Source: Candidatus Poribacteria bacterium (GTDB taxonomy: Bacteria; Poribacteria; WGA-4E; WGA-3G). From it: a stretch of DNA of 64,000 nt. The stretch is taken from contig PYJA01000138.1 in assembly GCA_003635185.1 (NCBI GenBank), positions 43,820-107,819 on the forward strand. Direction: 5' to 3'. The position numbers and the translations under genes are program-made. Positions 1-64,000 of this stretch are shown here, one piece after another (position 1 is the first letter of the stretch; every line of letters begins with the position of its first letter). A model generated the notes under the pieces. It did not search any database. It saw only the letters and a list, made by a program, of their open reading frames with translations, and was not told where the DNA came from.

Positions 1-153
1 CACATCGGATAGAACGTAACAACGGCTTGATGAGACACTGGTTCGGACGCTTCAAACGCAAGTCCATTATTGTCTCAAAAAGCATTGAGATGGTAGATTT
101 AACGATTGCCTTATTTGCAAAATTCAGAGTCCATGGAAATGTCTTTGACATCT
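1..153 (-). CDS. Partial ORF leaving the window (N-terminal ~51 aa: MSKTFPWTLNFANKAIVKSTISMLFETIMDLRLKRPNQCLIKPLLRSIRC...); unknown function
   Basis: Manual translation of the minus strand from the ATG at 151-153 runs open to position 1. Not in the ORF track because it is truncated. Adjacent to the CRISPR-like repeats. Confidence 0.2.
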
Positions 154-204
154 TAAATATCGGAGAAATGCAACAAAGTATCATTATTTAGTTAATACCC
201 TCAA

Positions 205-307
205 CTTTTAATCGCACCAGTTTGGAATAGAAACAAACACCATTCTTCGCCACCTTCACAAAAATACCAGCGATGAACTTTTAATCGCACCAGTTTGGAA
301 TAGAAAC
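205..307 (-). CRISPR. CRISPR-like mini-array: 2 direct repeats of about 30 nt (minus-strand reading GTTTCTATTCCAAACTGGTGCGATTAAAAG) separated by one spacer of about 43 nt
   Basis: Identical copies at 205-234 and 278-307 (identity extends to 32 nt, 203-234 and 276-307). On the minus strand the repeat starts GTTTC and ends ATTAAAAG, typical CRISPR repeat termini. No further copies up- or downstream. No cas genes in the window. Confidence 0.4.
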
Positions 308-360
308 GATGATGAATGATATTCTTATCGTCAATCAGTGACACTGTACTACCATCGGAA

Positions 361-545
361 ATTTCGGGTGTGTAAAGTTTTTGTCAGAATCGCGGAAAGC
401 ACGGAACACGCGAAATCAACGGGCCAATGCCATTTAGGCATTCCCCCAGAGGACGCGGGAAGTGCTGCTTTTCTGGAACAGCAATATTTTCAAAGCATTG
501 GAATGTAATGGAAAAGTTAATACCAAAACCTTACACACCCGAAAT
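361..545. mobile_element. MITE-like element, family A (about 185 bp; terminal inverted repeats ATTTCGGGTGTGTAAAG / CTTACACACCCGAAAT; internal GAATCGCGGA...ACGCG motifs)
   Basis: Inverted repeats at 361-377 and 530-545. A related copy lies at 47020-47271 and a TIR remnant at 745-765. Confidence 0.5.
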
Positions 546-778
546 TAGACCACACTCTAAAACAAGATTGTGATATAATAACAATCTAATTATAAGGAGA
601 ATCCGATGGCAGAACAGATACTGTAGTACTTGGAAAAGACAACCTCGCCTGTCCGAAGTGGTGCTATACCACAAGTCCTGGATGCTTTGTGAAGGGCAGC
701 ATTATCCGTATTCCAACACAATAGCTGCATAATTTTTAAGTGGCAAAAACTTTACACCCGAATAAAAGAAGTTTCAAA

Positions 779-1810
779 ATGCTTGCTCATGAACAAATCA
801 ACCGTATCTTAATCATCAGACTTGCACCGCTGGGAGAAACGGTTTTAACAACACCTGTTGTCCGTGCTTTACGTCAACATTTCCAAGAGGCACACATCGC
901 CTATATGGTAGCACCGACACGAGAAGATTTAGTATCCGCAAACCCGCATCTAAATGAGGTGTTAACCTATCAATCATCAGTGCCGAAACTAATCTATCAA
1001 ATTGCTCAGCGAAAATTCCAGATGGCAGTCGTGTTACAACCGACTTTTCGGTTAGTGCTTCACACATTTCTTGCCAGAATTCCGTTCCGTATCGGTTTTG
1101 AAACGAATACTGCTGGAAAAAGACTTTTACATATTGCTGTGCCAAATAACACTGCACAGCACGAAGCACAACGTTACCTTGATGTTGTGCGCGCACTTGA
1201 TATTGAAGTTGTAAATGATGAACCGGAAGTGTTTGTAGATGATGTAGGTAAAGCATGGGTCAATGATTTTCTTGGAAACCAAAATCTGAATGATAGTAAA
1301 ACTATCATCGGCATGAATCCGGGAGCTGCAACTACTTACCGACGGTGGCCAGCAGACAACTTTGCCATTCTCGGTGACATGCTCTACAAAGCGTACAGCG
1401 CACATATTATCATAACGTCTGGACCGCGTGAAGGTGAACTTGCACATCAGGTGGCAAAGCAAATGGCGTGTTCACCAGTTGTCGTTAACGATATAACACC
1501 GATGCAACTGGCTGCACTTTTGCAGCGATGTCACCTCTATATCAGTAACGACACAGGACCGATGCATCTGAGCACTGCAGTCAAAACGCCAACGATTGCC
1601 TTATTTGGTGGGTCAAATCCGACTCAGTGGGGACCATGCTGGGACACGCATACTGTAATTGCACGGCAAGGGTGCAAACTTATGAGAACGTTATCACCAA
1701 AGGAATGGGACGAACATGCGGATGTTGCATCCGAAAATCTGAATGCGATTAAACCTGAGAGCGTATTTGCTGCTACGGAGAAGATGAAATGGAAAACCCA
1801 AGAAACGTAA
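779..1810 (+). CDS. Glycosyltransferase family 9 (ADP-heptose:LPS heptosyltransferase-like)
   Basis: GT9 hallmarks: ILIIRLAPLGETVLTTPVVRAL N-terminus, GMNPGAA..RRWP, SGPRE, and C-terminal NDTGPMHLSTAVKTPTIALFGGSNP. ORF-track start 740 lies inside a MITE TIR remnant, so the ATG at 779 (MLAHEQ) is preferred. Confidence 0.8.
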   Translation: MLAHEQINRILIIRLAPLGETVLTTPVVRALRQHFQEAHIAYMVAPTREDLVSANPHLNEVLTYQSSVPKLIYQIAQRKFQMAVVLQPTFRLVLHTFLARIPFRIGFETNTAGKRLLHIAVPNNTAQHEAQRYLDVVRALDIEVVNDEPEVFVDDVGKAWVNDFLGNQNLNDSKTIIGMNPGAATTYRRWPADNFAILGDMLYKAYSAHIIITSGPREGELAHQVAKQMACSPVVVNDITPMQLAALLQRCHLYISNDTGPMHLSTAVKTPTIALFGGSNPTQWGPCWDTHTVIARQGCKLMRTLSPKEWDEHADVASENLNAIKPESVFAATEKMKWKTQET

Positions 1811-3261
1811 TCACAAACTGCCTAAAAATGCTTCGAATCCGATCACGTGTGCAAACCATCTTTCAGACAGTAACACAAACGATCTTTTTTGGGATGTGTT
1901 TTCTTGCAGTGTTGTTTGTTGGGATTCGTTTCGTTCTTTTTCCATTTTCTATGATACCTATCACACTTTTCGTGATTATTGTGGCAGTTGTGTTCGGTTT
2001 TTGTCTAAGTTTTAGGCATCGTTCAACGTTGTCTGATATTGCGGGTCATGTTGATGAACATCTGGAATTCAAGGAACGCGTCAGTACATCGTTGGAATTG
2101 ATACAGGAAAACCGACAAGATGAGATAGCACAACTGCAAGTCCTGGATTCTGCAAAAGGTGTTGCAAACACAGATGTGGCGAAGATAATACCGTATACAC
2201 GCCCGCGATTCCTAAAATGGATTCCAATTCCCCTTTTAATTATCGGTATCTCTTTTACTGTGCCTCGCCAATATGAACTGCTGCAACCTCCAACAGTTGC
2301 CGAGCGCGAAGCGATTGACAAGGCAATTGAAAATCTTTCGGATGGTCTTGGGAATATTCAAAACCCAATAATCCAAGACGAAATCAGAAAAACAATTAAA
2401 CAACTAAAGAATGTTAAAGATGTTACAACTGCCCAAAAGCATTTGCGAACTTTAAGTAGTGGGATTCAACAGCAGAGATCGGATTTTCCAGATGAGTCGG
2501 CGATAGCACAAGCGACACAAGCGACGCAGCATTTCAAGGGCATGGATTCTACCGCTCTCACAAACGAACTTGAACGTCTTGCAGGGCAAGCGGAACTTGC
2601 ACCCGAACTCCAAGATGAACTGGCAAAGCTTTTCGCAAATTTGGCAAAGAACGTTCCGCAAGGGGATCTAAGGCGCGCATTAGATCAAGTTCAGGGCAAG
2701 GCAGTTTCTCCAGACACGTTACAAGAAATTGTTGATGCTCTTCAAAAACTTAATCAACTCAATCAGCTTGAAGCACAACTCACAGAGAGCAGAAAAGATA
2801 TTGCGTTGGCGGGGATTGAAACGCATCCACCTACAGGTGGGATTGCCAATAGTGATGGTGCACCAGGTCGAGAATCTGGAAATCAAGAGACACAAGGCAC
2901 ACAAACAACAGGTGGTCCTTCTGATTTTACACCCTCTGGCAATGGGACGATACCTGCTGTTGACGAAAACACTACCGAAAAACCGCTTACTGGTGATGAA
3001 GCACCTTCCTTAGAAATTGCAGGAAATGAGTTAAAATTAAATTCAGAGACCGCATCAGATACGCAAAGCAGGACAAGGGTATTCACTGGAAAAACGGGGA
3101 ATGCAGGCACTGATGAACCTGACTATCTGCCGTTTAGCGATGTTGTTCTAAATGCTGAGCGCGATTACGCACAAGCAATTGAGAATGATCGAATTCCGGC
3201 GCGATACCGATCACAAATTAAAACGTATTTAGAGGCAATTGCTAAATTCAATGAAAAGTAA
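1789..3261 (+). CDS. Hypothetical membrane protein (2-3 N-terminal TM helices, long Q/E-rich coiled-coil-like C-terminal region)
   Basis: Long ORF with hydrophobic helices (FLAVLFVGIRFVLFPFSMIPITLFVIIVAVVFGF; IPIPLLIIGISFTV) and low-complexity QATQATQ. No recognisable family. Overlaps the GT9 stop by 22 nt, so the start may be the downstream M at 1828. Confidence 0.4.
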   Translation: MENPRNVITNCLKMLRIRSRVQTIFQTVTQTIFFGMCFLAVLFVGIRFVLFPFSMIPITLFVIIVAVVFGFCLSFRHRSTLSDIAGHVDEHLEFKERVSTSLELIQENRQDEIAQLQVLDSAKGVANTDVAKIIPYTRPRFLKWIPIPLLIIGISFTVPRQYELLQPPTVAEREAIDKAIENLSDGLGNIQNPIIQDEIRKTIKQLKNVKDVTTAQKHLRTLSSGIQQQRSDFPDESAIAQATQATQHFKGMDSTALTNELERLAGQAELAPELQDELAKLFANLAKNVPQGDLRRALDQVQGKAVSPDTLQEIVDALQKLNQLNQLEAQLTESRKDIALAGIETHPPTGGIANSDGAPGRESGNQETQGTQTTGGPSDFTPSGNGTIPAVDENTTEKPLTGDEAPSLEIAGNELKLNSETASDTQSRTRVFTGKTGNAGTDEPDYLPFSDVVLNAERDYAQAIENDRIPARYRSQIKTYLEAIAKFNEK

Positions 3262-3931
3262 AAGTAAGGTAATTGGACTTGTCATTGTTATCGGTGTTAT
3301 GGCTGTGATCTATTCTTTGTTAAGGTATTTCGGTGTAACAGAGTATATTGCGCTTCAGAATGTCTACAAGATCAAAGAATGGGTTTCAGGATTCGGCATA
3401 ATCGCGCCATTAATCTACATCGGTTTTTACATTGTCGCGACACTTTTCTTTTTACCGGGATTACCGATTACAGTGCTTTCAGGCGTTGCATTCGGTCCGG
3501 TATGGGGTGTCGTTTATGTTTGGATTGGATCGGTAACTGGGGTATCGCTTGCCTTCTTGGTTGCACGTTATGTGGCACGCGACCTTGTTGAAAACTGGGT
3601 TTCGGGGAACGCCCAATTCCAAAAAATTGATGAGAAGGTGGAACAGGAAGGGTGGCGTATCTTGATGTTCACGCGTTTAGTCCCTATCTTTCCCTTTAAT
3701 TTGCAAAACTACGCCTATGGACTCACCAAAATTAAGTTTTTAACATACATGCTTGTTTCAGCGATTTTTATGTTGCCTGGCACTATAGCGTACGTGCAAA
3801 TTGGGGGTGCGCTTGTCAGCGGTGAAGGGAATCTGTCTAAGACTTTGATTTATCTTTCTATAGCAGGTGTTCTTTTTCTTTTAGTATCTCTCATCCCGAA
3901 ATTTCTGCGGAAACATCAACCTGATTTATAG
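3251..3931 (+). CDS. TVP38/TMEM64 (DedA/SNARE-associated) family membrane protein
   Basis: Motif block LPGLPITVLSGVAFGPVWGVVYVWIGSVTGVSLAFLVARYVARDLVENW is typical of the DedA/TVP38 family. Multi-TM. Confidence 0.7.
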   Translation: MKSKSKVIGLVIVIGVMAVIYSLLRYFGVTEYIALQNVYKIKEWVSGFGIIAPLIYIGFYIVATLFFLPGLPITVLSGVAFGPVWGVVYVWIGSVTGVSLAFLVARYVARDLVENWVSGNAQFQKIDEKVEQEGWRILMFTRLVPIFPFNLQNYAYGLTKIKFLTYMLVSAIFMLPGTIAYVQIGGALVSGEGNLSKTLIYLSIAGVLFLLVSLIPKFLRKHQPDL

Positions 3932-5235
3932 GAGTTGCCTCCCTGACGAATTAACGCTTCTACCATAGCGAGTGCCTCATCACGCGTTCGAATCTCACCG
4001 TAAAACTGCTGTTCCTCAATTTGTTCCAAAAGTATTCCAATTTTTTTACCTTTCTTGATACGGAATTTCTTAATGATGTCTTTGCCTGTAATAAGTCGCT
4101 CTTGTTTGAGGATAGGTAAGAAATGTCCGTAGTAGGTGTCCACAATTTTTCTGAGTACTTCTGGCGGAATCGGTTCTACCGCCGCTGAGCACAGAAGTCT
4201 ACCCCACCAATCAGCCTCCGAATCTCTTAGAAAATCAATTATCTGTTTCTTTGTCAGTTCCTTACCTGAAAGTTGGCGATGTCCCGCGACGAGACATCTC
4301 AAAAACTGCTTTGCTTTCTTACTCAACCGAAGTAGTTCGCCGGTCCTTATAATATTTCCCTGCCGCAGTAAGCAGAGCTTAATCAATGATCGCCGGTTAG
4401 CATACAAACCTAATTCTTCACTAAGGTATGTTCTGATTTCACCTTCATAAGAAGAAAGCGTTTCAGGAATCGGATTGTCCTCAAAGTTTTCTAACGGTTG
4501 CCACAAGGTGTTTGTCTGTATTATATTTCGAAAAAGGGGTGTGAACAAACCAATTTCAAGAATTTGCCGCAAATAGGGTGTCGCTTTTTCAACGTTAAGA
4601 ATTTTCAAAAACTCGTCGCGAATTCGTTCTATTGAGACTTGCGGCAATAGGCGCTTATGTTTTTGAATTAATCCAATGGATTTTTGGGGTATTTCAAAGT
4701 CCAGCTGCGCTGCGAATCGATAAATTCGCATTAGACGCAAAGGATCGTTAAGTATAACTTGTTCACTGGGAAATTGGAGCTGACGTGTCGCCAAATCGTT
4801 TCTACCGTTACAGGGATCAATTACTTCAGGATTATCCGATTCCATAACCGATTCAAGGGGAATTGCCATTGCGTTAATTGTCAGGTCGCGTAAAAGCAGA
4901 TCATCTGTAAGGGTTGCGGCTCTAAATTGTGCAAAATCTATGTCCAATACAGTCGGAGCAAGCCGCCTTGTTTTAATTACAACACGGGCAGTAGGCGGCT
5001 GTTTTTCGAGCAAGACGAAGGGGGAACGGATGCTGCGAGCGAACAATTTAGCGAATTGAATAGCGTCCGATTCTAACGTGAAATCCCAATCTGTTGTTGG
5101 ACGGTTTAGCAACAGATCCCTTACACTACCGCCAACGAGATAGAGTTGAACCTCATGTGTTTTGGCAAAAGCATGAAGCACTTGCATGAGAGAATTTTTA
5201 CGTAATTTTTGGATGTTGCGTGTTGTATTGTTCAT
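3916..5235 (-). CDS. tRNA nucleotidyltransferase (CCA-adding) / poly(A) polymerase family protein
   Basis: PolyA_pol head-domain motifs: LYLVGGSVRDLLL, DWDFT, RDLTINAMA. 439 aa. Confidence 0.75.
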   Translation of the reverse strand: MNNTTRNIQKLRKNSLMQVLHAFAKTHEVQLYLVGGSVRDLLLNRPTTDWDFTLESDAIQFAKLFARSIRSPFVLLEKQPPTARVVIKTRRLAPTVLDIDFAQFRAATLTDDLLLRDLTINAMAIPLESVMESDNPEVIDPCNGRNDLATRQLQFPSEQVILNDPLRLMRIYRFAAQLDFEIPQKSIGLIQKHKRLLPQVSIERIRDEFLKILNVEKATPYLRQILEIGLFTPLFRNIIQTNTLWQPLENFEDNPIPETLSSYEGEIRTYLSEELGLYANRRSLIKLCLLRQGNIIRTGELLRLSKKAKQFLRCLVAGHRQLSGKELTKKQIIDFLRDSEADWWGRLLCSAAVEPIPPEVLRKIVDTYYGHFLPILKQERLITGKDIIKKFRIKKGKKIGILLEQIEEQQFYGEIRTRDEALAMVEALIRQGGNSYKSG

Positions 5236-5846
5236 TGATTTGTGCGTGCTTTGCGCTGTTGTGCTTTGCGTGAACGGAATAAGATACCATCAAGATGCAG
5301 ATGTGACGCATATCCAATCAAACCAGCTAGATAGAATGTAAGACCGCCCCGCAGGGTATCGGGAAGTCCTTCCCATTTTACCAATGAATCAAAGAGATCG
5401 GGTAGTTTTTTCCACCCGGTTGCCCAGTTCGGGTACTCCACATAAATTGGAATTACCAAAAACAGACTCGGTAGTAGAATCATTGTAAACTTTGAGTGAG
5501 TCCATCCCCGATGTCTACTCAGAATCGGTAGCATCGCAAATAATCCTAAAAGTGCTGCTTCTAAATACCTTTGCAGAAGGAGGATAAGTGACGCATTTAG
5601 GACAAATAAGACGGTATAAAAAAATTGTTGGCTCCTGCTCTTAATATCTACATCAGGCCACAATCCGAACAGCAAAGCGATGACAAAACACCCAAGGATG
5701 CCGAGAGGGTCCAGTGAAATAGTTGGATTCCAGTCGAATGGTAAACCGTAAATGATTGAAACGGAGATTGTTGTTATAAGTGAAACCACAAAGAAGGCAC
5801 TATAAGCCGTCAACCCGCCGAGCCAATGTTCGCGAAACATACTCAT
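5232..5846 (-). CDS. Membrane-bound metal-dependent hydrolase, YdjM/DUF457-like
   Basis: Multi-TM protein with the HRGWTHS motif and a C-terminal HLHLDG, characteristic of the DUF457/YdjM family. Confidence 0.5.
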   Translation of the reverse strand: MSMFREHWLGGLTAYSAFFVVSLITTISVSIIYGLPFDWNPTISLDPLGILGCFVIALLFGLWPDVDIKSRSQQFFYTVLFVLNASLILLLQRYLEAALLGLFAMLPILSRHRGWTHSKFTMILLPSLFLVIPIYVEYPNWATGWKKLPDLFDSLVKWEGLPDTLRGGLTFYLAGLIGYASHLHLDGILFRSRKAQQRKARTNQ

Positions 5847-5985
5847 AGTAAATAGTATAACATGTGATATTGAAAAGTAAAAAGTCTTTTATTACAACGC
5901 AAGTTGCCACATAGTAGCACAATCTTCATAAAGTTTGCATTTTTTGTTGCTTGAATCGCGGAGAACGCGGATTTTGACTTTTGTA

Positions 5986-6084
5986 CCACGGGGAATGCCA
6001 TTGGGCGAATGCGCCAAATCAACGGTATGAATGCCTTTAGGCATTCCCCGTATGGCATTCGCCATGATTCATACCGTTGATTTT
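5986..6084. repeat. Palindromic repeat, family C (GGGGAATGCC...GGCATTCCCC / GGTATGAATGCC...ATTCATACCGTTGAT)
   Basis: Self-complementary 99-bp unit. Related copies sit inside composite elements at 14690-14760 and 20355-20440, and a fragment at 425-450. Confidence 0.5.
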
Positions 6085-6099
6085 ACTTTTAGTTTGCGT

Positions 6100-6132
6100 T
6101 TTGTGGCACAAACTGGAAAGTTTGTGCCACAG
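6100..6132. repeat. REP-like hairpin, family G (TTGTGGCACAAACTGGAAAGTTTGTGCCACAGG)
   Basis: Perfect palindrome. Family members at 14556-14616, 35539-35600, 37611-37668 and 46899-46936 share the CACAAACTG..CAGTTTG core and a GATGCTCAA end. Confidence 0.5.
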
Positions 6133-6215
6133 GTTTTATTGTCAGAATCGCGGATGACACGGAGAACGCGGAAAACGTAGCAGGCACACGCCGTGTGCCG
6201 TCCGCCCGTGTGTCG

Positions 6216-6378
6216 TCTGAATCGCGGAGGGACACGGAAAACGCGGAAAACGCGGATAGTGTTTTGGTCTGATAAGTGCCTTTTCAAAAAATTGCGGCAC
6301 ACTTTGCATAGGCGTTTGGGAATCCCCTACACTCCTTCCGTGTCCTCCGCGTTTTCCGTGCCCCTCCGCGATTCAGAC
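6216..6378. mobile_element. MITE-like element, family B (about 163 bp; ~30-bp TIRs TCTGAATCGCGGAGGGACACGGAAAACGCGG / CCGCGTTTTCCGTGCCCCTCCGCGATTCAGA)
   Basis: Long terminal inverted repeats. Partial solo ends of the same motif at 5953-5982 and 6141-6176. Confidence 0.5.
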
Positions 6379-6542
6379 AAAAGAAAAACAGGCAGAACCC
6401 TTATGAAACTCGACATGTTGGCTCCGAATCCCTGATATTGTCGGGTTTCGCTGCGCTCTACCTTTATGTGTCAATTTAAGGATTAATTCTCTTGTGGGAG
6501 GGCTTTGTAAGCCCGATTATTCCCCAAAGGTAGGCGCGTTTT

Positions 6543-6650
6543 GATGAAGTTTAAAAAATAAATCGGTAATGTGGCGAGGTTAGGAAACCTCGCCAGCAGC
6601 GGTGTCCGCGTGTCTCGTATGAACCGAAAATGACCGAATGAATAAATTAA
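6543..6650. repeat. Partial copy of composite MITE, family D (GATGAAGTTTAAA..AATAAAT TIR + GGCGAGGTTAGGAAACCTCGCC palindrome)
   Basis: Shares the TIR and internal palindrome with the full copies at 14626-14789 and 20283-20469. Confidence 0.4.
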
Positions 6651-6817
6651 ACAGGACTTACGCATTTTCTCTTAAAGTCCCCCTTGATAAGGGGGATTTA
6701 GGGGGCGGGCCCCCATAGCGATAGCGTGTGGGGAGATAAAAAGACGAAAAACACTAAAATACTGGACAATTTACCCCCCCTGCCCCCCTTATCAAGGGGG
6801 AATGCGTAAGTCCTGTT
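6651..6817. mobile_element. MITE-like element, family E (ACAGGACTTACGCATT..CCCCCTTGATAAGGGGG...CCCCCTTATCAAGGGGGAATGCGTAAGTCCTGT)
   Basis: About 167 bp with ~35-bp TIRs. Copies at 39111-39230, 49141-49269 and 50051-50366 (with nested insert), and a 54-bp mini version at 45295-45348. Confidence 0.55.
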
Positions 6818-6974
6818 AAACGTGAGTTTGATAATAAAATGTGAGTTCGCTCTAAACACTTTTCATGGGTCCAAAAGCAGTCCTTTTGTCCCATAACCTG
6901 TTAGGTTGTGCCGTTTTTTGCGAAAAATAACAGAGAACGCTGCGGGTGAAAACTTTTTCAAGCTCACGTTAACG
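6818..6974. repeat. 157-bp repeat, family H, copy 1 (AACGTGAGTTTGATAAT...CAAGCTCACGTTAACG)
   Basis: Near-identical inverted copy at 21821-21977. TIR-only fragment at 35511-35535. Confidence 0.6.
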
Positions 6975-7055
6975 ATCTTAACTCAACCCACTCATCAACG
7001 ATGGTTGCAAAGCTAATAAACATCAGCATTCCAACTATCATAAGGTCATTTGATA

Positions 7056-9620
7056 CTATTTCCGTATCAACATCTTCCGTGTAGCACTGAAATCGCCTGC
7101 GGTGAGGGTATAGAAATACACGCCGCTTGCTACAGACTCCCCAACATCATTTTTGCCATCCCAATACGCTGCACGGTTGCGGTCATGATACTTGCCGACT
7201 GCTTGATGTCCGAATGCAAGTGTTCTCACTAACTTCCCATCCGCAGCGTAGATGTGCAATGTTACATCTGCAGGTTTTGCTAATTGATACGGTATCCACG
7301 TCTCGGGATTGAAAGGGTTCGGATAATTCGCAAGCAATGCAGTCTCTTTTGGCATCAAATTTTGCAAAATTTGCTCCAACACCTGAATTCCCCGTTGATA
7401 TGAAAGCAGATCCGGCTTTTGTGATAACTCTTGCTTAGCAAGTGTTAACCATTCCTGTACTTGCGCTGCAGTCAGCTGTTCTCTTGAAATCGATCGCATA
7501 GAAGGTGCTGATTCTATATTTTCCAATGCGTTTGCAACCAAATAAAGGTCCAATAAATTGACTTCACCATCATTGTTAATATCTGCAGGAGTGTTACCAG
7601 TTTCACCAAAACTTGATACTATCAACACGATATCGAGTATATTCAAAACACCGTCGTTGTTAACATCTGCAAATACTGTGAGAACTTGCTCTACACTCAG
7701 CGGGAGTGGGTATGCCCAAAGGATGACAGTTCCATCAAAACTTCCGCTTGCTATTGTAGCACCATCCGGACTGACTGCTACACTCGTGATAGAATATGTA
7801 TGCCCTTCAAAGGTATGAAGTTGTTCTCCGGTGACAGTGTCCCATAAACGTATCGTTGCGTCATGACTTCCACTAACGAGTACTTTACCGTCTGGACTAA
7901 AAACGATACTGGTAGCATTTGCAGGAAGGTCCGTCGGCACATCTCCTGTCAAATCTTCCAGTGCTTCTACCGGGACTTCGCGATCAAGCGGTCTGCGGAA
8001 TGTTTGGAGAAGTTCCGCTGTTTCAACATCCCATAAGGAAACTGTGTCGCCACCACCACTGGCAAGTTTAGTGCCATCCGGACTAAACGCCACTGCCCAA
8101 ACATCGTCCTCATGTTCACTGATAGTGTGGATAGCATCTCGTGTTTCGAGATCCCACAAGATGATCTTATCGTCACGGCTACCACTGGCAAGCATAGTGC
8201 CATCCGGACTGAATGCAAGTGCCTCAACACCTGCTTCATGCTCCCATAAACCTCCCATGTATCGTCCTGTAGATACATTCCATAAACGTATACTGTCGTC
8301 TTCGCTCCCACTTGCTAAAATACTTCCATCCGGACTGAATGCAAGACTAATCAGATAGGACCAATGTCCTCTGAGCGTCTTTATATGGTCGCCTGTAATT
8401 GCATTCCATAAACGGACGGTATTGTCTTGGCTACCACTTGCGAGGGTTCTGCCATCCGGACTAAATACGACAATATCAACATCATCTTGGTGTCCAATGA
8501 GCGTATGTCTAAGTTGCCCTGTGTCAGCGTCCCAAAGGCGGACAGTTTTGTCCCAACTTCGAGTGGCAAGGATCCTACCATCAGCACTATAAGTGACACT
8601 CGCAACAGCATCAGTATGTCCGGTAATGGTTTTGAGGTGTTTCCCTGTGATAGGATCCCATGAACGTATTGAGGCATCCCACGCCCCGCTGGTAAGCACC
8701 GAGCCATCCGGCGTGAAAGCAAGCCCAAAGACATCAGCTGTATGTTCAGTGATTGTGTGTAAAGGTTCACCTGTGGCTGCATCCCACACGCGGACGGTGT
8801 CATCTTCACCCGCACTTGCCAGAATACCCCCATCTGGACTAAATCTCATATCATAAATATGAGACGTATGTCCAAGAAGCGTCTGTTTGATTGTCCAAGT
8901 CGTTGTATCCCATAGATGGATAACCGCGTTCCAATCTCCGCTGGCAAGCGTTTTTCCATCGGGACTAACCACAACACTTGCAACGTTATCTCTATGTACT
9001 TCAAGCGTTTGCAGTGGTTCTCCTGTAGCAGCATCCCATATTCTGATAGTATCGTCTCGACTGCCACTAATGACGGTGCTGCCATCAGCACTGAAAGCAA
9101 CGCTGTTGAGACCATCCGTATGTCCACGCAGTGTCCGCAGAAGTTCTCCGGTTTGAGGATTCCACAAACGGACGGTTCTATCTCTACTGCCGCTTGCAAG
9201 TATGGTCCCATCAGCATTAAAAACAAGGCTACGGACACTCGCCCAATGCTCGTCGAGGGTGTGTAGGATTTCACCTGTTTCCGTATCATACAGACGGATG
9301 TCCCCGTTTGTACTTCCACCAGCGAGGATGCTGCCATCAGGGGAATACGTAAGTGCCGAAACAGCCCTTCCAAATCCAGTTAATAACGTAATTTCTTTAT
9401 CGGTTGTTGTGTCATAAATCCAAATACCAAGTGAACCTGCTGCGGCAAGTCGTGCGCCATCGGGTGAGTATTGAACTTCATATAGCCAGCCTTTTCCCAG
9501 ACGTTTCGTTGCGCCTGCAGGTAGATGCCATTGTGGCGAATCCTGGGCGAAAATGTTGGGTTGATAGAGGATTGAACTGATAAACAGTGTTAAGAAAATG
9601 TAAAACTGAGTTTTTTTCAT
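7056..9620 (-). CDS. Secreted WD40-repeat protein with dockerin-like repeats and a T9SS-type C-terminal sorting domain (Por_Secre_tail-like)
   Basis: Signal peptide MKKTQFYIFLTLFISSILYQPNIFAQD. Start chosen at the ATG at 9620 with AGGAGA RBS; ORF-track start 9812 is upstream of the signal peptide. About 14 WD40 units (LxGHTxxVxSVxFSPDGxxLASGSxDxTIRLWD). Dockerin-like DVNNDGVLNILDIVLIVSSFG / DINNDGEVNLLDLYLVANA. C-terminal NYPNPFNPETWIPYQL...GVYFYTL. Confidence 0.8.
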   Translation of the reverse strand: MKKTQFYIFLTLFISSILYQPNIFAQDSPQWHLPAGATKRLGKGWLYEVQYSPDGARLAAAGSLGIWIYDTTTDKEITLLTGFGRAVSALTYSPDGSILAGGSTNGDIRLYDTETGEILHTLDEHWASVRSLVFNADGTILASGSRDRTVRLWNPQTGELLRTLRGHTDGLNSVAFSADGSTVISGSRDDTIRIWDAATGEPLQTLEVHRDNVASVVVSPDGKTLASGDWNAVIHLWDTTTWTIKQTLLGHTSHIYDMRFSPDGGILASAGEDDTVRVWDAATGEPLHTITEHTADVFGLAFTPDGSVLTSGAWDASIRSWDPITGKHLKTITGHTDAVASVTYSADGRILATRSWDKTVRLWDADTGQLRHTLIGHQDDVDIVVFSPDGRTLASGSQDNTVRLWNAITGDHIKTLRGHWSYLISLAFSPDGSILASGSEDDSIRLWNVSTGRYMGGLWEHEAGVEALAFSPDGTMLASGSRDDKIILWDLETRDAIHTISEHEDDVWAVAFSPDGTKLASGGGDTVSLWDVETAELLQTFRRPLDREVPVEALEDLTGDVPTDLPANATSIVFSPDGKVLVSGSHDATIRLWDTVTGEQLHTFEGHTYSITSVAVSPDGATIASGSFDGTVILWAYPLPLSVEQVLTVFADVNNDGVLNILDIVLIVSSFGETGNTPADINNDGEVNLLDLYLVANALENIESAPSMRSISREQLTAAQVQEWLTLAKQELSQKPDLLSYQRGIQVLEQILQNLMPKETALLANYPNPFNPETWIPYQLAKPADVTLHIYAADGKLVRTLAFGHQAVGKYHDRNRAAYWDGKNDVGESVASGVYFYTLTAGDFSATRKMLIRK

Positions 9621-9820
9621 AATGAAAATTCTCCTTTCTTGATAAGTGCGATTTGAAGCGAAACCTTTCCGGTAAATATCGGAACAGATCACTGAGTTCC
9701 GCTTTGGCAAGTTTGTACTCTTGCCTTTTAGACAATAGTGTTGATAAATTATACATATTCTGATATAATTTTTCCAGAAAAAAGTAAACCTAATAATAGT
9801 TTTAAAAGCCAAAATGAGGT

Positions 9821-10693
9821 ATGAGCAACATGTCTACACATCATCTCTATTATGGGGATAACCTTGTAATACTTCGGGAACATATTGATGACGAAAGCAT
9901 CAATATGATTTACATTGATCCACCGTTTAATACTGGAAAACTACAGCAACGCACTGAAATACAGGTTGAACGGGACGATCAAGGTGACCGGGTAGGGTTT
10001 CAAGGCAAGACATACCGGACAATCACAGGTAAAAGTACACACTATTCTGATAAGTTTGAGAATTCTGATAGTTATCTGCAATTTCTGCGGCCCCGCTTTG
10101 AAGAAGCGTACCGCGTTCTTGATCCTCACGGTAGTTTTTTCTTTCATATTGATTACCGAGAAGTGCATTACTGTAAAGTAATACTTGATGAGATTTTTGG
10201 ACGAGAATCATTTATGAACGAGATTATCTGGGCTTACGATTTTGGTGGAAGGTCCAAATCTCGATGGTCCGCCAAGCACGATAACATCTTGTGGTACGCT
10301 AAAACACCGAAACATTATACTTTCAATTTTGATGAGATGGATAGGATTCCGTATATGGCACCGGGATTGGTGGGTAAAGAGAAGGCAGCGCGAGGTAAAA
10401 CACCAACAGATGTGTGGTGGCATACAATTGTTAGCACCAATGGGCAAGAAAAAACGGGTTATCCGACACAAAAACCGCTTGGAATTCTTAATCGTATCGT
10501 CAAGGTACACTCATCCCCTGGTGATACACTTTTAGATTTTTTTGCCGGTAGTGGGACGCTTGGAGAAGCTGCTGCGCTGCACAACCGCGCCTCAATTTTG
10601 ATTGATAATAACATCCCCGCTATCAGAAGCATCATGACCAGGTTAGCAATGTTCAGCATTGAACTTGTCAACGCTAATTACGAAACATTGTAG
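9821..10693 (+). CDS. Site-specific DNA methyltransferase, beta-class N6-adenine/N4-cytosine (DPPF...TQKP...FxGSGT order)
   Basis: Motif IV IYIDPPFNTG precedes motif I GYPTQKPLGILNRIV...LDFFAGSGTLGEAA. GAGG RBS 8 nt upstream of the ATG at 9821. No restriction endonuclease neighbour. Confidence 0.8.
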   Translation: MSNMSTHHLYYGDNLVILREHIDDESINMIYIDPPFNTGKLQQRTEIQVERDDQGDRVGFQGKTYRTITGKSTHYSDKFENSDSYLQFLRPRFEEAYRVLDPHGSFFFHIDYREVHYCKVILDEIFGRESFMNEIIWAYDFGGRSKSRWSAKHDNILWYAKTPKHYTFNFDEMDRIPYMAPGLVGKEKAARGKTPTDVWWHTIVSTNGQEKTGYPTQKPLGILNRIVKVHSSPGDTLLDFFAGSGTLGEAAALHNRASILIDNNIPAIRSIMTRLAMFSIELVNANYETL

Positions 10694-10839
10694 AGACATA
10701 GTTTATACGAACAATAAAAAAATGTTTCTATCCTTAGCAAGTTTAAATGTCTCTTTTAAAATAAATGGTACATCCAAGGTAAATAGTCAATAGAAGTATT
10801 ATCAGTAAATTCAATAGAATGGGCATCGGAGGTATCAAA

Positions 10840-11511
10840 ATGGAAAAACTAAAGCAAATTTCAGAGCAGATCAAAGAAAACATTGACCAATTTATAGAAG
10901 CAGCAGAAAACAACAAATCTCCTCTTGAAAAAACTATCAATGATATGAAAAAACGGATAGTGGAGGCGAAAGAACTTGTGGCTACAGCGATTGCGGAGTT
11001 GCAAAGACTCAAACGCACTCATCAGGAAACTGTTAATACGGCAGGGATATGGGATAAAAAAGTAGACGCTGCGTTGCACAACAGTAATAAAAAACGCGCA
11101 ACTGAAGCTCGTCAGTGTGAACAACAGTACCAGCAACGCGCAAATGATTTAGAACAGCAAATTCATGTCCAAGAAGCAGTTGTAGCAGACCTTAAAACGG
11201 CTCTCATCGAATTTCATCAACAATTCCGAAACACAGTGAAACGTGCGGAAACGCTGTCTCAACGCCAAAAACAGGCGGAAACGCTCGCAGAATTCTATAA
11301 ATTATTGGCAGAATTTGATCTGCCTGACGAGAATATCGCATTTCAACAAGCTGAACAGGAGTTGAAAGAAACAGAAGCTAAAGCGAAAATGTGGAAAGAA
11401 CGAAACCGCCGCACTCAAGTTAAAACAGAAACACCCACAGAGGAATCTGAGTTGGACGCAGCTCTGGCAGCACTCAAAGAAGATGTCCTTGGCAGTAGTC
11501 AAAATGATTGA
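10840..11511 (+). CDS. PspA/IM30-family (phage-shock protein A-like) coiled-coil protein
   Basis: All coiled-coil, about 224 aa. N-terminal region aligns by eye to the PspA N-terminus (IxxNIxxxIExAEN..EKxIxDMxxxIVEAKExVAxAIAEL; W in the AGIWDKKVDAAL block). GGAGG RBS before the ATG at 10840. Confidence 0.5.
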   Translation: MEKLKQISEQIKENIDQFIEAAENNKSPLEKTINDMKKRIVEAKELVATAIAELQRLKRTHQETVNTAGIWDKKVDAALHNSNKKRATEARQCEQQYQQRANDLEQQIHVQEAVVADLKTALIEFHQQFRNTVKRAETLSQRQKQAETLAEFYKLLAEFDLPDENIAFQQAEQELKETEAKAKMWKERNRRTQVKTETPTEESELDAALAALKEDVLGSSQND

Positions 11512-12262
11512 AACCTCAAATCTGACGAAATATTTCGGTAAATTGTGTGCTGTAGATTCGCTCATGCTGTATGTAGACTCTGGGGAAATATTCGGTTTTC
11601 TCGGTCCTAATGGCGCAGGTAAGACAACCACAATCAATATGCTCACGGGGTTGCTTCGTCCTACATCTGGCACAGCAACACTCGGCGGGTACGACATACA
11701 AAAGCAGAGTTTACAAGCGAAAGCGATACTCGGTCTTATGCCAGATACACCACAACTTTATGAAGCATTAAGCGGTAGGCAGTTTGTACGGATGATAGCC
11801 GATTTATATGAAGTGCCGCCACAACAAGCTGAAAATGAGATGGGAGTGCTGCTTGAACAACTTGAACTTGCTGATGCTGCTGATGACCAGATTAAAGGAT
11901 ATTCTTATGGCATGCAGAAGAAAATTCTGCTCATCTCTGTCCTTATACATCACCCAAAAATCCTTTTTCTTGATGAACCTACGAGTGGATTGGATCCGAG
12001 AAGTGCGCGCACTGTCAGGGAAATTTTGCGCGAACGATGTGAGCAGGGATGTACAGTTTTTATGACAACACACATCCTTGAAATTGCGGAACGTATTTGC
12101 GACAGAGTCGGCATTATCAGTAAGGGGTGCCTTATTGCTGTGGGGACTTTGTCCGAATTACAGGAAAAGAAACGAGAATTACGCACACAACCCACAGATA
12201 TTGACCCACATCGTGCAGAAACGTTGGAGGATATTTTTCTTGACCTTACCGCAGATGCTTAA
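11483..12262 (+). CDS. ABC transporter ATP-binding protein (ABC-2 type)
   Basis: Walker A GPNGAGKTT, ABC signature YSYGMQKK, Walker B ILFLDEPTSGLD. The alternative start ATG 11504 overlaps the PspA stop (ATGATTGA). Confidence 0.85.
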   Translation: MSLAVVKMIETSNLTKYFGKLCAVDSLMLYVDSGEIFGFLGPNGAGKTTTINMLTGLLRPTSGTATLGGYDIQKQSLQAKAILGLMPDTPQLYEALSGRQFVRMIADLYEVPPQQAENEMGVLLEQLELADAADDQIKGYSYGMQKKILLISVLIHHPKILFLDEPTSGLDPRSARTVREILRERCEQGCTVFMTTHILEIAERICDRVGIISKGCLIAVGTLSELQEKKRELRTQPTDIDPHRAETLEDIFLDLTADA

Positions 12263-12333
12263 GGGTTAAGGTTGAAGAGACACATAATTTTATACATAGG
12301 TTACAAACTGTAGATATATTGTGTTAGAGACCG

Positions 12334-13971
12334 ATGCTAAAAAACATAAAAATTTTGCTAAAAGCAGATTGCCTTGGATGGTTGAACAGTTTAAAACACG
12401 ACAAACAAGCATGGCGTAAAAACGTTTTAAAAGGTATTGGATACCTCATTTTTATCGTTGCCTTGTCTGTCCTGGGTTATTCCCTTTTCATGCACTTGCG
12501 GTCTACTGATGCCCCTCCGCCGCTACTTTTAAGCGTGATTAACGGCTTCATGGTGTTCGGAATTATTGTGGTTGCGAAAGAATTAATGGAGAGTTCGTTG
12601 AAAATCTTGTATGAAGCCCCAGACAGTGCTTTGTTACACGCTGCGCCAATTAAACCGGTAGCAATCTTTGGATATAAATTTATTCATATTATTGCGACCC
12701 GATTTTTGAGCATGCTCTGTTTTTTGGGACCACCGTGGGTAGCTTTCGGTATCATATTTGAATTGCCGTGGTATTTTTATATAGTGCTGTTTCCTGTGTC
12801 CGTGTGTCTGCTTGTCCTTATTGCGAGTTATGTCGCCATCAGCGTGATGGTGATTGTCCGGTTCTTTTCATCTACGGGTTTGCTTGCCACACTAAAGGTT
12901 ATTGGAACAGCGATAGGTGTGGCAGTAGGTTTTCTGCTATCATTTTCGCTTTTTGCTGGGGCTGATGCAGTACCGATAAAACGTTTTATTCTCGATTGGG
13001 CTTCTACCAAAACAGGTAGTACAGCGGCAACGTGGTATCCCCATGAATGGATCGGAAAATTCCTATTAAGTTGGACAACCGAAGTTACGTTATGGATTAA
13101 GCTGCGATGGGTATTCGGAGGGTTAGGAATAAGCCTTGTTTCAATCGGATTAGCAGTGCTCACAGCACAAGGAATATACCAACACGGATGGGAAAAAATT
13201 CGCCAATTAAAAACGAAACGTAAACCTGCACGGAACAATAATTATCCTACTGCTTCAAACCTTAGCAGCACATTTGTTACACTCGGACGTGGTAAAGTCC
13301 AATCTCTGATGCTAAAGGATTTTCTAATCTTTATCAAGCATACTGGACGGGTGATCGCAATCGTCATGCTAACATTCTTTTTGGCAATTCATATCGGTGT
13401 ACTGTTTGCGGGAGGAAGTGGTGCTGATGAAAACGCAGCCAAAATTCTTACCTTTCAAGTCCTACTTTATAGCTTACTTATTACCTTCGGTATGAGTTGC
13501 AATGGATTGCGAGATGAAGCGAAAACATGGTGGATGTTGAAATCCGCACCTGTTACACCTAACCTTATATTCACGAGTAAATTTCTGACGACTTTATTGT
13601 GTGCGTTGATATATGCGGAATTTTGGTCATTAACTGCTGTGATTCTACTCGGAATTCCGACACACAATTGGGTGCCAGTGCTACTCACACCGATCATAAC
13701 GCTGCCAGTTGCATGTGCATTGAATACGATGATCGGTACATTGCCGTGGATGGCAGAACTGACGCATCAACCGAAACCGATTTTAAGAGTCTTAACCTTC
13801 ACTGTGACACTTTTTATTGATATGATATGTGTCATCGCCCCGATAATTGCATGGTGGACAAAGAATATTGCGGTTTTTTTCGTCCTAATCATTCTACTTG
13901 CGGGCGTTTTTGCGATGTCTTATAGGTCCGGAATAGGTAACCTTCGCAAACTGTTGGTTGCACAAGTATAA
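12334..13971 (+). CDS. Polytopic membrane protein, putative permease partner of the upstream ABC ATPase
   Basis: 545 aa with at least 10 predicted TM helices and no soluble domains. Operon position immediately after the ATPase. Confidence 0.45.
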   Translation: MLKNIKILLKADCLGWLNSLKHDKQAWRKNVLKGIGYLIFIVALSVLGYSLFMHLRSTDAPPPLLLSVINGFMVFGIIVVAKELMESSLKILYEAPDSALLHAAPIKPVAIFGYKFIHIIATRFLSMLCFLGPPWVAFGIIFELPWYFYIVLFPVSVCLLVLIASYVAISVMVIVRFFSSTGLLATLKVIGTAIGVAVGFLLSFSLFAGADAVPIKRFILDWASTKTGSTAATWYPHEWIGKFLLSWTTEVTLWIKLRWVFGGLGISLVSIGLAVLTAQGIYQHGWEKIRQLKTKRKPARNNNYPTASNLSSTFVTLGRGKVQSLMLKDFLIFIKHTGRVIAIVMLTFFLAIHIGVLFAGGSGADENAAKILTFQVLLYSLLITFGMSCNGLRDEAKTWWMLKSAPVTPNLIFTSKFLTTLLCALIYAEFWSLTAVILLGIPTHNWVPVLLTPIITLPVACALNTMIGTLPWMAELTHQPKPILRVLTFTVTLFIDMICVIAPIIAWWTKNIAVFFVLIILLAGVFAMSYRSGIGNLRKLLVAQV

Positions 13972-14034
13972 ACCTTCAAAACTTGTTGTGTGGTTTACAC
14001 CTCATCAGCAAGTTTGTACATAAAAGAGAGATAT

Positions 14035-14550
14035 ATGATAATAGAATACGAGGGCATAACACCGAATATCCATTCCTCTGTCTTTGTCGCACCAGGAGCG
14101 ATGATAATTGGCGATGTAAAAATCGGTGAAGAATCGAGTGTATGGTTCAACTGTGTGCTACGGGGGGACTTAGAACCGATTCACATCGGATGCCGCACCA
14201 ATATTCAAGATGGTACAGTAATACACATGGATAAAGAGATTCCATGCCTTATCGGTGATGATGTCACCGTCGGGCACGGTGCTATTCTCCACAGCTGCGC
14301 TATTGACAACGAAGCACTGATCGGGATGGGCGCAATCCTCCTGACAGGTTGCAAAATTGGGGAACGGGCAATTGTTGCAGCAGGAACGCTTGTGCGTGAA
14401 GGTCAAGAAATTCCGCCTGGGACAGTTGCAATGGGAGTACCCGCAAAAGTTCGAAGAGAAGCTACCCAGGCAGAACTTGAACGCGTCCGAAACGGTAAAG
14501 ATGATTACGTTTTACGTGGCAGATTAATGAAAGAAAGTTTAAAAATATAG
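14035..14550 (+). CDS. Gamma-carbonic-anhydrase family / hexapeptide-repeat protein (YrdA/PaaY-like)
   Basis: Left-handed beta-helix hexapeptide pattern and conserved block PxIHxSVFVAPGAxIIGDVxIGEESSVWFNCVLRGD. Start at MIIEYEG. Confidence 0.8.
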   Translation: MIIEYEGITPNIHSSVFVAPGAMIIGDVKIGEESSVWFNCVLRGDLEPIHIGCRTNIQDGTVIHMDKEIPCLIGDDVTVGHGAILHSCAIDNEALIGMGAILLTGCKIGERAIVAAGTLVREGQEIPPGTVAMGVPAKVRREATQAELERVRNGKDDYVLRGRLMKESLKI

Positions 14551-14555
14551 TCTTT

Positions 14556-14616
14556 TGTAGCACAAACTGTCAGTTTGTGCATCCGTGGAACACAAACTGA
14601 CAGTTTGATGCTCAAA
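14556..14616. repeat. REP-like hairpin pair, family G
   Basis: GCACAAACTGTCAGTTTGTGC ... CACAAACTGACAGTTTGATGCTCAA, directly after the stop of the gamma-CA gene. Confidence 0.5.
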
Positions 14617-14625
14617 GTGCGGTTA

Positions 14626-14789
14626 GATGAAGTTTAAATAAATATTCCGGTAGGGGGCGAGGTTAGGAAACCTCGCCAGCAGCAGGGGTACATCTCTGCT
14701 GGCAAGGCGGGGAATGCCTAAATGGCATTCATACCGTTGATTTCTTCCTAACCTTGCCAAAGGACCCAATTTATTTTTTATCTTCATCA
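14626..14789. mobile_element. Composite MITE, family D (TIR GATGAAGTTTAAATAAAT / ATTTATTTTTTATCTTCATC; carries GGCGAGGTTAGGAAACCTCGCC palindrome and family-C GGGGAATGCC half)
   Basis: About 164 bp with inverted termini. Near-copy at 20283-20469. Confidence 0.5.
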
Positions 14790-14833
14790 AACCGCATCTA
14801 CCAAGATGTTGATACATTTACAAAGGAGAAGTT

Positions 14834-15874
14834 ATGGCAAAACACACATGTTTGATGATTGGTGGTAGCGGTATGGCTGGCGGTTGGATTCACAACTTCA
14901 GAAGTAATTTCAGTGACCGCGTTGAGATTATAGGTTTGGCAGATGTAAAAACAGATGTCCTTAAAAATCAGGGTGAGGCGTTAGGGCTGAGTTCTTCGCA
15001 ACTTTTCACAGATTTCAATGAAGCGTGTGCATCGGTCAAAGCAGATTTTTGTGGCGTTGCAACCCCACCAAAATTCCACAGCCCGGCAGCAGTGGCAGCG
15101 ATGGAAAACGGGATGCCTGTCATCTGCGAAAAACCGATTGCAGATACTTTAGACGCAGCAAAGGCGATGGTACGCACATCACAGAAAACGGGATTACCTT
15201 GCGCGATTATCCAAAATTATCGTTATGCAAATAATAAACAGGAATTGGTGCGTATCCGTGAGGAAGGCAGATTAGGACGACTACAACATATTGTCGGCAG
15301 ATATGCCTGTGATTACCGTCGTTATCTCTCCTGGGGTGTGGATTGGCGGCACGATATGGATTTTAGTTTGCTTTTTGAGGCATCAGTGCATCACCTTGAT
15401 ATGCTTCGATTTCTCTCCGGTGGTGATTGTGAAACCCTGGTAGGTTTCGGTTGGAACCCGGAATGGTCAAGTTTCAAGCACTTTTCAAGTGGATACTATC
15501 TGATGCGGATGGATAACGGTGTCCATACCTCTTACGAAGGAAACAGTTCCGCTGCAGGTATCATAAATTGTTGGAATGGTGAACACTACCGCGCTGAATT
15601 TGAGGAGGGAGCAGTCGAAATTGCAGGCGGCAACCAGATGACTATCCATCGTGTCGGCGGTGAAAAAGAGGTTTATGAGGCTCCCGGTATCCCTTATTAT
15701 GCACATCAACATCTGTTTGATGAGTTCCTCAATTGGCTTGAAGGTGGCAAACCCTCTGATACACGAATTGAAGACAATATCAAAAGTTTTGTTCTCGTTA
15801 TTGCTGCGATGGAGACGACAGTTGATGGTCAACCTAAACATATTGTGGATTTTCTAAGCGATTTGGATCTCTAA
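14834..15874 (+). CDS. Gfo/Idh/MocA-family NAD(P)-dependent oxidoreductase
   Basis: N-terminal Rossmann fold GGSGMAGGWIH. Paralogous to 22862-23947 and 28693-29769. Confidence 0.75.
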   Translation: MAKHTCLMIGGSGMAGGWIHNFRSNFSDRVEIIGLADVKTDVLKNQGEALGLSSSQLFTDFNEACASVKADFCGVATPPKFHSPAAVAAMENGMPVICEKPIADTLDAAKAMVRTSQKTGLPCAIIQNYRYANNKQELVRIREEGRLGRLQHIVGRYACDYRRYLSWGVDWRHDMDFSLLFEASVHHLDMLRFLSGGDCETLVGFGWNPEWSSFKHFSSGYYLMRMDNGVHTSYEGNSSAAGIINCWNGEHYRAEFEEGAVEIAGGNQMTIHRVGGEKEVYEAPGIPYYAHQHLFDEFLNWLEGGKPSDTRIEDNIKSFVLVIAAMETTVDGQPKHIVDFLSDLDL

Positions 15875-16081
15875 ATAGTGTAGATTAGATTAAACCGTAA
15901 ATGTCAATTTATTGCGCCTCTTACATTTTGTTGAGTGCTTTGTAACCCCGACAATATATTAAGCTTACAAATCCCTCTTATAAGAGAGACGCTAATTGAC
16001 ACCTATGGGGCGGAGCGAAAGCGAAACCTAACCTACACTTGAAACCTAATATTGAACTCACGGTATCACAGGTATATACTG

Positions 16082-16381
16082 ATGTACAATGAAACTCCAG
16101 AAATACCGACTGTTCTTGAGGACATCCCAGAATCTGAACAGCATGCGTTACTTGAAAAACTGGCACAATGGATTGTACGTCGAAGTCTGACTGCGCCAGC
16201 AATTCTTTTTCTTGAGACAGGCAAACCGCTAAACTTTTTGGGGTCTCAATTGTTAATTGCATTTAGTCCTTTTGTGCAGGCGTTTTTCAAAGGGGATCAA
16301 TACCATAAAATCGCGCTCATCCTCGAAAAAGATGAAAACGTTGAATTACTCATACAACTTATTGAAAAATCCGAAGGATAA
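16082..16381 (+). CDS. Hypothetical small protein (about 100 aa)
   Basis: ORF directly upstream of the E2 gene (MYNETPEIPTVLED...). No recognisable family. Start uncertain between 16052 and 16082. Confidence 0.3.
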   Translation: MYNETPEIPTVLEDIPESEQHALLEKLAQWIVRRSLTAPAILFLETGKPLNFLGSQLLIAFSPFVQAFFKGDQYHKIALILEKDENVELLIQLIEKSEG

Positions 16382-16400
16382 TACATGAAACAGGAGAAAC

Positions 16401-17771
16401 TTGATGGCTGTTGAACTGAGAATGCTCCAAATGGATCAGACAATGACAAAGGGAAAAATCGGGAAATGGCTTGTGAAGGAAGGTGATACCGTGACAGAGG
16501 GGCAACCCCTGCTGGAAATAGAAACGGATAAGGTTGTCCATGAACAGGAATCGCCTGCTGATGGTGTTATTGCACAAATTCTTCCAGAAGAGGGCAGTGA
16601 TGTGCCTGTTAATGCATTGTTAGCGATTATCGCTGCACCGGGTGAAGCGGTTGAACGTGTTGAAGTGGATACCATGGTGGAAGCACAAGAGTCCGATGAA
16701 CCAGAGCAGGCTACCACCACACCTTCAGCACCAATTAAAACGCAACCTCAACCGACAACACCAGCAGCAAAAAACATTAAAGCATCACCAGCAGCAAAAC
16801 AACTTGCCGAAAAACTTACTATTGATCTCATGCAAGTGAAAGCCTCTGGTCCCGGTGGTCGTATTCTTGAAAGTGATATTCATCGCTATATTGAAACGAG
16901 AGGACCGACTCCAACTGAATCAACCCGTCTTAAAGCCTCACCACTCGCGCGCCGATTAGCGAAGGAATTTGGACTTGACCTCGCTTCAATTTCAGGTTCA
17001 GGTCCCGATGGCAGAATAGTCCGTGATGATGTATTGCAAGCCACCGATGAGATACCCACCCATGTATTTCGGACTGAACCTGCTGCTTCAGAAGTTATTG
17101 AACTCAGCGGCATCCGCAAAATCATTGCAGAACGCATGACAATGAGCGTTCAAACAAACGCAAGTGTAACACTTCACACCGAAGTTGACGCAACAACCCT
17201 TGTTGAATTACGCGGATTATTCAACGAAGAATTACAGAAGAGAGAAGTAAGTCTTACCTATACCGACCTGCTTGTGAAGATGGTTGCTATAGCCCTGCGG
17301 GAACATCGACCACTCAATGCTACACTCACAGACGAAGGGATTCACATGTTAGCAGATATTAACATCGGAGTTGCGGTTGCATTGGACGATGGTCTTGTCG
17401 TACCAGTTGTCCGCAATGCCGATCAGATCGGTTTGGCTGCTATCTCTGAACAGGTAAGAACTTTAGCTGAAAAGGCACGCAACAATCAACTTACACCCAG
17501 TGAACTGCAAGGCGGCACCTTTACCTTAACGAATCTTGGTAATTTTGGGATTGATGCGTTTACACCTATTATCAATCCACCTGAGTGTGCGATTCTTGGT
17601 GTAGGACGCATTGTCAAAAAGCCGGTTGTTCACAACGATGAAATCGTTATCCGGAGCATGTTGGCACTAAGTTTGACGTTTGATCATCGTGTTGTTGATG
17701 GGGCACCTGCTGCACAATTTTTACAAACAGTGTCTCAATATATTCAGAATCCATATCTATTACTTGTATAG
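16401..17771 (+). CDS. Dihydrolipoamide acyltransferase (E2 component of a 2-oxoacid dehydrogenase complex)
   Basis: Lipoyl domain (EIETDKV), two peripheral-subunit-binding domains (ASPAAKQLAEKLTIDL..GSGPGGRI; ASPLARRLAKEFGLDL..GSGPDGRI), catalytic domain with DHRVVDGA. Confidence 0.85.
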   Translation: MMAVELRMLQMDQTMTKGKIGKWLVKEGDTVTEGQPLLEIETDKVVHEQESPADGVIAQILPEEGSDVPVNALLAIIAAPGEAVERVEVDTMVEAQESDEPEQATTTPSAPIKTQPQPTTPAAKNIKASPAAKQLAEKLTIDLMQVKASGPGGRILESDIHRYIETRGPTPTESTRLKASPLARRLAKEFGLDLASISGSGPDGRIVRDDVLQATDEIPTHVFRTEPAASEVIELSGIRKIIAERMTMSVQTNASVTLHTEVDATTLVELRGLFNEELQKREVSLTYTDLLVKMVAIALREHRPLNATLTDEGIHMLADINIGVAVALDDGLVVPVVRNADQIGLAAISEQVRTLAEKARNNQLTPSELQGGTFTLTNLGNFGIDAFTPIINPPECAILGVGRIVKKPVVHNDEIVIRSMLALSLTFDHRVVDGAPAAQFLQTVSQYIQNPYLLLV

Positions 17772-17781
17772 GAAAATATTT

Positions 17782-18408
17782 ATGAAAAAATTGATCTGTT
17801 TACTCGTCTCATTATCTCTGTTCACAATTGGGTACGCGCAAGAAACAGGTTTGGATGACTTGCTCGCTTCTGATGTCAATAGGGATGGGACAGTAAATAT
17901 CCTTGATTTGACGTTTGTTGCTTCCCACTTTGGCGAAGTGCTTTCTGAAGATCAGCATCCTAATCCAGATGTGAACGGCGACGGAACCGTAAACATTCTT
18001 GACCTTACACTGGTCGCGAGCTACTTCGGTAAGTATTCTGGTATTCCGCTTGAATTAACCGATAAAACTTATGACAACATTGTGCGTAACACAAAACTCC
18101 CTATTTTGGTCGAATTTAAGTCTGATTCCTGAATCTACTGTATATTGATGAGGCCGGTGGTCTCTGAAATTGCATTAGAATATCGTGACGTTTTCGTCAT
18201 AGCAAAATTAGATGTGCACGACAATCCAGAAAAAACAGCAGCGTACCACATCCGAGGAACACCGACATATATCCTATTCTACGAAGGAAACATTGTGAAA
18301 ACAATTATCGGTGCGATGCCGAAGGAGAGATTGGTAAACCAGATTCTTGACGGGTTAGCTACGGTGATAGAACCACCACTCACACAGGAGCAGGCAGACG
18401 GCGAATAG
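17782..18408 (+). CDS. Secreted dockerin-thioredoxin fusion interrupted by one in-frame TGA (18130-18132) at the first Cys of the redox motif (UxxC); candidate selenoprotein, alternatively a pseudogene
   Basis: Signal peptide MKKLICLLVSLSLFTIGYAQE. Two dockerin-like repeats (DVNRDGTVNILDLTFVASHFG; DVNGDGTVNILDLTLVASYFG). Across the TGA, the region LTDKTYDNIVRNTKLPILVEFKSDS-U-IYCILMRPVVSEIALEY...IRGTPTYILFYEGNIV aligns residue-for-residue by eye with E. coli TrxA [43 protein letters not shown]...IRGIPTLLLFKNGEV. Same reading frame on both sides of the TGA. Confidence 0.45.
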
Positions 18409-20241
18409 TGCTGTCCATTGCCACACTTCTCGCGTGAGAGGTTGTATCAGATTTTTCTCGTTTACTCGTTCTTGTGAGTTTGATTCTATTTTAGGAAATG
18501 GGAGTGCGGATTCAGTAGCGTCAAGTAAATTAACAGCGAACCGTTCAAACGGAGAATCATCAACAAGGACGGCGTAAACTCCGATTTGGTCTGTTTCTGT
18601 GAACACTTCACTGTCTAATTCAACTGTGGTACTGTCAGGTTTTTTCACCTGAATATCGGATTTCTCTACAGGCGGTAAATCGATTTTCAAGTGTTCCCCT
18701 GTCCGAAATATTTGCCTTGTCCTGTCTGTTTGAATTGTAAGCGACTTTATAGGGGCAGCTCTGGATTCAAACCACGCTAAGCATCGGTACATAAATATCG
18801 GAACATCTGGAATAGTCGTAAGAAAAGAAGAAATTCCTGGATTGAACGCATCAAATTCAAAGACAAGAAATTGTCTGTTTGCTTCAGTACCAAGCCATAC
18901 TAACGCACCCTTTTCGGATTCAATAAGCGAATTTGCCCAGAGTGGCAATTCTCTTCGTACAGATTCTTTTACCTGTAATCCCATAATAGATACGTCCTGC
19001 ATAATCGGATGGGTTTTATTCTCTTTAATAACAGAAACCGGCGTTGTAACGATTTCAACAGAGGGATCTGTTATAAACGGCAATTCCGTTTGCGAATTGA
19101 TAACGATTATACTTTCTGTGCCGGAAAGGTTTAGAAAACCGTGTTTCGTAGGGATTCCACCGTGAAAAATGACGGCATCCGCATCACCCGGACCGTGGTA
19201 TTCATCTATAGAGACTGTCTGTAATTCAACATGATTTCCGTAACTTCTCAAAAGATCTGTTAGAAAAGGTTGATCTCTATCACTAACAAGCAGTATTCGG
19301 AATTGTTTTAGTGGGTTAAGGATTGCCCACGCGTTGTTGTCCAACTCAAAGTCATCAGCAACATCAATAAGGTGGAGGCTAATGGCTCTACCTTCCAATC
19401 TGTCCGCGTTGATAGAAAATAGAACATTTTTTACCTCTCCAGCAGGAATTACCAAAGTTTTTTCATCAATTGCTGTTCCACCTTCAAGTGCTAACGCAAT
19501 GTCTATTTTTCTCTCCGTCCCTGTCCAATTTTGGATACCCGCGAGAATTGTATATTGATTAGCAATTCTTTCCACACTGAATTGCACAATACCGATATTT
19601 TCTGCAGCATCCCCGACCGCGATTTTGCTAATAGGCACAGACGTATCCGGCAGATTTTCAAATGAATCGCTAATAAAAAAAATCTGATCATTCGGAGAGT
19701 CAGCATAACGCGTTGCATGATCAAACACTGATGTCAACTCACCAACTGCATGTGTTGACGCGATATTTTGCACGGCACGCCGAAGTTTAGCTTTATCTGT
19801 GGTAAATGCTTGTTGAATATAAGGTTTCGGAGCATGCGTTGCCATAAGCATCATGCCCCCACTTGCAGAAACCTGATTGATGTGTTTCAACACTTCCTGT
19901 TTTGCAAGTGCCAATCGGGTTTCTCCCATCTCCTGTGACTGCATACTTGCCGAATTGTCAACGATAAAGATTATTTTGCCATGAATTATACCGGGAATTT
20001 GTAACGCTGGACGCGCTACACTTATGATTATGACAAGTAAAAACAGACTTTGTAAAATTGGTAGGAGTAGATTCCGAAGACGTTGAAAAGGGACATTTGC
20101 TTTTTGATCCTCTGCACTTGCGCGCCAGAGCATCATACTCGGTACAACATAACGTTGTCGACGCAGCTTCAGAAAGTGCAGCGCAATTACGATAGGGATA
20201 ATTCCTAACAGATAAAACGCGACTGGGTTCAGGAAAGCCAT
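18355..20241 (-). CDS. BatA-like protein: N-terminal double-TM aerotolerance-type domain plus von Willebrand factor A domain
   Basis: N-terminus MAFLNPVAFYLLGIIPIVIALHFLKLRRQRYVVPSMMLW matches the BatA N-terminal motif. VWA MIDAS block IIFIVDNSASM. Confidence 0.65.
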   Translation of the reverse strand: MAFLNPVAFYLLGIIPIVIALHFLKLRRQRYVVPSMMLWRASAEDQKANVPFQRLRNLLLPILQSLFLLVIIISVARPALQIPGIIHGKIIFIVDNSASMQSQEMGETRLALAKQEVLKHINQVSASGGMMLMATHAPKPYIQQAFTTDKAKLRRAVQNIASTHAVGELTSVFDHATRYADSPNDQIFFISDSFENLPDTSVPISKIAVGDAAENIGIVQFSVERIANQYTILAGIQNWTGTERKIDIALALEGGTAIDEKTLVIPAGEVKNVLFSINADRLEGRAISLHLIDVADDFELDNNAWAILNPLKQFRILLVSDRDQPFLTDLLRSYGNHVELQTVSIDEYHGPGDADAVIFHGGIPTKHGFLNLSGTESIIVINSQTELPFITDPSVEIVTTPVSVIKENKTHPIMQDVSIMGLQVKESVRRELPLWANSLIESEKGALVWLGTEANRQFLVFEFDAFNPGISSFLTTIPDVPIFMYRCLAWFESRAAPIKSLTIQTDRTRQIFRTGEHLKIDLPPVEKSDIQVKKPDSTTVELDSEVFTETDQIGVYAVLVDDSPFERFAVNLLDATESALPFPKIESNSQERVNEKNLIQPLTREVWQWTALFAVCLLLCEWWFYHRS

Positions 20242-20282
20242 TTTTCAATATCGGGAGTTAAATCGACAGCACACAAATTAAC

Positions 20283-20469
20283 TGAAGTTTAAGTTATTAA
20301 TTCGGTAATGTGGCGAGGTTAGGAAACCTCGCCAGCAGCAGGTGTACATCTCTGCTAGCGAGGCGGGGAATGCCTAAAGACGAATGCGCGTATGGCATTC
20401 GCCATGATTCATACCGTTGATTTCTTCCTAACCTCGCTAAATTACCCAATTTATTTTTTAATCTTCATA
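20283..20469. mobile_element. Composite MITE, family D, second full copy
   Basis: Same TIR and internal palindromes as 14626-14789. Confidence 0.5.
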
Positions 20470-20506
20470 CAGATTGTGCTACATAAGTAGCAACTTGGGT
20501 TATAAG

Positions 20507-20947
20507 CTATTGAAGTAAAGGTGTGGACTGTGTTTCTTCGGGAGTAGGTGAAGATTCTCCATGCTCTCTTTCGTTGAGATTTTTGATAACCTCCTCCGCA
20601 TCCAATTTACCTACTTCACCATAATTTTGCAAACGCTCACAAGCTTCACGAACCTTATCATATTCGTCAAGTTCCAAATAGATGTTCGCCAAGTTCTTGT
20701 GCATTTCACGAAAAACGCCAGGCCAATTCCGTTCACCTTCCTTTTCAACAATGCGTGTCGCATTTTCTATAGCAGTGTCAACGATATTGTTAAGTTCTGC
20801 TTTTTCTGAGGCTGAAAAAGGAGCGTTTTCCTGTTTCCGTTTCTCGTTATAGGCACGCAAAGCACCTAAAGCTTTGTCACATTGGTTGTAAGTCTTTTCA
20901 ATGCTCAAGACACCTTCAAAGATTTTCGATAAAAACCCAAATTTCAT
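20507..20947 (-). CDS. Hypothetical protein
   Basis: 146-aa ORF, helical composition, no recognisable motif. Confidence 0.35.
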   Translation of the reverse strand: MKFGFLSKIFEGVLSIEKTYNQCDKALGALRAYNEKRKQENAPFSASEKAELNNIVDTAIENATRIVEKEGERNWPGVFREMHKNLANIYLELDEYDKVREACERLQNYGEVGKLDAEEVIKNLNEREHGESSPTPEETQSTPLLQ

Positions 20948-20980
20948 ATAAATAGGTCTCGTTGGTATAAGGGTATCAAA

Positions 20981-21760
20981 TTAAAAAGATTCTTTCAGTT
21001 GTCCCCAGGTAACTGCTAACTTGTTTTTCGCTTCCACAGCGAGGACACCAGCAACACCAAGTTCCATAGAAGCTTTAACCTCTTCCGCAGTCAACGCTTT
21101 TGAATAGATGACGACTTCATCAATAATCGCATCTTCCACCTTGTGGTGGTTTGGAGTTTCACCAGCACCAACGAAAATTTCTGCCTGTTTCCACTTCGGA
21201 AACTCTATGTTTTCGTCTTTTGAACCGATGAATTCGCCGTTAATGTATATTTTTCCATCTTTTCCATTAGCGACTAAAACATAGTGATACCATTCCTTTA
21301 GTTCAAATGTGAAGTTGCCGAGACTTTTGTCTTTGTGATGACCAGCATCCCAAAATGGCTTGAAGTCAGGATTCACCATAGTGCGAAATTCGCAACAATT
21401 TCCACCAGGCACTTCAATTGAGATAATACCACTATGATTTGCGTGACTATTCATGAAAAACCACGCTTCCATCGTAATTTGACCATTTTCACCAATCGGG
21501 ACAATAAAATCGTTAGCAGGACTCAATTGCACTACGCCGCCGTTTAGGTGGATCGCTTTTTTAAATTGACCATCAACGAGTTTACCGTTGCCAGTTAATT
21601 TAGCATCGTTCCCATTGCCAGAGTCGTCCTTGAATATGTCTCCATCAAGTTTATCAAAAGAGTAGTAAACTAAAATATCATCCTGTTCAACAGCATCAGT
21701 GAAACTAACAGCGAAAATTAACAGCGCTGCAAATCCTAACAAACATAAATTTCTAAGCAC
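20981..21760 (-). CDS. Secreted LamG/concanavalin-A-like lectin-fold domain protein
   Basis: Signal peptide MLRNLCLLGFAALLIFAVSFTDA. Laminin_G_3-like block (GQFKKAIHLNGGVVQL...ITMEAWFFMNS). Confidence 0.5.
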   Translation of the reverse strand: MLRNLCLLGFAALLIFAVSFTDAVEQDDILVYYSFDKLDGDIFKDDSGNGNDAKLTGNGKLVDGQFKKAIHLNGGVVQLSPANDFIVPIGENGQITMEAWFFMNSHANHSGIISIEVPGGNCCEFRTMVNPDFKPFWDAGHHKDKSLGNFTFELKEWYHYVLVANGKDGKIYINGEFIGSKDENIEFPKWKQAEIFVGAGETPNHHKVEDAIIDEVVIYSKALTAEEVKASMELGVAGVLAVEAKNKLAVTWGQLKESF

Positions 21761-21820
21761 GTTTTTTTGCCTCCTTCAAATTTTTAGTAAAATTATTGTA
21801 GCAGAAATATAGTACGGTGT

Positions 21821-21977
21821 CAACGTGAGCTTGAAAAAGTTTTCACCCGCAGCGTTCTCTGTTATTTTCGCAAAAAAAAACGGCACAACCTAACAGGTTA
21901 TGGGACAAAAGGACTGCTTTTGGACCCATGAAAAGTGTTTAAGAGCGAACCACATTTTTATTATCAAACTCACGTTA
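21821..21977. repeat. 157-bp repeat, family H, copy 2, inverted relative to 6818-6974
   Basis: Reverse complement of copy 1 at roughly 95% identity by eye. Confidence 0.6.
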
Positions 21978-22275
21978 AAACGAAATAAACGCTCCTCTTG
22001 AGTTTCCGTAGGAACGATATGTGGATACCAATGGCAAGTCTATAAACATATCGTCCGGACGGGACTGAAGAAGGTTTCCATGTTTAGAAAGTCCTTAAAT
22101 TGACACCTATGGGTTTCGCGTGCTTTACCCATAGGCATCAATTTAGTAGTTTTATACGAAGTCATATTGAGTAAAACATAAGGGTGTGATAAAATAGGGA
22201 AAGAAAAGGGATACTTTATGTCCCATTCTTTCCACTTCAGATACCTATTTACTTTGAGTTCTTAGCTCTTACTCA

Positions 22276-22731
22276 CTATGAGTTCATCAACATCAATAAT
22301 GAATTCCTCAAATTTTGCTTCTGTTTCCGCCGCGAAGGGCCAAAACCCGCTTTTTGCATTTGGTAAGAGTTCAACCAACCGCTTTCCAACCAGACGACTA
22401 AACCCCCGACAATTACCAATACCAGAATCAAAGGTTCAACACCATTATCAACACCATAACGTAGATATTCGCGCAGCGATTCACCTTGTTTGTGGTACGT
22501 TACACCGCTTGGCATGCCATCAGAAAATTCCAAATCCCAAGTTGAGTCAGCAAGCGAATCCTGAATGTGAGATGATGGAATCAGAGCGCAAAAGATGTAA
22601 CGCTTGCTATGTTCCTCTATATCTTTATCTACTTGATACACAGTGATCATATCATTTGATTTTAACTCGCGTTGCATTTCTGCTAATATATGCGCTTGTG
22701 AAAGCCGCTTTCTGTCTGCATTAATACTCAT
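22276..22731 (-). CDS. Hypothetical protein with C-terminal TM helix
   Basis: Start chosen at the ATG at 22731 with AAGGAGGG RBS. The opposite-strand ORF 22278-22646 is low-complexity and was rejected. Confidence 0.35.
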   Translation of the reverse strand: MSINADRKRLSQAHILAEMQRELKSNDMITVYQVDKDIEEHSKRYIFCALIPSSHIQDSLADSTWDLEFSDGMPSGVTYHKQGESLREYLRYGVDNGVEPLILVLVIVGGLVVWLESGWLNSYQMQKAGFGPSRRKQKQNLRNSLLMLMNS

Positions 22732-22861
22732 GATACCCTCCTTCTCAGCATTGGGTAGAATGTCTGTCTTTATCATACTACATTTTTTCCTTGCATTTCC
22801 AACTGAATATCGTCTAAACTAATGCATCAATACAAAGCATTTCTCGTAAGGAGATAACAAT

Positions 22862-23947
22862 ATGGCAGTACGAGTAGGTATAATTGGTACAGGTGGCATT
22901 TCACGTGCCCACCGGAGTACCTATGAAAAAGTAGGTGGTTTCGAGATTGTCGCGGTCTGCGACATCATCAAAAGTAAGGCAAACCAAGCCGCTGAAGAGT
23001 GGGGTGTCCCAAAAAAGAACGCCTTTTCAAGTTACAACAAGATGCTGGAGATGGATGATCTTGATGCTGTGAGTGTATGCACTTACAATCAAGGACATCG
23101 GCGACCAACGGTTGCAGCATTGAACGCAGGTAAACACGTTCTCTGTGAAAAACCGATGGCAGCAACGCTCTCAGATGCAACAGCGATGGTACGGGCAGCA
23201 AAGGAATCAGGCAAAATCTTACAAATCGGTCTCAATCCTACGTTTGATCCGAGGCTCCAATTTGCAAGGAAGGTCCATGACGAAGGATTACTCGGCGATA
23301 TCTATTACTCTGAATCCGCTGGGTGCAGACGACGCGGGAATCCCGGACATACCTTCATTTACAAAAAGACTGCGGGCGCGGGAGCAACCGTTGATATCGG
23401 TGTCTACAATATGCATAGATCGCTGTTTGCAATGGGATATCCGAAACCGGTGCGTGTGTCTGCAATTACTGAAGACTACATTTCAATGCAAGATCCAAGG
23501 TTCCAAGGTAAAATGGATGTAGAAGAGTTCAGCGTGGCATGGATCCGATTTGAAAATGGTGGTGTCATGGTGTTTAAAATCTCTTGGGCAGTGCATGCGA
23601 ACTCACTCGGTGGCAATTTTCATCTCGGTACAAAAGCAGGAATTTCTTTGGATGGACCTGTTATTTTTGCCGATGCATACACAGGTGATCTCAAGAAACT
23701 TGTCGAATCGGAGGGATTAACAGCGGAACCTGACCCACCGGAAGGCATGACGACTATCAATTTCTCCGGATTCCCTTCGTCTGATAACTGGGCGAAACAG
23801 ATGATCGCATTCCGTGAAGCCGTCAAGGCAGACGCGCCATCGCCAATATCGCCGGAGGGTGTACTCCTCACGAATGTGATTATGGATGGTATCTTTCGCT
23901 CACATGCAGCGGGCAAAGAGGTTGCGGTAAAAGTTCCTGAATTTTAG
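22862..23947 (+). CDS. Gfo/Idh/MocA-family oxidoreductase
   Basis: N-terminus MAVRVGIIGTGGISRAH and the EKP motif (LCEKPMA). Confidence 0.8.
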   Translation: MAVRVGIIGTGGISRAHRSTYEKVGGFEIVAVCDIIKSKANQAAEEWGVPKKNAFSSYNKMLEMDDLDAVSVCTYNQGHRRPTVAALNAGKHVLCEKPMAATLSDATAMVRAAKESGKILQIGLNPTFDPRLQFARKVHDEGLLGDIYYSESAGCRRRGNPGHTFIYKKTAGAGATVDIGVYNMHRSLFAMGYPKPVRVSAITEDYISMQDPRFQGKMDVEEFSVAWIRFENGGVMVFKISWAVHANSLGGNFHLGTKAGISLDGPVIFADAYTGDLKKLVESEGLTAEPDPPEGMTTINFSGFPSSDNWAKQMIAFREAVKADAPSPISPEGVLLTNVIMDGIFRSHAAGKEVAVKVPEF

Positions 23948-23990
23948 AATTCAACAGAAGTTTGTTGGCGAGGTCTTTGTGCCTCGCCAC

Positions 23991-25070
23991 TTAAGAAGGA
24001 CGGATAACAAAAATCTTTCCGCGTTTCCCACCTATATCTACGCTAACCCGTTGCATCGTTTTCAACGATGTTTGCTGTTTGAGAATTTTGTCTAAATGTG
24101 TGGATTGCAATGTTAACAGCACCATTTTACCGTTTGGCTTAAGCACAGTTTCAAACTGCATAAGAGACTTTCTGTAAAGGTTCGTAAGTTGATCGGTATT
24201 TTCGTTTTTTTCGGTTATCGGTAGGTTACACACAATTTTGTCAACAGAATTCGGGTGGAACGGTAGAGATTGTGTGTCCCAATGAAAAAATTGACGCGGT
24301 TGATGCTGTCTCCCAAAATTTCTTTGCGTAGCACGTAATGCATCTTCAGAAATATCTCCCCCGATGAGGTAATGATAGCGTCCGGCAAAAGCGCGCTCCA
24401 GCAGAATAGTACCCGCCCCACACATCGGATCCAAAAAAATATCATTCGGATGCGGCTGCGAAAGCCACACCATGCTGTATGCCAAAGTCGGTTTGATAGA
24501 TTGTGGTACGTGTGCTTGCTTATATGAACGTTGTGCCAAATCGGGTTTTGAGAGTTTGATACTGATATAAGCATCCTGACCATGCATCTCTACCCACACA
24601 TCTAACCTTGAACTTGATTGCGTCAATTGCCAACCTCGGTCAATCAGGACCCTTTCAACAACTTGATGTAAATCACGTTTTTGAAAATTACGGAACCCGG
24701 ACATCCGACTAATAACACGAAACGGTATCCGTCTCCGTATACTGAGCCCTACTTGCCGACAACACGCCAACGTTTCCCCAAAGTTGAACCGAGTGAGTGA
24801 TTGCCTTATAGCTGTTAAAGAACTACGGGAACGCGTCATGTTAGGAATATGTTTTATCACAACAAAAAGATGTTCCGCTGTCCGCAGTGATAGTAAATTT
24901 TTCGGATTGCCTAAGTATTGGAAAACGATTCGTTGCGGTTTCCGCATCAGGATTTTGAATTGTTCTGTATCGCCGAAACGCGCATTAATTTCTTGGCGAG
25001 CAATGTTTTCAAGGCCCGCAGTAACGAAAATGGAATAGATCATCAGAAGCCTTTCTATGGTTGTGTCCAA
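23991..25070 (-). CDS. THUMP-domain class I SAM-dependent RNA methyltransferase (RlmL/YpsC-like)
   Basis: N-terminal THUMP-like region, SAM motif I LDPMCGAGTIL, and catalytic NLPI(T) variant of the NPPY motif. Confidence 0.6.
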   Translation of the reverse strand: MDTTIERLLMIYSIFVTAGLENIARQEINARFGDTEQFKILMRKPQRIVFQYLGNPKNLLSLRTAEHLFVVIKHIPNMTRSRSSLTAIRQSLTRFNFGETLACCRQVGLSIRRRIPFRVISRMSGFRNFQKRDLHQVVERVLIDRGWQLTQSSSRLDVWVEMHGQDAYISIKLSKPDLAQRSYKQAHVPQSIKPTLAYSMVWLSQPHPNDIFLDPMCGAGTILLERAFAGRYHYLIGGDISEDALRATQRNFGRQHQPRQFFHWDTQSLPFHPNSVDKIVCNLPITEKNENTDQLTNLYRKSLMQFETVLKPNGKMVLLTLQSTHLDKILKQQTSLKTMQRVSVDIGGKRGKIFVIRPS

Positions 25071-27322
25071 TTCAGGTGTCGGTGCAAAAAGCGAAATGTA
25101 TCTTGTGAATTAATCTGATGTCCACCATCAAAGAATTCAATCTCAGTCTTGTCCGCTATACCGAGACGAACATAGAGGCGGCGCACTCTTGCAAATTCAT
25201 GTGCAACCCACTCATCCGGTGCCACGCCATCATCGTGTCCGCGTTCCACCATAAACGGACGCGGCGCGATTAACCCCGCCATCTCCGCATAATTGAACGT
25301 GTTTCCTAAATCAAATTCTGGCATCTCATATTCACCTGTGAACATGTAGCTATAACGGGAGTCAAACGTAGCATTTTTGACAATCCACTCGTTGAAATCG
25401 GCTGAGCAGATTGAGCAGGCATATTTTTCAAGCACTGCTGGCACGCGCATAGCGGTTTTTCCACCGTAAGAGAGTCCATAAAATCCGATACGGTTTTCAT
25501 CAACAAACGGTAGTTCTGCTAACCAGTCAAGTGTGCGTTCATGTTGGCGGATAATCAACGAAAATAGCGACCACTTAATAGGATTTGCCTTACGTTGAAT
25601 GACACGGAAAGCATCCTGACCAATATATGGATTCTGTGGTGCATAAGTAATAAAACCTCTATCTGCCAACTGTGCTGCGTAAGAGTGATACACCGATTGG
25701 ATTTTTGGATCAGCAGTATCCTGCGGTCTGCCCTCTAAGCCGTGCTGACAAACAACAACCGGACGTTGTTCCCCTGGCGCAAGGTCGTTCGGAAGGAGCA
25801 AGATACCGTAAGCGAAGACATCTTTCCAAACATCAAGCACAACTTCATATCCCTTCCATTTGGGTTCATCATAAATCAGGCGCGTTCTCGGATTAGCAGG
25901 GATGTCGGGCAGGGGACACCGACCAATGACCTCATCCCAGAAATAGGTTTTTGCATCTGTGCATGTCTCTTCCCATTTCACCAACGAAGATGTATCCGTT
26001 TTATTCCAGAAAAATTCCTGCCGCCGCGTTGCTGCTTCCCGTAAAAAACGTTGTGTCAGATTCACAAGTTGCATAAACTGGTGTTGTTGCCGTGCCTCAT
26101 AATCAAAAGGTTCTGTAGCGTCTAATGTAAGAGATTGGTTTTTGTCAATATGGGCATTCTCAACGCCAAGACTCGTGAGAAAAGCAGTTAATGTTTCTGT
26201 GGAACCGGGTAATCTGTCTTCAGGACAAATTAAGTGTGTGTTGTCCTCACACCCAAGTTTTTGATAAACAGGACTCGCACAATTGAACTCTGCCTCTACC
26301 GATTCCAATGGTGGCGAGACAAGTTGCCCAGGTGCTGCCCCACCTCGACCATCACGTCTGGGCGGTGGTCCAGCGACCTCAGGTCCACGACTTGCTTCAA
26401 CAATTAACGTGCGCGGTGCAATGAGACTCGCAATTTCCGCATCCCCGAATTCATGGAGCAATCCCCAAACATTGCGATAAATCGGTTCGCGCCAAACTTC
26501 CTCGCGCGATTGGAAATACCCACTAACAACCGTTGCCTGAATTCGTGTGTCTACGGCAGCACTATGAAATGCAATCAATCCGCCTTCACCATAACCGATT
26601 ACCCCAATAGGTTCATCAAAAGAGGACATCCAGTCTACAAGCGATAAGACCTTCTGAACTTCATACCCGATAATATGTCTGCCTAATTGATATGCCATTC
26701 GGTAAATGAATTCACGATGCGGTTGGTTAGTAAACGCACCGATTTTCGGATTGCCAGAGTAGGTATCTTCACGATTGATAAGCAGTGGAACGACAACCCG
26801 ACATCCAGCGCTTGCTAAATGCTTTGCAAACTGTGCTGATGATGAGAGTTCATCGGTGATACCTGCAATCATCTCTGGAGTCCAATCCGCATCTGGCACT
26901 GCGACTACCTGAGCGATAACTGGGATGTTGTCATTTGGTTCTAACAGCAATCCTTCACCTTCTACCTCATCAAAAACCTGCCACCAGACGCGCGACACGG
27001 TGAAATTCTCACCTTCTGCAATATGCGCAGTGGCATTTGTCATCCCAAGGTATGCAAGCGAATTGATAGGCAGACGTTCATCATAACATCCAATCTGTTT
27101 TCTAAAACGTTGTCTGTTCAGTTCAACAGATTCGGTGTATGCTGTGTGGGAACTATAATCCCGATGCCACAAGGTCTCGCGCTTTTCTGCTGCAGTTTCT
27201 ATAGCACAGGTAACGTAATTATCAAGGTCTTCAACCATTTGTGCGGCAAGGTCACCTTCATAAGTCAAAGGTGTTGTGCCATGTAATCCTGGCGCGTCAC
27301 TTTTTGACATGATTTTTCTCAC
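25055..27322 (-). CDS. Tandem alpha/beta-hydrolase-fold protein (S9 peptidase / dienelactone-hydrolase-like)
   Basis: Two nucleophile-elbow motifs (GYGEGG and GLSYGG). 755 aa. No signal peptide seen. Confidence 0.5.
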   Translation of the reverse strand: MRKIMSKSDAPGLHGTTPLTYEGDLAAQMVEDLDNYVTCAIETAAEKRETLWHRDYSSHTAYTESVELNRQRFRKQIGCYDERLPINSLAYLGMTNATAHIAEGENFTVSRVWWQVFDEVEGEGLLLEPNDNIPVIAQVVAVPDADWTPEMIAGITDELSSSAQFAKHLASAGCRVVVPLLINREDTYSGNPKIGAFTNQPHREFIYRMAYQLGRHIIGYEVQKVLSLVDWMSSFDEPIGVIGYGEGGLIAFHSAAVDTRIQATVVSGYFQSREEVWREPIYRNVWGLLHEFGDAEIASLIAPRTLIVEASRGPEVAGPPPRRDGRGGAAPGQLVSPPLESVEAEFNCASPVYQKLGCEDNTHLICPEDRLPGSTETLTAFLTSLGVENAHIDKNQSLTLDATEPFDYEARQQHQFMQLVNLTQRFLREAATRRQEFFWNKTDTSSLVKWEETCTDAKTYFWDEVIGRCPLPDIPANPRTRLIYDEPKWKGYEVVLDVWKDVFAYGILLLPNDLAPGEQRPVVVCQHGLEGRPQDTADPKIQSVYHSYAAQLADRGFITYAPQNPYIGQDAFRVIQRKANPIKWSLFSLIIRQHERTLDWLAELPFVDENRIGFYGLSYGGKTAMRVPAVLEKYACSICSADFNEWIVKNATFDSRYSYMFTGEYEMPEFDLGNTFNYAEMAGLIAPRPFMVERGHDDGVAPDEWVAHEFARVRRLYVRLGIADKTEIEFFDGGHQINSQDTFRFLHRHLNWTQP

Positions 27323-27363
27323 TTATACAGATAAAAGCACACAGAAATTGCGTGCTTGCATAG

Positions 27364-28551
27364 TTATATGATTCCTTCCTGCTTTAACTCTTCCACTTCT
27401 TCGAAAGACATTTTCAGGACATCTGTCAATATCTCTATAGTGTGTTCTCCAAGACTGGGTGCGGGAGTATCTACATCGCCAGGTGTGTCGGAAAGTTTTA
27501 TTGGCACACCCGGCACCTCCACAACCCCCGTAACCTGATGCATCACTTGTGTAATCATCTCCCGTGCTTTGATTTGCGGATGATTAACAACTTTGTCAAT
27601 TGTGTTGATGGGACCACACGGCACACCGATTTTTTCAAGAGCCGAAATCCATTCATCAGTCGTGCGCTGCCGCATAATTTCAGAGAGAATAGGATATAAC
27701 TCACTATGGTTTGCTGTCCGTTCTGCGTTAGTGTTAAAACGTGGGTCAGAGATCAGATCCTCCCGATCTACATGCTCACAGAATTTTGCCCATAACGTAT
27801 CGTTACCGATAGCGATGATAATATGTCCATCTGCTGATCTAAACGCTTCAAATGGGGTTATTGCGGGATGTCGACTCCCAAGCGGTTGTGGGACATCATC
27901 TGTCGCAAAATAGCGCACAATTGCATTCTCCAATACTGCTACAAGACTATCCAACATTGCAACATCTACCAACTGCCCTTTTCCAGTCTGATTTCGGTGG
28001 TGCAGAGCAGACAGAATACCGATTGTCGTGAACAATGCAGCAGTGATGTCGCTAATAGATGTGCCGACGCGCACAGGAGGGCCATCTGGTTCACCCGTGA
28101 TGCTGATGATGCCTCCCATCCCTTGAATAATCATATCATAAGCACCCTGTTTTGCTAAAGGGCCGGTCTGTCCAAAACCGGAACATGCCGCGTAAATGAG
28201 CGACGGTTGTTCTGCTGCAAGCGTACCATAATCTAAACCGAGTTTTTTCATCGTGCCTGGACGGAAATTTTCTACTAAAATGTCGCTCTGTTTAACAAGT
28301 TGCTTGAATATGGCTTTTCCACGTTCGGTTTTGAGATTGAGTGTTATACTCTGTTTTCCGCGATTTACACTCATGAAGTAGAGGCTAAATCCGTTTTTAA
28401 ATGGTCCGAAATTGCGCGATTCATCTCCAACACCCGGTTGTTCAATTTTAATCACCTCAGCCCCAAGGTCACTTAGGATCATTGTTGTATAAGGTCCCGC
28501 AAGCACTCTCGTTAAATCCAGTACCTTTATGCCGTCTAATGGACCTGCCAT
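27364..28551 (-). CDS. Family III CoA-transferase (CaiB/BaiF/Frc-like)
   Basis: N-terminus LDGIKVLDLTRVLAGPYTTMILSDLGAEVIKIE is canonical for this family. Confidence 0.8.
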   Translation of the reverse strand: MAGPLDGIKVLDLTRVLAGPYTTMILSDLGAEVIKIEQPGVGDESRNFGPFKNGFSLYFMSVNRGKQSITLNLKTERGKAIFKQLVKQSDILVENFRPGTMKKLGLDYGTLAAEQPSLIYAACSGFGQTGPLAKQGAYDMIIQGMGGIISITGEPDGPPVRVGTSISDITAALFTTIGILSALHHRNQTGKGQLVDVAMLDSLVAVLENAIVRYFATDDVPQPLGSRHPAITPFEAFRSADGHIIIAIGNDTLWAKFCEHVDREDLISDPRFNTNAERTANHSELYPILSEIMRQRTTDEWISALEKIGVPCGPINTIDKVVNHPQIKAREMITQVMHQVTGVVEVPGVPIKLSDTPGDVDTPAPSLGEHTIEILTDVLKMSFEEVEELKQEGII

Positions 28552-28692
28552 GTAATTGTTCCTTTGTCTGCGAAAAAGTTGCTTTTCTAATGCACACGTG
28601 CTAAAATGAAATCACATTATATGTTAGCAACAAATAGCCTCTATGTCTACATGTTTTCAATAACGACTGATGTAGCTTGAAGGAGAATATCA

Positions 28693-29769
28693 ATGGATAA
28701 ACTAAAAATCGCACATATTGGGACAGGTAATCGCGGTTCCAATACATACCTTCCACTGATAGCAAAATTAAAAGATGACTTAGAACTCGTTGCCGTGTGT
28801 GATACACACGAGGGGAGAGTCAAAGCGCAGGGCGAAAAGTATCAAGTGCCTGCCTATACCGATACTGAGCAGATGTTGGAGACAGAAAAACCAGACATCA
28901 GCTCTATTGTTATCACACCGAGTAACAACCATATTCCGGGGATCCTCTGTTCACAGCATGGTGTCAGTTATTGCACAGAAACGCCTATTAACACCGACCT
29001 CAAACGCGCAGATATGATGATAGAAGCAGCCAAAGAACACAACACAAAGTTGGAGGTTAACGAAAACTATTATCGCCGCCCATCAGAACGTATTAAACGA
29101 GCAATGATCCTTGAAGGAATCTTTGGCAAAGTGAATATTGCCCATAACGATTTCCGCGGGCACGGTTATCACGGTATTGGTCTTATACGGAGTTATGTCG
29201 GGTTTGACAACGAACCGGTGCAGGTTTACGGTTTTAATAAATCGTTTAACGTGCAGGATCACGTATGGCGAAAAGGACAACCCCGACGTAAGAAAGAGGA
29301 TTGGTTACATTCAGTCATTGAATTCGCTGACGGCGCAGTAGGGATTTTCAATTTCAGCAGTCTCTCTTACGGTTCACCGCTCCGTGGATTTAATGGAACA
29401 AAATTCTATGCTGAGCGCGGGATGTGTTTCCGGGATGATGCTGTTATCTTGAACGATGAGGCGGATGAGCAACGTCCGGTTACGATTACACGTAAAACCA
29501 ATAACGTTGGCGGTTATGAAACGCTTGCTGCCCTTGTTACTGACACAAATCCCGAAGTTGTGTGGGAGAACCCATTGCAGAATTATCCACTCAGTGATGG
29601 TGAGATCACTGTCGCATCAGAATTGATGAGCATCGCAAATGCTGTGCGAAATGATACTGAACCGGAATATGGTGCATACAATGGACGCAAAGATAGAGAA
29701 ATTGATGTTGCTATGGGACGTTCATGCTCAAATAACGGTGCACCAGTAACATTTCCATTTGAGTACTAA
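28693..29769 (+). CDS. Gfo/Idh/MocA-family oxidoreductase
   Basis: N-terminus MDKLKIAHIGTGNRG and the ExP motif (CTETP). Confidence 0.7.
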   Translation: MDKLKIAHIGTGNRGSNTYLPLIAKLKDDLELVAVCDTHEGRVKAQGEKYQVPAYTDTEQMLETEKPDISSIVITPSNNHIPGILCSQHGVSYCTETPINTDLKRADMMIEAAKEHNTKLEVNENYYRRPSERIKRAMILEGIFGKVNIAHNDFRGHGYHGIGLIRSYVGFDNEPVQVYGFNKSFNVQDHVWRKGQPRRKKEDWLHSVIEFADGAVGIFNFSSLSYGSPLRGFNGTKFYAERGMCFRDDAVILNDEADEQRPVTITRKTNNVGGYETLAALVTDTNPEVVWENPLQNYPLSDGEITVASELMSIANAVRNDTEPEYGAYNGRKDREIDVAMGRSCSNNGAPVTFPFEY

Positions 29770-29881
29770 ACAAAGAAATGTTCCATACTGTAGCGTGGCT
29801 TATAGAGATTTTCCTTGTTATCAACGGCATATTTGGGTATACTTTAGAGATAGCTTAATATTATTGGAGGATCAAGAGGTG

Positions 29882-30766
29882 ATGAAATATTTTCGATCGA
29901 TTTTTGTTTTACTGCTTATATTAGGTGCGCCCCTACTCGCTAACGAATGGGCGACCTACTACTTTCCAGGCAAAGTTGGCAGTTCCTGGATTTATGAAGA
30001 TCAAGATGGCAACGAATTAACGCGCTACGCTGTTGAAGAAAAAAATGTTGAAGGCAATACGTTTCGCGCTTTCGAGTATGAACCTGAGATAGATGATTGG
30101 GAAAAATATATGTATGCTGTGCAACCTTTTTTGTATCAAGTCGGGGATGAATGGGTTGCTTTCTACGTTGGAGATGATATAGAAAACGCGACCGAGTCAA
30201 TCCTGAGTAAAAAACTTGACGAAACCCTTGCGATGATTCGTCAACAAACTGCAGGACAACTCCCTCCCGGTGTCACAATTGATTTTGACTATACTATTGA
30301 CCCCAAAGCACAAGATTATTTTTACCTATTTCCAACACCTATTGCATATAATGAAGAATGGGTCGCTATGGAATTAGATGTAAAAGTAGGGATGACCATG
30401 GACATTCAAGGAGCACCCGTTGAAATTCCTGCAGCACTTAAAACCGTTTCTTCTACGACAAATATTGTAGAAACAGGGAACGTTATTGGAAAAGAAACTG
30501 TTGAAACTGAAGCAGGGACTTTTGAAGAGTGCTTAAAAATTGAATATAGAACCAAAACAACCGTAGACACAGAACTCCCTCCCGAATACAAGCAGCTTCT
30601 CCCTGAGCAACAAACTAATGAGTCTGTTTCAACCTTGTGGTTAGCCCCTAATATCGGGATTGTCAAATTCAAGAGTGAACAGGAGAATTCAGATGAGGTG
30701 AAAACACTTGAATTAAAAAGCTACGAAATCCAATCTGATGAATCCGAAAACGGAGAAAGTAAATAA
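29882..30766 (+). CDS. Secreted protein, lineage-specific paralog family (member 1 of the tandem array)
   Basis: Signal peptide MKYFRSIFVLLLILGAPLLA with GGAGG RBS. Family blocks [68 protein letters not shown]. Confidence 0.6.
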   Translation: MKYFRSIFVLLLILGAPLLANEWATYYFPGKVGSSWIYEDQDGNELTRYAVEEKNVEGNTFRAFEYEPEIDDWEKYMYAVQPFLYQVGDEWVAFYVGDDIENATESILSKKLDETLAMIRQQTAGQLPPGVTIDFDYTIDPKAQDYFYLFPTPIAYNEEWVAMELDVKVGMTMDIQGAPVEIPAALKTVSSTTNIVETGNVIGKETVETEAGTFEECLKIEYRTKTTVDTELPPEYKQLLPEQQTNESVSTLWLAPNIGIVKFKSEQENSDEVKTLELKSYEIQSDESENGESK

Positions 30767-30826
30767 TCTGCGGGACCTGCTCGGACTGCTGTCAGATTGA
30801 TGATTCTTTATAAGGTGACATTCCGC

Positions 30827-31792
30827 ATGTTGAAAAAACTGTTTCCTTTCTTGATATTTTCTCTAACTTTTTATTTCAGTACGACTCTAATAGGAAACGA
30901 ATCCACGCAAAAGTATTTTCCAAGTACGCTTGATAGTTTTTGGGTTTATGAAGACCAAGGTGGGAACGAGTTCACACGTCGTGTGATTCAAGGAGAAGAA
31001 ATTGCGGGGAAGACATATTACGGTATCAGTTACGAACCTGTGTCAGAAGATTGGGCAGATTTTAACCGTTACATGCATCTTTCTCTGTTTAATATTGGGG
31101 AGGAATGGATAACGTTTTTTGTAGAAGATGAAATAAAAAAGGCCGTCATGGCACGCTTAACCAAAGAGATGGAAATTTTCTCTAAATTGGCAAAGAGTTC
31201 TTTAGAAAACAACACCCCACCCGAACTCAACCTTACTGTTGACTTCAACTATCATGTGGATGTAGAAGCAAAAGACGAATTCAATTTACTTCCGATCCAA
31301 GCAACTCCGGATGTAGAATGGGACACAACACAAATTAATGCCAAAATCACCATGAAGTTCGACATACAAGGATTGCCAGACTTCCAGGGTGCTGCAGAAA
31401 TGCCTGAATTCACACTTGATTTTACTATCCTTGAAACGGGAAAAATCCTCGGCACAGAAACTGTTGAAGTGGCCGCTGGGACGTTTAAAGATTGTCTGAA
31501 AATCGAGTATCGAACGAAAACAGAAATGACAGCATCCCAACCAACAGCAACGGGCGACTTACCGGGAGAATCGGTTACGACTTTATGGTTTGCACCCAAT
31601 GTTGGAATTGTCAAATTTCACCAACAATCTGATAAGATTTTTCTCAATTTGATGTCAGATAGAGATGCCGTTGATGCGACAATGTCTGATGAAGAAGCTG
31701 CAGAGATTACTGCTCCTTCGGTCAAGACTTATGAATTAAAGAGATACCAAATAGTGTCTGAAGTTTTACTAAACGATGACAACAAAAAATAA
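30827..31792 (+). CDS. Secreted protein, same paralog family (member 2)
   Basis: Signal peptide MLKKLFPFLIFSLTFYFSTTLIG. Blocks [60 protein letters not shown]. Confidence 0.6.
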   Translation: MLKKLFPFLIFSLTFYFSTTLIGNESTQKYFPSTLDSFWVYEDQGGNEFTRRVIQGEEIAGKTYYGISYEPVSEDWADFNRYMHLSLFNIGEEWITFFVEDEIKKAVMARLTKEMEIFSKLAKSSLENNTPPELNLTVDFNYHVDVEAKDEFNLLPIQATPDVEWDTTQINAKITMKFDIQGLPDFQGAAEMPEFTLDFTILETGKILGTETVEVAAGTFKDCLKIEYRTKTEMTASQPTATGDLPGESVTTLWFAPNVGIVKFHQQSDKIFLNLMSDRDAVDATMSDEEAAEITAPSVKTYELKRYQIVSEVLLNDDNKK

Positions 31793-31840
31793 ATAATTTT
31801 TAGACTTATACCAACCAGAAAACAGATATGGAGGGTTCTC

Positions 31841-32737
31841 ATGTTAAAAAGATTTTGTCCGGTATTGATATTACTTTTAGCCTTTGGTTTTAGCACAACC
31901 TTGTTAGGGAACGAGTCAGTGCAGAAATATTTTCCTGGCACATTAGATAGTTTTTGGGTTTATGAAGACCAGGATGGAAATGAGTTAACACGTTATTCAA
32001 TTGAAGATGAAGAAATTGCCGGTGAAACGTATCTTTCTTTTAGTTATGACCCTGAGTTAGAAGATTGGGCGAATTATAGTTGTTTTATTCATCCGGGGTT
32101 ATATAATGTGAATGATGAAGGGATCACCCTTGTTGTTGGCGACGCGGTAGAAAATGCCGTCGAAGCGCGTCTTAAAAGGGAAATGGATATGTTCGTCGAA
32201 ATTTTTAAACGAGAAATTTTTAGCCAAGCACCGCCAGGTGTAGAAATGCCCACCTTTAATTTAGATGTTGAGACACAAGGACAAGATTTTTTACTGCTAC
32301 CTGAAAATGTTGTAGTGGATGAAGAATGGGACGCAAACCAAGTCAAAGTCAATGCTAAGATGATCATGGAAGGGGCGGGCGCTTCAGAGAATGAACAATT
32401 GGGGATGGATTTCACGATAATAGAAACAGGAATTGTGCTCGGCACTGAAACTGTTGAAACGATTGCTGGGACATTTGAAGACTGTTTGAAAGTTGAATAT
32501 CGTACAGAAACAACCGTAACGCCTCCACCTGATGAAGTAGCACCGCCAGGCGAAACCGTAACGACAGTTTGGTTTGCACCTAATGTTGGAATCATAAAAT
32601 TACATCAAAAATCGGGATACATGATCTTAGACATGTTACCAGATGATGTCGCTTTACCACCTAATCAGGAAAAGACATTGGAATTAAAGAGATATGAAAT
32701 CAAAACCGCTGAATCGGAAAGTGATACTGAGAATTAA
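31841..32737 (+). CDS. Secreted protein, same paralog family (member 3)
   Basis: Signal peptide MLKRFCPVLILLLAFGFSTTLLG. Same conserved blocks. GGAGGG RBS. Confidence 0.6.
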   Translation: MLKRFCPVLILLLAFGFSTTLLGNESVQKYFPGTLDSFWVYEDQDGNELTRYSIEDEEIAGETYLSFSYDPELEDWANYSCFIHPGLYNVNDEGITLVVGDAVENAVEARLKREMDMFVEIFKREIFSQAPPGVEMPTFNLDVETQGQDFLLLPENVVVDEEWDANQVKVNAKMIMEGAGASENEQLGMDFTIIETGIVLGTETVETIAGTFEDCLKVEYRTETTVTPPPDEVAPPGETVTTVWFAPNVGIIKLHQKSGYMILDMLPDDVALPPNQEKTLELKRYEIKTAESESDTEN

Positions 32738-32784
32738 TATACAAGAAGTCAGACATCACCTTCAACTCAATTGGAGAAAATATC

Positions 32785-35478
32785 ATGTTAAAAAGACTGA
32801 ACATCATTTTAATACTTTTATTCGCCTTTAGCTTTAGTGGGACACTGCTGGCAGATGAATCTGCAAATAAATATTTTCCATCAGCGCTTGGAAGTTTTTG
32901 GGTTTATGAAGACCAAGATGGTAACGAGTTGACGCGTAAGGCGATTGAAGGCGAAGAAATTGCAGGTAAGACTTATCCAGCGTTCAGCTATGAACCTGAG
33001 TTAGAGGATTGGGCAGAATATAGTTGGTTTATTCGCCCTCCTTTGTATCAAGTGAGTAATGCTGGTATCACACTTGTTGTTAGCGATGAGGTTGAAAAAG
33101 CAGTTAAAGCACGCCTTAAGAAAGAGGTAGGTATTCTCACTGATGCAATAAAACGGGATGCTCCAGTGGACGTAGGTATTGACGCTGATATTAAGGTACA
33201 GGGACAAAACCAGTTATTCCTCCTCCCCGACACTATTACTTTCAATGAGGAGTGGGACGTTAACCAGATTGAAGCAAACGTCAAGATGAAATTTCTGGGT
33301 GGAGGTGCCCCAGAAGATCAACCATTGGTAATTGATTTCACGATTTTAGAAACAGCAATTATCTCTGGTACTGAAACTGTTGAAACACCTGCTGGAAAGT
33401 TTGAAGACTGCCTGAAAGTTGAATATCGTACAGAAACTACTGCAGCAATGACACCTGCCCCGCCACCCGATGAAGTAGACCCGCCAGGAGAAACCGTAAC
33501 GACTGTATGGTATGCGCCAAATGTCGGAATTGTCCAATTTCGTCAGGAAACGAATTACATTTTCTTAGAAATGATTCCAGACGATGAAGACCTTCCTGTG
33601 CCACCTGGACCTAAAACGAAAACATTTAAATTAAAGAGATATGAAATCAAATCGGGTAATTTTGAAGGTGTTGAGAAAAAATCTATTACGACACCCAAGC
33701 CACTAAAAGATGATACCGAAAAAGGAAAAACTAAAACAAGTAACGCACAATCCCCGAATTATTTTCCCGGCACATTAGATAGTTTTTGGATTTACGAAGA
33801 CCAAGACGGTAATGAGTTAACGCGCCATGCAATTGAAGGTGAGGAAATTGCTGGTAAAACTTATCCTGCATTCAGTTATGAACCGGAGTTAGAGGATTGG
33901 ACGAAATATAGTCCTTTTATTCGTCCTTCTCTATACCAAGTGAGTGAGGTAGGGCTAACGCTTGTTGTCAGTGATGAGGTGAAAAAAGCTGTCAAAGCAC
34001 GCCTAAAAAAAGAGATAGATACTTTCGTCCAAACGGCAAATGCTGAAGCAGGAGGCCCTGATTATGATTGGAATGTAGAGATTGAGGTAAAGATAAAAGA
34101 CAATTTGTTACTTTTACCCGATGCTATTAATGTCAATGAAGAGTGGGATGCGAACCAGATTAAAGCCAACGTGAAGTTAACCGATATAATTGATGATGTT
34201 CCGGATGAAGATGATCCATTCTATTTAGATTTCACCATCGTCGAAACAGGGATTGTATTAGGCATGGAAACTATTGAAACACCTGCTGGAATATTTGAAG
34301 ACTGTCTCAAAGTTGAATATCGCACAGAAACAACAGTAGTATTTGACCCTCATGAGGATGCAGATCCACCTGGTGAAACTGTAACAACAGTATGGTTTGC
34401 TCCCAATGTCGGAATCGTAAAATTACATCAAAAAGTGAAATACATTTTTTTAGAGTTGATCCCAGATGATGCTGATTTTCCAATGCCTCCTGACCCTAAA
34501 CCGAAAACATTTGAATTAAAGAAATATGAAATCAAATCTGCTGATACTGAAAGCAGCAAAAGTAATTCAAAGGCTGCTGTAAAATCGGCAGAAGACAAAG
34601 TTGAAACTAAAAAAGCAAAACCTTCATCAGATGGCGCGCAGCGTTCAAATTATTTTCCAAGCACTTTAGGGAGTTTTTGGATTTATGAAGACCAGGATGG
34701 TAACGAATTGACGCGTCATGCAATTGAAGGTGAAGAGATTGCAGGTAAAACTTATCCTGCATTCAGTTATGAACCGGAGTTAGAGGACTGGGCAGAATAT
34801 AATCCTTTTATTCGACCATCCCTATTTAACAGAAGTGATGCTGGAATCAAACTCATTGTCAAGGATGAGGTTGAAAAAGCAGTTAAAGCACGCCTAAAAA
34901 AAGAGATGGATATTTTAGTCAAGGGAATGAAAGAACAAGTTCCACCAGAGGTAGGTATCCCTCCCGACTTTGATTTGAATGTTGATATTGAGGTGAAGGG
35001 AAAAGAAATTTTTTTTCTGCTACCTGAAACTGTTGAAAACAATGAAGAATGGGATGTCAATCAGATTGCTGCCAACGTAAAATTAACCTTTGAGGGTGAG
35101 GGAATTCCAGCCGGAGAACAAGCAGCAATGAATTTTACGATTATAGAAACAGGAATTGTTTTAGGCACAGAAGTTGTTGAAACTGCTTCTGCCGGTAAAT
35201 TTGAAGATTGCCTAAAAGTTGAATACCGCACAGAAACAACAGCGGTGTTTACTCCTGATGACGCTGATGGTATGGATCCTCCTGGTGAAACCGTAACGAC
35301 AGTTTGGTTTGCTCCCAACGTCGGAATCGTAAAATTACATCAAAAATCGGGGCACACCTTCTTAGATATGTTCCCGGATGATTCTTCTTATGTTTTTCCA
35401 CTTAAGAAAGAAAAGACCTTTGAATTAAAGAAATATGAAATCAAATCTGAAGAACCGGAAAATGAGGTAAGCAATTAA
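32785..35478 (+). CDS. Secreted protein, same paralog family: three tandem copies of the family domain fused in one 897-aa ORF (member 4)
   Basis: One signal peptide, then three about 270-aa units each containing [65 protein letters not shown] and K.YEIKS. Internal units share long identical stretches (ELTRHAIEGEEIAGKTYPAFSYEPELEDW). Confidence 0.6.
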   Translation: MLKRLNIILILLFAFSFSGTLLADESANKYFPSALGSFWVYEDQDGNELTRKAIEGEEIAGKTYPAFSYEPELEDWAEYSWFIRPPLYQVSNAGITLVVSDEVEKAVKARLKKEVGILTDAIKRDAPVDVGIDADIKVQGQNQLFLLPDTITFNEEWDVNQIEANVKMKFLGGGAPEDQPLVIDFTILETAIISGTETVETPAGKFEDCLKVEYRTETTAAMTPAPPPDEVDPPGETVTTVWYAPNVGIVQFRQETNYIFLEMIPDDEDLPVPPGPKTKTFKLKRYEIKSGNFEGVEKKSITTPKPLKDDTEKGKTKTSNAQSPNYFPGTLDSFWIYEDQDGNELTRHAIEGEEIAGKTYPAFSYEPELEDWTKYSPFIRPSLYQVSEVGLTLVVSDEVKKAVKARLKKEIDTFVQTANAEAGGPDYDWNVEIEVKIKDNLLLLPDAINVNEEWDANQIKANVKLTDIIDDVPDEDDPFYLDFTIVETGIVLGMETIETPAGIFEDCLKVEYRTETTVVFDPHEDADPPGETVTTVWFAPNVGIVKLHQKVKYIFLELIPDDADFPMPPDPKPKTFELKKYEIKSADTESSKSNSKAAVKSAEDKVETKKAKPSSDGAQRSNYFPSTLGSFWIYEDQDGNELTRHAIEGEEIAGKTYPAFSYEPELEDWAEYNPFIRPSLFNRSDAGIKLIVKDEVEKAVKARLKKEMDILVKGMKEQVPPEVGIPPDFDLNVDIEVKGKEIFFLLPETVENNEEWDVNQIAANVKLTFEGEGIPAGEQAAMNFTIIETGIVLGTEVVETASAGKFEDCLKVEYRTETTAVFTPDDADGMDPPGETVTTVWFAPNVGIVKLHQKSGHTFLDMFPDDSSYVFPLKKEKTFELKKYEIKSEEPENEVSN

Positions 35479-35510
35479 TAGTATCAGACACATCATTTGT
35501 TCCTTAAACT

Positions 35511-35600
35511 TATATCTAACGTGAGTTTGATAAAAGCCTATTGTAGAGCAAACTTTCCAGTTTGCGCCATAGCACACAAACTGGAAAGTTTGATGCTCAA
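35511..35600. repeat. Family H TIR fragment plus family G REP-like hairpin pair
   Basis: AACGTGAGTTTGATAAAAG, then GCAAACTTTCCAGTTTGC..CACAAACTGGAAAGTTTGATGCTCAAG. Confidence 0.45.
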
Positions 35601-35702
35601 GAACCGCAAGGTGGGTCTTCGGAGAAAAGACCTATTATTGAGCTGATGTCATTTATTATCAAACTGGTGTTAAATCTATAATTGTCAATTAAAGGAGTTA
35701 TT

Positions 35703-36593
35703 ATGTTGAAAAAATTTTGTGCTGTCCTGATATTTTTGTTCGTCTGTAGTTTTAGTGCAACCCTACTTGGAAATGAGACAGCGAAAAAGTATTTTCCCAG
35801 CACGCTTGGAAGTTTTTGGGTTTATGAAGATCAGGATGGCAATGAGTTGACGCGTAAGGCGGTTCAAGGTGAAGAGATTGCAGGTGAAATGTATCATGCT
35901 TTTGAATATGAACCGGCATTTGAAGAAAATTGGGAGAAGTATGAGTATTACGTTCATCCCACGCTTTTTAAGGTAAAGGATACAGGAATTAAGTTCTTGA
36001 TTGGTGATGAGTTTAAGAAGGCTTACCAGAAACGCCTGGAAAAAGAGTTAAAAGATTCTATACAACAAACAGGAGGACCACCGGGATTTACGCCTAACTA
36101 CGATGTTAAGGTAGAAGTAGTAACACAAGAAAATTTCTTTTTGCTCCCTACCCCTTTCACCCTCAACGAAGAATGGGATTCAATGCGTCTAAAACCCACC
36201 GTCAAGATAACGATGAGTTTTGCAAACTCAGATGTTGATGTAGAGTTGGCAGGGATGTCGCAGCAAAGCACGATTTATTTCACTATTATGGAGACAGGTA
36301 TTGTCAGTAGCAAAGAAACCGTTGAGACACCTGCTGGCACGTTCAAAGACTGTTTGAAAGTTGAATACCGGACAAAAACTGTGATGCCGTCATTCGCTGG
36401 GGAAGGCGGTCCAAAGGCAGGTGAATCTGTTTCAACATTATGGTTAGCTCCCAACGTCGGCATTGTAAAATTTCACCAAGAAGCGGAGAAACCGACTCTC
36501 AGTGATTTCAATAATTCTGAAACCACGACACAAGTGAAGACACTTGAATTGAAGAAATATGAAATCAAAACTGATGCAGCGGAGGCTGAATGA
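35703..36593 (+). CDS. Secreted protein, same paralog family (member 5)
   Basis: Signal peptide [23 protein letters not shown]. Blocks [70 protein letters not shown]. Stop overlaps the hemB start (ATGA). Confidence 0.6.
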
Positions 36594-37567
36594 GCGTTTT
36601 TCCTATCTATCGTCCAAGACGACTACGCGCAAGTGAAAACCTACGGCGCCTCGTGCGAGAAACGAGTCTGTCTGTAGACGATCTCATCTATCCAATGTTT
36701 GTTGTCCACGGAGATGACACGGCAATAGAAATTTCTTCTATGCCAGGATGCTACCAATATTCTATTGATCGGCTCGTTAAAGCTGCGAAGGAGCTTGCAT
36801 CGCTTGGAATTCCTGGGACGATCTTGTTCGGAATTCCTGAAACGAAAGATGCACTTGGATCGGAAGCTTATGCAGAAGATGGCATCATTCAGCAGGCGGT
36901 ACGTGCCATTAAGGACGCAGTCTCCGACCTGCTTGTGATTACAGACGTTTGTCTGTGTGAATATACTGATCACGGACACTGCGGTATCATTGAAGGCGGA
37001 GATGTGCAGAACGATCCTACACTTGATTTGCTTGTTAAAGAGAGTGTATCGCACGCGCGGGCAGGCGCTGATGTTATTGCTCCATCGGATATGATGGATG
37101 GCCGTGTCGGCGCAATTCGCGATGCCTTAGACGAAGAAGGCTATGAAAATATACCTATAATGGCGTATTCGGCAAAATACGCTTCTGCTTTTTATGGTCC
37201 CTTTCGTGAAGCGGCAGAATCAGCACCGCAATTCGGTGATCGCCGTTCATATCAGATGGACCCAGCGAATGCAGAGGAAGCACTACGGGAAGTGGCGTTG
37301 GATATTGAGGAAGGCGCAGACATTGTAATGGTGAAACCAGCACTCTCATATCTTGACGTTATCCATCAAGTGAAGACAGAATTTCAGATGCCTGTTGCAG
37401 CCTACAACGTCAGTGGCGAATATGCTATGATAAAGGCAGCCGCACAGAATGAATGGATTGATGAAAAACGCGTAGCACTGGAGGTCTTAACAAGTATCAA
37501 ACGTGCTGGTGCAGATATGATTTTGACCTACTTCGCAAAGTCGGTCGTTGAATGGCTTGAAATTTGA
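36590..37567 (+). CDS. hemB: Porphobilinogen synthase (delta-aminolevulinic acid dehydratase)
   Basis: N-terminus [21 protein letters not shown] and active-site region with the Schiff-base lysine in VMVKPAL. Confidence 0.9.
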
Positions 37568-37610
37568 GGTGCGGGTATATAGTAAAACCTATAATTAAGG
37601 GGACATTTCT

Positions 37611-37668
37611 GCAGCGTAAACTTCCAGTTTGCGTCAAATATGCACAAACTTCCAGTTTGATGCTCAAC
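37611..37668. repeat. REP-like hairpin pair, family G
   Basis: GTAAACTTCCAGTTTGC..CACAAACTTCCAGTTTGATGCTCAAC, about 45 nt after the hemB stop. Confidence 0.45.
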
Positions 37669-37819
37669 TTCTATTGTCCGTTATGTCTCCAAAACAGGTT
37701 TATCAAAGTGTTCCAATAATTTCAAGGTTTACTATGAGTAGGTTCGGTAATAAAACCGTTCCTACCGTTGATGTATTTACATATTTTAGATTTTACGAAA
37801 TTAGAATTGGAGGAACGAA

Positions 37820-39103
37820 TTGGAGAGTAGCAAATCTTTATCAGCGTGGCAAAAATCACAACAATTTATCCCTGGCGGTGTCAACAGTCCTGTCCGTAAT
37901 TTTAGCAAGGTTGGTGGACATCCCCGCTTTATTGATCGCGGTGAAGGGGCCAAGATTTACGACATAGACGGAAACAAGTATATCGATTATGTCGCTTCAT
38001 GGGGACCATTAGTTTTGGGGCATGCACATCCTGATGTGGTCGAAGCTGTCAGGACTGCAGCAGCGCGAGGCACAAGTTTCGGTGCTCCGACAACATTAGA
38101 GACAGAACTTGCAGAAACCATCGTCAATGCAGTGTCTTCCATTGAACAGGTCCGACTTGTCAACTCAGGCACGGAAGCGACAATGAGCGCGATTCGTGTC
38201 GCACGCGGTTATACTGGTCGCAATAAAATCATCAAGATAGACGGATGCTATCACGGACATGTAGACTATCTATTGGCGAAAGCGGGTTCAGGCGTTGCAA
38301 CTTTCGGTCTTTCGGATAGCGGTGGCGTGCCAGAGGATTTCGCACGGAATACGCTCACTATTCCTTTTAACGATCCTGAGGCATTGACAACAACAATTGA
38401 GGCTAACACGGACGAGATCGCCTGTCTCATACTGGAGCCTATTATGGGCAACATGGGGATTATCCCACCACGTGTGGGGTACCTCAATGAACTTCGTGAG
38501 ATTACTGAACAGCATGGGATCGTGCTTATCTTTGATGAGGTAATTACCGGTTTTAGAGTCGCTTATGGTGGCGCACAGTCATATTATAACGTTACACCAG
38601 ATATGACATGTTTAGGGAAGATAATCGGTGGTGGTTTGCCTGTCGGTGCTTACGGCGGAAAACGGGAGATTATGCAGTGTGTTGCCCCAGAAGGTGATGT
38701 GTATCAGGCAGGCACATTATCTGGTAATCCGTTGGCTGTCACTGCAGGTATAACGACTTTGAAAAAATTGGCGGAACCAGAGGTTTATGAGCAACTTGAA
38801 AACCGCGCATCTACTCTGGCAGACGGAATAGCAGAAGCAACCCAAAAACATGGAATTGATACATGGCATAGCCGCGTCGGTTCAATGCTGATGCTATATT
38901 TTACAGCAGAGACTGTTACTGATGCAGATGGCGCACGAACAGCTGATATAGAACGTTATCGTCAGTACTTTTGGGGGCTCCTTGAACGTGGTGTATATGT
39001 CGCCCCTTCCCAATTTGAAGCCGGATTTGTATCCTTAGCACATTCCGAAGAGGATATCAATATGACCGTTCAAGCTGCAACTGAGATAATCGCAAATCTG
39101 TAA
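37820..39103 (+). CDS. hemL: Glutamate-1-semialdehyde 2,1-aminomutase
   Basis: N-terminus [13 protein letters not shown], class III aminotransferase PLP-lysine region (DEVITGFR). Probable TTG start at 37820 with GGAGG RBS; the ATG alternative is not in frame nearby. Confidence 0.9.
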
Positions 39104-39110
39104 CAATAGC

Positions 39111-39230
39111 AGGACTTCGCATTCCCCCCTTGATAAGGGGGGTTAGGGGGGTTAAAAGGTGCTATTTCAGCGATCTAACCCCCTAAATCCCCCTTATCAG
39201 TGGGACTTTAAGAAAAATGCGTAAGTCCTG
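39111..39230. mobile_element. MITE-like element, family E copy (short, about 120 bp)
   Basis: GACTTCGCATTCCCCCTTGATAAGGGGGG...CCCCCTTATCAGTGGGACTTTAAG..GCGTAAGTCCTG. Confidence 0.55.
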
Positions 39231-39247
39231 AATAGTAAAGGAATTGA

Positions 39248-40228
39248 ATGTCAAGTTTTGATCAGATTGTAAATTTAATTGCTGACGATCTTAGTGCTGT
39301 AGAGGCGAAACTAACTGAAAATACAGCGAGCGAATATAGTTTTGTAGATATGGCGGTTCAGCATGTTGTAGAAGGAGGCGGTAAACGCCTGCGTCCTATC
39401 CTTGTTGTGCTATCTGCAAAAGCGCGTGGATACGAAGGTGCGGATGCACACACACTCGCAGCAGTTGTTGAACTCATCCATGTCGCATCCCTTGTGCATG
39501 ATGATGTGCTTGATGAAGCTGCAATCCGCCGTGGACGTGAAACATTACAGACAAAATGGGGCAATAAGGTGGCAGTACTTGTTGGAGATTACTTGCATGC
39601 CCGCGTTCTTTCAATGCTCGTTTCCCGCCGCGCAGATGACCCCGCAATGGCGATCCTTGCCGATACCACGCAGGCAATGTGTGAGGGAGAAGTCATCCAT
39701 GCCTATAAAAGTGGAGATTTTGATATATCAGAAGAGGAATACCTAAAGATAATTAGTTTTAAGACCGGTAAGTTGATTGCCGCCTCTTGCACGCTCGGTG
39801 CGATCCTCGGACCTCATGATACTCAGCAGATTGAGGCATTCACAACCTACGGCAAACAAATTGGAACTGCATTCCAAATTGTAGATGATCTGCTTGATTT
39901 CGTGGAAGACCCAGAAAAATTAGGAAAAAATGCTTTTGGTGACCTTCGTGAAGGGAAACTTACTTTTCCTATTATACATACCCGAAAAGTGTGTGATGAT
40001 AATGAGAAACAAACGCTTGAAAAAGTGCTAAATCCTGACACCGATGAAACCGAAGCTATTACCTTTGTTGAATCTTTATTCCAAAAATATGGTGTGGAAA
40101 TTCACTGTTTGGAAGTTGCACAGGGTTATGCCGACCGTGCTAAAACTGCGTTAACAAATATACCACAATCGGATGCGCGTACAGCCTTGCAAAACCTCGC
40201 TGATTACGTAGTTTCACGGGATTCATAG
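39248..40228 (+). CDS. Polyprenyl (trans-isoprenyl) diphosphate synthase, IspB-like long-chain
   Basis: First DDxxD (LVHDDVLDEAAIRRG) and second DDxxD (IVDDLLDF) aspartate-rich motifs. Confidence 0.85.
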   Translation: MSSFDQIVNLIADDLSAVEAKLTENTASEYSFVDMAVQHVVEGGGKRLRPILVVLSAKARGYEGADAHTLAAVVELIHVASLVHDDVLDEAAIRRGRETLQTKWGNKVAVLVGDYLHARVLSMLVSRRADDPAMAILADTTQAMCEGEVIHAYKSGDFDISEEEYLKIISFKTGKLIAASCTLGAILGPHDTQQIEAFTTYGKQIGTAFQIVDDLLDFVEDPEKLGKNAFGDLREGKLTFPIIHTRKVCDDNEKQTLEKVLNPDTDETEAITFVESLFQKYGVEIHCLEVAQGYADRAKTALTNIPQSDARTALQNLADYVVSRDS

Positions 40229-40233
40229 GCAAA

Positions 40234-41355
40234 ATGTTTTATCCAGCACATATAAATCTGCACAATAGAAAATGCCTTGTTGTAGGCGGCGGCACTGTTG
40301 CTGAACGTAAAGTTGTCTCTATGCTCATCAGCGGTGGAGATGTAACTGTGATTAGTCCAGACGCAACCGAATTAGTTATATTCCTTGCTGAGATCGGTAC
40401 AATACAATGGCATAAACGGCAGTTTAAGACAGGAGATACAAGCGGATATTTTCTTGTATGTGCCGCAACCGATTTTACAGATATAAACACCGCGGTATAT
40501 ACTGAAGCATACGAAAAAAACAACATTCGCTTAGTCAATGTCGTTGACGTTATCCCACAATGCACCTTTGCCGCTGCGTCTGTAGTAACAGATGGTGAAC
40601 TCATGATTAGTATCTCCACCAGTGGCATGAGTCCAGCGACAAGTCGACGCATCCGAGAACATTTGGAAGAGACGTTAAAGACATCATCTTTATATACGCT
40701 TGGATACGAAAATGGAAAACCTGTACCAATTGAAAATCAAGGGTTACCGTATCCAGTTTACCTGTTATTGAAAGATCGCAAGTGTGTTGTCTTATATGAG
40801 CAGGAAACATCGGAAATTGAACGTAGAGTCTCACTTTTACGTCAATGTGGCGCGATAGTGGTGCATAATCCTATGGACTTTGGTGATGCATTCCTTGTGA
40901 TTTCCGATACACCTATAAGTGATGTTTCTGATGGCTCCTTACAGGAGACCCTTGATAGACCAAACTCTGCAGACTTCTTTACACCGAATCTCGTTATAGA
41001 TGATAACCTTATCATCAGCATATCAGCAAAGGATAGTACAGATGTAAGCAAGATGGAACGTTTACATGAGAAACTCACGCATCAGTTTGAAAACAGCGGT
41101 TACGGTGCGTTTATTGACCTGCTTGGCAAGCGGCGTCCGGAAGTCCTCAAAACTTTTCCTACGTCCAAAATGCGCGGCGATTTTTTTGAGAAACTTATCG
41201 GACATGTCGTAGACAGTCCACAAACATGTTGTCTAAGTCTTACAAATCCTGTGTGTTCTGCCGAATGCCTTTTCAACTGGGTACGACACGGTAAAATTAA
41301 GGATGCAAACAACTTTATATCGGAATTTTTAAGCACACAGCAAGCAAAAATATAA
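40234..41355 (+). CDS. Precorrin-2 dehydrogenase/sirohydrochlorin ferrochelatase-like (SirC/Met8/CysG-N-type NAD-binding domain) with an extra C-terminal domain
   Basis: N-terminus INLHNRKCLVVGGGTVAERKVVSMLISGGDVTVISP is typical of the siroheme-synthase N-terminal domain. Remaining about 220 aa unassigned. Confidence 0.55.
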   Translation: MFYPAHINLHNRKCLVVGGGTVAERKVVSMLISGGDVTVISPDATELVIFLAEIGTIQWHKRQFKTGDTSGYFLVCAATDFTDINTAVYTEAYEKNNIRLVNVVDVIPQCTFAAASVVTDGELMISISTSGMSPATSRRIREHLEETLKTSSLYTLGYENGKPVPIENQGLPYPVYLLLKDRKCVVLYEQETSEIERRVSLLRQCGAIVVHNPMDFGDAFLVISDTPISDVSDGSLQETLDRPNSADFFTPNLVIDDNLIISISAKDSTDVSKMERLHEKLTHQFENSGYGAFIDLLGKRRPEVLKTFPTSKMRGDFFEKLIGHVVDSPQTCCLSLTNPVCSAECLFNWVRHGKIKDANNFISEFLSTQQAKI

Positions 41356-41358
41356 CAA

Positions 41359-42213
41359 ATGTCAACAGAACTCTTGCATTTTCTTTTTCTTGTAACGGTA
41401 TTAGTCTATTTAGCAGCCAGTATTTTTCAGGCACTCTACCTTGCAATAGGGGAACGATCTGAAACGCCGACCCTACGCCCACGGATCGCCTCAATCGCTT
41501 TCTGGGGAACGTGTCTTGGGTTTGTTTTACTCACACTTTTTATTGCACTCTGGTGGTCGCGTGAAGGGCATTTTCCGATGAAACACTGGACAGACTCTAC
41601 AGCTTTTTTTGCGTGGGCGATTACTTTAATCTATCTGATTGTAGTGCGAGTAACGCAGCTGCGGGCTATAGGGAGTTTAGTTATACCAGGGGCATTCATT
41701 ACAATCCTGATTTCATACAGTTTCTCCAGAAACACATCCGCATTACCCGAAAATTTAGAAACCTATTGGTTAGTGCCTCACATTACACTGATTTTTCTTG
41801 CCTATGCTGCGTTTTTTACTGCATTTGGGTTCGGATTGCTTTACTTGATGGCAGAGAAAAAGATCCGCCAAAAGACAAATATGCTCTTTCATAATCTTTT
41901 TCCATCTCTCGGAGCATCAGATGAACTCGGCTATAGATGTACAATACTCGGTGTAATTCTCCTGACAATCGGTATGATCGTCGGTGTACTGTTGACACAG
42001 TATATCAAGAATTTAACTTGGAGATGGCTTGATTCTCAGATCTTTTTCACTGTCGTGACATGGGTTATCTATGTTGTGCAAATTAGTATTCGTCAACTGT
42101 GGGGGTGGCGTGGTAGAAAAGCAGCATACTCGGAAATTGTCGGTTTCATTGCAGTACTCTGTACCTACATTGGCGTGAATCTTTTTTTAGACAGCACACA
42201 TACATTTCGGTAA
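41359..42213 (+). CDS. Cytochrome c assembly-family membrane protein (CcsA/ResC/HemX-like)
   Basis: 8-TM protein with Trp-rich loops (YWLVPH, LTWRWLDSQ, WGWRG). Position directly upstream of hemA mirrors B. subtilis hemAXCDBL hemX. Confidence 0.5.
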   Translation: MSTELLHFLFLVTVLVYLAASIFQALYLAIGERSETPTLRPRIASIAFWGTCLGFVLLTLFIALWWSREGHFPMKHWTDSTAFFAWAITLIYLIVVRVTQLRAIGSLVIPGAFITILISYSFSRNTSALPENLETYWLVPHITLIFLAYAAFFTAFGFGLLYLMAEKKIRQKTNMLFHNLFPSLGASDELGYRCTILGVILLTIGMIVGVLLTQYIKNLTWRWLDSQIFFTVVTWVIYVVQISIRQLWGWRGRKAAYSEIVGFIAVLCTYIGVNLFLDSTHTFR

Positions 42214-42332
42214 TATGAGATAGTTGCACAAAGATGTGACAAGTGCAAAATTTGACATACTATCCTCAATTGTGATATAATTTACTAACTATCGGACATT
42301 CGCAAGTATTCAGTATCCGACGAGCAAGTATC

Positions 42333-43634
42333 ATGAATCAGATTGTATCTATTGGAACAAGCCATCACGTTGCCCCTGTTGAATTCAGAGAAAAGCTGGC
42401 TTTTTCCGAAGAACAACTCATAGAATCCCTCCATCATCTGCGCGAATCACATAAGGTTGATGAGGCAGTAATCCTCTCTACCTGTAACCGTGTAGAGGTT
42501 TATGGGGTTGCTCATTCCCAGCGAACAACCGAATCCCCTTTTAAAGTTCTACTTGACTTTTTGTCCAACTACCATCGAATTAGTGTAGATACTCTCAAAA
42601 AGTGGAGTTATCGTCATCATAATCTTGATGCCATTCAACATCTTTTTCGGGTTACATCCAGTCTTGATTCAATGGTTGTAGGTGAATCTCAGATTTTGGG
42701 TCAAGTTAAAGATGCGTTTGACTTTTCACGTTCGGCAGGTGGTGCTGGGGCAATTCTAAACCGCCTTTTCGCGAAGGCATTCAGTGTTGGTAAACGTATA
42801 CGTTCAGAAACCACTATTGCTGCAGGAGCTGTGTCGATCAGCTATGCAGCGGTAGAACTTGCCAAAAAGATTTTCAATACTTTAGAAGACAAAACTGTAG
42901 CGATTATTGGGGCGGGTGAGATGAGCGAACTCACAGCGAAACATCTCGTCGCTAATGGTGTTTCAAAAGTAATCGTTGCGAACCGTACTTATGAACGTGC
43001 TGTCAAGATTGCCGAGAAGTTTAAAGGCATCCCTATTGCTTATGAGGAAAACCTTAACTTCCTCATTGATGCGGATATTGTCATCAGTTCCACAGACGCA
43101 CCCCATTATCTCATTGAACGTAAACCGCTTGCTGAGATTATGAGAAAGCGGAAGCATCGATATATGTTTCTCATTGACATCGCTGTTCCACGCGATATTG
43201 AACCGGATGTCAGTAAAATAAACCATGCTTTTCTCTATAACATAGACGATTTAGAAGCTGTTGTCGCTTCAAACCTCAAAGAACGCCAACAGGAAGCGGT
43301 TCGCGCTGAGCAGATTGTCTCCGAAGAGGCAAAACGGTTTCATGATCAATTGCAAATCCTTGAAGTTAATCCCACCATTAAAGCGCTACATCAGCAGTTT
43401 CAGCAGATAGCCGAATGTGAACTCAAAGCCTGCTTGGGTAAGACTACATTGTCGGACACACAAGAAGATGCTGTTGCATCTATGACACAAGCAATCGTTA
43501 AAAAACTTTTACACCACCCGGTAGAAAATTTGCGCCACGCTGTTAACGATGGCAATGCTGATCATGGGCAATATGTTCATGCCCTCCAAGAACTGTTCGC
43601 TTTGGACAATAATGACGATAAGGATCAGGCATGA
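42333..43634 (+). CDS. hemA: Glutamyl-tRNA reductase
   Basis: N-terminus IGTSHHVAPVEFREKLAF, active-site LSTCNRVEVY, NAD-binding GAGEMSEL. Confidence 0.9.
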   Translation: MNQIVSIGTSHHVAPVEFREKLAFSEEQLIESLHHLRESHKVDEAVILSTCNRVEVYGVAHSQRTTESPFKVLLDFLSNYHRISVDTLKKWSYRHHNLDAIQHLFRVTSSLDSMVVGESQILGQVKDAFDFSRSAGGAGAILNRLFAKAFSVGKRIRSETTIAAGAVSISYAAVELAKKIFNTLEDKTVAIIGAGEMSELTAKHLVANGVSKVIVANRTYERAVKIAEKFKGIPIAYEENLNFLIDADIVISSTDAPHYLIERKPLAEIMRKRKHRYMFLIDIAVPRDIEPDVSKINHAFLYNIDDLEAVVASNLKERQQEAVRAEQIVSEEAKRFHDQLQILEVNPTIKALHQQFQQIAECELKACLGKTTLSDTQEDAVASMTQAIVKKLLHHPVENLRHAVNDGNADHGQYVHALQELFALDNNDDKDQA

Positions 43635-44557
43635 ACCGCTCAGTTACAATCGGCACGCGTGGCAGCGAACTTGCGCTATGGCAAGCATCCTTTGTAAAAC
43701 AGCAATTAGCACACCATTTCCCCGATATTGAAGTTAATCTCAAAATCATCAAAACCACTGGCGACACTATCCAAAATCGTTCTTTGGTGGGATTAGGCAA
43801 GGGCGTTTTTACCAAAGAGATAGAAATCGCGCTGTTAAACGGTGATATAGACCTTGCTGTTCATAGCCTCAAAGACCTCCCAACAGAATTACCTGAAGGA
43901 CTTTGTATAGTCGCAATCCCAACACGGGAGGATCCGCGCGATGTACTCATTACATCCACAGGGTTCCCCTTAGAAGATTTGCTGCATGGTGCGAAAATTG
44001 GCACTACAAGCCCACGACGGAAGGCACAACTCCTCCATCTACGCCCAGATTTGCAAGTTGTTGATGTCCGAGGCAATGTTGATACTCGGATCCGTAAACT
44101 TGAGGAAACCGATCTTGATGGGATTATTCTCGCGGCGGCGGGGATTAAACGCCTCCTGAAAGAAGAAGTTATCACGCAATTTTTTGAAATAGAGCAGATG
44201 GTGCCAGCAGTTGGACAGGGGGCATTGGCAATCGAAGCGCGTGAAGGAGATACGAACATTGAAAACCTACTTGTTCCTTTGAATGACTTTACGACAGTTG
44301 CCGAAATTACCGCTGAAAGAACTGTATTGGAAAGCCTTGGTGGCGGATGTCAAGTGCCGATAGGCGCGTATGCTGAACACATTGAGGGTGAACTCTCACT
44401 TATTGGAACTGTGTGTCATCCTGAAGGGAGAGTCCGTATTGTAGAAAGCGCAGCGGGAATGTTAGACGATGCCCAACACTTAGGAAAAATTGTCGCTAAA
44501 AAATTGCGTAACAGCGGTGCAAATGAACTGTTGAAAGCACTGTCAGATGTGGAATGA
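43631..44557 (+). CDS. hemC: Hydroxymethylbilane synthase (porphobilinogen deaminase)
   Basis: N-terminus IGTRGSELALWQAS, AVHSLKDLPT motif and cofactor-binding Cys region GGGCQVPIGAYA. ATGA overlap with hemA. Confidence 0.9.
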   Translation: MNRSVTIGTRGSELALWQASFVKQQLAHHFPDIEVNLKIIKTTGDTIQNRSLVGLGKGVFTKEIEIALLNGDIDLAVHSLKDLPTELPEGLCIVAIPTREDPRDVLITSTGFPLEDLLHGAKIGTTSPRRKAQLLHLRPDLQVVDVRGNVDTRIRKLEETDLDGIILAAAGIKRLLKEEVITQFFEIEQMVPAVGQGALAIEAREGDTNIENLLVPLNDFTTVAEITAERTVLESLGGGCQVPIGAYAEHIEGELSLIGTVCHPEGRVRIVESAAGMLDDAQHLGKIVAKKLRNSGANELLKALSDVE

Positions 44558-45069
44558 ATTTATCTATAGACGTTAGTAAACCTCTTCAAAAGCCTATCCT
44601 TGTTGAGGAACCTGTTGAAGAAACTCAATTAAGTGATGCAATGCAGCAGCCTGAACAACCCGAAGCTGAAGTAGTTCCCCCTGAACAACCTGAAACCGAA
44701 AAAGACCCTATTCTTGCTAAATGGGAAGAAAAAATAGTACAAGATGACGGAACTATATTTGTTAAGGCATTGAATAGTCTTAGCGTATCTTCTGATGGAC
44801 GTATAACTTTAACTATATCAGGCACACTATCAGCAAAATGCCTCACTTTCAACAGCACAAATCTTAAAACTCACGGTTCTATATGGATACGTATAGAACC
44901 GAATTCTGGCGATCTGGTGCTATTGAAAGAAACTGATGTCACCGATAAAATTTGTGGACTGGCAATTCCAGACGATGCATTACCAGGCATCTACAGATTA
45001 CTCGTAGATATGACAATAGACGGTGTTCGAGATGTATGGATCTCTCGTAATGGTTTGCAAGTAGATTAA
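44554..45069 (+). CDS. Hypothetical protein (P/E-rich N-terminus)
   Basis: 171-aa ORF translationally coupled to hemC. Does not resemble HemD. Confidence 0.35.
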   Translation: MNLSIDVSKPLQKPILVEEPVEETQLSDAMQQPEQPEAEVVPPEQPETEKDPILAKWEEKIVQDDGTIFVKALNSLSVSSDGRITLTISGTLSAKCLTFNSTNLKTHGSIWIRIEPNSGDLVLLKETDVTDKICGLAIPDDALPGIYRLLVDMTIDGVRDVWISRNGLQVD

Positions 45070-45133
45070 ACACCCTTGGCTCATGTCAAGAATATGTGCA
45101 AATTAAAATTTAACCTCTACGGTTATTGGCTTC

Positions 45134-45294
45134 ATGAGAGGGGTGGCACATACTTTTTACATGAGCCAACGCCCTTTAACTATGTCTCAAATAAAAAACC
45201 GCGCCATCTTTGAAGGCAATAACCGCCCAATCCTACATGGCATAGACCTGATATACCTTGATCCGCCGTTCAACTCCAATCGCAAATATAATCA
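45134..45294 (+). pseudogene. Fragment of a second beta-class DNA methyltransferase (motif IV region IDLIYLDPPFNSN), truncated by insertion of a family-E mini-palindrome
   Basis: Reading frame carries YLDPPFNS and then runs into the 54-bp palindrome at 45295-45348 and a stop. No downstream motif I. Compare the intact paralog at 9821-10693. Confidence 0.5.
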
Positions 45295-45348
45295 GGATGG
45301 ACGCATTCCCCCTTATCAAGGGGACTTTAAGAGGAAATGCGTCCATCC
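45295..45348. mobile_element. Family-E mini-palindrome (GGATGGACGCATTCCCCCTTATCAAGGGGACTTTAAGAGGAAATGCGTCCATCC)
   Basis: Perfect 54-bp hairpin made of the family-E TIR sequences. Confidence 0.5.
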
Positions 45349-45381
45349 TATCTGACTTGAATTCGTAGCGGTTAATGTCTG

Positions 45382-46788
45382 TTAATAGGGTGTATCTCGT
45401 GTTGTGAGCGCACACCACCTTGTAGAAAACAAGTGATTGAATACTGCCTCTCGCGCTTCTGGTGTGTCAATCTGCTTTAATGCTAATGCAGCATTAAAAC
45501 GGACATATCGATTCTCATCTTCCAATTGAGCGATTAAGTCCGGCAATGCAGGTTCAGAGAGCGGTCCCAGTTTTGCTAACGTGCGAGCTGCATTATAACG
45601 AACCCAATAATGTTCATCACTTAGCCCTTCTGTTGATACCTGTACCGTCTGTTCTAAATCAGTCCCTTCATCCATCTGTTGACCGATAATGCCTAAACCT
45701 TCAATTGCGTGTCGACGCACCAACGGAGATTCATCTTTTGCAGCGTGCGTTAATGCAGGAATAGCTTCCGCTGCTGCTGTTCCTATATCCGCCAACGCGT
45801 AGGCTGCAGTTGCGCGTACCGACTCATCTGTGTCTTGTAGCCCATCAATTAACGTTGGAACAGCGGGTAAACCGGTCAGACTTAAGGCATATCCCGCATA
45901 GCTGCGAATTGAGTCAGAAGTCCCATGTAATGCCTGATTCAAAGTGGGTACTGCTGCTTCGCCAACTCTGCCCAAGCGATATGCTGCGTTCAACCGCACC
46001 TTTTCATCTTCATGCTGCAAAGTTTCAAACAAGTTATCCACTTCGTTAGGTGAAACACCGTTAGCTGCTCCATTCTCTTTCCCATAATACCAATCCCACT
46101 GCGATTCCCACAGTTCTGGGTGGTCGGGTGCTACATCGTTGCCAACAGAATGCCAATCATCGGTCCTGCTTTGCCATGAAGGGGTGCTCGGTTCATCAAA
46201 TCGTGAAAACAGGAATTTCAACATATACCTTTTCTTATCACTTCGATTCGGCGTGGCACGATGCCACAAATCATAATGGACAATAGTTACAGTGCCTGCT
46301 TCACCACAGAGTGAAACATCTGGTTGTTCGTGTGCGCTTTCACTGGTTTCGTAATATTGAGAACCGGGTAGCACAGCAGTTGGCCCTCTGTCCTCAGGCA
46401 CATCTTGAGGATAATAAAATGCCATAGACCAACGACATTTGTGCCTTCGGATCTGTTCGTCTCCTTCATAAGAATCCTTATGAAATCCCTGTCCACCGCT
46501 ACCTTGTGGGTTGTAATGGCAGTATCGGTGTGGGTGCATCATATAGTTTTTTCCAAGTACACCTTGCATCGCACCATCAACTACTGGGTGGTCAAACACT
46601 TGTTGAATTTCAGGAATAAGCGGGAGCACATTGTTTCCCAAGTTACCTGTGTGTTCAAACATTACCTCCAGATGCTCGAAAATGTTTTCATGAAAACTGG
46701 GTGGAAAATCGGTTTTGACTGTAATATAACCGTTAATAATAAAATCCCGCATCTGTTCATCGGTAAGCTGAATTGCCTGATTTTTCAT
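45382..46788 (-). CDS. Phytanoyl-CoA dioxygenase (PhyH)-family Fe(II)/2-oxoglutarate oxygenase fused to C-terminal HEAT/PBS-lyase-type repeats
   Basis: PhyH-like N-terminal half (HKDSYEG..; TIVHYDLWHRATPN). C-terminal repeats with the VR..A..AL pattern (DESVRATAAYALADIG; SPLVRRHAIEGLG; YVRFNAALALKQI). Confidence 0.65.
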   Translation of the reverse strand: MKNQAIQLTDEQMRDFIINGYITVKTDFPPSFHENIFEHLEVMFEHTGNLGNNVLPLIPEIQQVFDHPVVDGAMQGVLGKNYMMHPHRYCHYNPQGSGGQGFHKDSYEGDEQIRRHKCRWSMAFYYPQDVPEDRGPTAVLPGSQYYETSESAHEQPDVSLCGEAGTVTIVHYDLWHRATPNRSDKKRYMLKFLFSRFDEPSTPSWQSRTDDWHSVGNDVAPDHPELWESQWDWYYGKENGAANGVSPNEVDNLFETLQHEDEKVRLNAAYRLGRVGEAAVPTLNQALHGTSDSIRSYAGYALSLTGLPAVPTLIDGLQDTDESVRATAAYALADIGTAAAEAIPALTHAAKDESPLVRRHAIEGLGIIGQQMDEGTDLEQTVQVSTEGLSDEHYWVRYNAARTLAKLGPLSEPALPDLIAQLEDENRYVRFNAALALKQIDTPEAREAVFNHLFSTRWCALTTRDTPY

Positions 46789-46898
46789 GTTATACCTCCA
46801 CTGAATCGCGTAGCTTGCTACTAACTTTTATATATAGTAGACTTTAGAATTAATTGGACATTATGTTCGGTTCGGTTCGGTTAGGAAACCGAACCTAC

Positions 46899-46936
46899 CG
46901 GGGTGTTGAGCATCAAACTGTTAGTTTGATGCTCAG
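46899..46936. repeat. REP-like hairpin, family G (TTGAGCATCAAACTGTTAGTTTGATGCTCAGAAG), preceded by a (TTCGG)n microsatellite
   Basis: Perfect palindrome. TTCGGTTCGGTTCGGTT at 46865-46881. Confidence 0.45.
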
Positions 46937-47019
46937 AAGTATCCCATTAATTATAGGTTTTACCATATATGATAACATTTTGTCAAAAAAAATCAAGGAA
47001 TATTTGTTTTTGCCTACAA

Positions 47020-47271
47020 TCGGGTGTGTAAAGTTTTTTGTATTGTCCACTTTATTTCTTTTGTGGGAAGGTTTTCTAAATCCAATTTTGTCTGAATCGC
47101 TGATTATCACAGATGACGCGGACAGAAGCGGATTGAAGAGGTATCTTGTGGCAACATCGTCTTTTGGAAAATGATTATGGCGTATGTAATATGTAAAAGG
47201 ATAATCCGCGAAATCTGCGGCATCCGCGAAAATCCGCGATTCAGAAATTGATAAGATATTTACACACCCCT
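47020..47271. mobile_element. MITE-like element, family A, second copy (about 250 bp)
   Basis: TIR CGGGTGTGTAAAG at 47021-47033 and TTTACACACCC at 47259-47269. Internal GAATCGC/ATCCGCGA motifs. Confidence 0.5.
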
Positions 47272-47389
47272 ACAATCTGTTTTATTGACATAATTTTGAT
47301 TTTTACTTATACTATGAATACACAAGACATTTCCATAGATCAATTTCTCATACAAACGCAATATCTATGCTGTTCCAAAGGAGGCAATT

Positions 47390-48037
47390 ATGTCAAAAAT
47401 TCTCGTGTTATCTGGTGAAAACCACCGTTTCAATGCCAGCGCAAGTGTCATTCACGGTTTTTTGGATGCGGATGCAGAAATTTCAGCAACTTTAACCGAC
47501 GATAAAGGTGTCTTAGCGTCTAAGGATTTAAACGCTTATGATGCGTGTGTTTTCGGGACTGGCTTCACCCGTTCGGAGCGTCAGGAAGATGGCACTTCCA
47601 AACGCGTCCCAGATCTAACTGCTGCCCAAGAAGATGGGTTATTTCAGTTTGTGAATAACGGCAAAGGGTTAGTCGGTATTCACGGTACCGCGTGGTGGAT
47701 TGGTGGGCGCGCCGTTGATCTTATCGGTGGGCACGCAAATTGGCATCCGCCAGGCTCAACCTTCACTGTGCATATTGAGGACACTGAACATCCTACGACG
47801 CAAGGGGTTGCAGATTTTGACGTTGAAGATGAGATCTACATTTCAGCGCATGACCCGCACATCCATGTATTGGCAACTGCAGAATGGTTCGGCAAGGCGC
47901 ATCCAATGGCATGGGTCAAATCCTACGGATCCGGCAGGGTTTTTTATACCACGTTGGGACACGGTCCGGGGACCTTTGAACGTGCTGGCATGCAGAAATT
48001 CCTTACACAAGCAGTAAAATGGGCTGCCACATCGTAA
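47390..48037 (+). CDS. ThuA-like (trehalose-utilisation, GATase1-like fold) protein
   Basis: Size and the GxVGIHG..WW block resemble the ThuA family. Weak motif-level call. Confidence 0.45.
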   Translation: MSKILVLSGENHRFNASASVIHGFLDADAEISATLTDDKGVLASKDLNAYDACVFGTGFTRSERQEDGTSKRVPDLTAAQEDGLFQFVNNGKGLVGIHGTAWWIGGRAVDLIGGHANWHPPGSTFTVHIEDTEHPTTQGVADFDVEDEIYISAHDPHIHVLATAEWFGKAHPMAWVKSYGSGRVFYTTLGHGPGTFERAGMQKFLTQAVKWAATS

Positions 48038-48047
48038 AGTCCGCCAG

Positions 48048-49136
48048 ATGCACACGCTAAAAATTAAAAATGTAGAGACCGAAATTGTTCAGGTCAACCA
48101 CCGCGGCAATTGGCTTTTCGTTAAGCTCCATGCTGAAGATGGCACAACTGGCATTGGTGAGGCTTCCCACGGCAGAGACGATGAACGGGTCAGACACCAA
48201 ATTGGGACCCTCAAACCCGATATTATCGGAGTGAATGTATTTGAATTAGAAACATTTCGTCATCGGTTCTTCCGTGAAACTGAGGGACACGCTTATCATA
48301 CCGCAATTAATGGAATCGAACAAGCGATGTGGGACTTAGCAGGCAAGGCGTTAGGCGTGCCAAGTTATCAATTACTGGGTGGTAAATGCCGAAACCGGAT
48401 TCGTCTCTATGCAAATATAAATAGGGCAACGGTAGATCGGAGCCCAAGCGGTTTCGCCCGCAATGCTGAACAAGCAGTTTCTGAGGGGTTTACTGCAATA
48501 AAATGCGCTCCGTTTGATGGTGTTTCAGTTTCGGATATATCAAAAGGAACGCTAACTTATGCTATCCACTTAGGTATTGATAGAATCCGAGCTATTCGCA
48601 CTGCTGTCGGGCCTGAAATTGATTTAATGGTAGATTGCCATAGTCGGTTCAATGCTGGTTTGATTATTCAAACGGCTAAAGCGTTGGACGACCTGAACCT
48701 CTTCTGGATTGAAGATCCGGTCCCGTTGACTGACCTTGATGCCGTTGCGCATGTAAGCCAATCTACCTCTATGCCGATTGCAACAGGGGAACGCCTGCGC
48801 ACACTCACTGATTTTGATCAACTGCTAAAACGGGGACGTGTTGATTATATTCTACCGGATGTCAAACATGTTGGTGGTCTGTTAGGTTTAAAAAAGATAG
48901 CAACTCTTGCAGAGACAACAAATGTTAAGATAACACCGCATAACCCAAGCGGGCCCGTCGCAACGGCTGCGAGCGTGCAATGTATGGCAAGTGTGCCGAA
49001 CTTTGGTATCCTTGAATATGCTTGGGGAGAAGTAGATTGGCGGAGTACACTTGTTGATCCACCCGAACAAATTATTGACGGTTTTATTGAACTTTCAACA
49101 CGATCAGGACTTGGTCCATCACTCAAATCATTATAA
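48048..49136 (+). CDS. Enolase-superfamily enzyme (mandelate racemase/muconate lactonising enzyme family; galactonate-dehydratase-like)
   Basis: N-terminal capping domain, KxK-type general-base region, metal ligands in DCH..IEDP..GER arrangement (LMVDCHSRF; WIEDP; ATGER). Confidence 0.8.
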   Translation: MHTLKIKNVETEIVQVNHRGNWLFVKLHAEDGTTGIGEASHGRDDERVRHQIGTLKPDIIGVNVFELETFRHRFFRETEGHAYHTAINGIEQAMWDLAGKALGVPSYQLLGGKCRNRIRLYANINRATVDRSPSGFARNAEQAVSEGFTAIKCAPFDGVSVSDISKGTLTYAIHLGIDRIRAIRTAVGPEIDLMVDCHSRFNAGLIIQTAKALDDLNLFWIEDPVPLTDLDAVAHVSQSTSMPIATGERLRTLTDFDQLLKRGRVDYILPDVKHVGGLLGLKKIATLAETTNVKITPHNPSGPVATAASVQCMASVPNFGILEYAWGEVDWRSTLVDPPEQIIDGFIELSTRSGLGPSLKSL

Positions 49137-49140
49137 ACAA

Positions 49141-49269
49141 GACTTACGCATTCCCCCTTGATAAGGGGGCAGGGGGGTTAAACAGTCCAATATTCAGTGT
49201 TTTTCGTCTTTTTAACCCCCTAAATCCCCCTTATCAAGGGGGACTTTAAGAGAAAATGCGTAAGTCCTG
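49141..49269. mobile_element. MITE-like element, family E copy
   Basis: GACTTACGCATTCCCCCTTGATAAGGGGG...CCCCCTTATCAAGGGGGACTTTAAG..GCGTAAGTCCTGA. Confidence 0.55.
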
Positions 49270-49298
49270 ATAAACAAACTTTTTTAGGAGACAAACTT

Positions 49299-50042
49299 AT
49301 GAGACTATTTACACTTTTTAATCTGCTTCTGATTGTCTGTTTGTTTGGTTGTCTTGGCAGTCAGCAGACCGCAACACAAACGATGGAGACAGAAACTGCC
49401 GCTACTGAAACAGAAGAGTCTGCCCTTGCAGTGCTTGAACTTTCAACGCCTAAAACAACCTATTCAGCACAAGAAGCAATTCCGTTAGAACTTACAATTC
49501 AAAACGGTAAGTTTGATCTACTTGTACCATTTTCCAGCGTGTCAACACAAAGGGCTTTCAAACAACTTACAGTGGCAAATAGCAACGGTGAGGTTTTCAA
49601 GATGAAAAAACCGATTCCGCTCGGAAACACCCTCAAAGCGCTTTACGAGGATGGAAAATCTGTCAGATGTGTTCAAGGCTTTGACATGAAAGCAGGCACA
49701 ACACAAACAGTTTCTCTGGAAAATCTGCAGACACATTACCAACTCGAACCTGGCAGTTACACAGTAAAAGTTACAATTTTATTAGAGGTATATCGGGAGT
49801 TCATGGAAGATCAACATCCAGAAATAATTGAATTGCAACGCGAAATTCAGAAATATCAGAATAACACTAACCCGCAGTTTACCCCAGAGGTAAAAAAGGA
49901 AGCAATTGAGTATACGCAAGGTCAAATTGATCTCATCAAAGAGAAATATAAGGAGGAGCTGCAAAACATTTATCTACCACTCAAGTCACTTCGTGGAAAG
50001 GCATCTCTTGAATCTAACAGTATTTCTCTTGCGATAAAATAA
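49299..50042 (+). CDS. Hypothetical lipoprotein
   Basis: Signal peptide with lipobox LFGC. No recognisable domain. Confidence 0.45.
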   Translation: MRLFTLFNLLLIVCLFGCLGSQQTATQTMETETAATETEESALAVLELSTPKTTYSAQEAIPLELTIQNGKFDLLVPFSSVSTQRAFKQLTVANSNGEVFKMKKPIPLGNTLKALYEDGKSVRCVQGFDMKAGTTQTVSLENLQTHYQLEPGSYTVKVTILLEVYREFMEDQHPEIIELQREIQKYQNNTNPQFTPEVKKEAIEYTQGQIDLIKEKYKEELQNIYLPLKSLRGKASLESNSISLAIK

Positions 50043-50050
50043 AGGTCCCA

Positions 50051-50366
50051 GGATGGACGCATTTCCTCTTAAAGTCCCCCTTGATAAGCTTTCTTGGCCC
50101 CATAAGTTTTTGGGGCCAGTCCGTTAAGTCTGTTGAGGGTGCCTGTTGCTTAAAACACCTGAAAACTGACCAATATTTTAGATGTCCGATACCGTTATAG
50201 GACTTTTAGATAAAGTTCACAAGGTTTTTTAGTTCTTATGACCAATTTTCTGTCCTATATCGGGGTTAGAAACCCTTCGGACAAGAGCATTTCGAGCCTT
50301 TGTGCCTCCAATTCGACTTATGGGTCCAAGAAAGCTTATCAAGGGGGAATACGTAAGCCCTGACTA
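50051..50366. mobile_element. Family-E MITE carrying a nested about 245-bp MITE (family F; TIR CTTTCTTGGCCCCATAAG / CTTATGGGTCCAAGAAAG) inserted between its palindromic arms
   Basis: Outer ends GGATGGACGCATTTCCTCTTAAAGTCCCCCTTGATAAG ... CTTATCAAGGGGGAATACGTAAGCCCTGAC. Inner element 50089-50333 has its own 18-bp inverted termini. Confidence 0.5.
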
Positions 50367-50390
50367 TAAACGGAACGGGTGTAACACATC

Positions 50391-52343
50391 TTAAAATTTT
50401 CCAAAGACTCGGACAAATATTTCCATGAAGTTCTGATCGTTAACATCCCCGATTGCACGTTGGTCTATGTATCGCGCGCCGATATGCAGAAAAAGCTGCT
50501 TGCGATAAGCCAAAAAACTCTTTTCCATTTCAGCCAATAGTGCTTGCCGAACAAAATCGTTATCATCCTTAAGCAAATCATTGAACAGAAGTATCTGTCC
50601 ACCACCGGTGAGTTTAATCGTTTTCGTAAACTGATAGACAACCTTGAGAATAAGCGCAGGAGTCATATCACGCACATGTGCTTGTTCAATTTGGCGCAAC
50701 CTGATATCGCGTGAGATGTCCCTATCGTCAATCCTGGCGTGTAAATTGAGGTATTCAAGCCGGTCTTCTGCCATACGAAAACCGTTACGGATAGTGTATT
50801 TGAACATTGGGCTAATTTCCAACGACTTGGAAGGTCGTAGGCGGTAGAGGGTTTTGAAAATACCGACTTCGTAGTGTTCATTATCACCATCAAAATCTAT
50901 ATCATATTGCAGCTTGGCGCGGGCTGTTGTAATCATGCGGTCTATACCGTGATATTCCCATGTGATTTTGGCAGTGTTAATCAGATCGTTCTGCATCAAC
51001 AGCGGGTCTGGACGGCGTTTTTCGACTTCAGTCCCGCCATCAACATAGAAAAACTGCAAGTCCCCATCCTCCACCATATTCTGGATTTCCGGTTGTGATC
51101 GATAGATTCTTTCATCTTCTCTACCCAAAAATCCAGCATAATACCACGTTTCATCAGGAATGTTGTCCTTCACAAGTTTGAGTTCATTTTCAAAAACAAG
51201 CGAAGAAGCGCGTGGCAATTCTTTCTTGTAAACCATATTAGCGAATGCTTTTCTGGAGGTGGGGATATCTCTGGATTTTAGGTTTTTTTCGAGTTGTAAC
51301 CCAAGGTCCAAGTCAATGACGCTTTTTTCGCGACGCATCGTCTGGTTCATGAAAAGCCGGACACCTTCTAATCCGACATCAAATTCGTAATTCGGATCCT
51401 GATCGTTTTCTTCCTCGTCCCGTATGCCGTTGTTGTTTCGATCGGTTTCATCAAGAAAATCTTCATCAACATCAAATAGCAGAATATCATCTTCGTAATC
51501 AAAAGTGCCGTTGTTATTTTTATCTAAGTCCCCGGGAATGATCAGGGAAGGTGGGTCAGGAAATGTATTATCGGAATATCTATCTTGGTCATCATTGTCT
51601 CCGACAGATCGGGAGGCATCAAATCTTGGACCGACGCGAAACGCCTCTGCTTGAAAGAGCGTATCTCCGACCGTTCGGAATGCCTTGAACACGGTTGTCG
51701 TGGTGTCAAAACGTGAACGCAAGTTTTTCTGTAGTGCGTTTTTCGGTGTTACCGCTATCTCTGCCTTCAATCCATAATTGGTGAAATTGGTTTCCATGTC
51801 TACTGACCAGACAGGCGCTTCGCGAAAATACCAAGAGAACCCTAACTGCGATTTACCGAATTTTGTCACTTCGCGTAAGCCGATACCCGATCCTTCAGTT
51901 TTATCTTCTTGACCGTTCAGACGGTTGAGCGTGCCCGGGACCATTAGGATTGTCCAATCGGTGTGGTTAGAACGCACCTCCCAACGGACACCGTTTAGAT
52001 CAATCTGATCAAAGGTAAACTTTGTAAATGTTGTTGGCACTTCACCGAGACTCAAGATATTTTTGACGTTTCCAGCAGTCTCTTCAATCACTAATACGCT
52101 GTGGAAGCCGCGCCGAAAGAGGCGGTCAAAATCAAAATTGTCTTGCCTAACACGCTCTTCCTCTGTATCTGCAAGGAAGTTTCGTCTATTTGTAAAGTCG
52201 TATTCAACACGGCCGGATAGGAACAACTTACCGAATAGACTGTACACATCCTCAGCGTAAACGCGGAACACAAAGGAACAGTTTAACAGTAAGAGTAGAA
52301 AACAAGGGAGTAGACACTTTCGAGTGCCTGTTTTTATGTCCAT
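50391..52343 (-). CDS. Putative outer-membrane beta-barrel protein with an acidic calcium-binding-like loop region
   Basis: Signal peptide. C-terminal residue Phe (..VRVFGKF), typical of OM beta-barrels. D/N-rich region with D-x-D-x-D spacing (DKNNNGTFDYEDD...DRNNNGIRDEEEND). Confidence 0.4.
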   Translation of the reverse strand: MDIKTGTRKCLLPCFLLLLLNCSFVFRVYAEDVYSLFGKLFLSGRVEYDFTNRRNFLADTEEERVRQDNFDFDRLFRRGFHSVLVIEETAGNVKNILSLGEVPTTFTKFTFDQIDLNGVRWEVRSNHTDWTILMVPGTLNRLNGQEDKTEGSGIGLREVTKFGKSQLGFSWYFREAPVWSVDMETNFTNYGLKAEIAVTPKNALQKNLRSRFDTTTTVFKAFRTVGDTLFQAEAFRVGPRFDASRSVGDNDDQDRYSDNTFPDPPSLIIPGDLDKNNNGTFDYEDDILLFDVDEDFLDETDRNNNGIRDEEENDQDPNYEFDVGLEGVRLFMNQTMRREKSVIDLDLGLQLEKNLKSRDIPTSRKAFANMVYKKELPRASSLVFENELKLVKDNIPDETWYYAGFLGREDERIYRSQPEIQNMVEDGDLQFFYVDGGTEVEKRRPDPLLMQNDLINTAKITWEYHGIDRMITTARAKLQYDIDFDGDNEHYEVGIFKTLYRLRPSKSLEISPMFKYTIRNGFRMAEDRLEYLNLHARIDDRDISRDIRLRQIEQAHVRDMTPALILKVVYQFTKTIKLTGGGQILLFNDLLKDDNDFVRQALLAEMEKSFLAYRKQLFLHIGARYIDQRAIGDVNDQNFMEIFVRVFGKF

Positions 52344-52438
52344 ATTTTATTGCTTTCAGCAATCAGTTATCGGCTTTCAGCATATTTCAGCATATTAGTT
52401 TTTTATGAGTTCCAAACAGTCTTGCTAATGACTAATGG

Positions 52439-55400
52439 CTATCTCAAAATATCCTCTGGTCCATAAGCCTCTGTGAAAGTTGTCCAAATCCCTGTGCGTT
52501 TATCAAAACGACTCAAGCCGCGGTAGGTACCGAACCAGACATACGTGCTGCCAATAGCCATAGAAAGTATACCGTTATGCGCTAAGCCATCTTTTCTCGT
52601 GTAAGTTGTCCAACTATTTTTTAAGTGGTCAAACCGACTGATCCCAGCGTTGTAAGTGCCGATCCACACATCAGTACCATCAACGCCAATAGTCGTAATC
52701 TTGTCACTTACGAGACCGTCTTTAGTCGTATAGGCACGCCAATCTTCTGTTCTTTCATTGTAAAACGTCACCCCGCGGTCGCTGCCAAACCAGATGCGGT
52801 CACCATCAACGGCAATACAACTGACTTCATCACTTGCGAGTCCATCCTCTGCTGTGATTGTCTTCCAGATGTCGCGACCAATATCGTATTTACTCACGCC
52901 TCGGCGCGTCCCGACCCAAACATGTTTTTTGCTTGCCGTAATACACCAAATTTCATCAGTAACCAATGATTCAGCAAATTCCTTAGACACGGCAGAGGGT
53001 TGAATTTCAGTGCCAGAAGTATAAGCGATCCATGCATTGAGATCGTCTGCAGTTCGCGGATATTTGCCTATTCCAGAATGTGTGCCAACCCATATATTGT
53101 TGCCATCAGTGCTGACAGATGTCACATTGTTAGCAGGTAACCCATGTTCAGTTTTGTATTGGTCCCAACGCAGTGCGATCTTATCAAATCGGTTCGCACC
53201 GTCACGCGTGCCTACCCACACATATTGCTCATCAACCACAATAGAACTCACAGCGTTATCGGAGAGCATCCCTCGTGATTTTGGACGATGGCGATGCCAA
53301 TGTCCGTTGTGTGTTGCTATCTCCTCTTCCCCTCCTGTCTGTTTATAGTTTTTCCATGTGCCTAAATCCTTATCGTAGCGCGATAATCCGCTGTCGGTGC
53401 CAACCCACACAAAACGTTCATCTGTATCTACTGTGCGGACGGTACGCCCTGAAAGCGTCGGCAAAGGGGCAAGAGGCATCCAGGATTCCTTCTGTTTGTC
53501 ATAACGGGAAAGTCCACGGATTGTGCCAACCCATACATAGTCTTCATCAACAGCAAGGGCATATTCACCAACATGGTTATGCAGCAGTCCTTTGATATTT
53601 TTAAACGAAGTCCAGGTGCCGGAAGCGAAATGAAAGCGCTGAAGTCCGTCATTGGGTGCGGCTAACCAGAGATAGTCGTTGTCGGCAGCAAGTTCAAGGG
53701 TGCCACGATCAGATGTAATTGTGGTCCACTCCTTATTGCGTCTATCGTATCGAGTAACTACATTGTCCCAAGGTCTGTATTGTATCCAAACATCGTTTTC
53801 TGTTGCGATGATACGCTTAATGGTCTTTGCAGCAAGTACATCATTGGTAGAAAACGTTGTCCATTCTTTTGTCTTTTTATCGTATCGTGACAATGGGCGG
53901 TTGCTACCTCTATCCCATTCAGAACGCGCAACCCAGACGAAATCTTTGTCAATCGTAATCCATTCGGCACCTCTGCCTGCCAAACCATCTCTCGGTCTAA
54001 ATTCCTTCCACTCCTTAGTATCTTCATTGTAGAGCGTGAGAGCATCTCCTGAACCGAACCATACCTCCGGTCCATCAACAGCAAATCCTCTTAAGCTTTC
54101 CCTATGTTCTCCACGATCAGGCTGGCTGATAACCTCCCACGTTCCAGCGGCTTTATCATAACGGTTCAACTCCATGCCCGCCATCGGAACAATCCACACA
54201 CTCTTTTCACTAACAGCAATCTTGTCCACATCGTCCACAGAAAGTCCATCCTTCATCGTAAAATGTTGCCATGTATCCTTTGATTTATCGTAGCGAAGAA
54301 CGCCGTAGTCTGTGGTGAACCAAACAGCGTCTTTATCTACATAAGTCCAACGCAACACCGTCATCGTTTTTTTCTGAGTAGACTGGAAAATATCTAATCG
54401 GGTGAACCGCTGCCACGTTTTTGTAGGTCGATGAAACCGCAATATTCCGCCATTCCGCGAAGCTCTCCAGTTAGAAAACCAGATATAATCTCCATCAAAT
54501 TTGATGTGTGAAACGCGCGTTTCAACTAAAGGTTCTCTGACTGGGCGGGATTGATGCGTCACCCCTTCACCATTCTTAAGGTGATGTTCGATGAGGCCGG
54601 TAGAGGTCGCTAACCAAAGCTTCCCTTCTTCGTCACACACAATGTCGCGAATGTTGTAAGATTTTTCCAGAGAATTCCACTTTTCAGTTGCAATCGTATA
54701 ACTTCCCAATCCCTGTGGTGTGCCGATCCAAAGCACGCCTTCTTGATAAGCGAGAGCTGTAATACTTGGAGACGACAATTTAGACCCTAAGGAAACAGGT
54801 GTCCAACGCTGCTGTGTACTGTCATATTTTGCGAGCCCTCCCCCTCCCTGCGTCCCTGCCCAAAGCACGTTGTCTACGGAAAGCAGTACGTTAACGTAAG
54901 GGTTTTTAAGCCCTTCAGTAACCTGATGCATCTGTTTATCCGCAACTGAATATCGCCAAACACCTTCTACACCACCGAACCAGACATTTCCATCATGAAT
55001 AATAACAGACAATATCAGTGGATTTTTAGGTGAGTTTGGTAACGCAAGTTGTGTCCATTCTTTAGAGTTCAGGTCATACATTGCGGGACCTAAATTTGTA
55101 CCAAGCCAAATTTGTTCTGCGTTACCAAGATTGTCTGACCCTTTGCCAGTGGCAACAACCGTCACAAAAGCTTCCCCTTGAGAGGGACGGTGGAATGTCC
55201 ACTGACCACCAAGATGCGTGCTTGAACCGAGTCCTCGCGCTGTGCCAATCCATATCTGTGCCTTTGAGATTTTGCTCAATTTGCTCAGTTCAGATTCAGT
55301 TGATTGTGACGCTATATCTACTGACATGACGTAAGGGGTTGGCAGCCCATCTTCTTTAGAGAAAACCTCCCAACTACGCTTTTGAGGAGAAAAAACTGAA

Positions 55401-56638
55401 ACCCCAGCGACTGTCGCTATCCAGAGGTTTCCATCAGCATCACGAGCTATGTCTCGGACATCGTTATCTGCCAAGAAATCGGCTTGTTTGTAGATTGTCC
55501 ATTTACCGCTAACCTTATCAAAACGGCTTACACCGTCTTCTTTACTTGCAAACCAAACGTCATTACCTTGTGTGGTAATCCAACTCACATTATTACTCGC
55601 TAATCCATCTGCTTTCGTGTAATGCACCCACGTATTGACAGGTTTGATAAAACGATGCACGCCTGCATTGGCAGTCCCAAACCAGACCTGAAACCCATCA
55701 GTTCGGATAGAGGAGATGAAATTGCTTTTTAACAGATCGGTTTTAGTAAACGTTTTAACGAATGTCTGATCAACCTGATTGTATTGACTAACGCCTCTGT
55801 GTTGTGTACCAAACCAAACACTGTCGTCATCTACGGCAATTGTGGCGATTTCGTTGTCTATCAAGCCATCCGATCTTGTATAGTTATTCCAAGAATCTGT
55901 GTCCCGGTGATAACGGCTGACTCCACCTTTGCTGAATCTCGGATCTTCATCCCATCCATGCGGATCAGGGTTTATTTCTTTATCAGTGCCGACCCAAACG
56001 TACTCCGGTTCAACAGCAATTGTTGTAACTATCCTGCTCACTAAGCCATCTTTTCGGGTGCGGACTGCCCAACTGTCAATTGTTTTGTCATATCGGTTCA
56101 GCCCGTTTGATGTTCCAAACCAAACGTAGTTGCCATCCACAGCAATGGAGGAAACCTGATCACTTGCGAGTCCGTCAATGTCACGGAAGGTTGAAAAGGT
56201 GTCAGTTTCACTATCGTATCGACTCACACCTTCATCTGTGGCGAACCAAACCCATTTCCCATCAACCGCAACAGCGTTGACCATATCATTCGCTAATCCG
56301 CTTTCCATCGTGTAGTGTAGCCATCTGTCTTCGCTGCGTAGCCAACGTGAGACACCTTTCGCTGTTGCAATCCATACATTCTCTGAATCGGCAGCAATGC
56401 AGTTGACTTCGTTGCTGATAAGCGTGCGTTTGATGGGCCATGTCTTTTTGGGTTTTGAATTTGGGCGAGAATTGGTGAAAGGCGAATCGGATTGCGGGTC
56501 AGTTATGCCTAATGGACCGCATCCGATAATCAGAAAGAGGGATAGCAGTAATAGGATATATGCTAACGTAGGTGTAGACAATAGTTTGCATTTGCAAATA
56601 ATTGAGGGAGGATCACTTTCATCTAATATCTTCATCAT
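52439..56638 (-). CDS. Giant lipoprotein composed of tandem two-component-regulator-propeller-like (Reg_prop) repeats; no kinase or DNA-binding output domain
   Basis: Lipobox LFLIIGC. At least 25 repeats of the pattern (D/N)xVWxGTxxGxSRYDxxxxxWxxYTxxDGLxS. 1399 aa with no other domain. Confidence 0.65.
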   Translation of the reverse strand: MMKILDESDPPSIICKCKLLSTPTLAYILLLLSLFLIIGCGPLGITDPQSDSPFTNSRPNSKPKKTWPIKRTLISNEVNCIAADSENVWIATAKGVSRWLRSEDRWLHYTMESGLANDMVNAVAVDGKWVWFATDEGVSRYDSETDTFSTFRDIDGLASDQVSSIAVDGNYVWFGTSNGLNRYDKTIDSWAVRTRKDGLVSRIVTTIAVEPEYVWVGTDKEINPDPHGWDEDPRFSKGGVSRYHRDTDSWNNYTRSDGLIDNEIATIAVDDDSVWFGTQHRGVSQYNQVDQTFVKTFTKTDLLKSNFISSIRTDGFQVWFGTANAGVHRFIKPVNTWVHYTKADGLASNNVSWITTQGNDVWFASKEDGVSRFDKVSGKWTIYKQADFLADNDVRDIARDADGNLWIATVAGVSVFSPQKRSWEVFSKEDGLPTPYVMSVDIASQSTESELSKLSKISKAQIWIGTARGLGSSTHLGGQWTFHRPSQGEAFVTVVATGKGSDNLGNAEQIWLGTNLGPAMYDLNSKEWTQLALPNSPKNPLILSVIIHDGNVWFGGVEGVWRYSVADKQMHQVTEGLKNPYVNVLLSVDNVLWAGTQGGGGLAKYDSTQQRWTPVSLGSKLSSPSITALAYQEGVLWIGTPQGLGSYTIATEKWNSLEKSYNIRDIVCDEEGKLWLATSTGLIEHHLKNGEGVTHQSRPVREPLVETRVSHIKFDGDYIWFSNWRASRNGGILRFHRPTKTWQRFTRLDIFQSTQKKTMTVLRWTYVDKDAVWFTTDYGVLRYDKSKDTWQHFTMKDGLSVDDVDKIAVSEKSVWIVPMAGMELNRYDKAAGTWEVISQPDRGEHRESLRGFAVDGPEVWFGSGDALTLYNEDTKEWKEFRPRDGLAGRGAEWITIDKDFVWVARSEWDRGSNRPLSRYDKKTKEWTTFSTNDVLAAKTIKRIIATENDVWIQYRPWDNVVTRYDRRNKEWTTITSDRGTLELAADNDYLWLAAPNDGLQRFHFASGTWTSFKNIKGLLHNHVGEYALAVDEDYVWVGTIRGLSRYDKQKESWMPLAPLPTLSGRTVRTVDTDERFVWVGTDSGLSRYDKDLGTWKNYKQTGGEEEIATHNGHWHRHRPKSRGMLSDNAVSSIVVDEQYVWVGTRDGANRFDKIALRWDQYKTEHGLPANNVTSVSTDGNNIWVGTHSGIGKYPRTADDLNAWIAYTSGTEIQPSAVSKEFAESLVTDEIWCITASKKHVWVGTRRGVSKYDIGRDIWKTITAEDGLASDEVSCIAVDGDRIWFGSDRGVTFYNERTEDWRAYTTKDGLVSDKITTIGVDGTDVWIGTYNAGISRFDHLKNSWTTYTRKDGLAHNGILSMAIGSTYVWFGTYRGLSRFDKRTGIWTTFTEAYGPEDILR

Positions 56639-56764
56639 GCTAACGTTATTCCTTTAGTCGGTTTAGATTATGTGAGTGAATAAACAGCATTTTTAGGATC
56701 ATTACATTAAGACGTTTCATAAGCAAGGAAGGTGTAATTAAAAGATAGGGGATCAACATTATTT

Positions 56765-59095
56765 TCATTCACCCTGAACCAGTTTAAACTTATGCGCAGC
56801 CTCTTCCAAACCGACAAAACGACTATAAATCGCCACATGGCTGAGTTTTCCTTCCCAATTTCTACCGCCACTTGCCTCATCACCGAAAAGGAGCGGATAT
56901 AACTCCCAATTGCTGAAATCTCCCTGCGTACCATTGCTAACATGGACAAGTTCACCGTTAATGTAGCAGTAGACGTTTCCTTCAAAATAACTGACGATGA
57001 CGTGTGTCGGTTTGTTTGACTCAATCTTGCCGAAGGAAAATTCGCCTCCAAGACCATTTTCGCCGGTGCGAGGTGTACGAATCCGCATCGCGAATCGGTT
57101 GCCATCTTGTCCAAGGGTAAAATTGCGGTGGGTAACATCCTTTGAAAATGAGATAATACGCGCAGGACCGCTCTGATTGAGATTATCTGTGGTAACAAGA
57201 CATTCAAGCGTTAATTGATTACTTTTCTTGCATGCTGCGAGAAGCGTCTCATTCACATTCTGAGCAATGAACGAATCATTGACCAGATCCATCTGTCCGT
57301 CTTCGGCAATTTTTGCGTTACCACGTGCTTCAATTTCACTATTATCCTCAAGCGTGTTGTGCCAGAAAAACACAAGTCCGTCGCGTGAACCGGGGAATTC
57401 TGTATGTGTGCCAATGTCAGCAGGTGCTTCCGGTAATACATTAATGGTTAGGGCTGTTGTTGACGATGTGCCTTCCGCGTCCGTCACTGTGAGTATCGCG
57501 GTGTATTGTCCAAGTATTTCATAGATGTGTATTGGATTTGATTCATCGGATGTTGTGCCATCTCCGAAATCCCAGTGTTGTGTTAAATCGCCTGCTGCCG
57601 AGAAAGCGACTGTAAGCGGTGCGCTGCCTTGCATGACATTTGCGGATGCCTTTGCTTCAGGACGAAGTTTTTCACCTGGGGCATAAGGTGTAAAGCGGTA
57701 TGCAAAATCACTATGTGGTGAAGCGAACGTATATTCTCCAGGCTGTGCTGTTCCAACAGGCAATATCTTCATGTTCCACGCATCGACGCCATCGATTTTA
57801 TATGGTTGGTCTCCGTGTAGTTCTACCGTTACTGTTTGTGGTTCAGCCGTGTAAACGAGATAGTATTCTCCCTGTTTTGCGAGCATATATCGTCCAGCGT
57901 CATCACCGACCGGTTCAAGCGTATCAAATGGCGGCGCGTCTGCCATGAAATCTTTGAGAAATGCTATCCGAGGTGGACTTTCGCCGCGTAAAACACCTCC
58001 CTTTGCCCACCACAGCAGGTCTTCAGGATGTTGGTATGTTTCGCCATGTCCAACGTAACATCCAGAAACAGTACCAGCCCAAAAGTTTTGCACCATCTGT
58101 TGAGCAGAGATGTTTCCCCACCCTTGCGGGACATCCCCTTCATAGCGGCACTCGTCATAGATAACAGGTTTTCCATATTGGCTGCGATAACGGATACCTT
58201 GCGCCATATTGGAGGTTTGGATACTGGTGTGCGTCACCCAAGGTTTACTGTGATCATACCAACCTCTGCAGTTATGGATACCACGTAAACGTTGATATGG
58301 GTCATGGTCACGAATAATCTGAAAAAACCGATCCCAGTCTGATTCTTCTTTTGCAGGCATGATGTCATATTCGTTTGCAAGGGACCACCAGACGTTACGG
58401 AAAGCAGCTAAACGTGCAACTGCATAACGGATATAGCGATCATCGCTTGCAGCATCCATATTCTCAAAATCCCACCGGTCATAAGTGTGAAAAAGGATGA
58501 TATCCGCTTCAATACCGAGGTCTAATAAGTCTTGAACGCGCTGCTCAAAATGCTGCCAGAATTCGGGGTTGAATTTTGTGAAATCCCAATCTTTTAGCGG
58601 TTTTCCTTCATAAGGGTAGTAGACCGGTTCATTTTTATTGTAGACGTAATCTTTTGGAAAGATACACATCCGCATCTTGTTGAAAGGTGCCTCAGCGAGG
58701 GTTTTAAGCGTCTGTTCCTCCATTGCATCACCTTGATGTGTCCATGCGTAGCAAGTCGTGCCGAACTGATGATACGGTGTGCCATCGGCATATTGTAGGT
58801 AGAAATCCTTATATACTTGCACTGGTCCGTGGTTTTCCTCGGATGGCGGGATGCACGTAAATTGTCCTGTTTTACCGTTGAGTTCAGTGATATTACTTTT
58901 TGTGGTGTATGTCCATTCTCCGACTTCATCCGGCATGAATCGGACTTTATAAATTCCGTTTCCATCATAAAACCCGTGCGGTTCGAAAGTCTGATCACCC
59001 TGTTTAAATTCTGCTGTTAGTTCGACCTCAGTGAACGGATTACCCCTATCCGGACCGTTCAGTGTCACTTCATATATTGCCCAACGTTCAACCAT
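56765..59095 (-). CDS. Multidomain glycoside-hydrolase-like protein: DUF5060 N-domain + DUF4038 (GH140/GH5-like TIM barrel) + PKD domain + LamG-like domain
   Basis: N-terminus WAIYEVTLNGP..NPF.EVELTAEF typical of DUF5060. Mid region with catalytic-type NEYD/E motifs. PKD signature WDFGDGTTS. C-terminal concanavalin-like block. No signal peptide called; the start may differ. Confidence 0.55.
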   Translation of the reverse strand: MVERWAIYEVTLNGPDRGNPFTEVELTAEFKQGDQTFEPHGFYDGNGIYKVRFMPDEVGEWTYTTKSNITELNGKTGQFTCIPPSEENHGPVQVYKDFYLQYADGTPYHQFGTTCYAWTHQGDAMEEQTLKTLAEAPFNKMRMCIFPKDYVYNKNEPVYYPYEGKPLKDWDFTKFNPEFWQHFEQRVQDLLDLGIEADIILFHTYDRWDFENMDAASDDRYIRYAVARLAAFRNVWWSLANEYDIMPAKEESDWDRFFQIIRDHDPYQRLRGIHNCRGWYDHSKPWVTHTSIQTSNMAQGIRYRSQYGKPVIYDECRYEGDVPQGWGNISAQQMVQNFWAGTVSGCYVGHGETYQHPEDLLWWAKGGVLRGESPPRIAFLKDFMADAPPFDTLEPVGDDAGRYMLAKQGEYYLVYTAEPQTVTVELHGDQPYKIDGVDAWNMKILPVGTAQPGEYTFASPHSDFAYRFTPYAPGEKLRPEAKASANVMQGSAPLTVAFSAAGDLTQHWDFGDGTTSDESNPIHIYEILGQYTAILTVTDAEGTSSTTALTINVLPEAPADIGTHTEFPGSRDGLVFFWHNTLEDNSEIEARGNAKIAEDGQMDLVNDSFIAQNVNETLLAACKKSNQLTLECLVTTDNLNQSGPARIISFSKDVTHRNFTLGQDGNRFAMRIRTPRTGENGLGGEFSFGKIESNKPTHVIVSYFEGNVYCYINGELVHVSNGTQGDFSNWELYPLLFGDEASGGRNWEGKLSHVAIYSRFVGLEEAAHKFKLVQGE

Positions 59096-59280
59096 AGACC
59101 TCTCCTTATCTTGTTTTTACTTTGCCAATGTTTTCCGAACGAATTCTGCGTAAGTATACTTCAAAAATTGACGCGCGTCAAGAGATTCCAAAACCATTAA
59201 CGCATTCATACTGTTTTACCGAGGGGTTATCTCCATTTCCGGCAAGTTCGCAATTAGCAGCGAGATCAACTTCTCTACAA

Positions 59281-59574
59281 CTAAAAGACCTTGTTGATAA
59301 CAAACCCGATCTGGTATTCGCTCAACTTATTAGTATGCCCTGTCCAATGCCGGCCATCTACCAATCTATCGGCATCTGCCCACATCTGATAGTATTCCTG
59401 ACGGCGCGCAGATTTCTCGGACTCCGCCTTAAACTTCATCACAAGCGACACGCGCTCATCCGCAGACGTTTCGTCCGGGTTCACACCGCGCATCTTACCC
59501 TGTTGCACAAGCCATTCTTCCGGCGTCATCGGAATAAAATTCGGGGATGTCTGAGCACCGATATTTTGTAACAT
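59281..59574 (-). CDS. Hypothetical small protein (97 aa)
   Basis: Protein-like composition. The overlapping plus-strand ORF 59122-59571 is Arg-rich and was rejected as antisense. Confidence 0.3.
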   Translation of the reverse strand: MLQNIGAQTSPNFIPMTPEEWLVQQGKMRGVNPDETSADERVSLVMKFKAESEKSARRQEYYQMWADADRLVDGRHWTGHTNKLSEYQIGFVINKVF

Positions 59575-59627
59575 TCTTTTCCTTGACCCTTTTTCTTTGC
59601 TGTGTTATACTATTGTCAGCATTGTTC

Positions 59628-59669
59628 GGTAGGGATTGTTTGACGCGTCAACCCGACGCGTTCCCTACC
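59628..59669. other. Long imperfect hairpin (GGTAGGGATTGTTTGACGCGTCAACCCGACGCGTTCCCTACC) in the 5' region of the minus-strand gene 59281-59574
   Basis: Outer stem GGTAGGGA/TCCCTACC and inner stem ACGCGTC/GACGCGT around an AACCC loop. Could be regulatory or a terminator for the plus strand. Not a member of the listed repeat families. Confidence 0.25.
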
Positions 59670-59756
59670 AACTGCCAAACAACGGTTACAATGCTGGAAT
59701 GAACAATGTGATCCCGAACAAAAACGCATTCAACCCTATTCTAAAAGGGGGATAAT

Positions 59757-60155
59757 ATGTCAATTTTTAATCGCATTAGATACTACGCACAACGCGGTAA
59801 ACGCCAAGACTTGTTAAACAAATATGGGTTTTATGAAACTATAGAAACACAAACAGGCAAACTGATCGGAGATGACATGCTCGGTGGTGTGAGTACTCTT
59901 ACCAGTAACTACACAACCTTTCACATACATACGATGTTAGATTGCCCCTTTCTAATAAAACCTCATCACAAAGATGAAACCGAATACTCATGCCGACTGA
60001 TTGAAAATAGTATCTATAATATTTATAATATGTCGTTGAAGGAATTGATAAACCTACTTGAGAATAAATACACTGACAGCGACAGGTTTATGACGTTCCT
60101 TTCTTCGTCTCATTATCATTGTGAATGTATGGAATGGACAGGACACATTACATAA
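59757..60155 (+). CDS. Hypothetical protein (132 aa, Cys/His-rich C-terminus)
   Basis: ORF with the C-terminal cluster HYHCECMEWTGH. No family assigned. Confidence 0.3.
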   Translation: MSIFNRIRYYAQRGKRQDLLNKYGFYETIETQTGKLIGDDMLGGVSTLTSNYTTFHIHTMLDCPFLIKPHHKDETEYSCRLIENSIYNIYNMSLKELINLLENKYTDSDRFMTFLSSSHYHCECMEWTGHIT

Positions 60156-60171
60156 AAGCAAGGAGAACATA

Positions 60172-60660
60172 ATGAAAATTAAAGTTTTTTTGATACTGTT
60201 AGTTACCCTCTTTACATCAATCACTTTCAAATCCCATACACAACTCACTGCAGGACCCACGCCCCCGTTCAAATTCAAAGTCTGTGTCACTGTTATCCCC
60301 CAAGATGAGACTAATTTAGATGAAAACTTAGAAATCTTTATCAGAAGAGAACTCCGTGCACTGGGTGACGTTGATCTTGTAAAAGAAGATTCTGATTGGC
60401 ATTTTCATTTAGCATATAATCTACTTGAACTTAAAAATGAAGACGGCACCAAAAGTAATTTTCTTTCAATAGCATCGGTTATCTTGAGATCTGTTCTTGT
60501 CGGTTATGATCCCGAAGTTGATCCTTACCTTAAGGGTTTCGGCAGACCTGGCTACCTTGATAGTATCATCCCAGCTTATTACGAAAGAAACCTCTTACAT
60601 CGATATGCTATAGTAAACATTGGAGACTTTGATAAAGCTCGTTTAGAGCGACTCCGTTGA
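60172..60660 (+). CDS. Hypothetical secreted protein
   Basis: AAGGAG RBS, signal peptide MKIKVFLILLVTLFTSITF. Confidence 0.35.
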   Translation: MKIKVFLILLVTLFTSITFKSHTQLTAGPTPPFKFKVCVTVIPQDETNLDENLEIFIRRELRALGDVDLVKEDSDWHFHLAYNLLELKNEDGTKSNFLSIASVILRSVLVGYDPEVDPYLKGFGRPGYLDSIIPAYYERNLLHRYAIVNIGDFDKARLERLR

Positions 60661-60745
60661 AAATAAAGGTTACACATGTCAAAACTACTAGATATATTCA
60701 AAGCCTTCTTAGGCTTTATCCTTTTCAGCCCCCCTAGAGGTAATA

Positions 60746-61078
60746 ATGAATCAACTACCAAATTATAGGAAGAAAAGAGAAGAAAAAACACCTGCTGACA
60801 TTCATAATAACAAAGGTGTTGACTTCTGTGTTCAAGGCAAATTTGACGAAGGTATTGCAGAATTCTATAAAGCTTTGAGAGACAACCCAAACTTTCCAAT
60901 CGCTCACTTCAATAGAGGTCTTTCCTTTTTAAACCTAAGACTCGAGAAGTCCGCTATCGTCGACTTCGAGACAGCTTTCCTTCTCAAGCGGAACTTCGAT
61001 GAATTGTTTGCCCAAGCCGAGTTTGACGAAGATCTCATCGAGTTCATTGAGAGCACGTTCGGCATCTCTACACGCTAA
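60746..61078 (+). CDS. Small TPR-repeat protein
   Basis: TPR-like helices (GKFDEGIAEFYKALRDNPNFPIAHFNRGLSF). Confidence 0.35.
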   Translation: MNQLPNYRKKREEKTPADIHNNKGVDFCVQGKFDEGIAEFYKALRDNPNFPIAHFNRGLSFLNLRLEKSAIVDFETAFLLKRNFDELFAQAEFDEDLIEFIESTFGISTR

Positions 61079-61161
61079 AATAACGTCTTCGGACAAGATT
61101 TTTTCTGTCATTTTATGTTAACCTATGGTTATCAAGGGCTTGCTCCGAAACATCCGTCATC

Positions 61162-61401
61162 TTATCCGATTGACAGAACCGTGCAAGCGTTGTCCCGCGC
61201 CCCAGCGAACTGGCACAGGCGAGCATACATTCTGTGATGGATAGGTATCAACTTAAACTTCACAGCGTTCTCTAATTGCTGAAGCGCCCAGTCTCCGAGT
61301 GCCAAGTTCGCATTATCTACATGCGCTTTGTAGACCAAGAGTTTATCCGCAATACCGATCGCATCTAACACACTTTGTAGATGCCGAATCTCTCCTTCCA
61401 A
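61162..61401 (-). CDS. Small coiled-coil ORF of unknown function (possible mobile-element remnant)
   Basis: Only TTG as start. Upstream in the same frame after a stop lies an A7G slippery-like run (TATCAAAAAAAGAAAG). Confidence 0.2.
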   Translation of the reverse strand: MEGEIRHLQSVLDAIGIADKLLVYKAHVDNANLALGDWALQQLENAVKFKLIPIHHRMYARLCQFAGARDNACTVLSIG

Positions 61402-61920
61402 ATCCGCGATTTTCGCTTCGTATCCATCTTTCTTTTTTTGATATTTCTCTAATCTGGTTCAGCAAACTCTCCAAGATACTTTCCCCGCATCTTTCCACTG
61501 ATTTGAAGTTAAGGACTACTATTTAAACAAACCTGTTCAGAAAATGAACAGTAACCAAACATTTTGTCATGCAAATCGCTATAAATCCTTGATTTAACCC
61601 TGTTTTACCATAGCATTATCTTTGGCATACAAATTGCTCTATGTTCAAGTATAGTGGTTGTGGTCAGTGAATGCACAAAATCGTGCAACATCAGTAAAAG
61701 CTGCACGTCTGTGTGCAGGTTTATTGTAATCAATATCGCCTCGTATTTGATTTTCTGCGTTTCCCGCCCCAAACCGCCTTTGGCATGAAATTTGCTCCTA
61801 TATCAATATGAGATGAATTAATGTGCCTTCGTCAGCTACGGAAACCTATCATTCAGTGTATTTTCTGGTGAGACGACTTTGGCACTGTGTTGAATATACT
61901 TTAAAAAATGGAGATATGAC

Positions 61921-64000
61921 ATGAAAACGCCTGCCCCTTTTTTGAGACGAATCCTAAAAGTTCATATTGCATTCATTTGCCTTGTTTGTGTGCCGCGTGT
62001 TGCGTTTGGTATTGAACCTATCGGTACGATTGGACAGCTACCCCCAGAAAAGCACGCCTTTCTCACTGATCAAACTATTTTGCGTGTTCCCTATTTAGGT
62101 ACAAATTTCCAGATTGTTGACCGTGAAACAGGAAAAATAATTGGCGAATTCGGGAACCGCCCCAGAGGTAGCGATATTGTGTTTAGTCCAAATGCTACAC
62201 ATTTAGCGATTCTAAACGATTCTACTCAACCAAAAACGACCACAGTAAACATTTGGGATACTGAAGCACGAGAGATGATATCCGAGTGGGAAGCAGCAGT
62301 CCCTATCTTTGAGAACGCAGCATTTAGTCCTACCCAACCTTTACTTGTGAATTCTTATGATAACGAAATATATCTATGGAATTGGCAAATTGAGGAATTC
62401 ATTGGGAAAATGGTTGGTGAAAGACGGCAGTGGGAAAAGTGTTATGTGAAAACAGTAAATGGCGAAAGTGTCTCTAAGCTCTGTTTAACTTCTACAAGCG
62501 CACATGAAATGTTGTTTACGCCAGACGGAAAACATCTCATCGTAGCCTCAAAACGACCAGATATAGAGCTGTGGAATGTGGAAACACGCGAATTGGTAGG
62601 ACATTTTGAAGGACACACAGGAAACTGGGTTGATGGATTGGCTATCAGTCCAGATGGAACGTATCTCGCATCTTATGAAAGAGAATCAAATTTTGTCTAT
62701 TTGTGGGATATCGCTACAAGACAGCTGCTATGGAGAGAGCCAATTCACGAAACCGGAATTTCAGACATCGTTTTCAGTGCAGACAGTCAACATTTATATG
62801 CTGCAAATAAAAATGTGTATATATGGGATGTTAAATCGGGTCAACAGATTGACTCATTCGGTAACGATTATTTTGGACTACGACAGATGATATTGTCCCC
62901 CGACGGAAAAACGATGTTACTTCAATACGGTGGAAGTTTTTGGTGGGGAGGTGTTGTTGTGCTTTGGGACACCGAAACCAATCAAAAATTAAAGGAATTC
63001 GCTGATTATATCGGCGGGATAGTCAGGCTAAGTTCAGATGGGGAAACCATGATCAGTGCAGATTCCAACTTTATCAAAGTTTGGGATATTCCCTCACAAC
63101 AAGTGCGTTTTGTGATTTCTGCAGAACATTTCTATGGATTTCATACTTACAAAGATGTTGCCATTTCTCCAGACAGTAAACGAATTGCTTATAGCAACTA
63201 TCCTTGGATTGAGGTGGCTGACCTTCAAAACGGTAATGTTAAAGCTCAATACCAACATCACATTGGTCTTCTTGATCATGCTTCCTTTAGTTCCACTGAT
63301 AGATGGCTTGCAGTAGTGAATGAATGGGGATATCTGTTTCTTTTTGACGTGAGTAATCCAAAGGAAATTCACAGAGTCCCTCTAAATTTTCAGCTTGGCA
63401 GATCCAATTTCTACCAGGTTGCTTTCAGTGAAAATGATGAATATATGGCTGCTTCTGCTCGGACAGGAAAACTCGATAACTCTCAGTACTGGATTCTGTT
63501 GTGGAAACGGGAAGGGGAGAATTTCGAATTTCAATATAAATGGGAAACTACAGAACACAGCGATTCTTTACATTCAACACTTGCCTTTGCTTCTACTGAA
63601 GACGGTTCCACCGTATTAGCAGCAGCATTAAAAGATTTAGAAACCCGAATATGGAAAATTCTACCTCAGAATGCTCAGCTTGTAAATACACTTTTGCCTG
63701 CAGACGCACCGATACACTTCAGTCCTGATAAAAGATACCTCTTTACTAATCAGGATAGCGAATTTCAAATATGGGATTGGCAAACAAGTAGACTGATAAA
63801 ATATCCATCAATTCCAAATTGCCTTGGTATTAGTCAAGACGGGTCAATTTTAGTATCCACGGACGAAATCGGACGATATCTTATCTGGGATGCCAAAAAT
63901 TTATTCTCTTCACTTCCTTATCCCGTTGAACCTAAAGGAAAGAAGCTTGTTACGTTGGGACAAATTAAGCGGAACCAACTGCTACAAAACTTTCCTAACC
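61921..64000 (+). CDS. Secreted WD40-like beta-propeller repeat protein, 3'-truncated by the window end
   Basis: Manual translation from the ATG at 61921 is open to 64000. Signal peptide MKTPAPFLRRILKVHIAFICLVCVPRVAFG. Repeated ..SPDG..L.....D..IxLWD/VWD units. Absent from the ORF track because it has no stop. Confidence 0.6.
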   Translation, partial: MKTPAPFLRRILKVHIAFICLVCVPRVAFGIEPIGTIGQLPPEKHAFLTDQTILRVPYLGTNFQIVDRETGKIIGEFGNRPRGSDIVFSPNATHLAILNDSTQPKTTTVNIWDTEAREMISEWEAAVPIFENAAFSPTQPLLVNSYDNEIYLWNWQIEEFIGKMVGERRQWEKCYVKTVNGESVSKLCLTSTSAHEMLFTPDGKHLIVASKRPDIELWNVETRELVGHFEGHTGNWVDGLAISPDGTYLASYERESNFVYLWDIATRQLLWREPIHETGISDIVFSADSQHLYAANKNVYIWDVKSGQQIDSFGNDYFGLRQMILSPDGKTMLLQYGGSFWWGGVVVLWDTETNQKLKEFADYIGGIVRLSSDGETMISADSNFIKVWDIPSQQVRFVISAEHFYGFHTYKDVAISPDSKRIAYSNYPWIEVADLQNGNVKAQYQHHIGLLDHASFSSTDRWLAVVNEWGYLFLFDVSNPKEIHRVPLNFQLGRSNFYQVAFSENDEYMAASARTGKLDNSQYWILLWKREGENFEFQYKWETTEHSDSLHSTLAFASTEDGSTVLAAALKDLETRIWKILPQNAQLVNTLLPADAPIHFSPDKRYLFTNQDSEFQIWDWQTSRLIKYPSIPNCLGISQDGSILVSTDEIGRYLIWDAKNLFSSLPYPVEPKGKKLVTLGQIKRNQLLQNFPN

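What the first reader, a model, noticed from the sequence alone, without database searches (positions are those of the whole stretch)
17782..18408. Candidate selenocysteine (UxxC) thioredoxin fused to a signal peptide and two dockerin modules
The ORF ending at TGA 18130-18132 and the downstream ORF are in the same frame. Across the TGA the sequence aligns residue-for-residue with the thioredoxin fold, and the TGA falls at the first Cys of the WCGPC redox motif: VEFKSDS-U-IYC-ILMRPVVSEIALEY against E. coli [25 protein letters not shown]. The whole C-terminal half of the Trx fold is intact downstream (IRGTPTYILFYEGNIV). A UGA at the catalytic Cys of a CxxC redox protein is the classic Sec signature. 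Positions +18 to +32 after the UGA can fold as GAGGCC-GGU-GGUCUC, a 6-bp stem with a GGU apical loop, at the distance expected for a bacterial SECIS. The protein is also predicted extracytoplasmic (signal peptide plus tandem dockerin repeats). The alternative is a Trx pseudogene inactivated at its active site.
Basis: partly seen in the sequence, partly recalled or inferred. Interest (0 to 1): 0.75.

Follow-up and report, generated by a model that had tools for sequence, protein, structure and literature searches.

The report
Exported dockerin-linked selenocysteine thioredoxin gene
This is very probably a real selenoprotein gene: a secreted, dockerin-tagged thioredoxin of a Poribacteria (sponge-symbiont phylum) genome. 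Its catalytic cysteine is replaced by selenocysteine encoded by an in-frame UGA, and public databases cut the gene short at that codon.

Summary
Window 17782-18408 (+) is one 208-codon frame with a single TGA (18130-18132) at the first Cys of a thioredoxin CxxC centre. A signal peptide and one dockerin domain precede it.

The pseudogene alternative is rejected:
- In 37 species-level Poribacteria genomes, the syntenic orthologue has TGA at this codon in 34 and TGT in 3. It is never TAA or TAG.
- In 33 of the 34, the frame stays open to a conserved C-terminus.
- dN/dS is 0.15 on both sides of the TGA, with dS about 1.1.
- Cys forms sit at five or more places in the tree.

It shows compensatory changes (G-C/C-G/A-U), and its loop codon GUG is kept in 33 of 34 Sec forms and 0 of 7 Cys forms. 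One genome carrying the TGA allele (WGA-3G) is reported to encode SelA, SelB and SelD.

Not shown here: the sel genes or tRNA-Sec of this genome, or actual selenium incorporation.

Sec-thioredoxins are known. The signal peptide plus dockerin architecture, a larger paralogue and the phylum-wide spread appear undescribed. Interest is moderate.

The parts
17770..17774 (+). Shine-Dalgarno-like AGGAA, 7 nt before the ATG
   Evidence: Read directly from the sequence. Inference only.
17782..18408 (+). Full selenoprotein coding sequence: 208 codons, Sec at codon 117, stop TAG 18406-18408
   Evidence: Single frame. Full-length Cys homologues of 191-213 aa align over the whole length.
17782..17838 (+). 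Predicted Sec-type signal peptide (MKKLICLLVSLSLFTIGYA | QE)
   Evidence: The n-region/h-region/YA-QE pattern is kept in orthologues. AlphaFold gives a low-confidence N-terminal helix at residues 2-19 in the orthologue. No signal-peptide predictor was available, so this is inference.
17869..18027 (+). Dockerin type I domain (residues 30-82) with two DxNxDGxxNxxD calcium-binding repeats
   Evidence: Pfam PF00404, E = 6.6e-13, 49.1 bits against a cut-off of 22.9.
18049..18345 (+). Thioredoxin-fold domain (residues 90-188)
   Evidence: Pfam PF00085, 2.2e-19. PDB phmmer 2e-19. AlphaFold model of the Cys orthologue plus Foldseek: E. coli Trx, TM 0.91, rmsd 0.9 A.
18130..18132 (+). UGA selenocysteine codon (residue 117), at the attacking position of the U-I-Y-C redox centre
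   Evidence: Aligns with the first Cys of CxxC in Cys homologues and PDB thioredoxins. TGA in 34 of 37 orthologues, TGT in 3.
18139..18141 (+). TGT, the resolving Cys120 of the UxxC motif
   Evidence: Invariant Cys in all family members.
18150..18164 (+). SECIS upper stem-loop: GAGGCC (18150-18155), loop GGU (18156-18158), GGUCUC (18159-18164)
   Evidence: Minimum-free-energy fold. The stem is 95% paired in 21 orthologues, with two covarying pairs. Meets the bacterial SECIS consensus criteria.
18134..18179 (+). Possible extended lower stem around the SECIS hairpin (weakly supported)
   Evidence: Present in the window's fold at -14.2 kcal/mol, but only 75% paired across orthologues and with little covariation.
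16401..17771 (+). Upstream neighbour: 2-oxoacid dehydrogenase E2 acyltransferase. Its stop lies 10 nt before the selenoprotein ATG, so co-transcription is likely.
   Evidence: Pfam 2-oxoacid_dh, E3_binding and Biotin_lipoyl. Synteny is kept in the clade L001-L012, L018 and L086.
18355..20241 (-). Convergent neighbour: BatA/VWA membrane protein, overlapping the selenoprotein 3' end by 54 nt
   Evidence: Pfam BatA + VWA_2. It is the neighbour in most orthologous loci.

Best explanation
The gene at 17782-18408 encodes a 208-residue selenoprotein. During translation, the hairpin at 18150-18164 (18 nt after the UGA) acts as a bacterial SECIS. It is expected to recruit SelB-GTP carrying Sec-tRNA(Sec), so UGA 18130-18132 is read as selenocysteine rather than stop (inferred from the canonical bacterial mechanism).

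The product has three parts: an N-terminal signal peptide that sends it across the inner membrane, one calcium-binding dockerin type I domain that should anchor it to a cohesin-bearing partner or surface, and a thioredoxin-fold domain with the redox centre Sec117-Ile-Tyr-Cys120. Sec sits at the N-cap of helix 2, the attacking position, and Cys120 is the resolving residue. The hallmark thioredoxin residues are kept: the buried acidic residue (E111, matching E. coli D26), K142 (K57) and the cis-proline P161 (P76).

The most likely activity is thiol/disulfide (selenenylsulfide) exchange on extracytoplasmic substrates. Sec would provide a stronger nucleophile that is less easily over-oxidised in an oxidising compartment.

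Shown here: the conserved UGA, translation of the downstream frame, the RNA hairpin, the fold and the motifs. Inferred: SelB dependence, export, docking, and the direction and substrates of the redox reaction.
For: - Cys/Sec pairing: full-length homologues have Cys exactly where the window has TGA. About 80 of the best 120 database clusters are 115-128-aa proteins, and all 13 whose sequences were read end exactly at this codon.
- Conservation of the codon: 34 of 37 orthologues from different Poribacteria species genomes have TGA and 3 have TGT. None has TAA or TAG. In 33 of the 34, the downstream frame is open for 78-91 codons.
- Orthology: the loci are syntenic. The BatA neighbour is always present and has diverged to 45% identity.
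- Translation downstream: dN/dS is 0.146 downstream and 0.153 upstream, with dS about 1.1. Conserved residues use up to 4 synonymous codons.
- TGA is otherwise a stop: it ends 9 of 46 long ORFs in the window, and no other credible in-frame TGA exists.
- SECIS structure: the upper stem is 95% paired in 21 orthologues. Pair 22-34 is CG 9/AU 7/GU 2 and pair 23-33 is GC 15/AU 3/CG 2. 0 of 500 shuffles reach the observed covariation score, and slid controls give 33-58% pairing (all 31 sequences).
- SECIS consensus: the loop begins with G, the stem has 6 bp, the spacing is 23 nt and the MFE is -7.6 or -14.2 kcal/mol. These fit the published model.
- Loss in Cys forms: the loop codon Val+9 is GUG in 33 of 34 Sec forms (synonymous entropy 0.19) and in 0 of 7 Cys forms. 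Mean hairpin MFE is -7.3 (34 Sec forms) against -2.2 (3 Cys forms); the other four Cys forms do not form this hairpin either.
- A paralogous family has the same UGA and its own covarying hairpin.
- Machinery: SelA, SelB and SelD are reported in Ca. Poribacteria WGA-3G (Slaby 2017, Table S4). That genome carries the TGA allele (L016). A Sec-type hydrogenase is also reported in Poribacteria.
- Fold.
Against: - No sel gene or tRNA-Sec lies in the 64-kb window or in the fetched loci, so the machinery of this genome is unverified.
- No Rfam family matched, even at E <= 10.
- The hairpin alone is not significant (z = -1.4), and RNAalifold on all 31 sequences returns only 3 bp. An 11-member subclade uses a shifted and weaker hairpin, CUGU-GGUC-ACAG, at about -4 kcal/mol. 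That is above the -7.5 kcal/mol consensus limit.
- Covariation in a coding region is entangled with protein constraints and phylogeny.
- Export, docking and enzymatic direction are inferred only. No cohesin partner or redox partner was identified.
Confidence: 0.88

Rival explanations
1. Thioredoxin pseudogene: a nonsense mutation inactivated the active-site codon and the downstream part is decaying.
For: A single TGA at the catalytic codon would knock out function. Annotation pipelines call a 116-aa product. One relative (L036) really is broken just after the TGA.
Against: The TGA is kept in 34 of 37 species-level genomes whose neighbouring genes have diverged to 45% identity. TAA and TAG never occur. 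The downstream frame is intact in 33 of the 34, with dN/dS 0.146 at dS about 1.1.
Confidence: 0.02
2. The UGA is recoded, but not to selenocysteine. For example, Cys could be inserted by a SelB-dependent tRNA(ReC)-type tRNA, or Trp or Gly by near-cognate read-through.
For: [quoted passage not shown] The chemistry at position 117 cannot be read from DNA.
Against: The position pairs only with Cys in homologues, and the hairpin fits the Sec-type SECIS consensus. A plain Cys codon is one mutation away and has been taken at least 5 times, so keeping UGA merely to insert Cys would have no obvious benefit. SelA and SelD (Sec synthesis) are reported in WGA-3G.
Confidence: 0.06
3. The UGA is a true stop. 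The functional product is a 116-aa secreted dockerin protein, and the downstream piece is made separately by re-initiation at the conserved Met six codons later (ATG 18148) or at the TTG one codon before it (18145).
For: An ORF starting at TTG 18145, just before that Met, is listed. When selenium is scarce, termination at UGA is expected to yield this truncated form as a by-product.
Against: Codons +1 to +5 (I-Y-C-I-L), between the UGA and the first possible restart, are conserved at the amino-acid level with synonymous variation (Cys+3 uses TGT and TGC; Leu+5 uses 5 codons). Neither fragment would be a complete thioredoxin fold. The helix carrying UxxC spans the break. Cys forms are single polypeptides.
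Confidence: 0.04

Closest known systems
Sec-containing bacterial thioredoxin (PF00085, UxxC; example WP_010956703.1), listed with the characterised selenoproteins, above the 'predicted with high confidence' group, in the 2026 prokaryotic selenoproteome review (PMC13188914)
   Same: Same Pfam family and the same placement of Sec at the N-terminal attacking position of UxxC. Cys-containing homologues exist, and the SECIS lies inside the coding region just after the UGA.
   Different: The known Sec-Trx is described as a small thioredoxin. This one has a signal peptide and a dockerin domain, and non-canonical dipeptides (IY, PY, PF, LF instead of GP). It lacks the Trp before the first redox residue and scores below the TrxA equivalog cut-offs (65.6 against 96.8 bits).
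[quoted passage not shown]
   Same: Thioredoxin-fold thiol:disulfide oxidoreductases with Sec in the redox motif, from families whose members usually act outside the cytoplasm (own knowledge).
   Different: Different subfamilies. NCBIfam gave no hit to any of their dedicated selenoprotein models. A full-text search for 'selenoprotein' together with 'dockerin' found no relevant paper.
E. coli fdhF-type bacterial SECIS and the bSECISearch consensus model (PMC13188914, Fig. 2A)
   Same: A stem-loop immediately 3' of the UGA, inside the ORF, with a small apical loop starting with G followed by G or U, 16-37 nt from the UGA. One subclade here has a GGUC tetraloop; from memory this is also the fdhF loop, but that was not checked here.
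   Different: Shorter: a 6-bp upper stem and a triloop in the window. The lower stem is not conserved. Different clades use shifted registers. No Rfam model matched.
Cellulosomal type I dockerins (PF00404)
   Same: Duplicated 22-residue calcium-binding segment with the DxNxDGxxNxxD pattern. NCBIfam also gives a weak hit to the dockerin end of CelK.
   Different: Here it is attached to a redox domain rather than a glycoside hydrolase, in a phylum not known for cellulosomes. No cohesin partner was identified.

Membership tests
Bacterial selenoprotein gene (Sec-UGA with bacterial SECIS) | In-frame UGA aligning with a conserved Cys of homologues (Cys/Sec pair) | tested here: met
   Cys homologues P0001-P0051 and loci L011, L012, L018 and L083-L086 have TGT or TGC at the aligned codon.
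Bacterial selenoprotein gene (Sec-UGA with bacterial SECIS) | UGA-containing orthologues in other organisms, with the downstream frame under purifying selection | tested here: met
   34 of 37 species genomes have TGA. dN/dS is 0.146 downstream and 0.153 upstream.
Bacterial selenoprotein gene (Sec-UGA with bacterial SECIS) | SECIS by the consensus model: 3-9 nt loop, 4-16 bp stem, G in the first two loop positions, 16-37 nt from the UGA, MFE <= -7.5 kcal/mol | tested here: met
   Window: loop GGU, 6 bp, 23 nt spacing, -7.6 kcal/mol (30-nt segment) and -14.2 kcal/mol (63 nt). The L015-type subclade meets the loop and spacing criteria but not the MFE criterion.
Bacterial selenoprotein gene (Sec-UGA with bacterial SECIS) | selA, selB, selC (tRNA-Sec) and selD present in the same genome | tested here: inconclusive
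   None lies in the window or in the fetched loci, and the rest of this genome is not available. From the literature, WGA-3G, which carries the TGA allele (L016), has COG1921 SelA = 2, COG3276 SelB = 1 and COG0709 SelD = 1. tRNA-Sec was not checked.
Bacterial selenoprotein gene (Sec-UGA with bacterial SECIS) | Selenium actually incorporated at the UGA position | not testable with these tools
   Needs 75Se labelling or mass spectrometry.
Rfam SECIS families | Match to a curated covariance model | tested here: not met
   No hit at gathering score over the whole window. At E <= 10 on 17900-18500 the only match was one chance snoRNA hit, with no SECIS model.
Thioredoxin family (Pfam PF00085) | Thioredoxin fold, with the redox motif at the N-terminus of helix 2 | tested here: met
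   Pfam 69.8 bits against a cut-off of 23.5. The AlphaFold model of Cys orthologue P0001 has pLDDT 85 with residue 117 just before helix 118-133. Foldseek gives TM 0.91-0.95 and rmsd about 1 A to thioredoxins.
Thioredoxin family (Pfam PF00085) | Buried acidic residue (D26), K57 and the cis-Pro76 loop of E. coli Trx | tested here: met
   In the alignment, E111 (D in some orthologues), K142 and G-T-P161-T occupy the matching positions. They are invariant or nearly so. The roles of these residues come from established knowledge of E. coli Trx.
Canonical thioredoxin TrxA (NCBIfam TIGR01068 / NF006898 equivalogs) | Score above the equivalog cut-off, a WCGPC motif and a small cytoplasmic protein | tested here: not met
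   65.6 bits against a 96.8 cut-off, and 66.2 against 138. The motif is S-U-I-Y-C. The protein has a signal peptide and a dockerin. It is a Trx-family domain, not a TrxA orthologue.
Dockerin type I (Pfam PF00404) | Two tandem calcium-binding loop-helix repeats | tested here: met
   Pfam 49.1 bits against a cut-off of 22.9 over residues 30-82. Both repeats read D-V-N-x-D-G-T-V-N-I-L-D. The model shows helices 40-48 and 72-80.
Dockerin type I (Pfam PF00404) | Binds a cohesin module | not tested
   No cohesin was found among the 20 window proteins scanned. The rest of the genome was not available.

The most novel reading that the evidence does not exclude
Poribacteria may deploy selenoenzymes outside the cytoplasm on a docking system. 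Two related families share a signal peptide, a dockerin and a Sec-thioredoxin; one of them adds Ig-like repeats as a long stalk. Both would be tethered by dockerin-cohesin-type interactions to the cell surface or a scaffold. There they could carry out selenium-dependent disulfide reduction, isomerisation or oxidant defence in the sponge mesohyl. That would make them, as far as my searches show, the first dockerin-bearing selenoproteins. It would also give a functional reason for the enrichment of Sec machinery reported in sponge symbionts.
Probability: 0.35. Interest if true: 0.6.

Novelty: new variant of a known kind. Interest (0 to 1): 0.45.

Why it matters
- Annotation: this gene is systematically mis-annotated. 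Of the best 120 public protein clusters, about 80 are 115-128-aa proteins that lack the whole C-terminal half of the enzyme; where a source names them, it is 'dockerin type I domain-containing protein'.
- Selenium use: it shows that selenocysteine use is widespread and old in Poribacteria, and that it has repeatedly been traded for Cys at a single syntenic locus. That makes a clean natural experiment on Sec/Cys exchange and on SECIS decay.
- Biology: it links selenium biochemistry to the extracytoplasmic, dockerin-tagged protein repertoire of sponge symbionts.
- Limits: it does not change what is known about how Sec is decoded, and Trx-fold selenoproteins are the commonest kind.

Tried and rejected
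- Rfam: at gathering thresholds on the whole window there was no hit. At E <= 10 on 17900-18500 the only match was a chance snoRNA hit, with no SECIS model.
- tRNA and sel genes: ARAGORN found no tRNA in the window or in 60 loci. tblastn of E. coli SelA, SelB and SelD against the window plus 80 loci gave no hit. The machinery could therefore only be supported from the literature.
- RNAalifold: on all 31 Sec-form sequences it returned only a 3-bp consensus, because two clades use shifted registers. I split the set and tested the named structure instead.
- Single-sequence folding significance is weak.
- Source contig: looking up the window's own truncated product to find its contig and sample found nothing on record.
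- Literature: searches for dockerin selenoproteins, Poribacteria dockerins and sponge-symbiont selenoproteins found nothing relevant.
- Global reassignment of TGA was considered and rejected, because TGA ends 9 of 46 long ORFs. Other in-frame TGA candidates in the window all look spurious.
- Family 2 is not present in the window.

Full report
**What is in the sequence**

Window 17782-18408 on the + strand is a single reading frame of 208 codons. It starts at an ATG preceded by AGGAA and ends at TAG 18406-18408. Its one internal stop is TGA at 18130-18132, codon 117.

With that codon replaced by Cys, Pfam finds one dockerin type I domain (residues 30-82, E = 6.6e-13) and a thioredoxin domain (residues 90-188, E = 2.2e-19). 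The N-terminus, MKKLICLLVSLSLFTIGYA|QE, looks like a signal peptide. This is inference, because no predictor was available.

phmmer against PDB aligns residues 90-190 end to end with bacterial thioredoxins, and the TGA falls on the first Cys of WCGPC. Otherwise the description is accurate.

**The gene is not a pseudogene**

A protein search returned about 36 clusters of longer homologues that retain the thioredoxin domain (mostly 190-221 aa). It also returned about 80 clusters of 115-128-aa proteins at 58-95% identity; the 13 I read all stop exactly before this codon. Where a source names them, it is 'dockerin type I domain-containing protein' of Candidatus Poribacteria. The full-length homologues have Cys at the aligned position (C-I-Y-C, C-F-Y-C, C-G-F-C).

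A scan of one genome per species gave 37 orthologous loci, all Poribacteria. Of these, 34 have TGA at this codon and 3 have TGT. None has TAA or TAG. In 33 of the 34 the frame stays open for another 78-91 codons to a conserved C-terminus.

The loci are syntenic. A convergent BatA/VWA gene is always adjacent and an E2 acyltransferase lies upstream in the window's clade, while the BatA protein has diverged to 45% identity.

Among TGA-bearing genes, dN/dS is 0.146 downstream of the TGA and 0.153 upstream, with dS about 1.1. Conserved downstream residues use up to four synonymous codons. The five codons between the UGA and the next Met are conserved as amino acids too, which argues against re-initiation.

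TGA is an ordinary stop elsewhere in the window (9 of 46 long ORFs), and no other credible in-frame TGA exists. In a neighbour-joining tree, Cys forms occupy at least five separate positions among Sec forms. Two genomes whose family 1 gene is Cys still keep TGA in a paralogue.

**The RNA element**

It gives -14.2 kcal/mol for 63 nt and -7.6 kcal/mol for the 30-nt core.

It fits the published bacterial SECIS consensus: 3-9 nt loop, 4-16 bp stem, G in the first two loop positions, 16-37 nt from the UGA, and MFE <= -7.5 kcal/mol (PMC13188914). The spacing here is 23 nt.

On its own it is not significant (z = -1.4), and no Rfam model matched. The comparative evidence is better:

| Test | Result |
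|---|---|
| Upper-stem pairing, 21 orthologues using this register | 95% paired |
| Pair 22-34 | CG 9, AU 7, GU 2 |
| Pair 23-33 | GC 15, AU 3, CG 2 |
| Shuffles reaching the observed covariation score | 0 of 500 |
| Pairing in slid controls | 33-58% |

Some compensations combine an amino-acid change on one arm (Arg to Lys or Ala) with a synonymous Val change on the other.

The loop codon Val+9 is GUG in 33 of 34 Sec forms, with synonymous entropy 0.19 against 1.4-1.9 for other four-fold Val codons. It is GUG in 0 of 7 Cys forms, which have Ile, Thr or GUC there. Mean hairpin energy is -7.3 kcal/mol in 34 Sec forms against -2.2 in the three Cys forms tested; measured against synonymous recodings, the z-scores are -1.2 and +1.2. 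The four further Cys forms do not form this hairpin either.

There are weak points. An 11-member subclade uses a shifted, weaker hairpin (CUGU-GGUC-ACAG, extended to GCCUGU/ACAGGC in two members). RNAalifold on the mixed set finds only 3 bp. The lower stem is poorly supported at 75% paired.

**Sec machinery**

No sel gene or tRNA-Sec lies in the window or in the fetched loci, so this genome cannot be checked.

From the literature, Slaby et al. 2017 (PMC5649159) report SelA and SelB co-occurring in most sponge-symbiont bins. Their Table S4 lists SelA = 2, SelB = 1 and SelD = 1 for Ca. Poribacteria WGA-3G. That genome is the source of locus L016, which carries the TGA allele. A 2026 study reports a Sec-type group 4 hydrogenase in Poribacteria (PMC13582414).

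**Protein and likely mechanism**

An AlphaFold model of the 72%-identical Cys orthologue (pLDDT 85) shows an N-terminal helix, a two-helix dockerin and a classic thioredoxin fold. Residue 117 sits immediately before helix 118-133. Foldseek places the domain on E. coli thioredoxin at TM 0.91 and rmsd 0.9 A.

E111 (D in some orthologues), K142 and the G-T-P161-T loop correspond to D26, K57 and cis-P76 of E. coli Trx.

The domain is not a TrxA orthologue. It scores below the equivalog cut-offs, lacks the Trp before the redox centre and has IY, PY, PF or LF instead of GP. No curated selenoprotein HMM in NCBIfam matched it.

My reading is that SelB-dependent Sec insertion produces an exported, dockerin-anchored thiol/selenol oxidoreductase. 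Export, docking partner, redox direction and substrate are all inferred.

**Comparison and novelty**

Sec-containing thioredoxin (PF00085, UxxC) is an established bacterial selenoprotein family, and many Trx-like selenoproteins are predicted (PMC13188914). The kind is therefore known and the decoding mechanism is canonical.

Three things appear undescribed in the searchable literature:
- the signal peptide plus dockerin architecture;
- a second, larger paralogue family with dockerin, repeats, Big_5 and a Sec-Trx domain;
- the near-universal presence of the gene across Poribacteria, with repeated Sec/Cys switching.

I rate this a new variant of a known kind, of moderate interest.

Noticed in passing
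L013:5105, L019:2720, L021:5467, L022:5214, L023:5007, L024:5238, L026:2632, L030:5397, L031:2618, L032:2669, L035:5396, L039:5010, L037:3151, L038:3088, L083:4808, L084:5087 (positions of the TGA): A second selenoprotein family, absent from the window. It has a signal peptide, a dockerin, five to seven ~70-aa repeats, a Big_5 Ig-like domain and a C-terminal thioredoxin. The TGA is at the same catalytic Cys (motif W/G-U-P/H/L-F-C). Where both occur in one locus, it lies within about 2 kb of the family 1 gene. It has its own hairpin, GGNG-CC-AGUU-GU-CNCC, with C-G/U-G/A-U covariation.
   Followed up: partly
L083 (3361 and 4808) and L084 (3361 and 5087): In these two genomes the family 1 gene has switched to Cys (TGC or TGT) and lost the hairpin, while the neighbouring family 2 gene keeps TGA. 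The Sec-to-Cys change is therefore gene-specific and not due to loss of the Sec trait.
   Followed up: partly
L036 (PYIY01000003.1), about 3361-3380: This orthologue has the TGA, but the frame breaks five codons later (IYCIT*) and unrelated sequence follows. It is either an insertion, making it a true pseudogene, or an assembly join.
   Followed up: no
window 7056-9812 (-): A 918-aa protein made largely of WD40 beta-propeller repeats that also carries a dockerin-like segment (tblastn hit at 7377-7679). It is another example of dockerins attached to non-cellulolytic, eukaryote-like repeat proteins in this genome.
   Followed up: partly
window 18355-18408: The 3' end of the selenoprotein gene overlaps the 3' end of the convergent BatA/VWA gene by 54 nt. 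The same overlap is seen in relatives, for example L086 at 3574-3627.
   Followed up: partly
window 17771-17782: The selenoprotein ATG follows the stop of a 2-oxoacid dehydrogenase E2 gene by only 10 nt, which suggests co-transcription of a secreted redox protein with a central-metabolism gene. The link is kept only in the window's clade. In other clades a URO-D gene is upstream instead (L083-L085).
   Followed up: partly
Genome-contig scan: At least 486 stretches in Poribacteria genomes matched the query's patterns and passed tblastn; most of the 80 loci kept (L040-L080) match only its dockerin repeats. Dockerin-tagged proteins are therefore very abundant in this phylum, yet no cohesin was seen among the 20 window proteins scanned.
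   Followed up: no

Follow-up and report, generated by a model that had tools for sequence, protein, structure and literature searches.

A Poribacteria-specific tandem array of DUF3108-like proteins adjoining hemB

What do the five consecutive open reading frames on the plus strand at positions 29882-36593 encode, and are they being diversified at present? They lie in a 64,000-nucleotide stretch of DNA from a Candidatus Poribacteria bacterium (GCA_003635185.1 PYJA01000138.1:43820-107819), here called the window, and together make up seven homologous units (U1 to U7; Table 1). The original prediction had seen in them an actively diversifying family of surface or binding proteins with a hypervariable centre, a view that would call for positive selection or DGR-like mutagenesis. 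As described below, the locus is real but fairly ordinary: a domain already catalogued has expanded within one lineage, purifying selection acts on the copies, and no new mechanism is involved.

The count of five same-strand genes and seven domain copies is exact; the open reading frames lie precisely where they had been placed, and G4 carries three of the units. In a MAFFT alignment, the units are 37-65% identical to one another in amino acids (60-82% in DNA), and all of the shared blocks that had been listed are recovered, including G.ETVET.AGTF.DCLK.EYRT, GE.V.T.W.APN.GI.K, and LELK.YEIK. Because each unit is matched by the family HMM and, above the gathering score, by Pfam PF21347, this likeness reflects homology and not chance. 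Every unit has one invariant Cys. U1 is the most divergent paralog, and a GGAGG ribosome-binding site lies 5' of its gene; the G3 protein is 100% identical to the NCBI entry 'hypothetical protein C6501_19210 [Candidatus Poribacteria bacterium]'. Both linkers inside G4 are rich in K, T, S, and P, and in the alignment the first faces the columns that hold the signal peptides of the remaining units, standing in for a signal peptide.

Table 1. Features of the array and its immediate neighbours (window coordinates).
Feature	Position	Strand	Evidence
GFO/IDH/MocA-family oxidoreductase gene, conserved left neighbour of the array	28693..29769	+	Pfam PF01408, E 1e-17
G1 = unit U1, 294 aa, signal-peptide-like N-terminus and DUF3108-like barrel	29882..30766	+	PF21347 35.5 bits
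G2 = unit U2, 321 aa; alternative TTG start 30797	30827..31792	+	PF21347 35 bits
G3 = unit U3, 298 aa	31841..32737	+	PF21347 35.6 bits
G4, 897 aa, one signal peptide then three fused units	32785..35478	+	PF21347 81.7 bits, 3 stretches; three HMM domains
U4 (in G4)	32785-33654	+	
Linker 1 inside G4, 34 aa, GNFEGVEKKSITTPKPLKDDTEKGKTKTSNAQSP	33655..33756	+	read from sequence
U5 (in G4)	33757-34539	+	
Linker 2 inside G4, 36 aa, ADTESSKSNSKAAVKSAEDKVETKKAKPSSDGAQRS	34540..34647	+	read from sequence
U6 (in G4)	34648-35478	+	
Hairpin with perfect 16-bp stem, G4-G5 spacer; dispersed REP-like element	35549..35592	.	fold and recurrence
G5 = unit U7, 296 aa; alternative TTG start 35682	35703..36593	+	PF21347 38.4 bits
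hemB (porphobilinogen synthase), first gene of a heme-synthesis cluster ending at 44557	36590..37567	+	PF00490, E 6e-158

The original prediction did not recognise the family, which can now be named as Pfam PF21347 (DUF3108_like), with a YmcC-like fold. All five proteins exceed the curated gathering cutoff of PF21347 (27 bits), covering the profile only at its positions 82/135-188, and PF21347 is the precomputed Pfam match for 118 of the best 120 homologs. AF2 models of G3 (pLDDT 85, pTM 0.81) and G1 (pLDDT 89, pTM 0.82) have significant Foldseek matches only to the structures 4fvs, 3fzx, and YmcC 2in5 (probability 1.0, 1.0, and 0.72-0.97, respectively), with E-values of 1.6e-8 (4fvs_A) and 4.3e-8 (3fzx) for G3 and 1.3e-8 (4fvs_A) for G1. 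The family profile also finds the PDB profiles of 4fvs (E 6e-6) and 3fzx (E 3e-4), and all three have in common the motif TE.V.TPAGTF-DC.KV.Y...W.APN.G.V, including the Cys, as well as an N-terminal FFP..G..W; in the profile alignment, the family consensus begins with tetvetsaGtFedCLkveY here, and the 4fvs segment under the motif reads TESITTPAGTF-DCAKVKY...WYSPNVGLVR. The TM-scores to 4fvs and 3fzx are 0.37-0.53, low values that are explained by the additional 60-90 aa of the Poribacteria units. These observations show that the array units belong to the DUF3108-like/YmcC-fold family. Remote-homology searches (HMM and Foldseek) place no unit in a well-characterised family, PF21347 itself being uncharacterised; in the literature we found neither an experiment nor a ligand for any DUF3108 or DUF3108-like protein, and the PADLOC anti-phage models gave nothing at E <= 0.01 for G1, G3, G4, and G5.

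The reference structures of PF21347 and PF11306, annotated with a 'YmcC-like fold', are 4fvs (BDI_3050 of Parabacteroides distasonis) and 3fzx (BF2203 of Bacteroides fragilis). Array units and DUF3108/DUF3108_like proteins are alike in HMM score, in the Cys motif (AGTF-DC-KV-Y...W-APN-G-V), in the N-terminal (Y/F)FP..G..W, in fold, and probably in being exported. Besides their greater length, the array units differ from DUF3108_like proteins in that they are arranged in tandem and fused two to four times per polypeptide, their signals look like the signal peptidase I type (the 4fvs deposition names a putative lipoprotein), their subfamily occurs in Poribacteria only, and the array appears to be coupled to hemB. 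The E. coli protein GfcB/YmcC (2in5), an outer-membrane lipoprotein encoded in the group 4 capsule operon, distantly has the same fold (Foldseek E 4e-3 to 1e-2) but no detectable sequence similarity; it is encoded by a single-copy gene, whereas the array units lack a lipobox and have neither gfc nor capsule genes nearby. GfcB acts via partner binding, forming a GfcB-GfcC heterodimer with a KD near 100 nM (PMC8592465).

Each gene had been said to start with a signal peptide, and, read by eye, all five N-termini do have a signal-peptide-like segment, composed of M-(L)K(K/R), about 15 hydrophobic residues, and then TLLG/NES; AF2 models an N-terminal helix at low confidence. The lipobox [LVI][ASTVI][GAS]C is absent, and the predicted cleavage region of all five proteins is without Cys (the only cysteines of the signal regions are C6 of G3 and C6 and C15 of G5, none in a lipobox context), so the signals look like those of signal peptidase I substrates and not of lipoproteins. 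The periplasmic proteome of A. baumannii includes a PF11306 relative that carries a Sec signal (PMC6679007). We infer that the units are probably exported and probably soluble. DUF3108 genes have, on the contrary, been described as encoding outer-membrane beta-barrels with the YmcC fold (PMC4364669), and the array units are all-beta with strands that are alternately polar and apolar, which would be in keeping with integral barrels such as porins or channels. Such a role is nevertheless extremely improbable here, given that the units are very acidic (mature pI 4.0-4.8, D+E 16.5-20.8%), that their C-termini (...SDESENGESK, ...LLNDDNKK, ...ESESDTEN, ...EPENEVSN, and ...DAAEAE) are acidic tails with no terminal aromatic or aromatic beta-signal, that in-frame chains of two to four units joined by hydrophilic linkers match no known OMP architecture, and that the Foldseek matches to OMPs have E >= 0.39 and probability <= 0.18.

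The segment lying between EDW and EEWD (residues 77-160 in G3) had been singled out as differing strongly between copies. It is indeed less conserved between copies than its flanks (mean column conservation 0.52 vs 0.67-0.80), but it contains a conserved sub-block, D.VE.AV.ARL.KE, and strong divergence between copies is limited to about residues 115-150 of G3 and three loops further downstream. The words 'hypervariable' and 'diversifying' do not fit this region. In AF2 models of two paralogs, it is structured as a hairpin, a long helix, and strands (pLDDT 78-96). Column identity in the middle is 0.52-0.80 within positional ortholog groups vs 0.07-0.43 between paralogs. Its omega among orthologs (NG86, 13 pooled ortholog pairs) is 0.33, and no 20-codon window exceeds 0.46, whereas diversification would lead one to expect a dN/dS above 1. 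A middle region that is conserved within ortholog groups and different between paralogs points to old, functionally diverged paralogs and not to ongoing diversification.

The history of the copies can be followed in other genomes. The family was found at 77 genome loci, 75 of them titled Poribacteria and the remaining two 'uncultured bacterium', which agrees with the proposal of a lineage-specific family. The oxidoreductase homolog lies directly 5' of the array in most related loci, and in about 35 related genomes the order oxidoreductase, array, hemB is retained. Copy-number variation, for which a search had been suggested, is present in these syntenic arrays, which hold from 2 to 9 units with fusions of 2, 3, or 4. 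Several units have close orthologs: U1 in the loci L001, L006, and L007 (90-97% identical), U2 in L001 and L006 (91-92%), and U7 in L001 (95%), while U4 shares 92% identity with unit three of the three-unit gene in L006. For U5 and U6, no relative above 67% identity exists in any locus, and both lack an ortholog even in loci whose flanking units reach 87-95% identity; their dS to the nearest relatives is ~0.9, so their divergence reflects age and not accelerated amino-acid change. The tree has positional clades for the first, second, and last genes and lineage-specific bursts in a middle clade. Paralogs are separated by a dS of 0.86-1.55, and omega among orthologs of the array units is 0.14-0.29, compared with 0.06-0.11 for hemB, gfo, and hemL. 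As judged from these sequences, the array evolves by gain, loss, and fusion of units, mainly in the multi-unit gene, and its copies are ancient paralogs, each conserved in its own right, and do not form a hypervariable system.

Some of these observations might be taken as signs of active diversification, namely a middle that is the least conserved part between paralogs, a copy number that differs between genomes, an omega two to four times that of the neighbouring housekeeping genes, and a quick turnover of units in the multi-unit gene. Against this, the omega of the middle is low throughout, the middle is kept within ortholog groups, and the divergence of U5 and U6 is accompanied by a dS of ~0.9. 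A DGR mechanism, moreover, is excluded: Pfam detected no reverse-transcriptase family in the 64-kb window among 33 of 33 non-array ORFs of at least 200 aa and three more of 132-179 aa, and the array has no near-identical template/variable repeat pair, the longest exact tract between units being 44 nt and their DNA identity at most 82%. The resemblance to DGR targets is limited to a superficial one, a conserved scaffold with a variable segment; the array differs from them in having no reverse transcriptase, template repeat, or adenine-specific mismatch pattern and in having a variable segment that is conserved among orthologs. The active-diversification reading is thus largely refuted, and we consider it very unlikely.

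The lpl (DUF576) genes of Staphylococcus aureus encode tandem lipoprotein paralogs with conserved ends and a variable centre, located in a genomic island. Set beside lpl, the array is alike in how it evolves, with same-strand tandem paralogs, copy-number differences between genomes, and recombination between units. It differs in that the fold and the phylum are unrelated, its units fuse in frame, and the locus lies in chromosomal core synteny and not in a genomic island.

The explanation that we favour, and that we regard as reasonably probable, is a Poribacteria-specific tandem expansion of a DUF3108-like exported barrel, in which old paralogs, subject to birth and death, serve as binding modules co-expressed with hemB. 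Each unit consists of a putative Sec signal peptide, replaced in internal units by a disordered linker, and an acidic, probably soluble, mostly-beta domain some 265 aa in length, with a single long helix and a single invariant Cys. U1, U2, U3, and U7 are ancient paralogs with positional orthologs, kept under purifying selection, and the differing middles (hairpin, helix, loop, and strands) are paralog-specific and conserved. Unequal recombination gives rise to the birth and death of units, concentrated in the middle clade together with the in-frame fusions of two to four. The units may act as periplasmic or extracellular binding modules with differing specificities, and the fused ones as multivalent beads on a string.

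The suggested binding role is drawn from the fold and from domain fusions, in that related domains are fused to ECF sigma factors, to a BlaR1-type M56 sensor with LRR, to SLH anchors, and to M61 peptidases. The same fusions can be read in another way, with the units as accessory modules of envelope proteolysis or signalling, that is, free copies of the DUF3108-like domain found, in these same genomes, N-terminal to M61 (glycyl-aminopeptidase-type) peptidases and in ECF-sigma fusions; they would serve as partners for substrate capture, inhibition, or sensing. At least seven further Poribacteria loci have a free unit immediately 3' of genes with the order DUF3108_like, M61_N, M61, PDZ and of an ECF-sigma-fused version, and more distant relatives are fused to ECF sigma with TPR, to the M56 BlaR1-type sensor, and to M61. 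However, the array has neither an M61 peptidase nor a sigma factor nearby, be it in the window or in its syntenic counterparts, and the DUF3108_like domain of the M61 proteins scores below the gathering score (19-21 bits). We regard it as rather unlikely.

The array had been described as ending 4 nt into hemB, and the TGA of G5 (36591-36593) does overlap the hemB ATG at 36590 as ATGA; the junction reads GCGGAGGCTGAATGAGC, with the hemB ribosome-binding site within the last codons of G5. This overlap occurs in 23 of 35 distinct arrays, with a TAATG junction in 2 more, and survives in a 138-aa remnant where the last array gene is disrupted. The overlap of the genes and the absence of a terminator-like site at the G5-hemB junction suggest that the array and hemB share a transcript; the last array gene also appears to be translationally coupled to hemB. 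Further 3' of hemB are hemL, a polyprenyl synthase gene, a SirC-like gene, a HemX/CcsA-like gene, hemA, and hemC.

One could suppose from this arrangement that the exported barrels bind or shuttle tetrapyrroles or some other hydrophobic molecule, e.g., a lipid, like the lidded half-barrel carriers of the LolA/LprG type. The retained coupling of the last unit, the position of the array always directly 5' of the hemB, hemL ... hemA, hemC cluster, the architecture of a barrel with a long helix, and the invariant Cys are consistent with such a role, as is the sub-threshold Foldseek tail of the G1 model (LprG, LolA, and RseB). On the other hand, the LolA/LprG matches are not significant (Foldseek E 0.1-0.5 for the G1 model and 0.12-1.3 over both models, probability <= 0.2), the family profile aligns to E. 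coli LolA in hhalign with a probability of 0.3%, and the PDB profile match to LolA 8chx has E 0.36. With neither sequence-profile nor fold similarity significant, a LolA/LprG-type half-barrel is not supported. About 40 other family members are located at loci without hem genes, and the units show no obvious conserved pair of His or Met ligands. The related genomes are also not far apart (HemB identity 85-98%), and simple inheritance could account for the conserved synteny. A tie to the heme operon in this sense seems distinctly unlikely. We can also speculate, with little expectation of being right, that the array is a co-translated part of the heme operon that supplies graded exported barrels, some of them multivalent, which would bind tetrapyrroles or hydrophobic small molecules via a conserved Cys-containing face, with paralogs for different ligands or for host-matrix partners in the sponge mesohyl. 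If true, this would provide a first function for the DUF3108-like/YmcC-fold superfamily and a Poribacteria-specific symbiosis factor.

DUF3108 and DUF3108-like proteins are widespread envelope proteins, with three structural-genomics structures for the family or fold. A single phylum of sponge symbionts has multiplied this domain, with 2 to 9 units per array and 2 to 4 per polyprotein, has also fused it to sigma factors and M61 peptidases, and has kept one array that appears translationally coupled to hemB. The array family is a candidate symbiont-specific secreted family, for which the paralog-specific surfaces, the invariant Cys, and the conserved operon partner offer handles on function.

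The spacer between G4 and G5 is 224 nt long and has a folding z of -3.3. Its hairpin lies outside the protein family and is a dispersed REP-like element, the arm sequence of which is also present at window position 6109 and in spacers of the loci L001, L010, L015, L032, and L072.

The five-gene, seven-unit array of the original prediction is real and correctly delimited: five plus-strand ORFs (G1-G5) were located at 29882-36593, and all the shared blocks listed for them were recovered in a MAFFT alignment of the seven homologous units (U1-U7), which display 37-65% amino acid identity and 60-82% DNA identity from unit to unit. In G4, two linkers rich in K/T/S/P, 34 and 36 aa long, part three units, so that the total comes to seven. 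Good Shine-Dalgarno sequences are found for G1, G3, G4, G5, and hemB. The array does run into hemB, because the stop codon of G5 and the hemB start overlap in an ATGA, and the GGAGG of hemB sits within the final codons of G5. The G+C content is 39.7% in the array and 43.6% in the rest of the window, and the coding strand of the array has strongly positive GC and AT skew; these values are consistent with an E/K/D/N/T-rich composition and not with recent transfer. A promoter and terminator scan gave counts not above those of shuffled sequence and was hence uninformative.

Coordinates of the array and of other features in the window and in related loci (L numbers)
Feature	Sequence	Position	Strand	Remarks
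G1	window	29882-30766	+	ORF; U1
G2	window	30827-31792	+	ORF; U2
G3	window	31841-32737	+	ORF; U3
G4	window	32785-35478	+	ORF, 897 aa; U4, U5, U6
G5	window	35703-36593	+	ORF; U7
G5/hemB overlap	window	36590-36593		ATGA
Heme/siroheme cluster	window	36590-44557		hemB, hemL, polyprenyl synthase, SirC-like, HemX/CcsA-like, hemA, hemC
16-bp inverted repeat	window	35549-35592; 6109-6124		first position in G4-G5 spacer
16-bp inverted repeat	L001	13667-13710
16-bp inverted repeat	L010	11009-11024
16-bp inverted repeat	L015	9912-9927; 11012-11027
16-bp inverted repeat	L032	17000-17015
16-bp inverted repeat	L072	7834-7849
Short intergenic repeats	window	6536-6600; 14619-14683; 20275-20339
Short intergenic repeats	window	14644-14780 / 20300-20460
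Short intergenic repeats	window	39165-39230; 45305-45349; 49202-49268
Short intergenic repeats	window	6641-6691 / 50038-50088
WD40 repeat protein	window	7056-9812	-	918 aa
N6/N4 DNA methylase	window	9821-10693	+
ORF group	window	49299-50042	+
ORF group	window	50391-52343	-
ORF group	window	52439-56638	-
ORF group	window	56765-59095	-
Split last array gene	L003	14428-16423		insertion of ~1.5 kb
Split last array gene	L017	14407-16414		insertion of ~1.5 kb
M61/ECF-sigma neighbourhood	L045	4073-9512		ECF sigma-DUF3108-like-M61 fusion, then DUF3108_like/M61_N/M61/PDZ gene, then free-standing unit
M61/ECF-sigma neighbourhood	L051	4506-9972		same order
M61/ECF-sigma neighbourhood	L035	2323-7463		same order
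M61/ECF-sigma neighbourhood	L064	7338-9911		same order
M61/ECF-sigma neighbourhood	L078	2007-4667		same order

The family, which had not been recognised from the sequence alone, is PF21347 DUF3108_like, a domain of unknown function with the YmcC fold. The gathering score of PF21347 (27) is surpassed by each of the five proteins: single units reach 35-38 bits and G4 reaches 81.7 bits; the match is limited to the C-terminal half of the profile, and the matches to PF11306 DUF3108 are weaker. No NCBIfam family at a meaningful score was obtained for the array proteins, and no PADLOC match for G1, G3, G4, or G5. When a family profile built from 45 members was aligned to PDB structures, the two solved DUF3108-like structures, 4fvs and 3fzx, were matched at E values of 6e-6 and 3e-4 over TE.V.TPAGTF-DC.KV.Y...W.APN.G.V, which includes a family-invariant Cys; the N-terminal (Y/F)FP..G..W also aligns with 4fvs, but with a segment score of only -1.9 bits. 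Invariant residues are P32, Y41, D43, W163, E195, C215, E238, and W244. The AlphaFold2 models of G3 (pLDDT 85.4, pTM 0.81) and of G1, the most divergent paralog (pLDDT 89.2, pTM 0.82), have the same order of elements: a signal helix, three strands, a hairpin, one long helix (residues 100-125 of G3), and about eight long strands. In a Foldseek search of the PDB, both models matched 4fvs and 3fzx best (E 1e-8 to 7e-8, probability 1.0), followed by E. coli YmcC/GfcB, 2in5 (E 4e-3 to 1e-2), and nothing else significantly. GfcB, a distant fold relative, binds GfcC and is a lipoprotein of the outer membrane (PMC8592465), and a PF11306 protein carrying a Sec signal has been found in a periplasmic proteome (PMC6679007); the seven papers found to mention DUF3108, PF11306, or related terms assign no function and do not speak of Poribacteria. 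A lipid-carrier role like that of LolA or LprG is only hinted at by sub-threshold fold matches of the G1 model (E 0.1-0.5, probability at most 0.2), and hhalign of the family profile against an approximate E. coli LolA sequence was negative, so that a relationship to LolA was rejected.

The array represents a new subfamily of this catalogued, uncharacterised domain in Poribacteria, one that is specific to the lineage, expanded in tandem, and in part concatenated. One hypothetical protein in a Candidatus Poribacteria MAG matches G3 at 100% identity, and 878 homologs were retrieved in total. The subfamily is small: only 470 matches at E <= 1e-3 (45 at E <= 1e-30) came out of an exhaustive profile search across 1.84 billion cluster representatives. 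Among 185,579 species-representative genomes, 77 loci were recovered, 75 of which are titled Poribacteria and two “uncultured bacterium”; more distant members are likewise Poribacteria wherever they are named. The gene order of a GFO/IDH/MocA oxidoreductase gene (gfo), the array, and hemB is kept in about 35 distinct loci. An HMM census of the units, counted in arrays not cut by a contig end, confirmed copy-number variation among related genomes, with 2-9 units per array: two in L067, L069, L076, and L079; three, four, five, or six in others; seven in the window, L001, L025, and L036; eight in L006 and L018; and nine in L003. The fused genes of two, three, or four units also vary between genomes.

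In the original prediction, the middle of each unit, between the EDW and EEWD blocks (residues 77-160 of G3), was regarded as hypervariable, and the array as a diversifying family for which a DGR-type mechanism had to be considered. The middle is neither low-complexity nor disordered: in both models its pLDDT is mostly 78-96, and it folds into a hairpin, then a helix of 25 residues, a loop, and a pair of strands. In a neighbour-joining tree and identity matrices, U1, U2, U3, and U7 have positional orthologs, whose identity is 87-97% in the genomes nearest to the window (L001, L006, and L007) and which can be recognised down to about 60-70%; the ortholog sets of these four units comprise 6-22 sequences each in loci L001-L081. 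Between orthologs, omega (NG86) is 0.14-0.29 for the array units and 0.06-0.11 for hemB, gfo, and hemL. Pooled over 13 ortholog pairs, it is 0.15 in the N-terminal block, 0.33 in the middle, and 0.18 in the C-terminal scaffold, and no sliding window of 20 codons exceeds 0.46; with every region and window below 0.5, positive selection on the array was rejected. For the middle region, taken here as residues 71-190, column identity amounts to 0.52-0.80 inside ortholog groups and 0.07-0.43 between the consensuses of different paralogs, so the pattern is that expected of old paralogs (dS 0.86-1.55 between them) that have each retained a form of the segment of their own. No reverse transcriptase family was matched in Pfam by the 33 non-array ORFs of at least 200 aa in the window, and no repeat pair above 82% identity, as a template and variable repeat, occurs in the array; DGR activity and hypermutation were dismissed on these grounds. 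The longest exact tract common to two units is 44 nt, and recent gene conversion between units was rejected on this basis. The diversifying or DGR reading is thus essentially refuted: the array is not hypervariable, nor does any special mechanism drive it.

Against a backdrop of purifying selection, the array evolves by a birth-and-death process of unequal recombination and by in-frame fusion. It is the multi-unit gene that changes fast. The flanking array genes are 87-95% identical between L001 and the window; the best match of U4 is the third, not the first, unit of the three-unit genes in L001 (78%) and L006 (92%), and no locus contains a relative of U5 or U6 above 67%. A metagenome scan for close relatives of U5-U6 gave 41 pattern matches, none of which was confirmed. 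Because U5 and U6 differ from their nearest relatives by a dS of ~0.9 at an omega of ~0.25, they are not evolving fast but are old units that the window lineage has kept and others have lost. In the tree, one and the same “middle clade” has expanded in independent bursts in L036, L025, L003, and L018. Measured against a single genome, L006, dS varies about five-fold among neighbouring array genes (0.087 for U2 and 0.40 for U7; U7 against L001, 0.17), which suggests a recombination mosaic within the array.

Across 35 arrays, the hemB junction is an ATGA overlap in 23, TAATG in two, and a 23-nt gap in four. In L003 and L017, an insertion encoding two RRXRR-domain ORFs (PF14239) interrupts the last array gene, whose 138-aa C-terminal remnant keeps the ATGA overlap. 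Because the overlap is conserved, at least the last array gene probably shares a transcript with hemB and is translationally coupled to this gene. A functional link of the array to tetrapyrroles has a low probability, since many family members lie at unrelated loci and the compared genomes are close relatives (HemB 85-98% identical). The window's heme/siroheme cluster has a polyprenyl synthase embedded inside it; its SirC-like gene matches NAD_binding_7 and Sirohm_synth_M, and its HemX/CcsA-like gene Cytochrom_C_asm.

In the same genomes, about 40 single unit copies lie away from the arrays, at least seven of them directly downstream of DUF3108_like, M61_N, M61 peptidase, PDZ genes and of an ECF-sigma-fused version. 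In this second conserved context of the DUF3108-like family, an ECF sigma factor, a DUF3108-like segment, and an M61 peptidase are joined in one polypeptide. In more distant relatives, the domain lies behind an ECF sigma factor and TPR, adjoins M61, or follows a BlaR1-type M56 sensor with LRR and ExbD-like parts or three SLH repeats. It is possible that the array units are likewise partners of M61 peptidases or of ECF signalling, but nothing at the array locus supports this. Because the domain has repeatedly been recruited as the extracytoplasmic part of sigma/anti-sigma-like proteins, M56 sensors, SLH-anchored proteins, and peptidases, it is probably a binding module, in which the conserved paralog-specific middle segments and loops would set the specificity and the fused genes would yield multivalent proteins.

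All five N-termini have a positive n-region, a hydrophobic core of ~15 residues, and then TLLG/NES, and none has a lipobox Cys; the predicted mature domain of G3 spans residues 25-298. The proteins have a pI of 4.0-4.8, 16.5-20.8% acidic residues, and acidic C-terminal tails in place of an OMP beta-signal. From these features, we infer export via Sec and release in soluble form. Integral outer-membrane barrels are unlikely and were rejected: the acidic composition and C-termini argue against them, and units concatenated in frame by hydrophilic linkers fit poorly with barrels set in a membrane. As useful leads, the array offers the invariant Cys, the paralog-specific surfaces, and the conserved hemB coupling; the recurrent M61/sigma-factor fusions elsewhere in these genomes are another.

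The G4-G5 spacer carries a perfect 16-bp inverted repeat, CAAACTTTCCAGTTTG...CAAACTGGAAAGTTTG, which looks like a dispersed REP-like element, intergenic in this genome and related Poribacteria; Rfam gave nothing at gathering score in the whole window, this hairpin included. Further short intergenic repeat families, 74-93% identical and with GC-rich hairpins such as GGCGAGGTTAGGAAACCTCGCC and CCCCCTTATCAAGGGGG, may be lineage-specific repetitive extragenic elements. The protein adjoining the DNA methylase has at least 12 WD40 repeats, a eukaryote-like type of repeat protein typical of Poribacteria, and its gene carries internal 126-nt periodic DNA repeats (families D10 and D11). Pfam matches neither the 247-aa nor the 650-aa ORF of the group at 49299-59095; beside them are a Reg_prop/beta-propeller protein of 1399 aa and one of 776 aa that contains DUF5060, apiosidase-like, PKD, and Laminin_G_3 domains.

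Follow-up and report, generated by a model that had tools for sequence, protein, structure and literature searches.

Introduction

The closest described relatives of the proteins analysed here belong to the DUF3108-like families PF21347 and PF11306 and to the group of 3FZX (Bacteroides fragilis BF2203, 'YmcC-like fold') and 4FVS (Parabacteroides distasonis BDI_3050), all of which are, like them, exported and uncharacterised proteins. A more distant fold resemblance leads to Escherichia coli GfcB (YmcC, PDB 2IN5), an outer-membrane lipoprotein of the group 4 capsule operon that forms both homodimers and heterodimers (PMC8592465). With regard to gene organization, clusters of tandem paralogues whose evolution is reported to proceed by homologous recombination include the lpl lipoprotein cluster of Staphylococcus aureus (PMC2568036) and the strings of esaG immunity genes (PMC9484751).

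We found no account in the literature of multi-unit arrays of DUF3108-like domains. Here we analysed such an array in a 64,000-nucleotide stretch of a Candidatus Poribacteria contig (the window); Poribacteria are dominant sponge symbionts. The fourth gene of the array, gene D, encodes three units in one polypeptide, and we conclude that it is a true and long-established multi-unit gene in a tandem array of exported DUF3108-like (YmcC-fold) beta-barrels that occurs across the Poribacteria; this is the best explanation overall and, in our judgement, probably the correct one.

The array and its neighbours

The array comprises five genes with seven units at 29882-36593, all on the + strand, with a Gfo/Idh/MocA oxidoreductase gene on one side and hemB on the other; the neighbouring genes are Gfo/Idh/MocA, hemB, hemL, polyprenyl synthase, hemA and hemC. 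Gene a (29882-30766) has a signal peptide and a single DUF3108-like unit, and its likely start is ATG 29882 rather than the TTG at 29759 from which the open reading frame was listed. Gene b (30797-31792, single unit, probable true start ATG 30827, MLKKLFPF...) shares 91-93% amino acid identity with its positional orthologues in the compared Poribacteria loci L001 and L002. Gene c (31841-32737, single unit) is the closest relative of the fused units within the window (62-65% amino acid identity), and gene e (35703-36593, single unit; listed from TTG 35682, likely start ATG 35703 after AGGAG) is 94-95% identical to e of L002. PF21347 scored 34.9-38.4 bits against genes a, b, c and e. The start of hemB (porphobilinogen synthase, ALAD; 36590-37567, +) overlaps the stop codon of gene e by 4 nt, and the same -4 overlap between array and hemB was present in 25 of 28 Poribacteria loci.

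The 224-nt spacer between genes D and e contains a perfect 16-bp inverted repeat (35549-35592), with 0 expected by chance, which is also kept in L002. A search of this spacer against Rfam gave no family and only sub-threshold eukaryotic snoRNA/miRNA noise, and promoter and terminator scans of the array yielded site numbers not above those of shuffled sequences.

Architecture of gene D

Gene D (32785-35478, +; NCBI C6501_19215, hypothetical protein of a Candidatus Poribacteria MAG) is an intact open reading frame of 897 aa without interruption. A signal peptide is followed by three barrels, with the disordered linker X between barrels 1 and 2, the disordered linker Y between barrels 2 and 3, and a short acidic tail at the C-terminus. 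The signal peptide with a short spacer (32785-32868, aa 1-28, MLKRLNIILILLFAFSFSGTLLADESAN; helix at aa 2-21 in the model, cleavage site predicted) is the same in P0009 and near-identical in P0015, P0018 and P0019. Unit 1 (32869-33651, aa 29-289) combines the head of the positional unit 1 with a core that we call gamma; it is followed by linker X (33652-33756, aa 290-324, SGNFEGVEKKSITTPKPLKDDTEKGKTKTSNAQSP), unit 2 (33757-34536, aa 325-584), linker Y (34537-34647, aa 585-621, SADTESSKSNSKAAVKSAEDKVETKKAKPSSDGAQRS) and unit 3 (34648-35445, aa 622-887), the head of which extends to 34893 and the core of which represents an orphan lineage. The tail SEEPENEVSN and the stop codon (35446-35478) are kept in relatives whichever unit is last. 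The only cysteines are residues 209, 507 and 809, so that each barrel has one invariant cysteine (FEDCLKVEY) and the signal peptide has no lipobox cysteine.

Each of the three units, unit 2 included, matched the unit HMM end to end with 428-438 bits. PF21347 (DUF3108-like) matched gene D in three stretches with 81.7 bits, above its curated gathering cut-off of 27 bits, and PF11306 (DUF3108, curated cut-off 26 bits) gave 38.8 bits, a value that requires the scores of the three units to be added, whereas genes with one unit stayed below the cut-off at 13.6-18.8. The full-length AlphaFold model was of low overall confidence (pLDDT 63.9, pTM 0.37, 11-sequence alignment) and was used for secondary-structure pattern and linker disorder only: the pattern repeats identically in the three units, the linkers have pLDDT 24-31, and values below 50 extend over aa 288-323, which have no secondary structure, and over aa 584-620. 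The original prediction of an in-frame triple fusion of the array's domain, with three complete units in the 897-aa frame, K/T/S-rich linkers and differing central blocks, was thus borne out, both linkers and both blocks being found as quoted. NCBIfam searches matched no family, and the PADLOC defence-protein models gave no match at E <= 0.01.

Multi-unit genes of this kind are not restricted to the window. Among other Poribacteria, at least six species have a gene of 2-4 units in the place of gene D, with chromosome-level assemblies among them: three units are present in the locus of this window (W), L001, L002, L006 and L009, two in L003 and four in L007, and several of these multi-unit loci are chromosome-level records. 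Arrays contain 1-8 units across 25 distinct loci, and further loci of the family lie elsewhere in Poribacteria genomes (L022, L025-L028, L032-L034, L036).

Age of the three units

The fusion had originally been described as the product of a recent duplication, with long stretches of units 2 and 3 identical in both protein and DNA. Only the protein half of this statement held: the 120 nt that encode the identical 40-aa stretch differ at 11 synonymous sites (90.8% identity), and the quoted block VKKAVKARLKKE turned out to be present in unit 2 only, its common part being KAVKARLKKE, which occurs in all three units. The units share about 67% protein identity and 71-75% DNA identity with each other, gene c coming close to this level in protein, and their pairwise dS is 0.85-1.17 at a dN/dS of about 0.22. 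This dS is 3-10 times that of the flanking genes to the closest relatives (0.08-0.30 for L001, 0.23-0.29 for L002 and 0.44-0.62 for L003, each against this genome). Exact DNA matches between units reach at most 44 nt (33853/34744) across the whole array, and Tandem Repeats Finder reported no repeats over 28000-38000, the copies being too diverged for it at 71-75% DNA identity.

Between units 2 and 3, whole-unit dS was 0.85-0.88, with 0.84 for the conserved head and 0.81 for the core, while dN was 0.044 in the head and 0.29 in the core. Since head and core have about the same dS and dN is far lower in the head, the identical peptides reflect constraint by purifying selection and not youth or gene conversion, and gene conversion as the source of the identical heads was rejected on the same values. 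Long identical peptides between repeats therefore do not indicate a recent duplication once synonymous sites have diverged.

A recent in-frame tandem duplication in this lineage, which would have produced units 2 and 3 or all three and been followed by fast divergence of the central blocks, could draw on the 40-aa stretch and two shorter identical blocks (10 and 21 aa), on the regular direct-repeat spacing of 888/891 nt within gene D (944-1014 nt between adjoining genes), and on the younger intragenic duplicates of other genomes, which retain 85-90% amino acid identity (L007 units 2 and 4, 90%; L006 units 1 and 3, 85%). We consider it extremely improbable, however, in view of the dS of units 2 and 3 and the synonymous differences within the identical stretch itself, and the core tree recovered units 2 and 3 as sisters in 0/200 bootstraps and the three units as a clade in 0/200, with unit 2 clustering instead with units of P0001 (91%). 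Moreover, gene c is almost equally close to the units, the dN/dS gives no sign of runaway divergence, and saturation of synonymous sites by a local mutational process is unlikely to rescue the proposal, as the core of unit 1 differs from its orthologue in L001 by a dS of only 0.067. The claimed recency therefore fell, and the three barrels are three separate, old unit lineages and not recent copies of one another.

Recombination within unit 1 and gene a

Unit 1 is itself composite. Up to position 33003, 22 of 25 informative sites agreed with unit 1 of L001, and after it 225 of 230 agreed with unit 3 of L001 (Fisher p = 5.7e-24), which places the breakpoint at about 33003-33009, in a zone (32965-33009, +) inside the conserved IAGKTYPAFSYEPELEDW block; window painting of the unit agreed with this position. 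The dS of the head was 1.6 to L001 unit 3 and 0.28 to L001 unit 1, against the low core value to L001 unit 3 given above. In amino acids unit 1 was 94% identical to L001 unit 3 and 79-80% identical to L002 unit 3 and L003 unit 2, and the tree joined it to L001 unit 3 with 100% bootstrap and recovered the gamma clade with 99%. These data support unit 1 as a chimera of the ancestral unit-1 head and the gamma core, which is carried by the last unit in relatives.

Gene a differs by a unit indel from the closest genome: relative to L001, its upstream region and the first part of its signal peptide match g1 and its body matches g2, with the switch at about 29910-29930. The array thus combines same-strand paralogues, variable unit content between conserved flanks and chimeric units joined at conserved segments, the features of unequal homologous recombination. 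The unequal crossing-over that had been proposed within the array is accordingly upheld, as unequal or illegitimate homologous recombination of units, by the unit 1 breakpoint, the two-, three- and four-unit genes at this position and the gene a indel. Gene D is a mosaic kept up by homologous recombination at the conserved unit head and unit end.

Orthology of the scaffold and the cores

Compared with L002, gene D has a colinear orthologous scaffold of 90-98% nucleotide identity that takes in the signal peptide, the heads of the units, both linkers and the tail, while all three cores are non-orthologous (42-76%). Linker X (93-98% nucleotide identity to L002) lies between units 1 and 2 in L002 and between units 2 and 3 in L001; linker Y is kept in L001, L002 and L003, in a different order in L001. 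The head of unit 3 is orthologous to that of L002 unit 3, and its core found its best match in P0088 (69%); a placement of unit 3 as an offshoot of the gene c lineage received 30% bootstrap only and is not claimed. The best match of unit 2 anywhere searched was with units 3 and 5 of the five-unit P0001 (72-73% amino acid identity), and these formed the joint clade with 91% bootstrap.

In none of the collections searched did an orthologue of unit 2 or 3 exceed about 73% identity, and a protein search with the two units minus linkers gave nothing above about 71% identity. A metagenome scan with linker X, unit 2, linker Y and unit 3 (33652-35478) returned 41 pattern hits, 0 of them relatives, and a back-translated pattern of the unit-2 core peptide had no match. 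These two of the three units are non-orthologous between W and L001 even though the flanking proteins are 93-98% identical.

Local alignments of linkers X and Y with the array's own tail, spacer and signal-peptide DNA were within or barely above shuffles (X vs A>B 29, shuffle maximum 25), so the route of fusion is not traceable in gene D, whose linkers have no detectable similarity to the intergenic or signal-peptide DNA of the array. In another lineage, the linkers retain NLGNESDSKYFP, a match to the signal-peptide end LLGNESxxKYFP, and this remnant suggests that the fusions may have arisen from adjacent genes.

Proposed history of gene D

Differential loss from a longer ancestor appears to be the most likely history of gene D. 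The ancestral allele would have carried at least five units, separated by X and Y linkers in alternation. It would have resembled the five-unit P0001, in which a gamma unit likewise precedes an X-like linker and then a barrel similar to unit 2. Unequal crossing-over between the heads or the ends of units would later have shortened the allele in a different way in each lineage, and in this genome a head-to-head crossover would have deleted everything between the unit 1 head and the gamma core.

The genome tree from flanking-gene dS, (L003,(L002,(W,L001))), requires three independent losses of units 2 and 3 under such a history, and on that count a single gain is more parsimonious. One homologous-recombination event might instead have imported X - unit 2 - Y - unit 3 and replaced part of an L001-like three-unit gene, the donor being a divergent unsampled Poribacteria lineage or another paralogous locus. 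The low flanking dS between W and L001 beside two non-orthologous units would fit this, and the family loci elsewhere in Poribacteria genomes are potential donors. We nevertheless regard the import as unlikely: no donor was present among 5.8 billion proteins, 33 genome loci and the metagenome scans; the order gamma, X-like linker, unit-2-like barrel shared with P0001 suggests that the arrangement is old; and the orthology of linkers and heads to L002 (89-98%) fits vertical descent of the scaffold. Differential loss is retained as the preferred history.

Reliability of the assembly

The copy number and arrangement of gene D are known from one metagenome assembly (one MAG contig), and no other public assembly encodes the exact protein. 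The risk of repeat collapse or expansion, raised in the original prediction, is low because exact repeats reach at most 44 nt and the units are only 71-75% identical in DNA.

It could further be argued that the three-unit frame or its unit order is a chimera, mis-joined from reads of co-occurring Poribacteria strains across the conserved heads, since the contig comes from a MAG and the protein is in no second assembly, the unit 1 breakpoint falls in the unit's best-conserved block, and no orthologue of units 2 and 3 was found elsewhere. We hold this to be very unlikely. The unit 1 and gamma heads of relatives share just 23-26 nt of exact sequence, which, like the 44-nt maximum of the array, is short for a k-mer mis-join; the inter-unit DNA identity is low; the frame is intact with purifying selection on every unit; chromosome-level assemblies and independent records show multi-unit genes at the same position; and three source strains would have to be joined in frame.

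Possible function and significance

Gene D probably forms three different barrels tethered as beads on a string outside the cytoplasm. The barrels, with conserved frames and fast-evolving cores, might be extracytoplasmic binding or interaction modules, and their fusion might then fix three specificities at a 1:1:1 ratio. The array may be co-expressed with hemB, the link to haem synthesis being positional only. It is doubtful, though conceivable, that the hemB-coupled array is functionally tied to tetrapyrrole metabolism, or else to envelope biology, in sponge symbionts, with cassette-exchanged cores on a conserved linker scaffold making up a recombination-driven binding repertoire; if so, the repertoire would serve, for example, haem/porphyrin handling or host/phage interaction and would not be a neutral by-product of tandem duplication. 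On present evidence, we see an ordinary kind of evolutionary process acting on an uncharacterised protein.

The analysis brings to light an array of secreted DUF3108-like barrels that spans the phylum Poribacteria; one of its genes acquires, drops and reorders entire units among genomes that share 93-98% identity in their flanking proteins. It thereby offers a concrete case for studying the assembly and reassembly of multi-domain proteins out of tandem paralogues, and the coupling to haem synthesis offers a positional clue for an uncharacterised domain family.

Comparison with known systems

The AlphaFold model of gene c (pLDDT 87.3, pTM 0.82) matched 4fvs (E 4.8e-8) and 3fzx (E 1.0e-7) in Foldseek, both with probability 1.0, which indicates a YmcC-like fold; the TM-scores to these two were moderate (0.41-0.54, target-normalised 0.47-0.54), and phmmer gave a match to 4fvs at 4.9e-4. 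The array differs from the 3FZX/4FVS family in its longer units (about 260 aa vs about 210), in an added long helix (aa 100-125 in gene c) and a highly conserved N-terminal head, and in the repetition of the domain 2-5 times per chain in hemB-linked tandem arrays.

GfcB is, like gene D, extracytoplasmic and beta-rich, and Foldseek related the gene c model to 2in5 with E 5.7e-3 and probability 0.91. However, the TM-score is 0.26-0.35 without a sequence match, gene D has no lipobox, and gfc, wza and capsule genes are absent near gene D, where haem-synthesis and Gfo/Idh/MocA genes are found instead. By analogy, covalent fusion of units could mimic the dimerisation of GfcB.

The lpl and esaG clusters, as described in those reports, resemble the Poribacteria array in that exported or envelope paralogues lie on the same strand, copy number and content vary among close relatives, and recombination occurs at conserved segments, so that the evolving unit is not the open reading frame; in the Poribacteria array this unit is a core with its linker and the next head. 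Unlike those clusters, as described there, the array belongs to another domain family and another phylum, and part of it is fused in frame into a single polypeptide with conserved disordered linkers.

Gene D and its gene neighbourhood

The open reading frame at 32785-35478 on the forward strand (gene D) runs without interruption for 897 aa, and a profile built from the window's own family units hits its product three times end to end (aa 29-289, 325-584 and 622-887, 428-438 bits each); Pfam PF21347 (DUF3108-like) also matches three stretches of it (81.7 bits, cut-off 27). NCBI lists the product as hypothetical protein C6501_19215; the gene lies on a 112-kb contig from a Candidatus Poribacteria MAG. 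Gene D is the fourth of five genes on the same strand, together with genes a (29882-30766), b (30797-31792), c (31841-32737) and e (35703-36593), giving an array of seven units in total, and no extra family copies were found outside it among window ORFs of at least 100 aa. The original prediction had described gene D as a recent triple fusion whose second and third units had long identical stretches in protein and DNA; its three-unit ORF stood, and both linkers and both central blocks that it cited were found verbatim, whereas DNA-level identity and recency did not hold.

At the end of the array, gene e and hemB overlap by 4 nt (ATGA, 36590-36593), stop codon on start codon, and the last array gene overlaps hemB likewise in 25 of 28 Poribacteria loci examined. 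The haem operon downstream consists of hemB, hemL, polyprenyl synthase, NAD_binding_7, CcsA-like, hemA and hemC. Judging from this overlap, the array is very probably co-transcribed with haem-synthesis genes across the phylum, and the overlap also points to translation of the DUF3108-like array and the haem operon being coupled throughout the phylum. The spacer between genes D and e (35479-35702) contains a perfect 16-bp inverted repeat at 35549-35592, CAAACTTTCCAGTTTG ... CAAACTGGAAAGTTTG, with a 12-nt loop and no Rfam match, after which comes another small GC hairpin; the repeat is kept in the related locus L002, where this spacer is long too, and only short spacers are present in L001 (the closest genome) and L003.

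Age of the gene D units

Pairwise, the units of gene D share 67-68% protein and 71-75% DNA identity, with NG86 dS of 0.85-0.88 for units 2/3, 0.98-1.04 for units 1/2 and 1.16-1.17 for units 1/3, and dN/dS of about 0.22. Gene c is nearly as near to these units as they are to one another (62-65% aa, dS 0.9-1.3). Units 2 and 3 have a 40-aa peptide in common, but its 120 nt hold 11 synonymous differences, the longest exact DNA match of any unit pair is 44 nt, and VKKAVKARLKKE, which had been quoted as a stretch common to both, is present in unit 2 only. Copies so diverged, with so short an exact repeat, also speak against repeat collapse or expansion during assembly.

Between units 2 and 3, dS was 0.84 in the head (the conserved N-terminal part, unit codons 1-52) and 0.81 in the core, while dN was 0.044 in the head and 0.29 in the core. 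Equal dS with a far lower dN in the head indicates that the identical peptides result from strong purifying selection; recent duplication or gene conversion as their source was rejected. For calibration we used the flanking genes gfo, hemB, hemL and CoA-transferase, whose dS to the window was 0.08-0.30 in L001, 0.23-0.29 in L002 and 0.44-0.62 in L003. The dS among units exceeds all of these values, and therefore the unit duplications of gene D predate the divergence of all four genomes, so that the fusion had been misjudged in age.

Mosaic structure of gene D

The flanking proteins of the window share 93-98% identity with those of L001-L003, genes a, b and c 84-98% and gene e 77-95%. Despite these conserved flanks, orthology is scrambled within gene D, although one signal peptide is common to it and its three counterparts. 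Unit 1 is most like the third unit in L001 (94%) and L002 (79%) and the second, last unit in L003 (80%); units 2 and 3 have no counterpart above 68% in L001-L003 and no match above about 73% in any collection searched. In a neighbour-joining tree on core columns (200 bootstraps), unit 1 grouped with L001 unit 3 (100%), the last units of relatives formed a "gamma" clade (99%), and unit 2 joined units 3 and 5 of the five-unit protein P0001 (91%); unit 3 was an orphan lineage with 30% support for a position beside the gene-c clade. Units 2 and 3 as sisters, and the three units as one clade, each received 0%.

When unit 1 was painted in 15-codon windows against relatives' units, its first 30 or so codons were 93-98% identical in nucleotides to unit 1 of L001, L002 and L003, and from about codon 46 on it was 92-100% identical to L001 unit 3. 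Informative sites followed L001 unit 1 in 22 of 25 cases up to 33003 and L001 unit 3 in 225 of 230 thereafter (Fisher p = 5.7e-24). Consistently, the core of unit 1 has dS of 0.067 to L001 unit 3, and its head has dS of 1.6 to that unit and 0.28 to L001 unit 1. This two-source pattern is the signature of a crossover within the conserved IAGKTYPAFSYEPELEDW block. The exact arrangement is on record in one metagenome assembly only, and we hold a strain chimera to be unlikely. The heads of relatives' unit 1 and gamma units share exact matches of at most 23-26 nt, too short for mis-joined k-mers to be a likely source of the mapped breakpoint.

Colinear alignment of gene D with the three-unit gene of L002 gave 96-98% nucleotide identity for the signal peptide and head 1, 93-98% for linker X (between units 1 and 2) and the first unit 2 codons (33682-33771), 82-87% for the remainder of head 2, 89-91% for linker Y (between units 2 and 3; 34534-34668), 80-98% for head 3 (peak at 34804-34893) and 89-100% for the tail, but just 42-76% for all three cores. 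Thus the scaffold is conserved and the cores are swapped. Linkers X and Y also occur in relatives in permuted order: after the signal peptide (SP), the window reads SP-gamma-X-u-Y-u, L001 SP-u-Y-u-X-gamma, L002 SP-u-X-u-Y-gamma and L003 SP-u-Y-gamma (u, unit).

Comparison of L001 (5954-7264) with the window (29770-29930) revealed an additional single-unit gene, g1, between gfo and gene a in L001, very divergent at about 44% identity to other units. In the window, the g1 upstream region and first codons run straight into the body of the next gene (switch at about 29910-29930), which makes a second unit-level indel in the array. Moreover, younger intragenic duplicates exist in other genomes (L007 units 2/4, 90%; L006 units 1/3, 85%), and L008 g2.3 and g3.2, counted with them, are 90% identical. 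Together, the breakpoint, swapped cores, permuted linkers, g1 indel and younger duplicates indicate that unit-level recombination is active in the array. Unequal crossing-over had thus been named correctly in kind, on other grounds than those now available from the breakpoint, the scrambled units and the younger duplicates elsewhere.

Unit number in related loci and history of the gene

Syntenic loci in other Poribacteria were obtained from exact-protein look-ups of three homologues, and a scan of species-representative genomes added 33 further loci, all but one in Poribacteria records and many chromosome-level. In every hemB-containing locus a Gfo/Idh/MocA oxidoreductase gene lies on one side of the array and hemB-hemL on the other, with 1 to 8 units per array across loci. 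The same penultimate position holds a multi-unit gene in several of them, with three units in L001, L002 (chromosome OZ244889.1, 5.24 Mb), L006 and L009, two in L003 and four in L007, and a collection of 5.8 billion proteins has many with 2, 3, 4 or 5 units. The fusion as such is therefore old and real in this Poribacteria clade.

In another Poribacteria clade (L013, L015, L018, L020, L024, L006), the second gene in the array is a different, stable two-unit fusion. The two units within it share only 36-47% identity, and each is 67-95% identical to its positional orthologue in five of the six loci (52-58% in L006); this fusion is old and, unlike the D position, has escaped shuffling.

P0001 carries a gamma unit, then an X-like linker, then a unit-2-like barrel, in the order also seen in the window, which favours an ancestral allele of at least five units at the D position. 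Unequal crossovers between unit heads or ends would then have trimmed this allele differently in different lineages. A rival reading, in which X-unit 2-Y-unit 3 was imported once from a lineage outside the sample, would need fewer events on the flanking-gene tree than the multi-unit ancestor, and we regard it as unlikely; the trimmed ancestor is the reading we favour. In other Poribacteria lineages, the inter-unit linkers of P0007, P0011, P0020 and P0006 contain NLGNESDSKYFP, which corresponds to the C-terminal end of the family signal peptide (LLGNESxxKYFP) and is a visible relic of how multi-unit genes arose, by fusion of adjacent genes that lost the hydrophobic signal-peptide part. The linkers of gene D bear no trace of a signal-peptide origin like NLGNESDSKYFP.

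Predicted fold and comparison with known systems

The confident single-unit model of gene c (pLDDT 87.3, pTM 0.82) matches the YmcC-like fold only (4fvs, E 4.8e-8, found by sequence as well; 3fzx, 1.0e-7; 2in5, YmcC/GfcB, 5.7e-3), with an additional long helix. The full-length gene D model repeats one secondary-structure pattern three times at a low pTM of 0.37, and its linkers (aa 288-323 and 584-620) have pLDDT below 50 and are without secondary structure, as would be expected of barrels that are independent and flexibly tethered. A signal peptide that lacks a lipobox cysteine forms the N-terminus. Each unit has exactly one cysteine in the mature part, in the motif FEDCLKVEY, at a column invariant across 71 aligned homologues: Cys209 (33409-33411), Cys507 (34303-34305) and Cys809 (35209-35211), with equivalents in genes a, b, c and e. 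That an exported barrel keeps a single, invariant cysteine is a hint that this residue binds a ligand or takes part in chemistry. One family unit (about 50% identical) is reused in other envelope proteins (P0061, P0063, P0062), at the C-terminus of 1450-aa BlaR1-M56/leucine-rich-repeat (LRR)/ExbD-like proteins and near the N-terminus of a PEGA and FGE-sulfatase protein, and the unit is thus a portable extracytoplasmic domain. As a working model of low confidence, gene D may encode three binding barrels on tethers, whose frames are conserved and whose cores vary.

Published accounts of DUF3108 proteins go no further than a beta-barrel with the YmcC fold and no assigned function (PMC4364669). 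GfcB/YmcC, a lipoprotein of the outer membrane, forms dimers and interacts with partners in the group 4 capsule machinery (PMC8592465); it has a lipobox and a capsule context, and gene D has neither. Gene D is a new member of two known kinds, the DUF3108-like domain and the tandem paralogue array that evolves by recombination.
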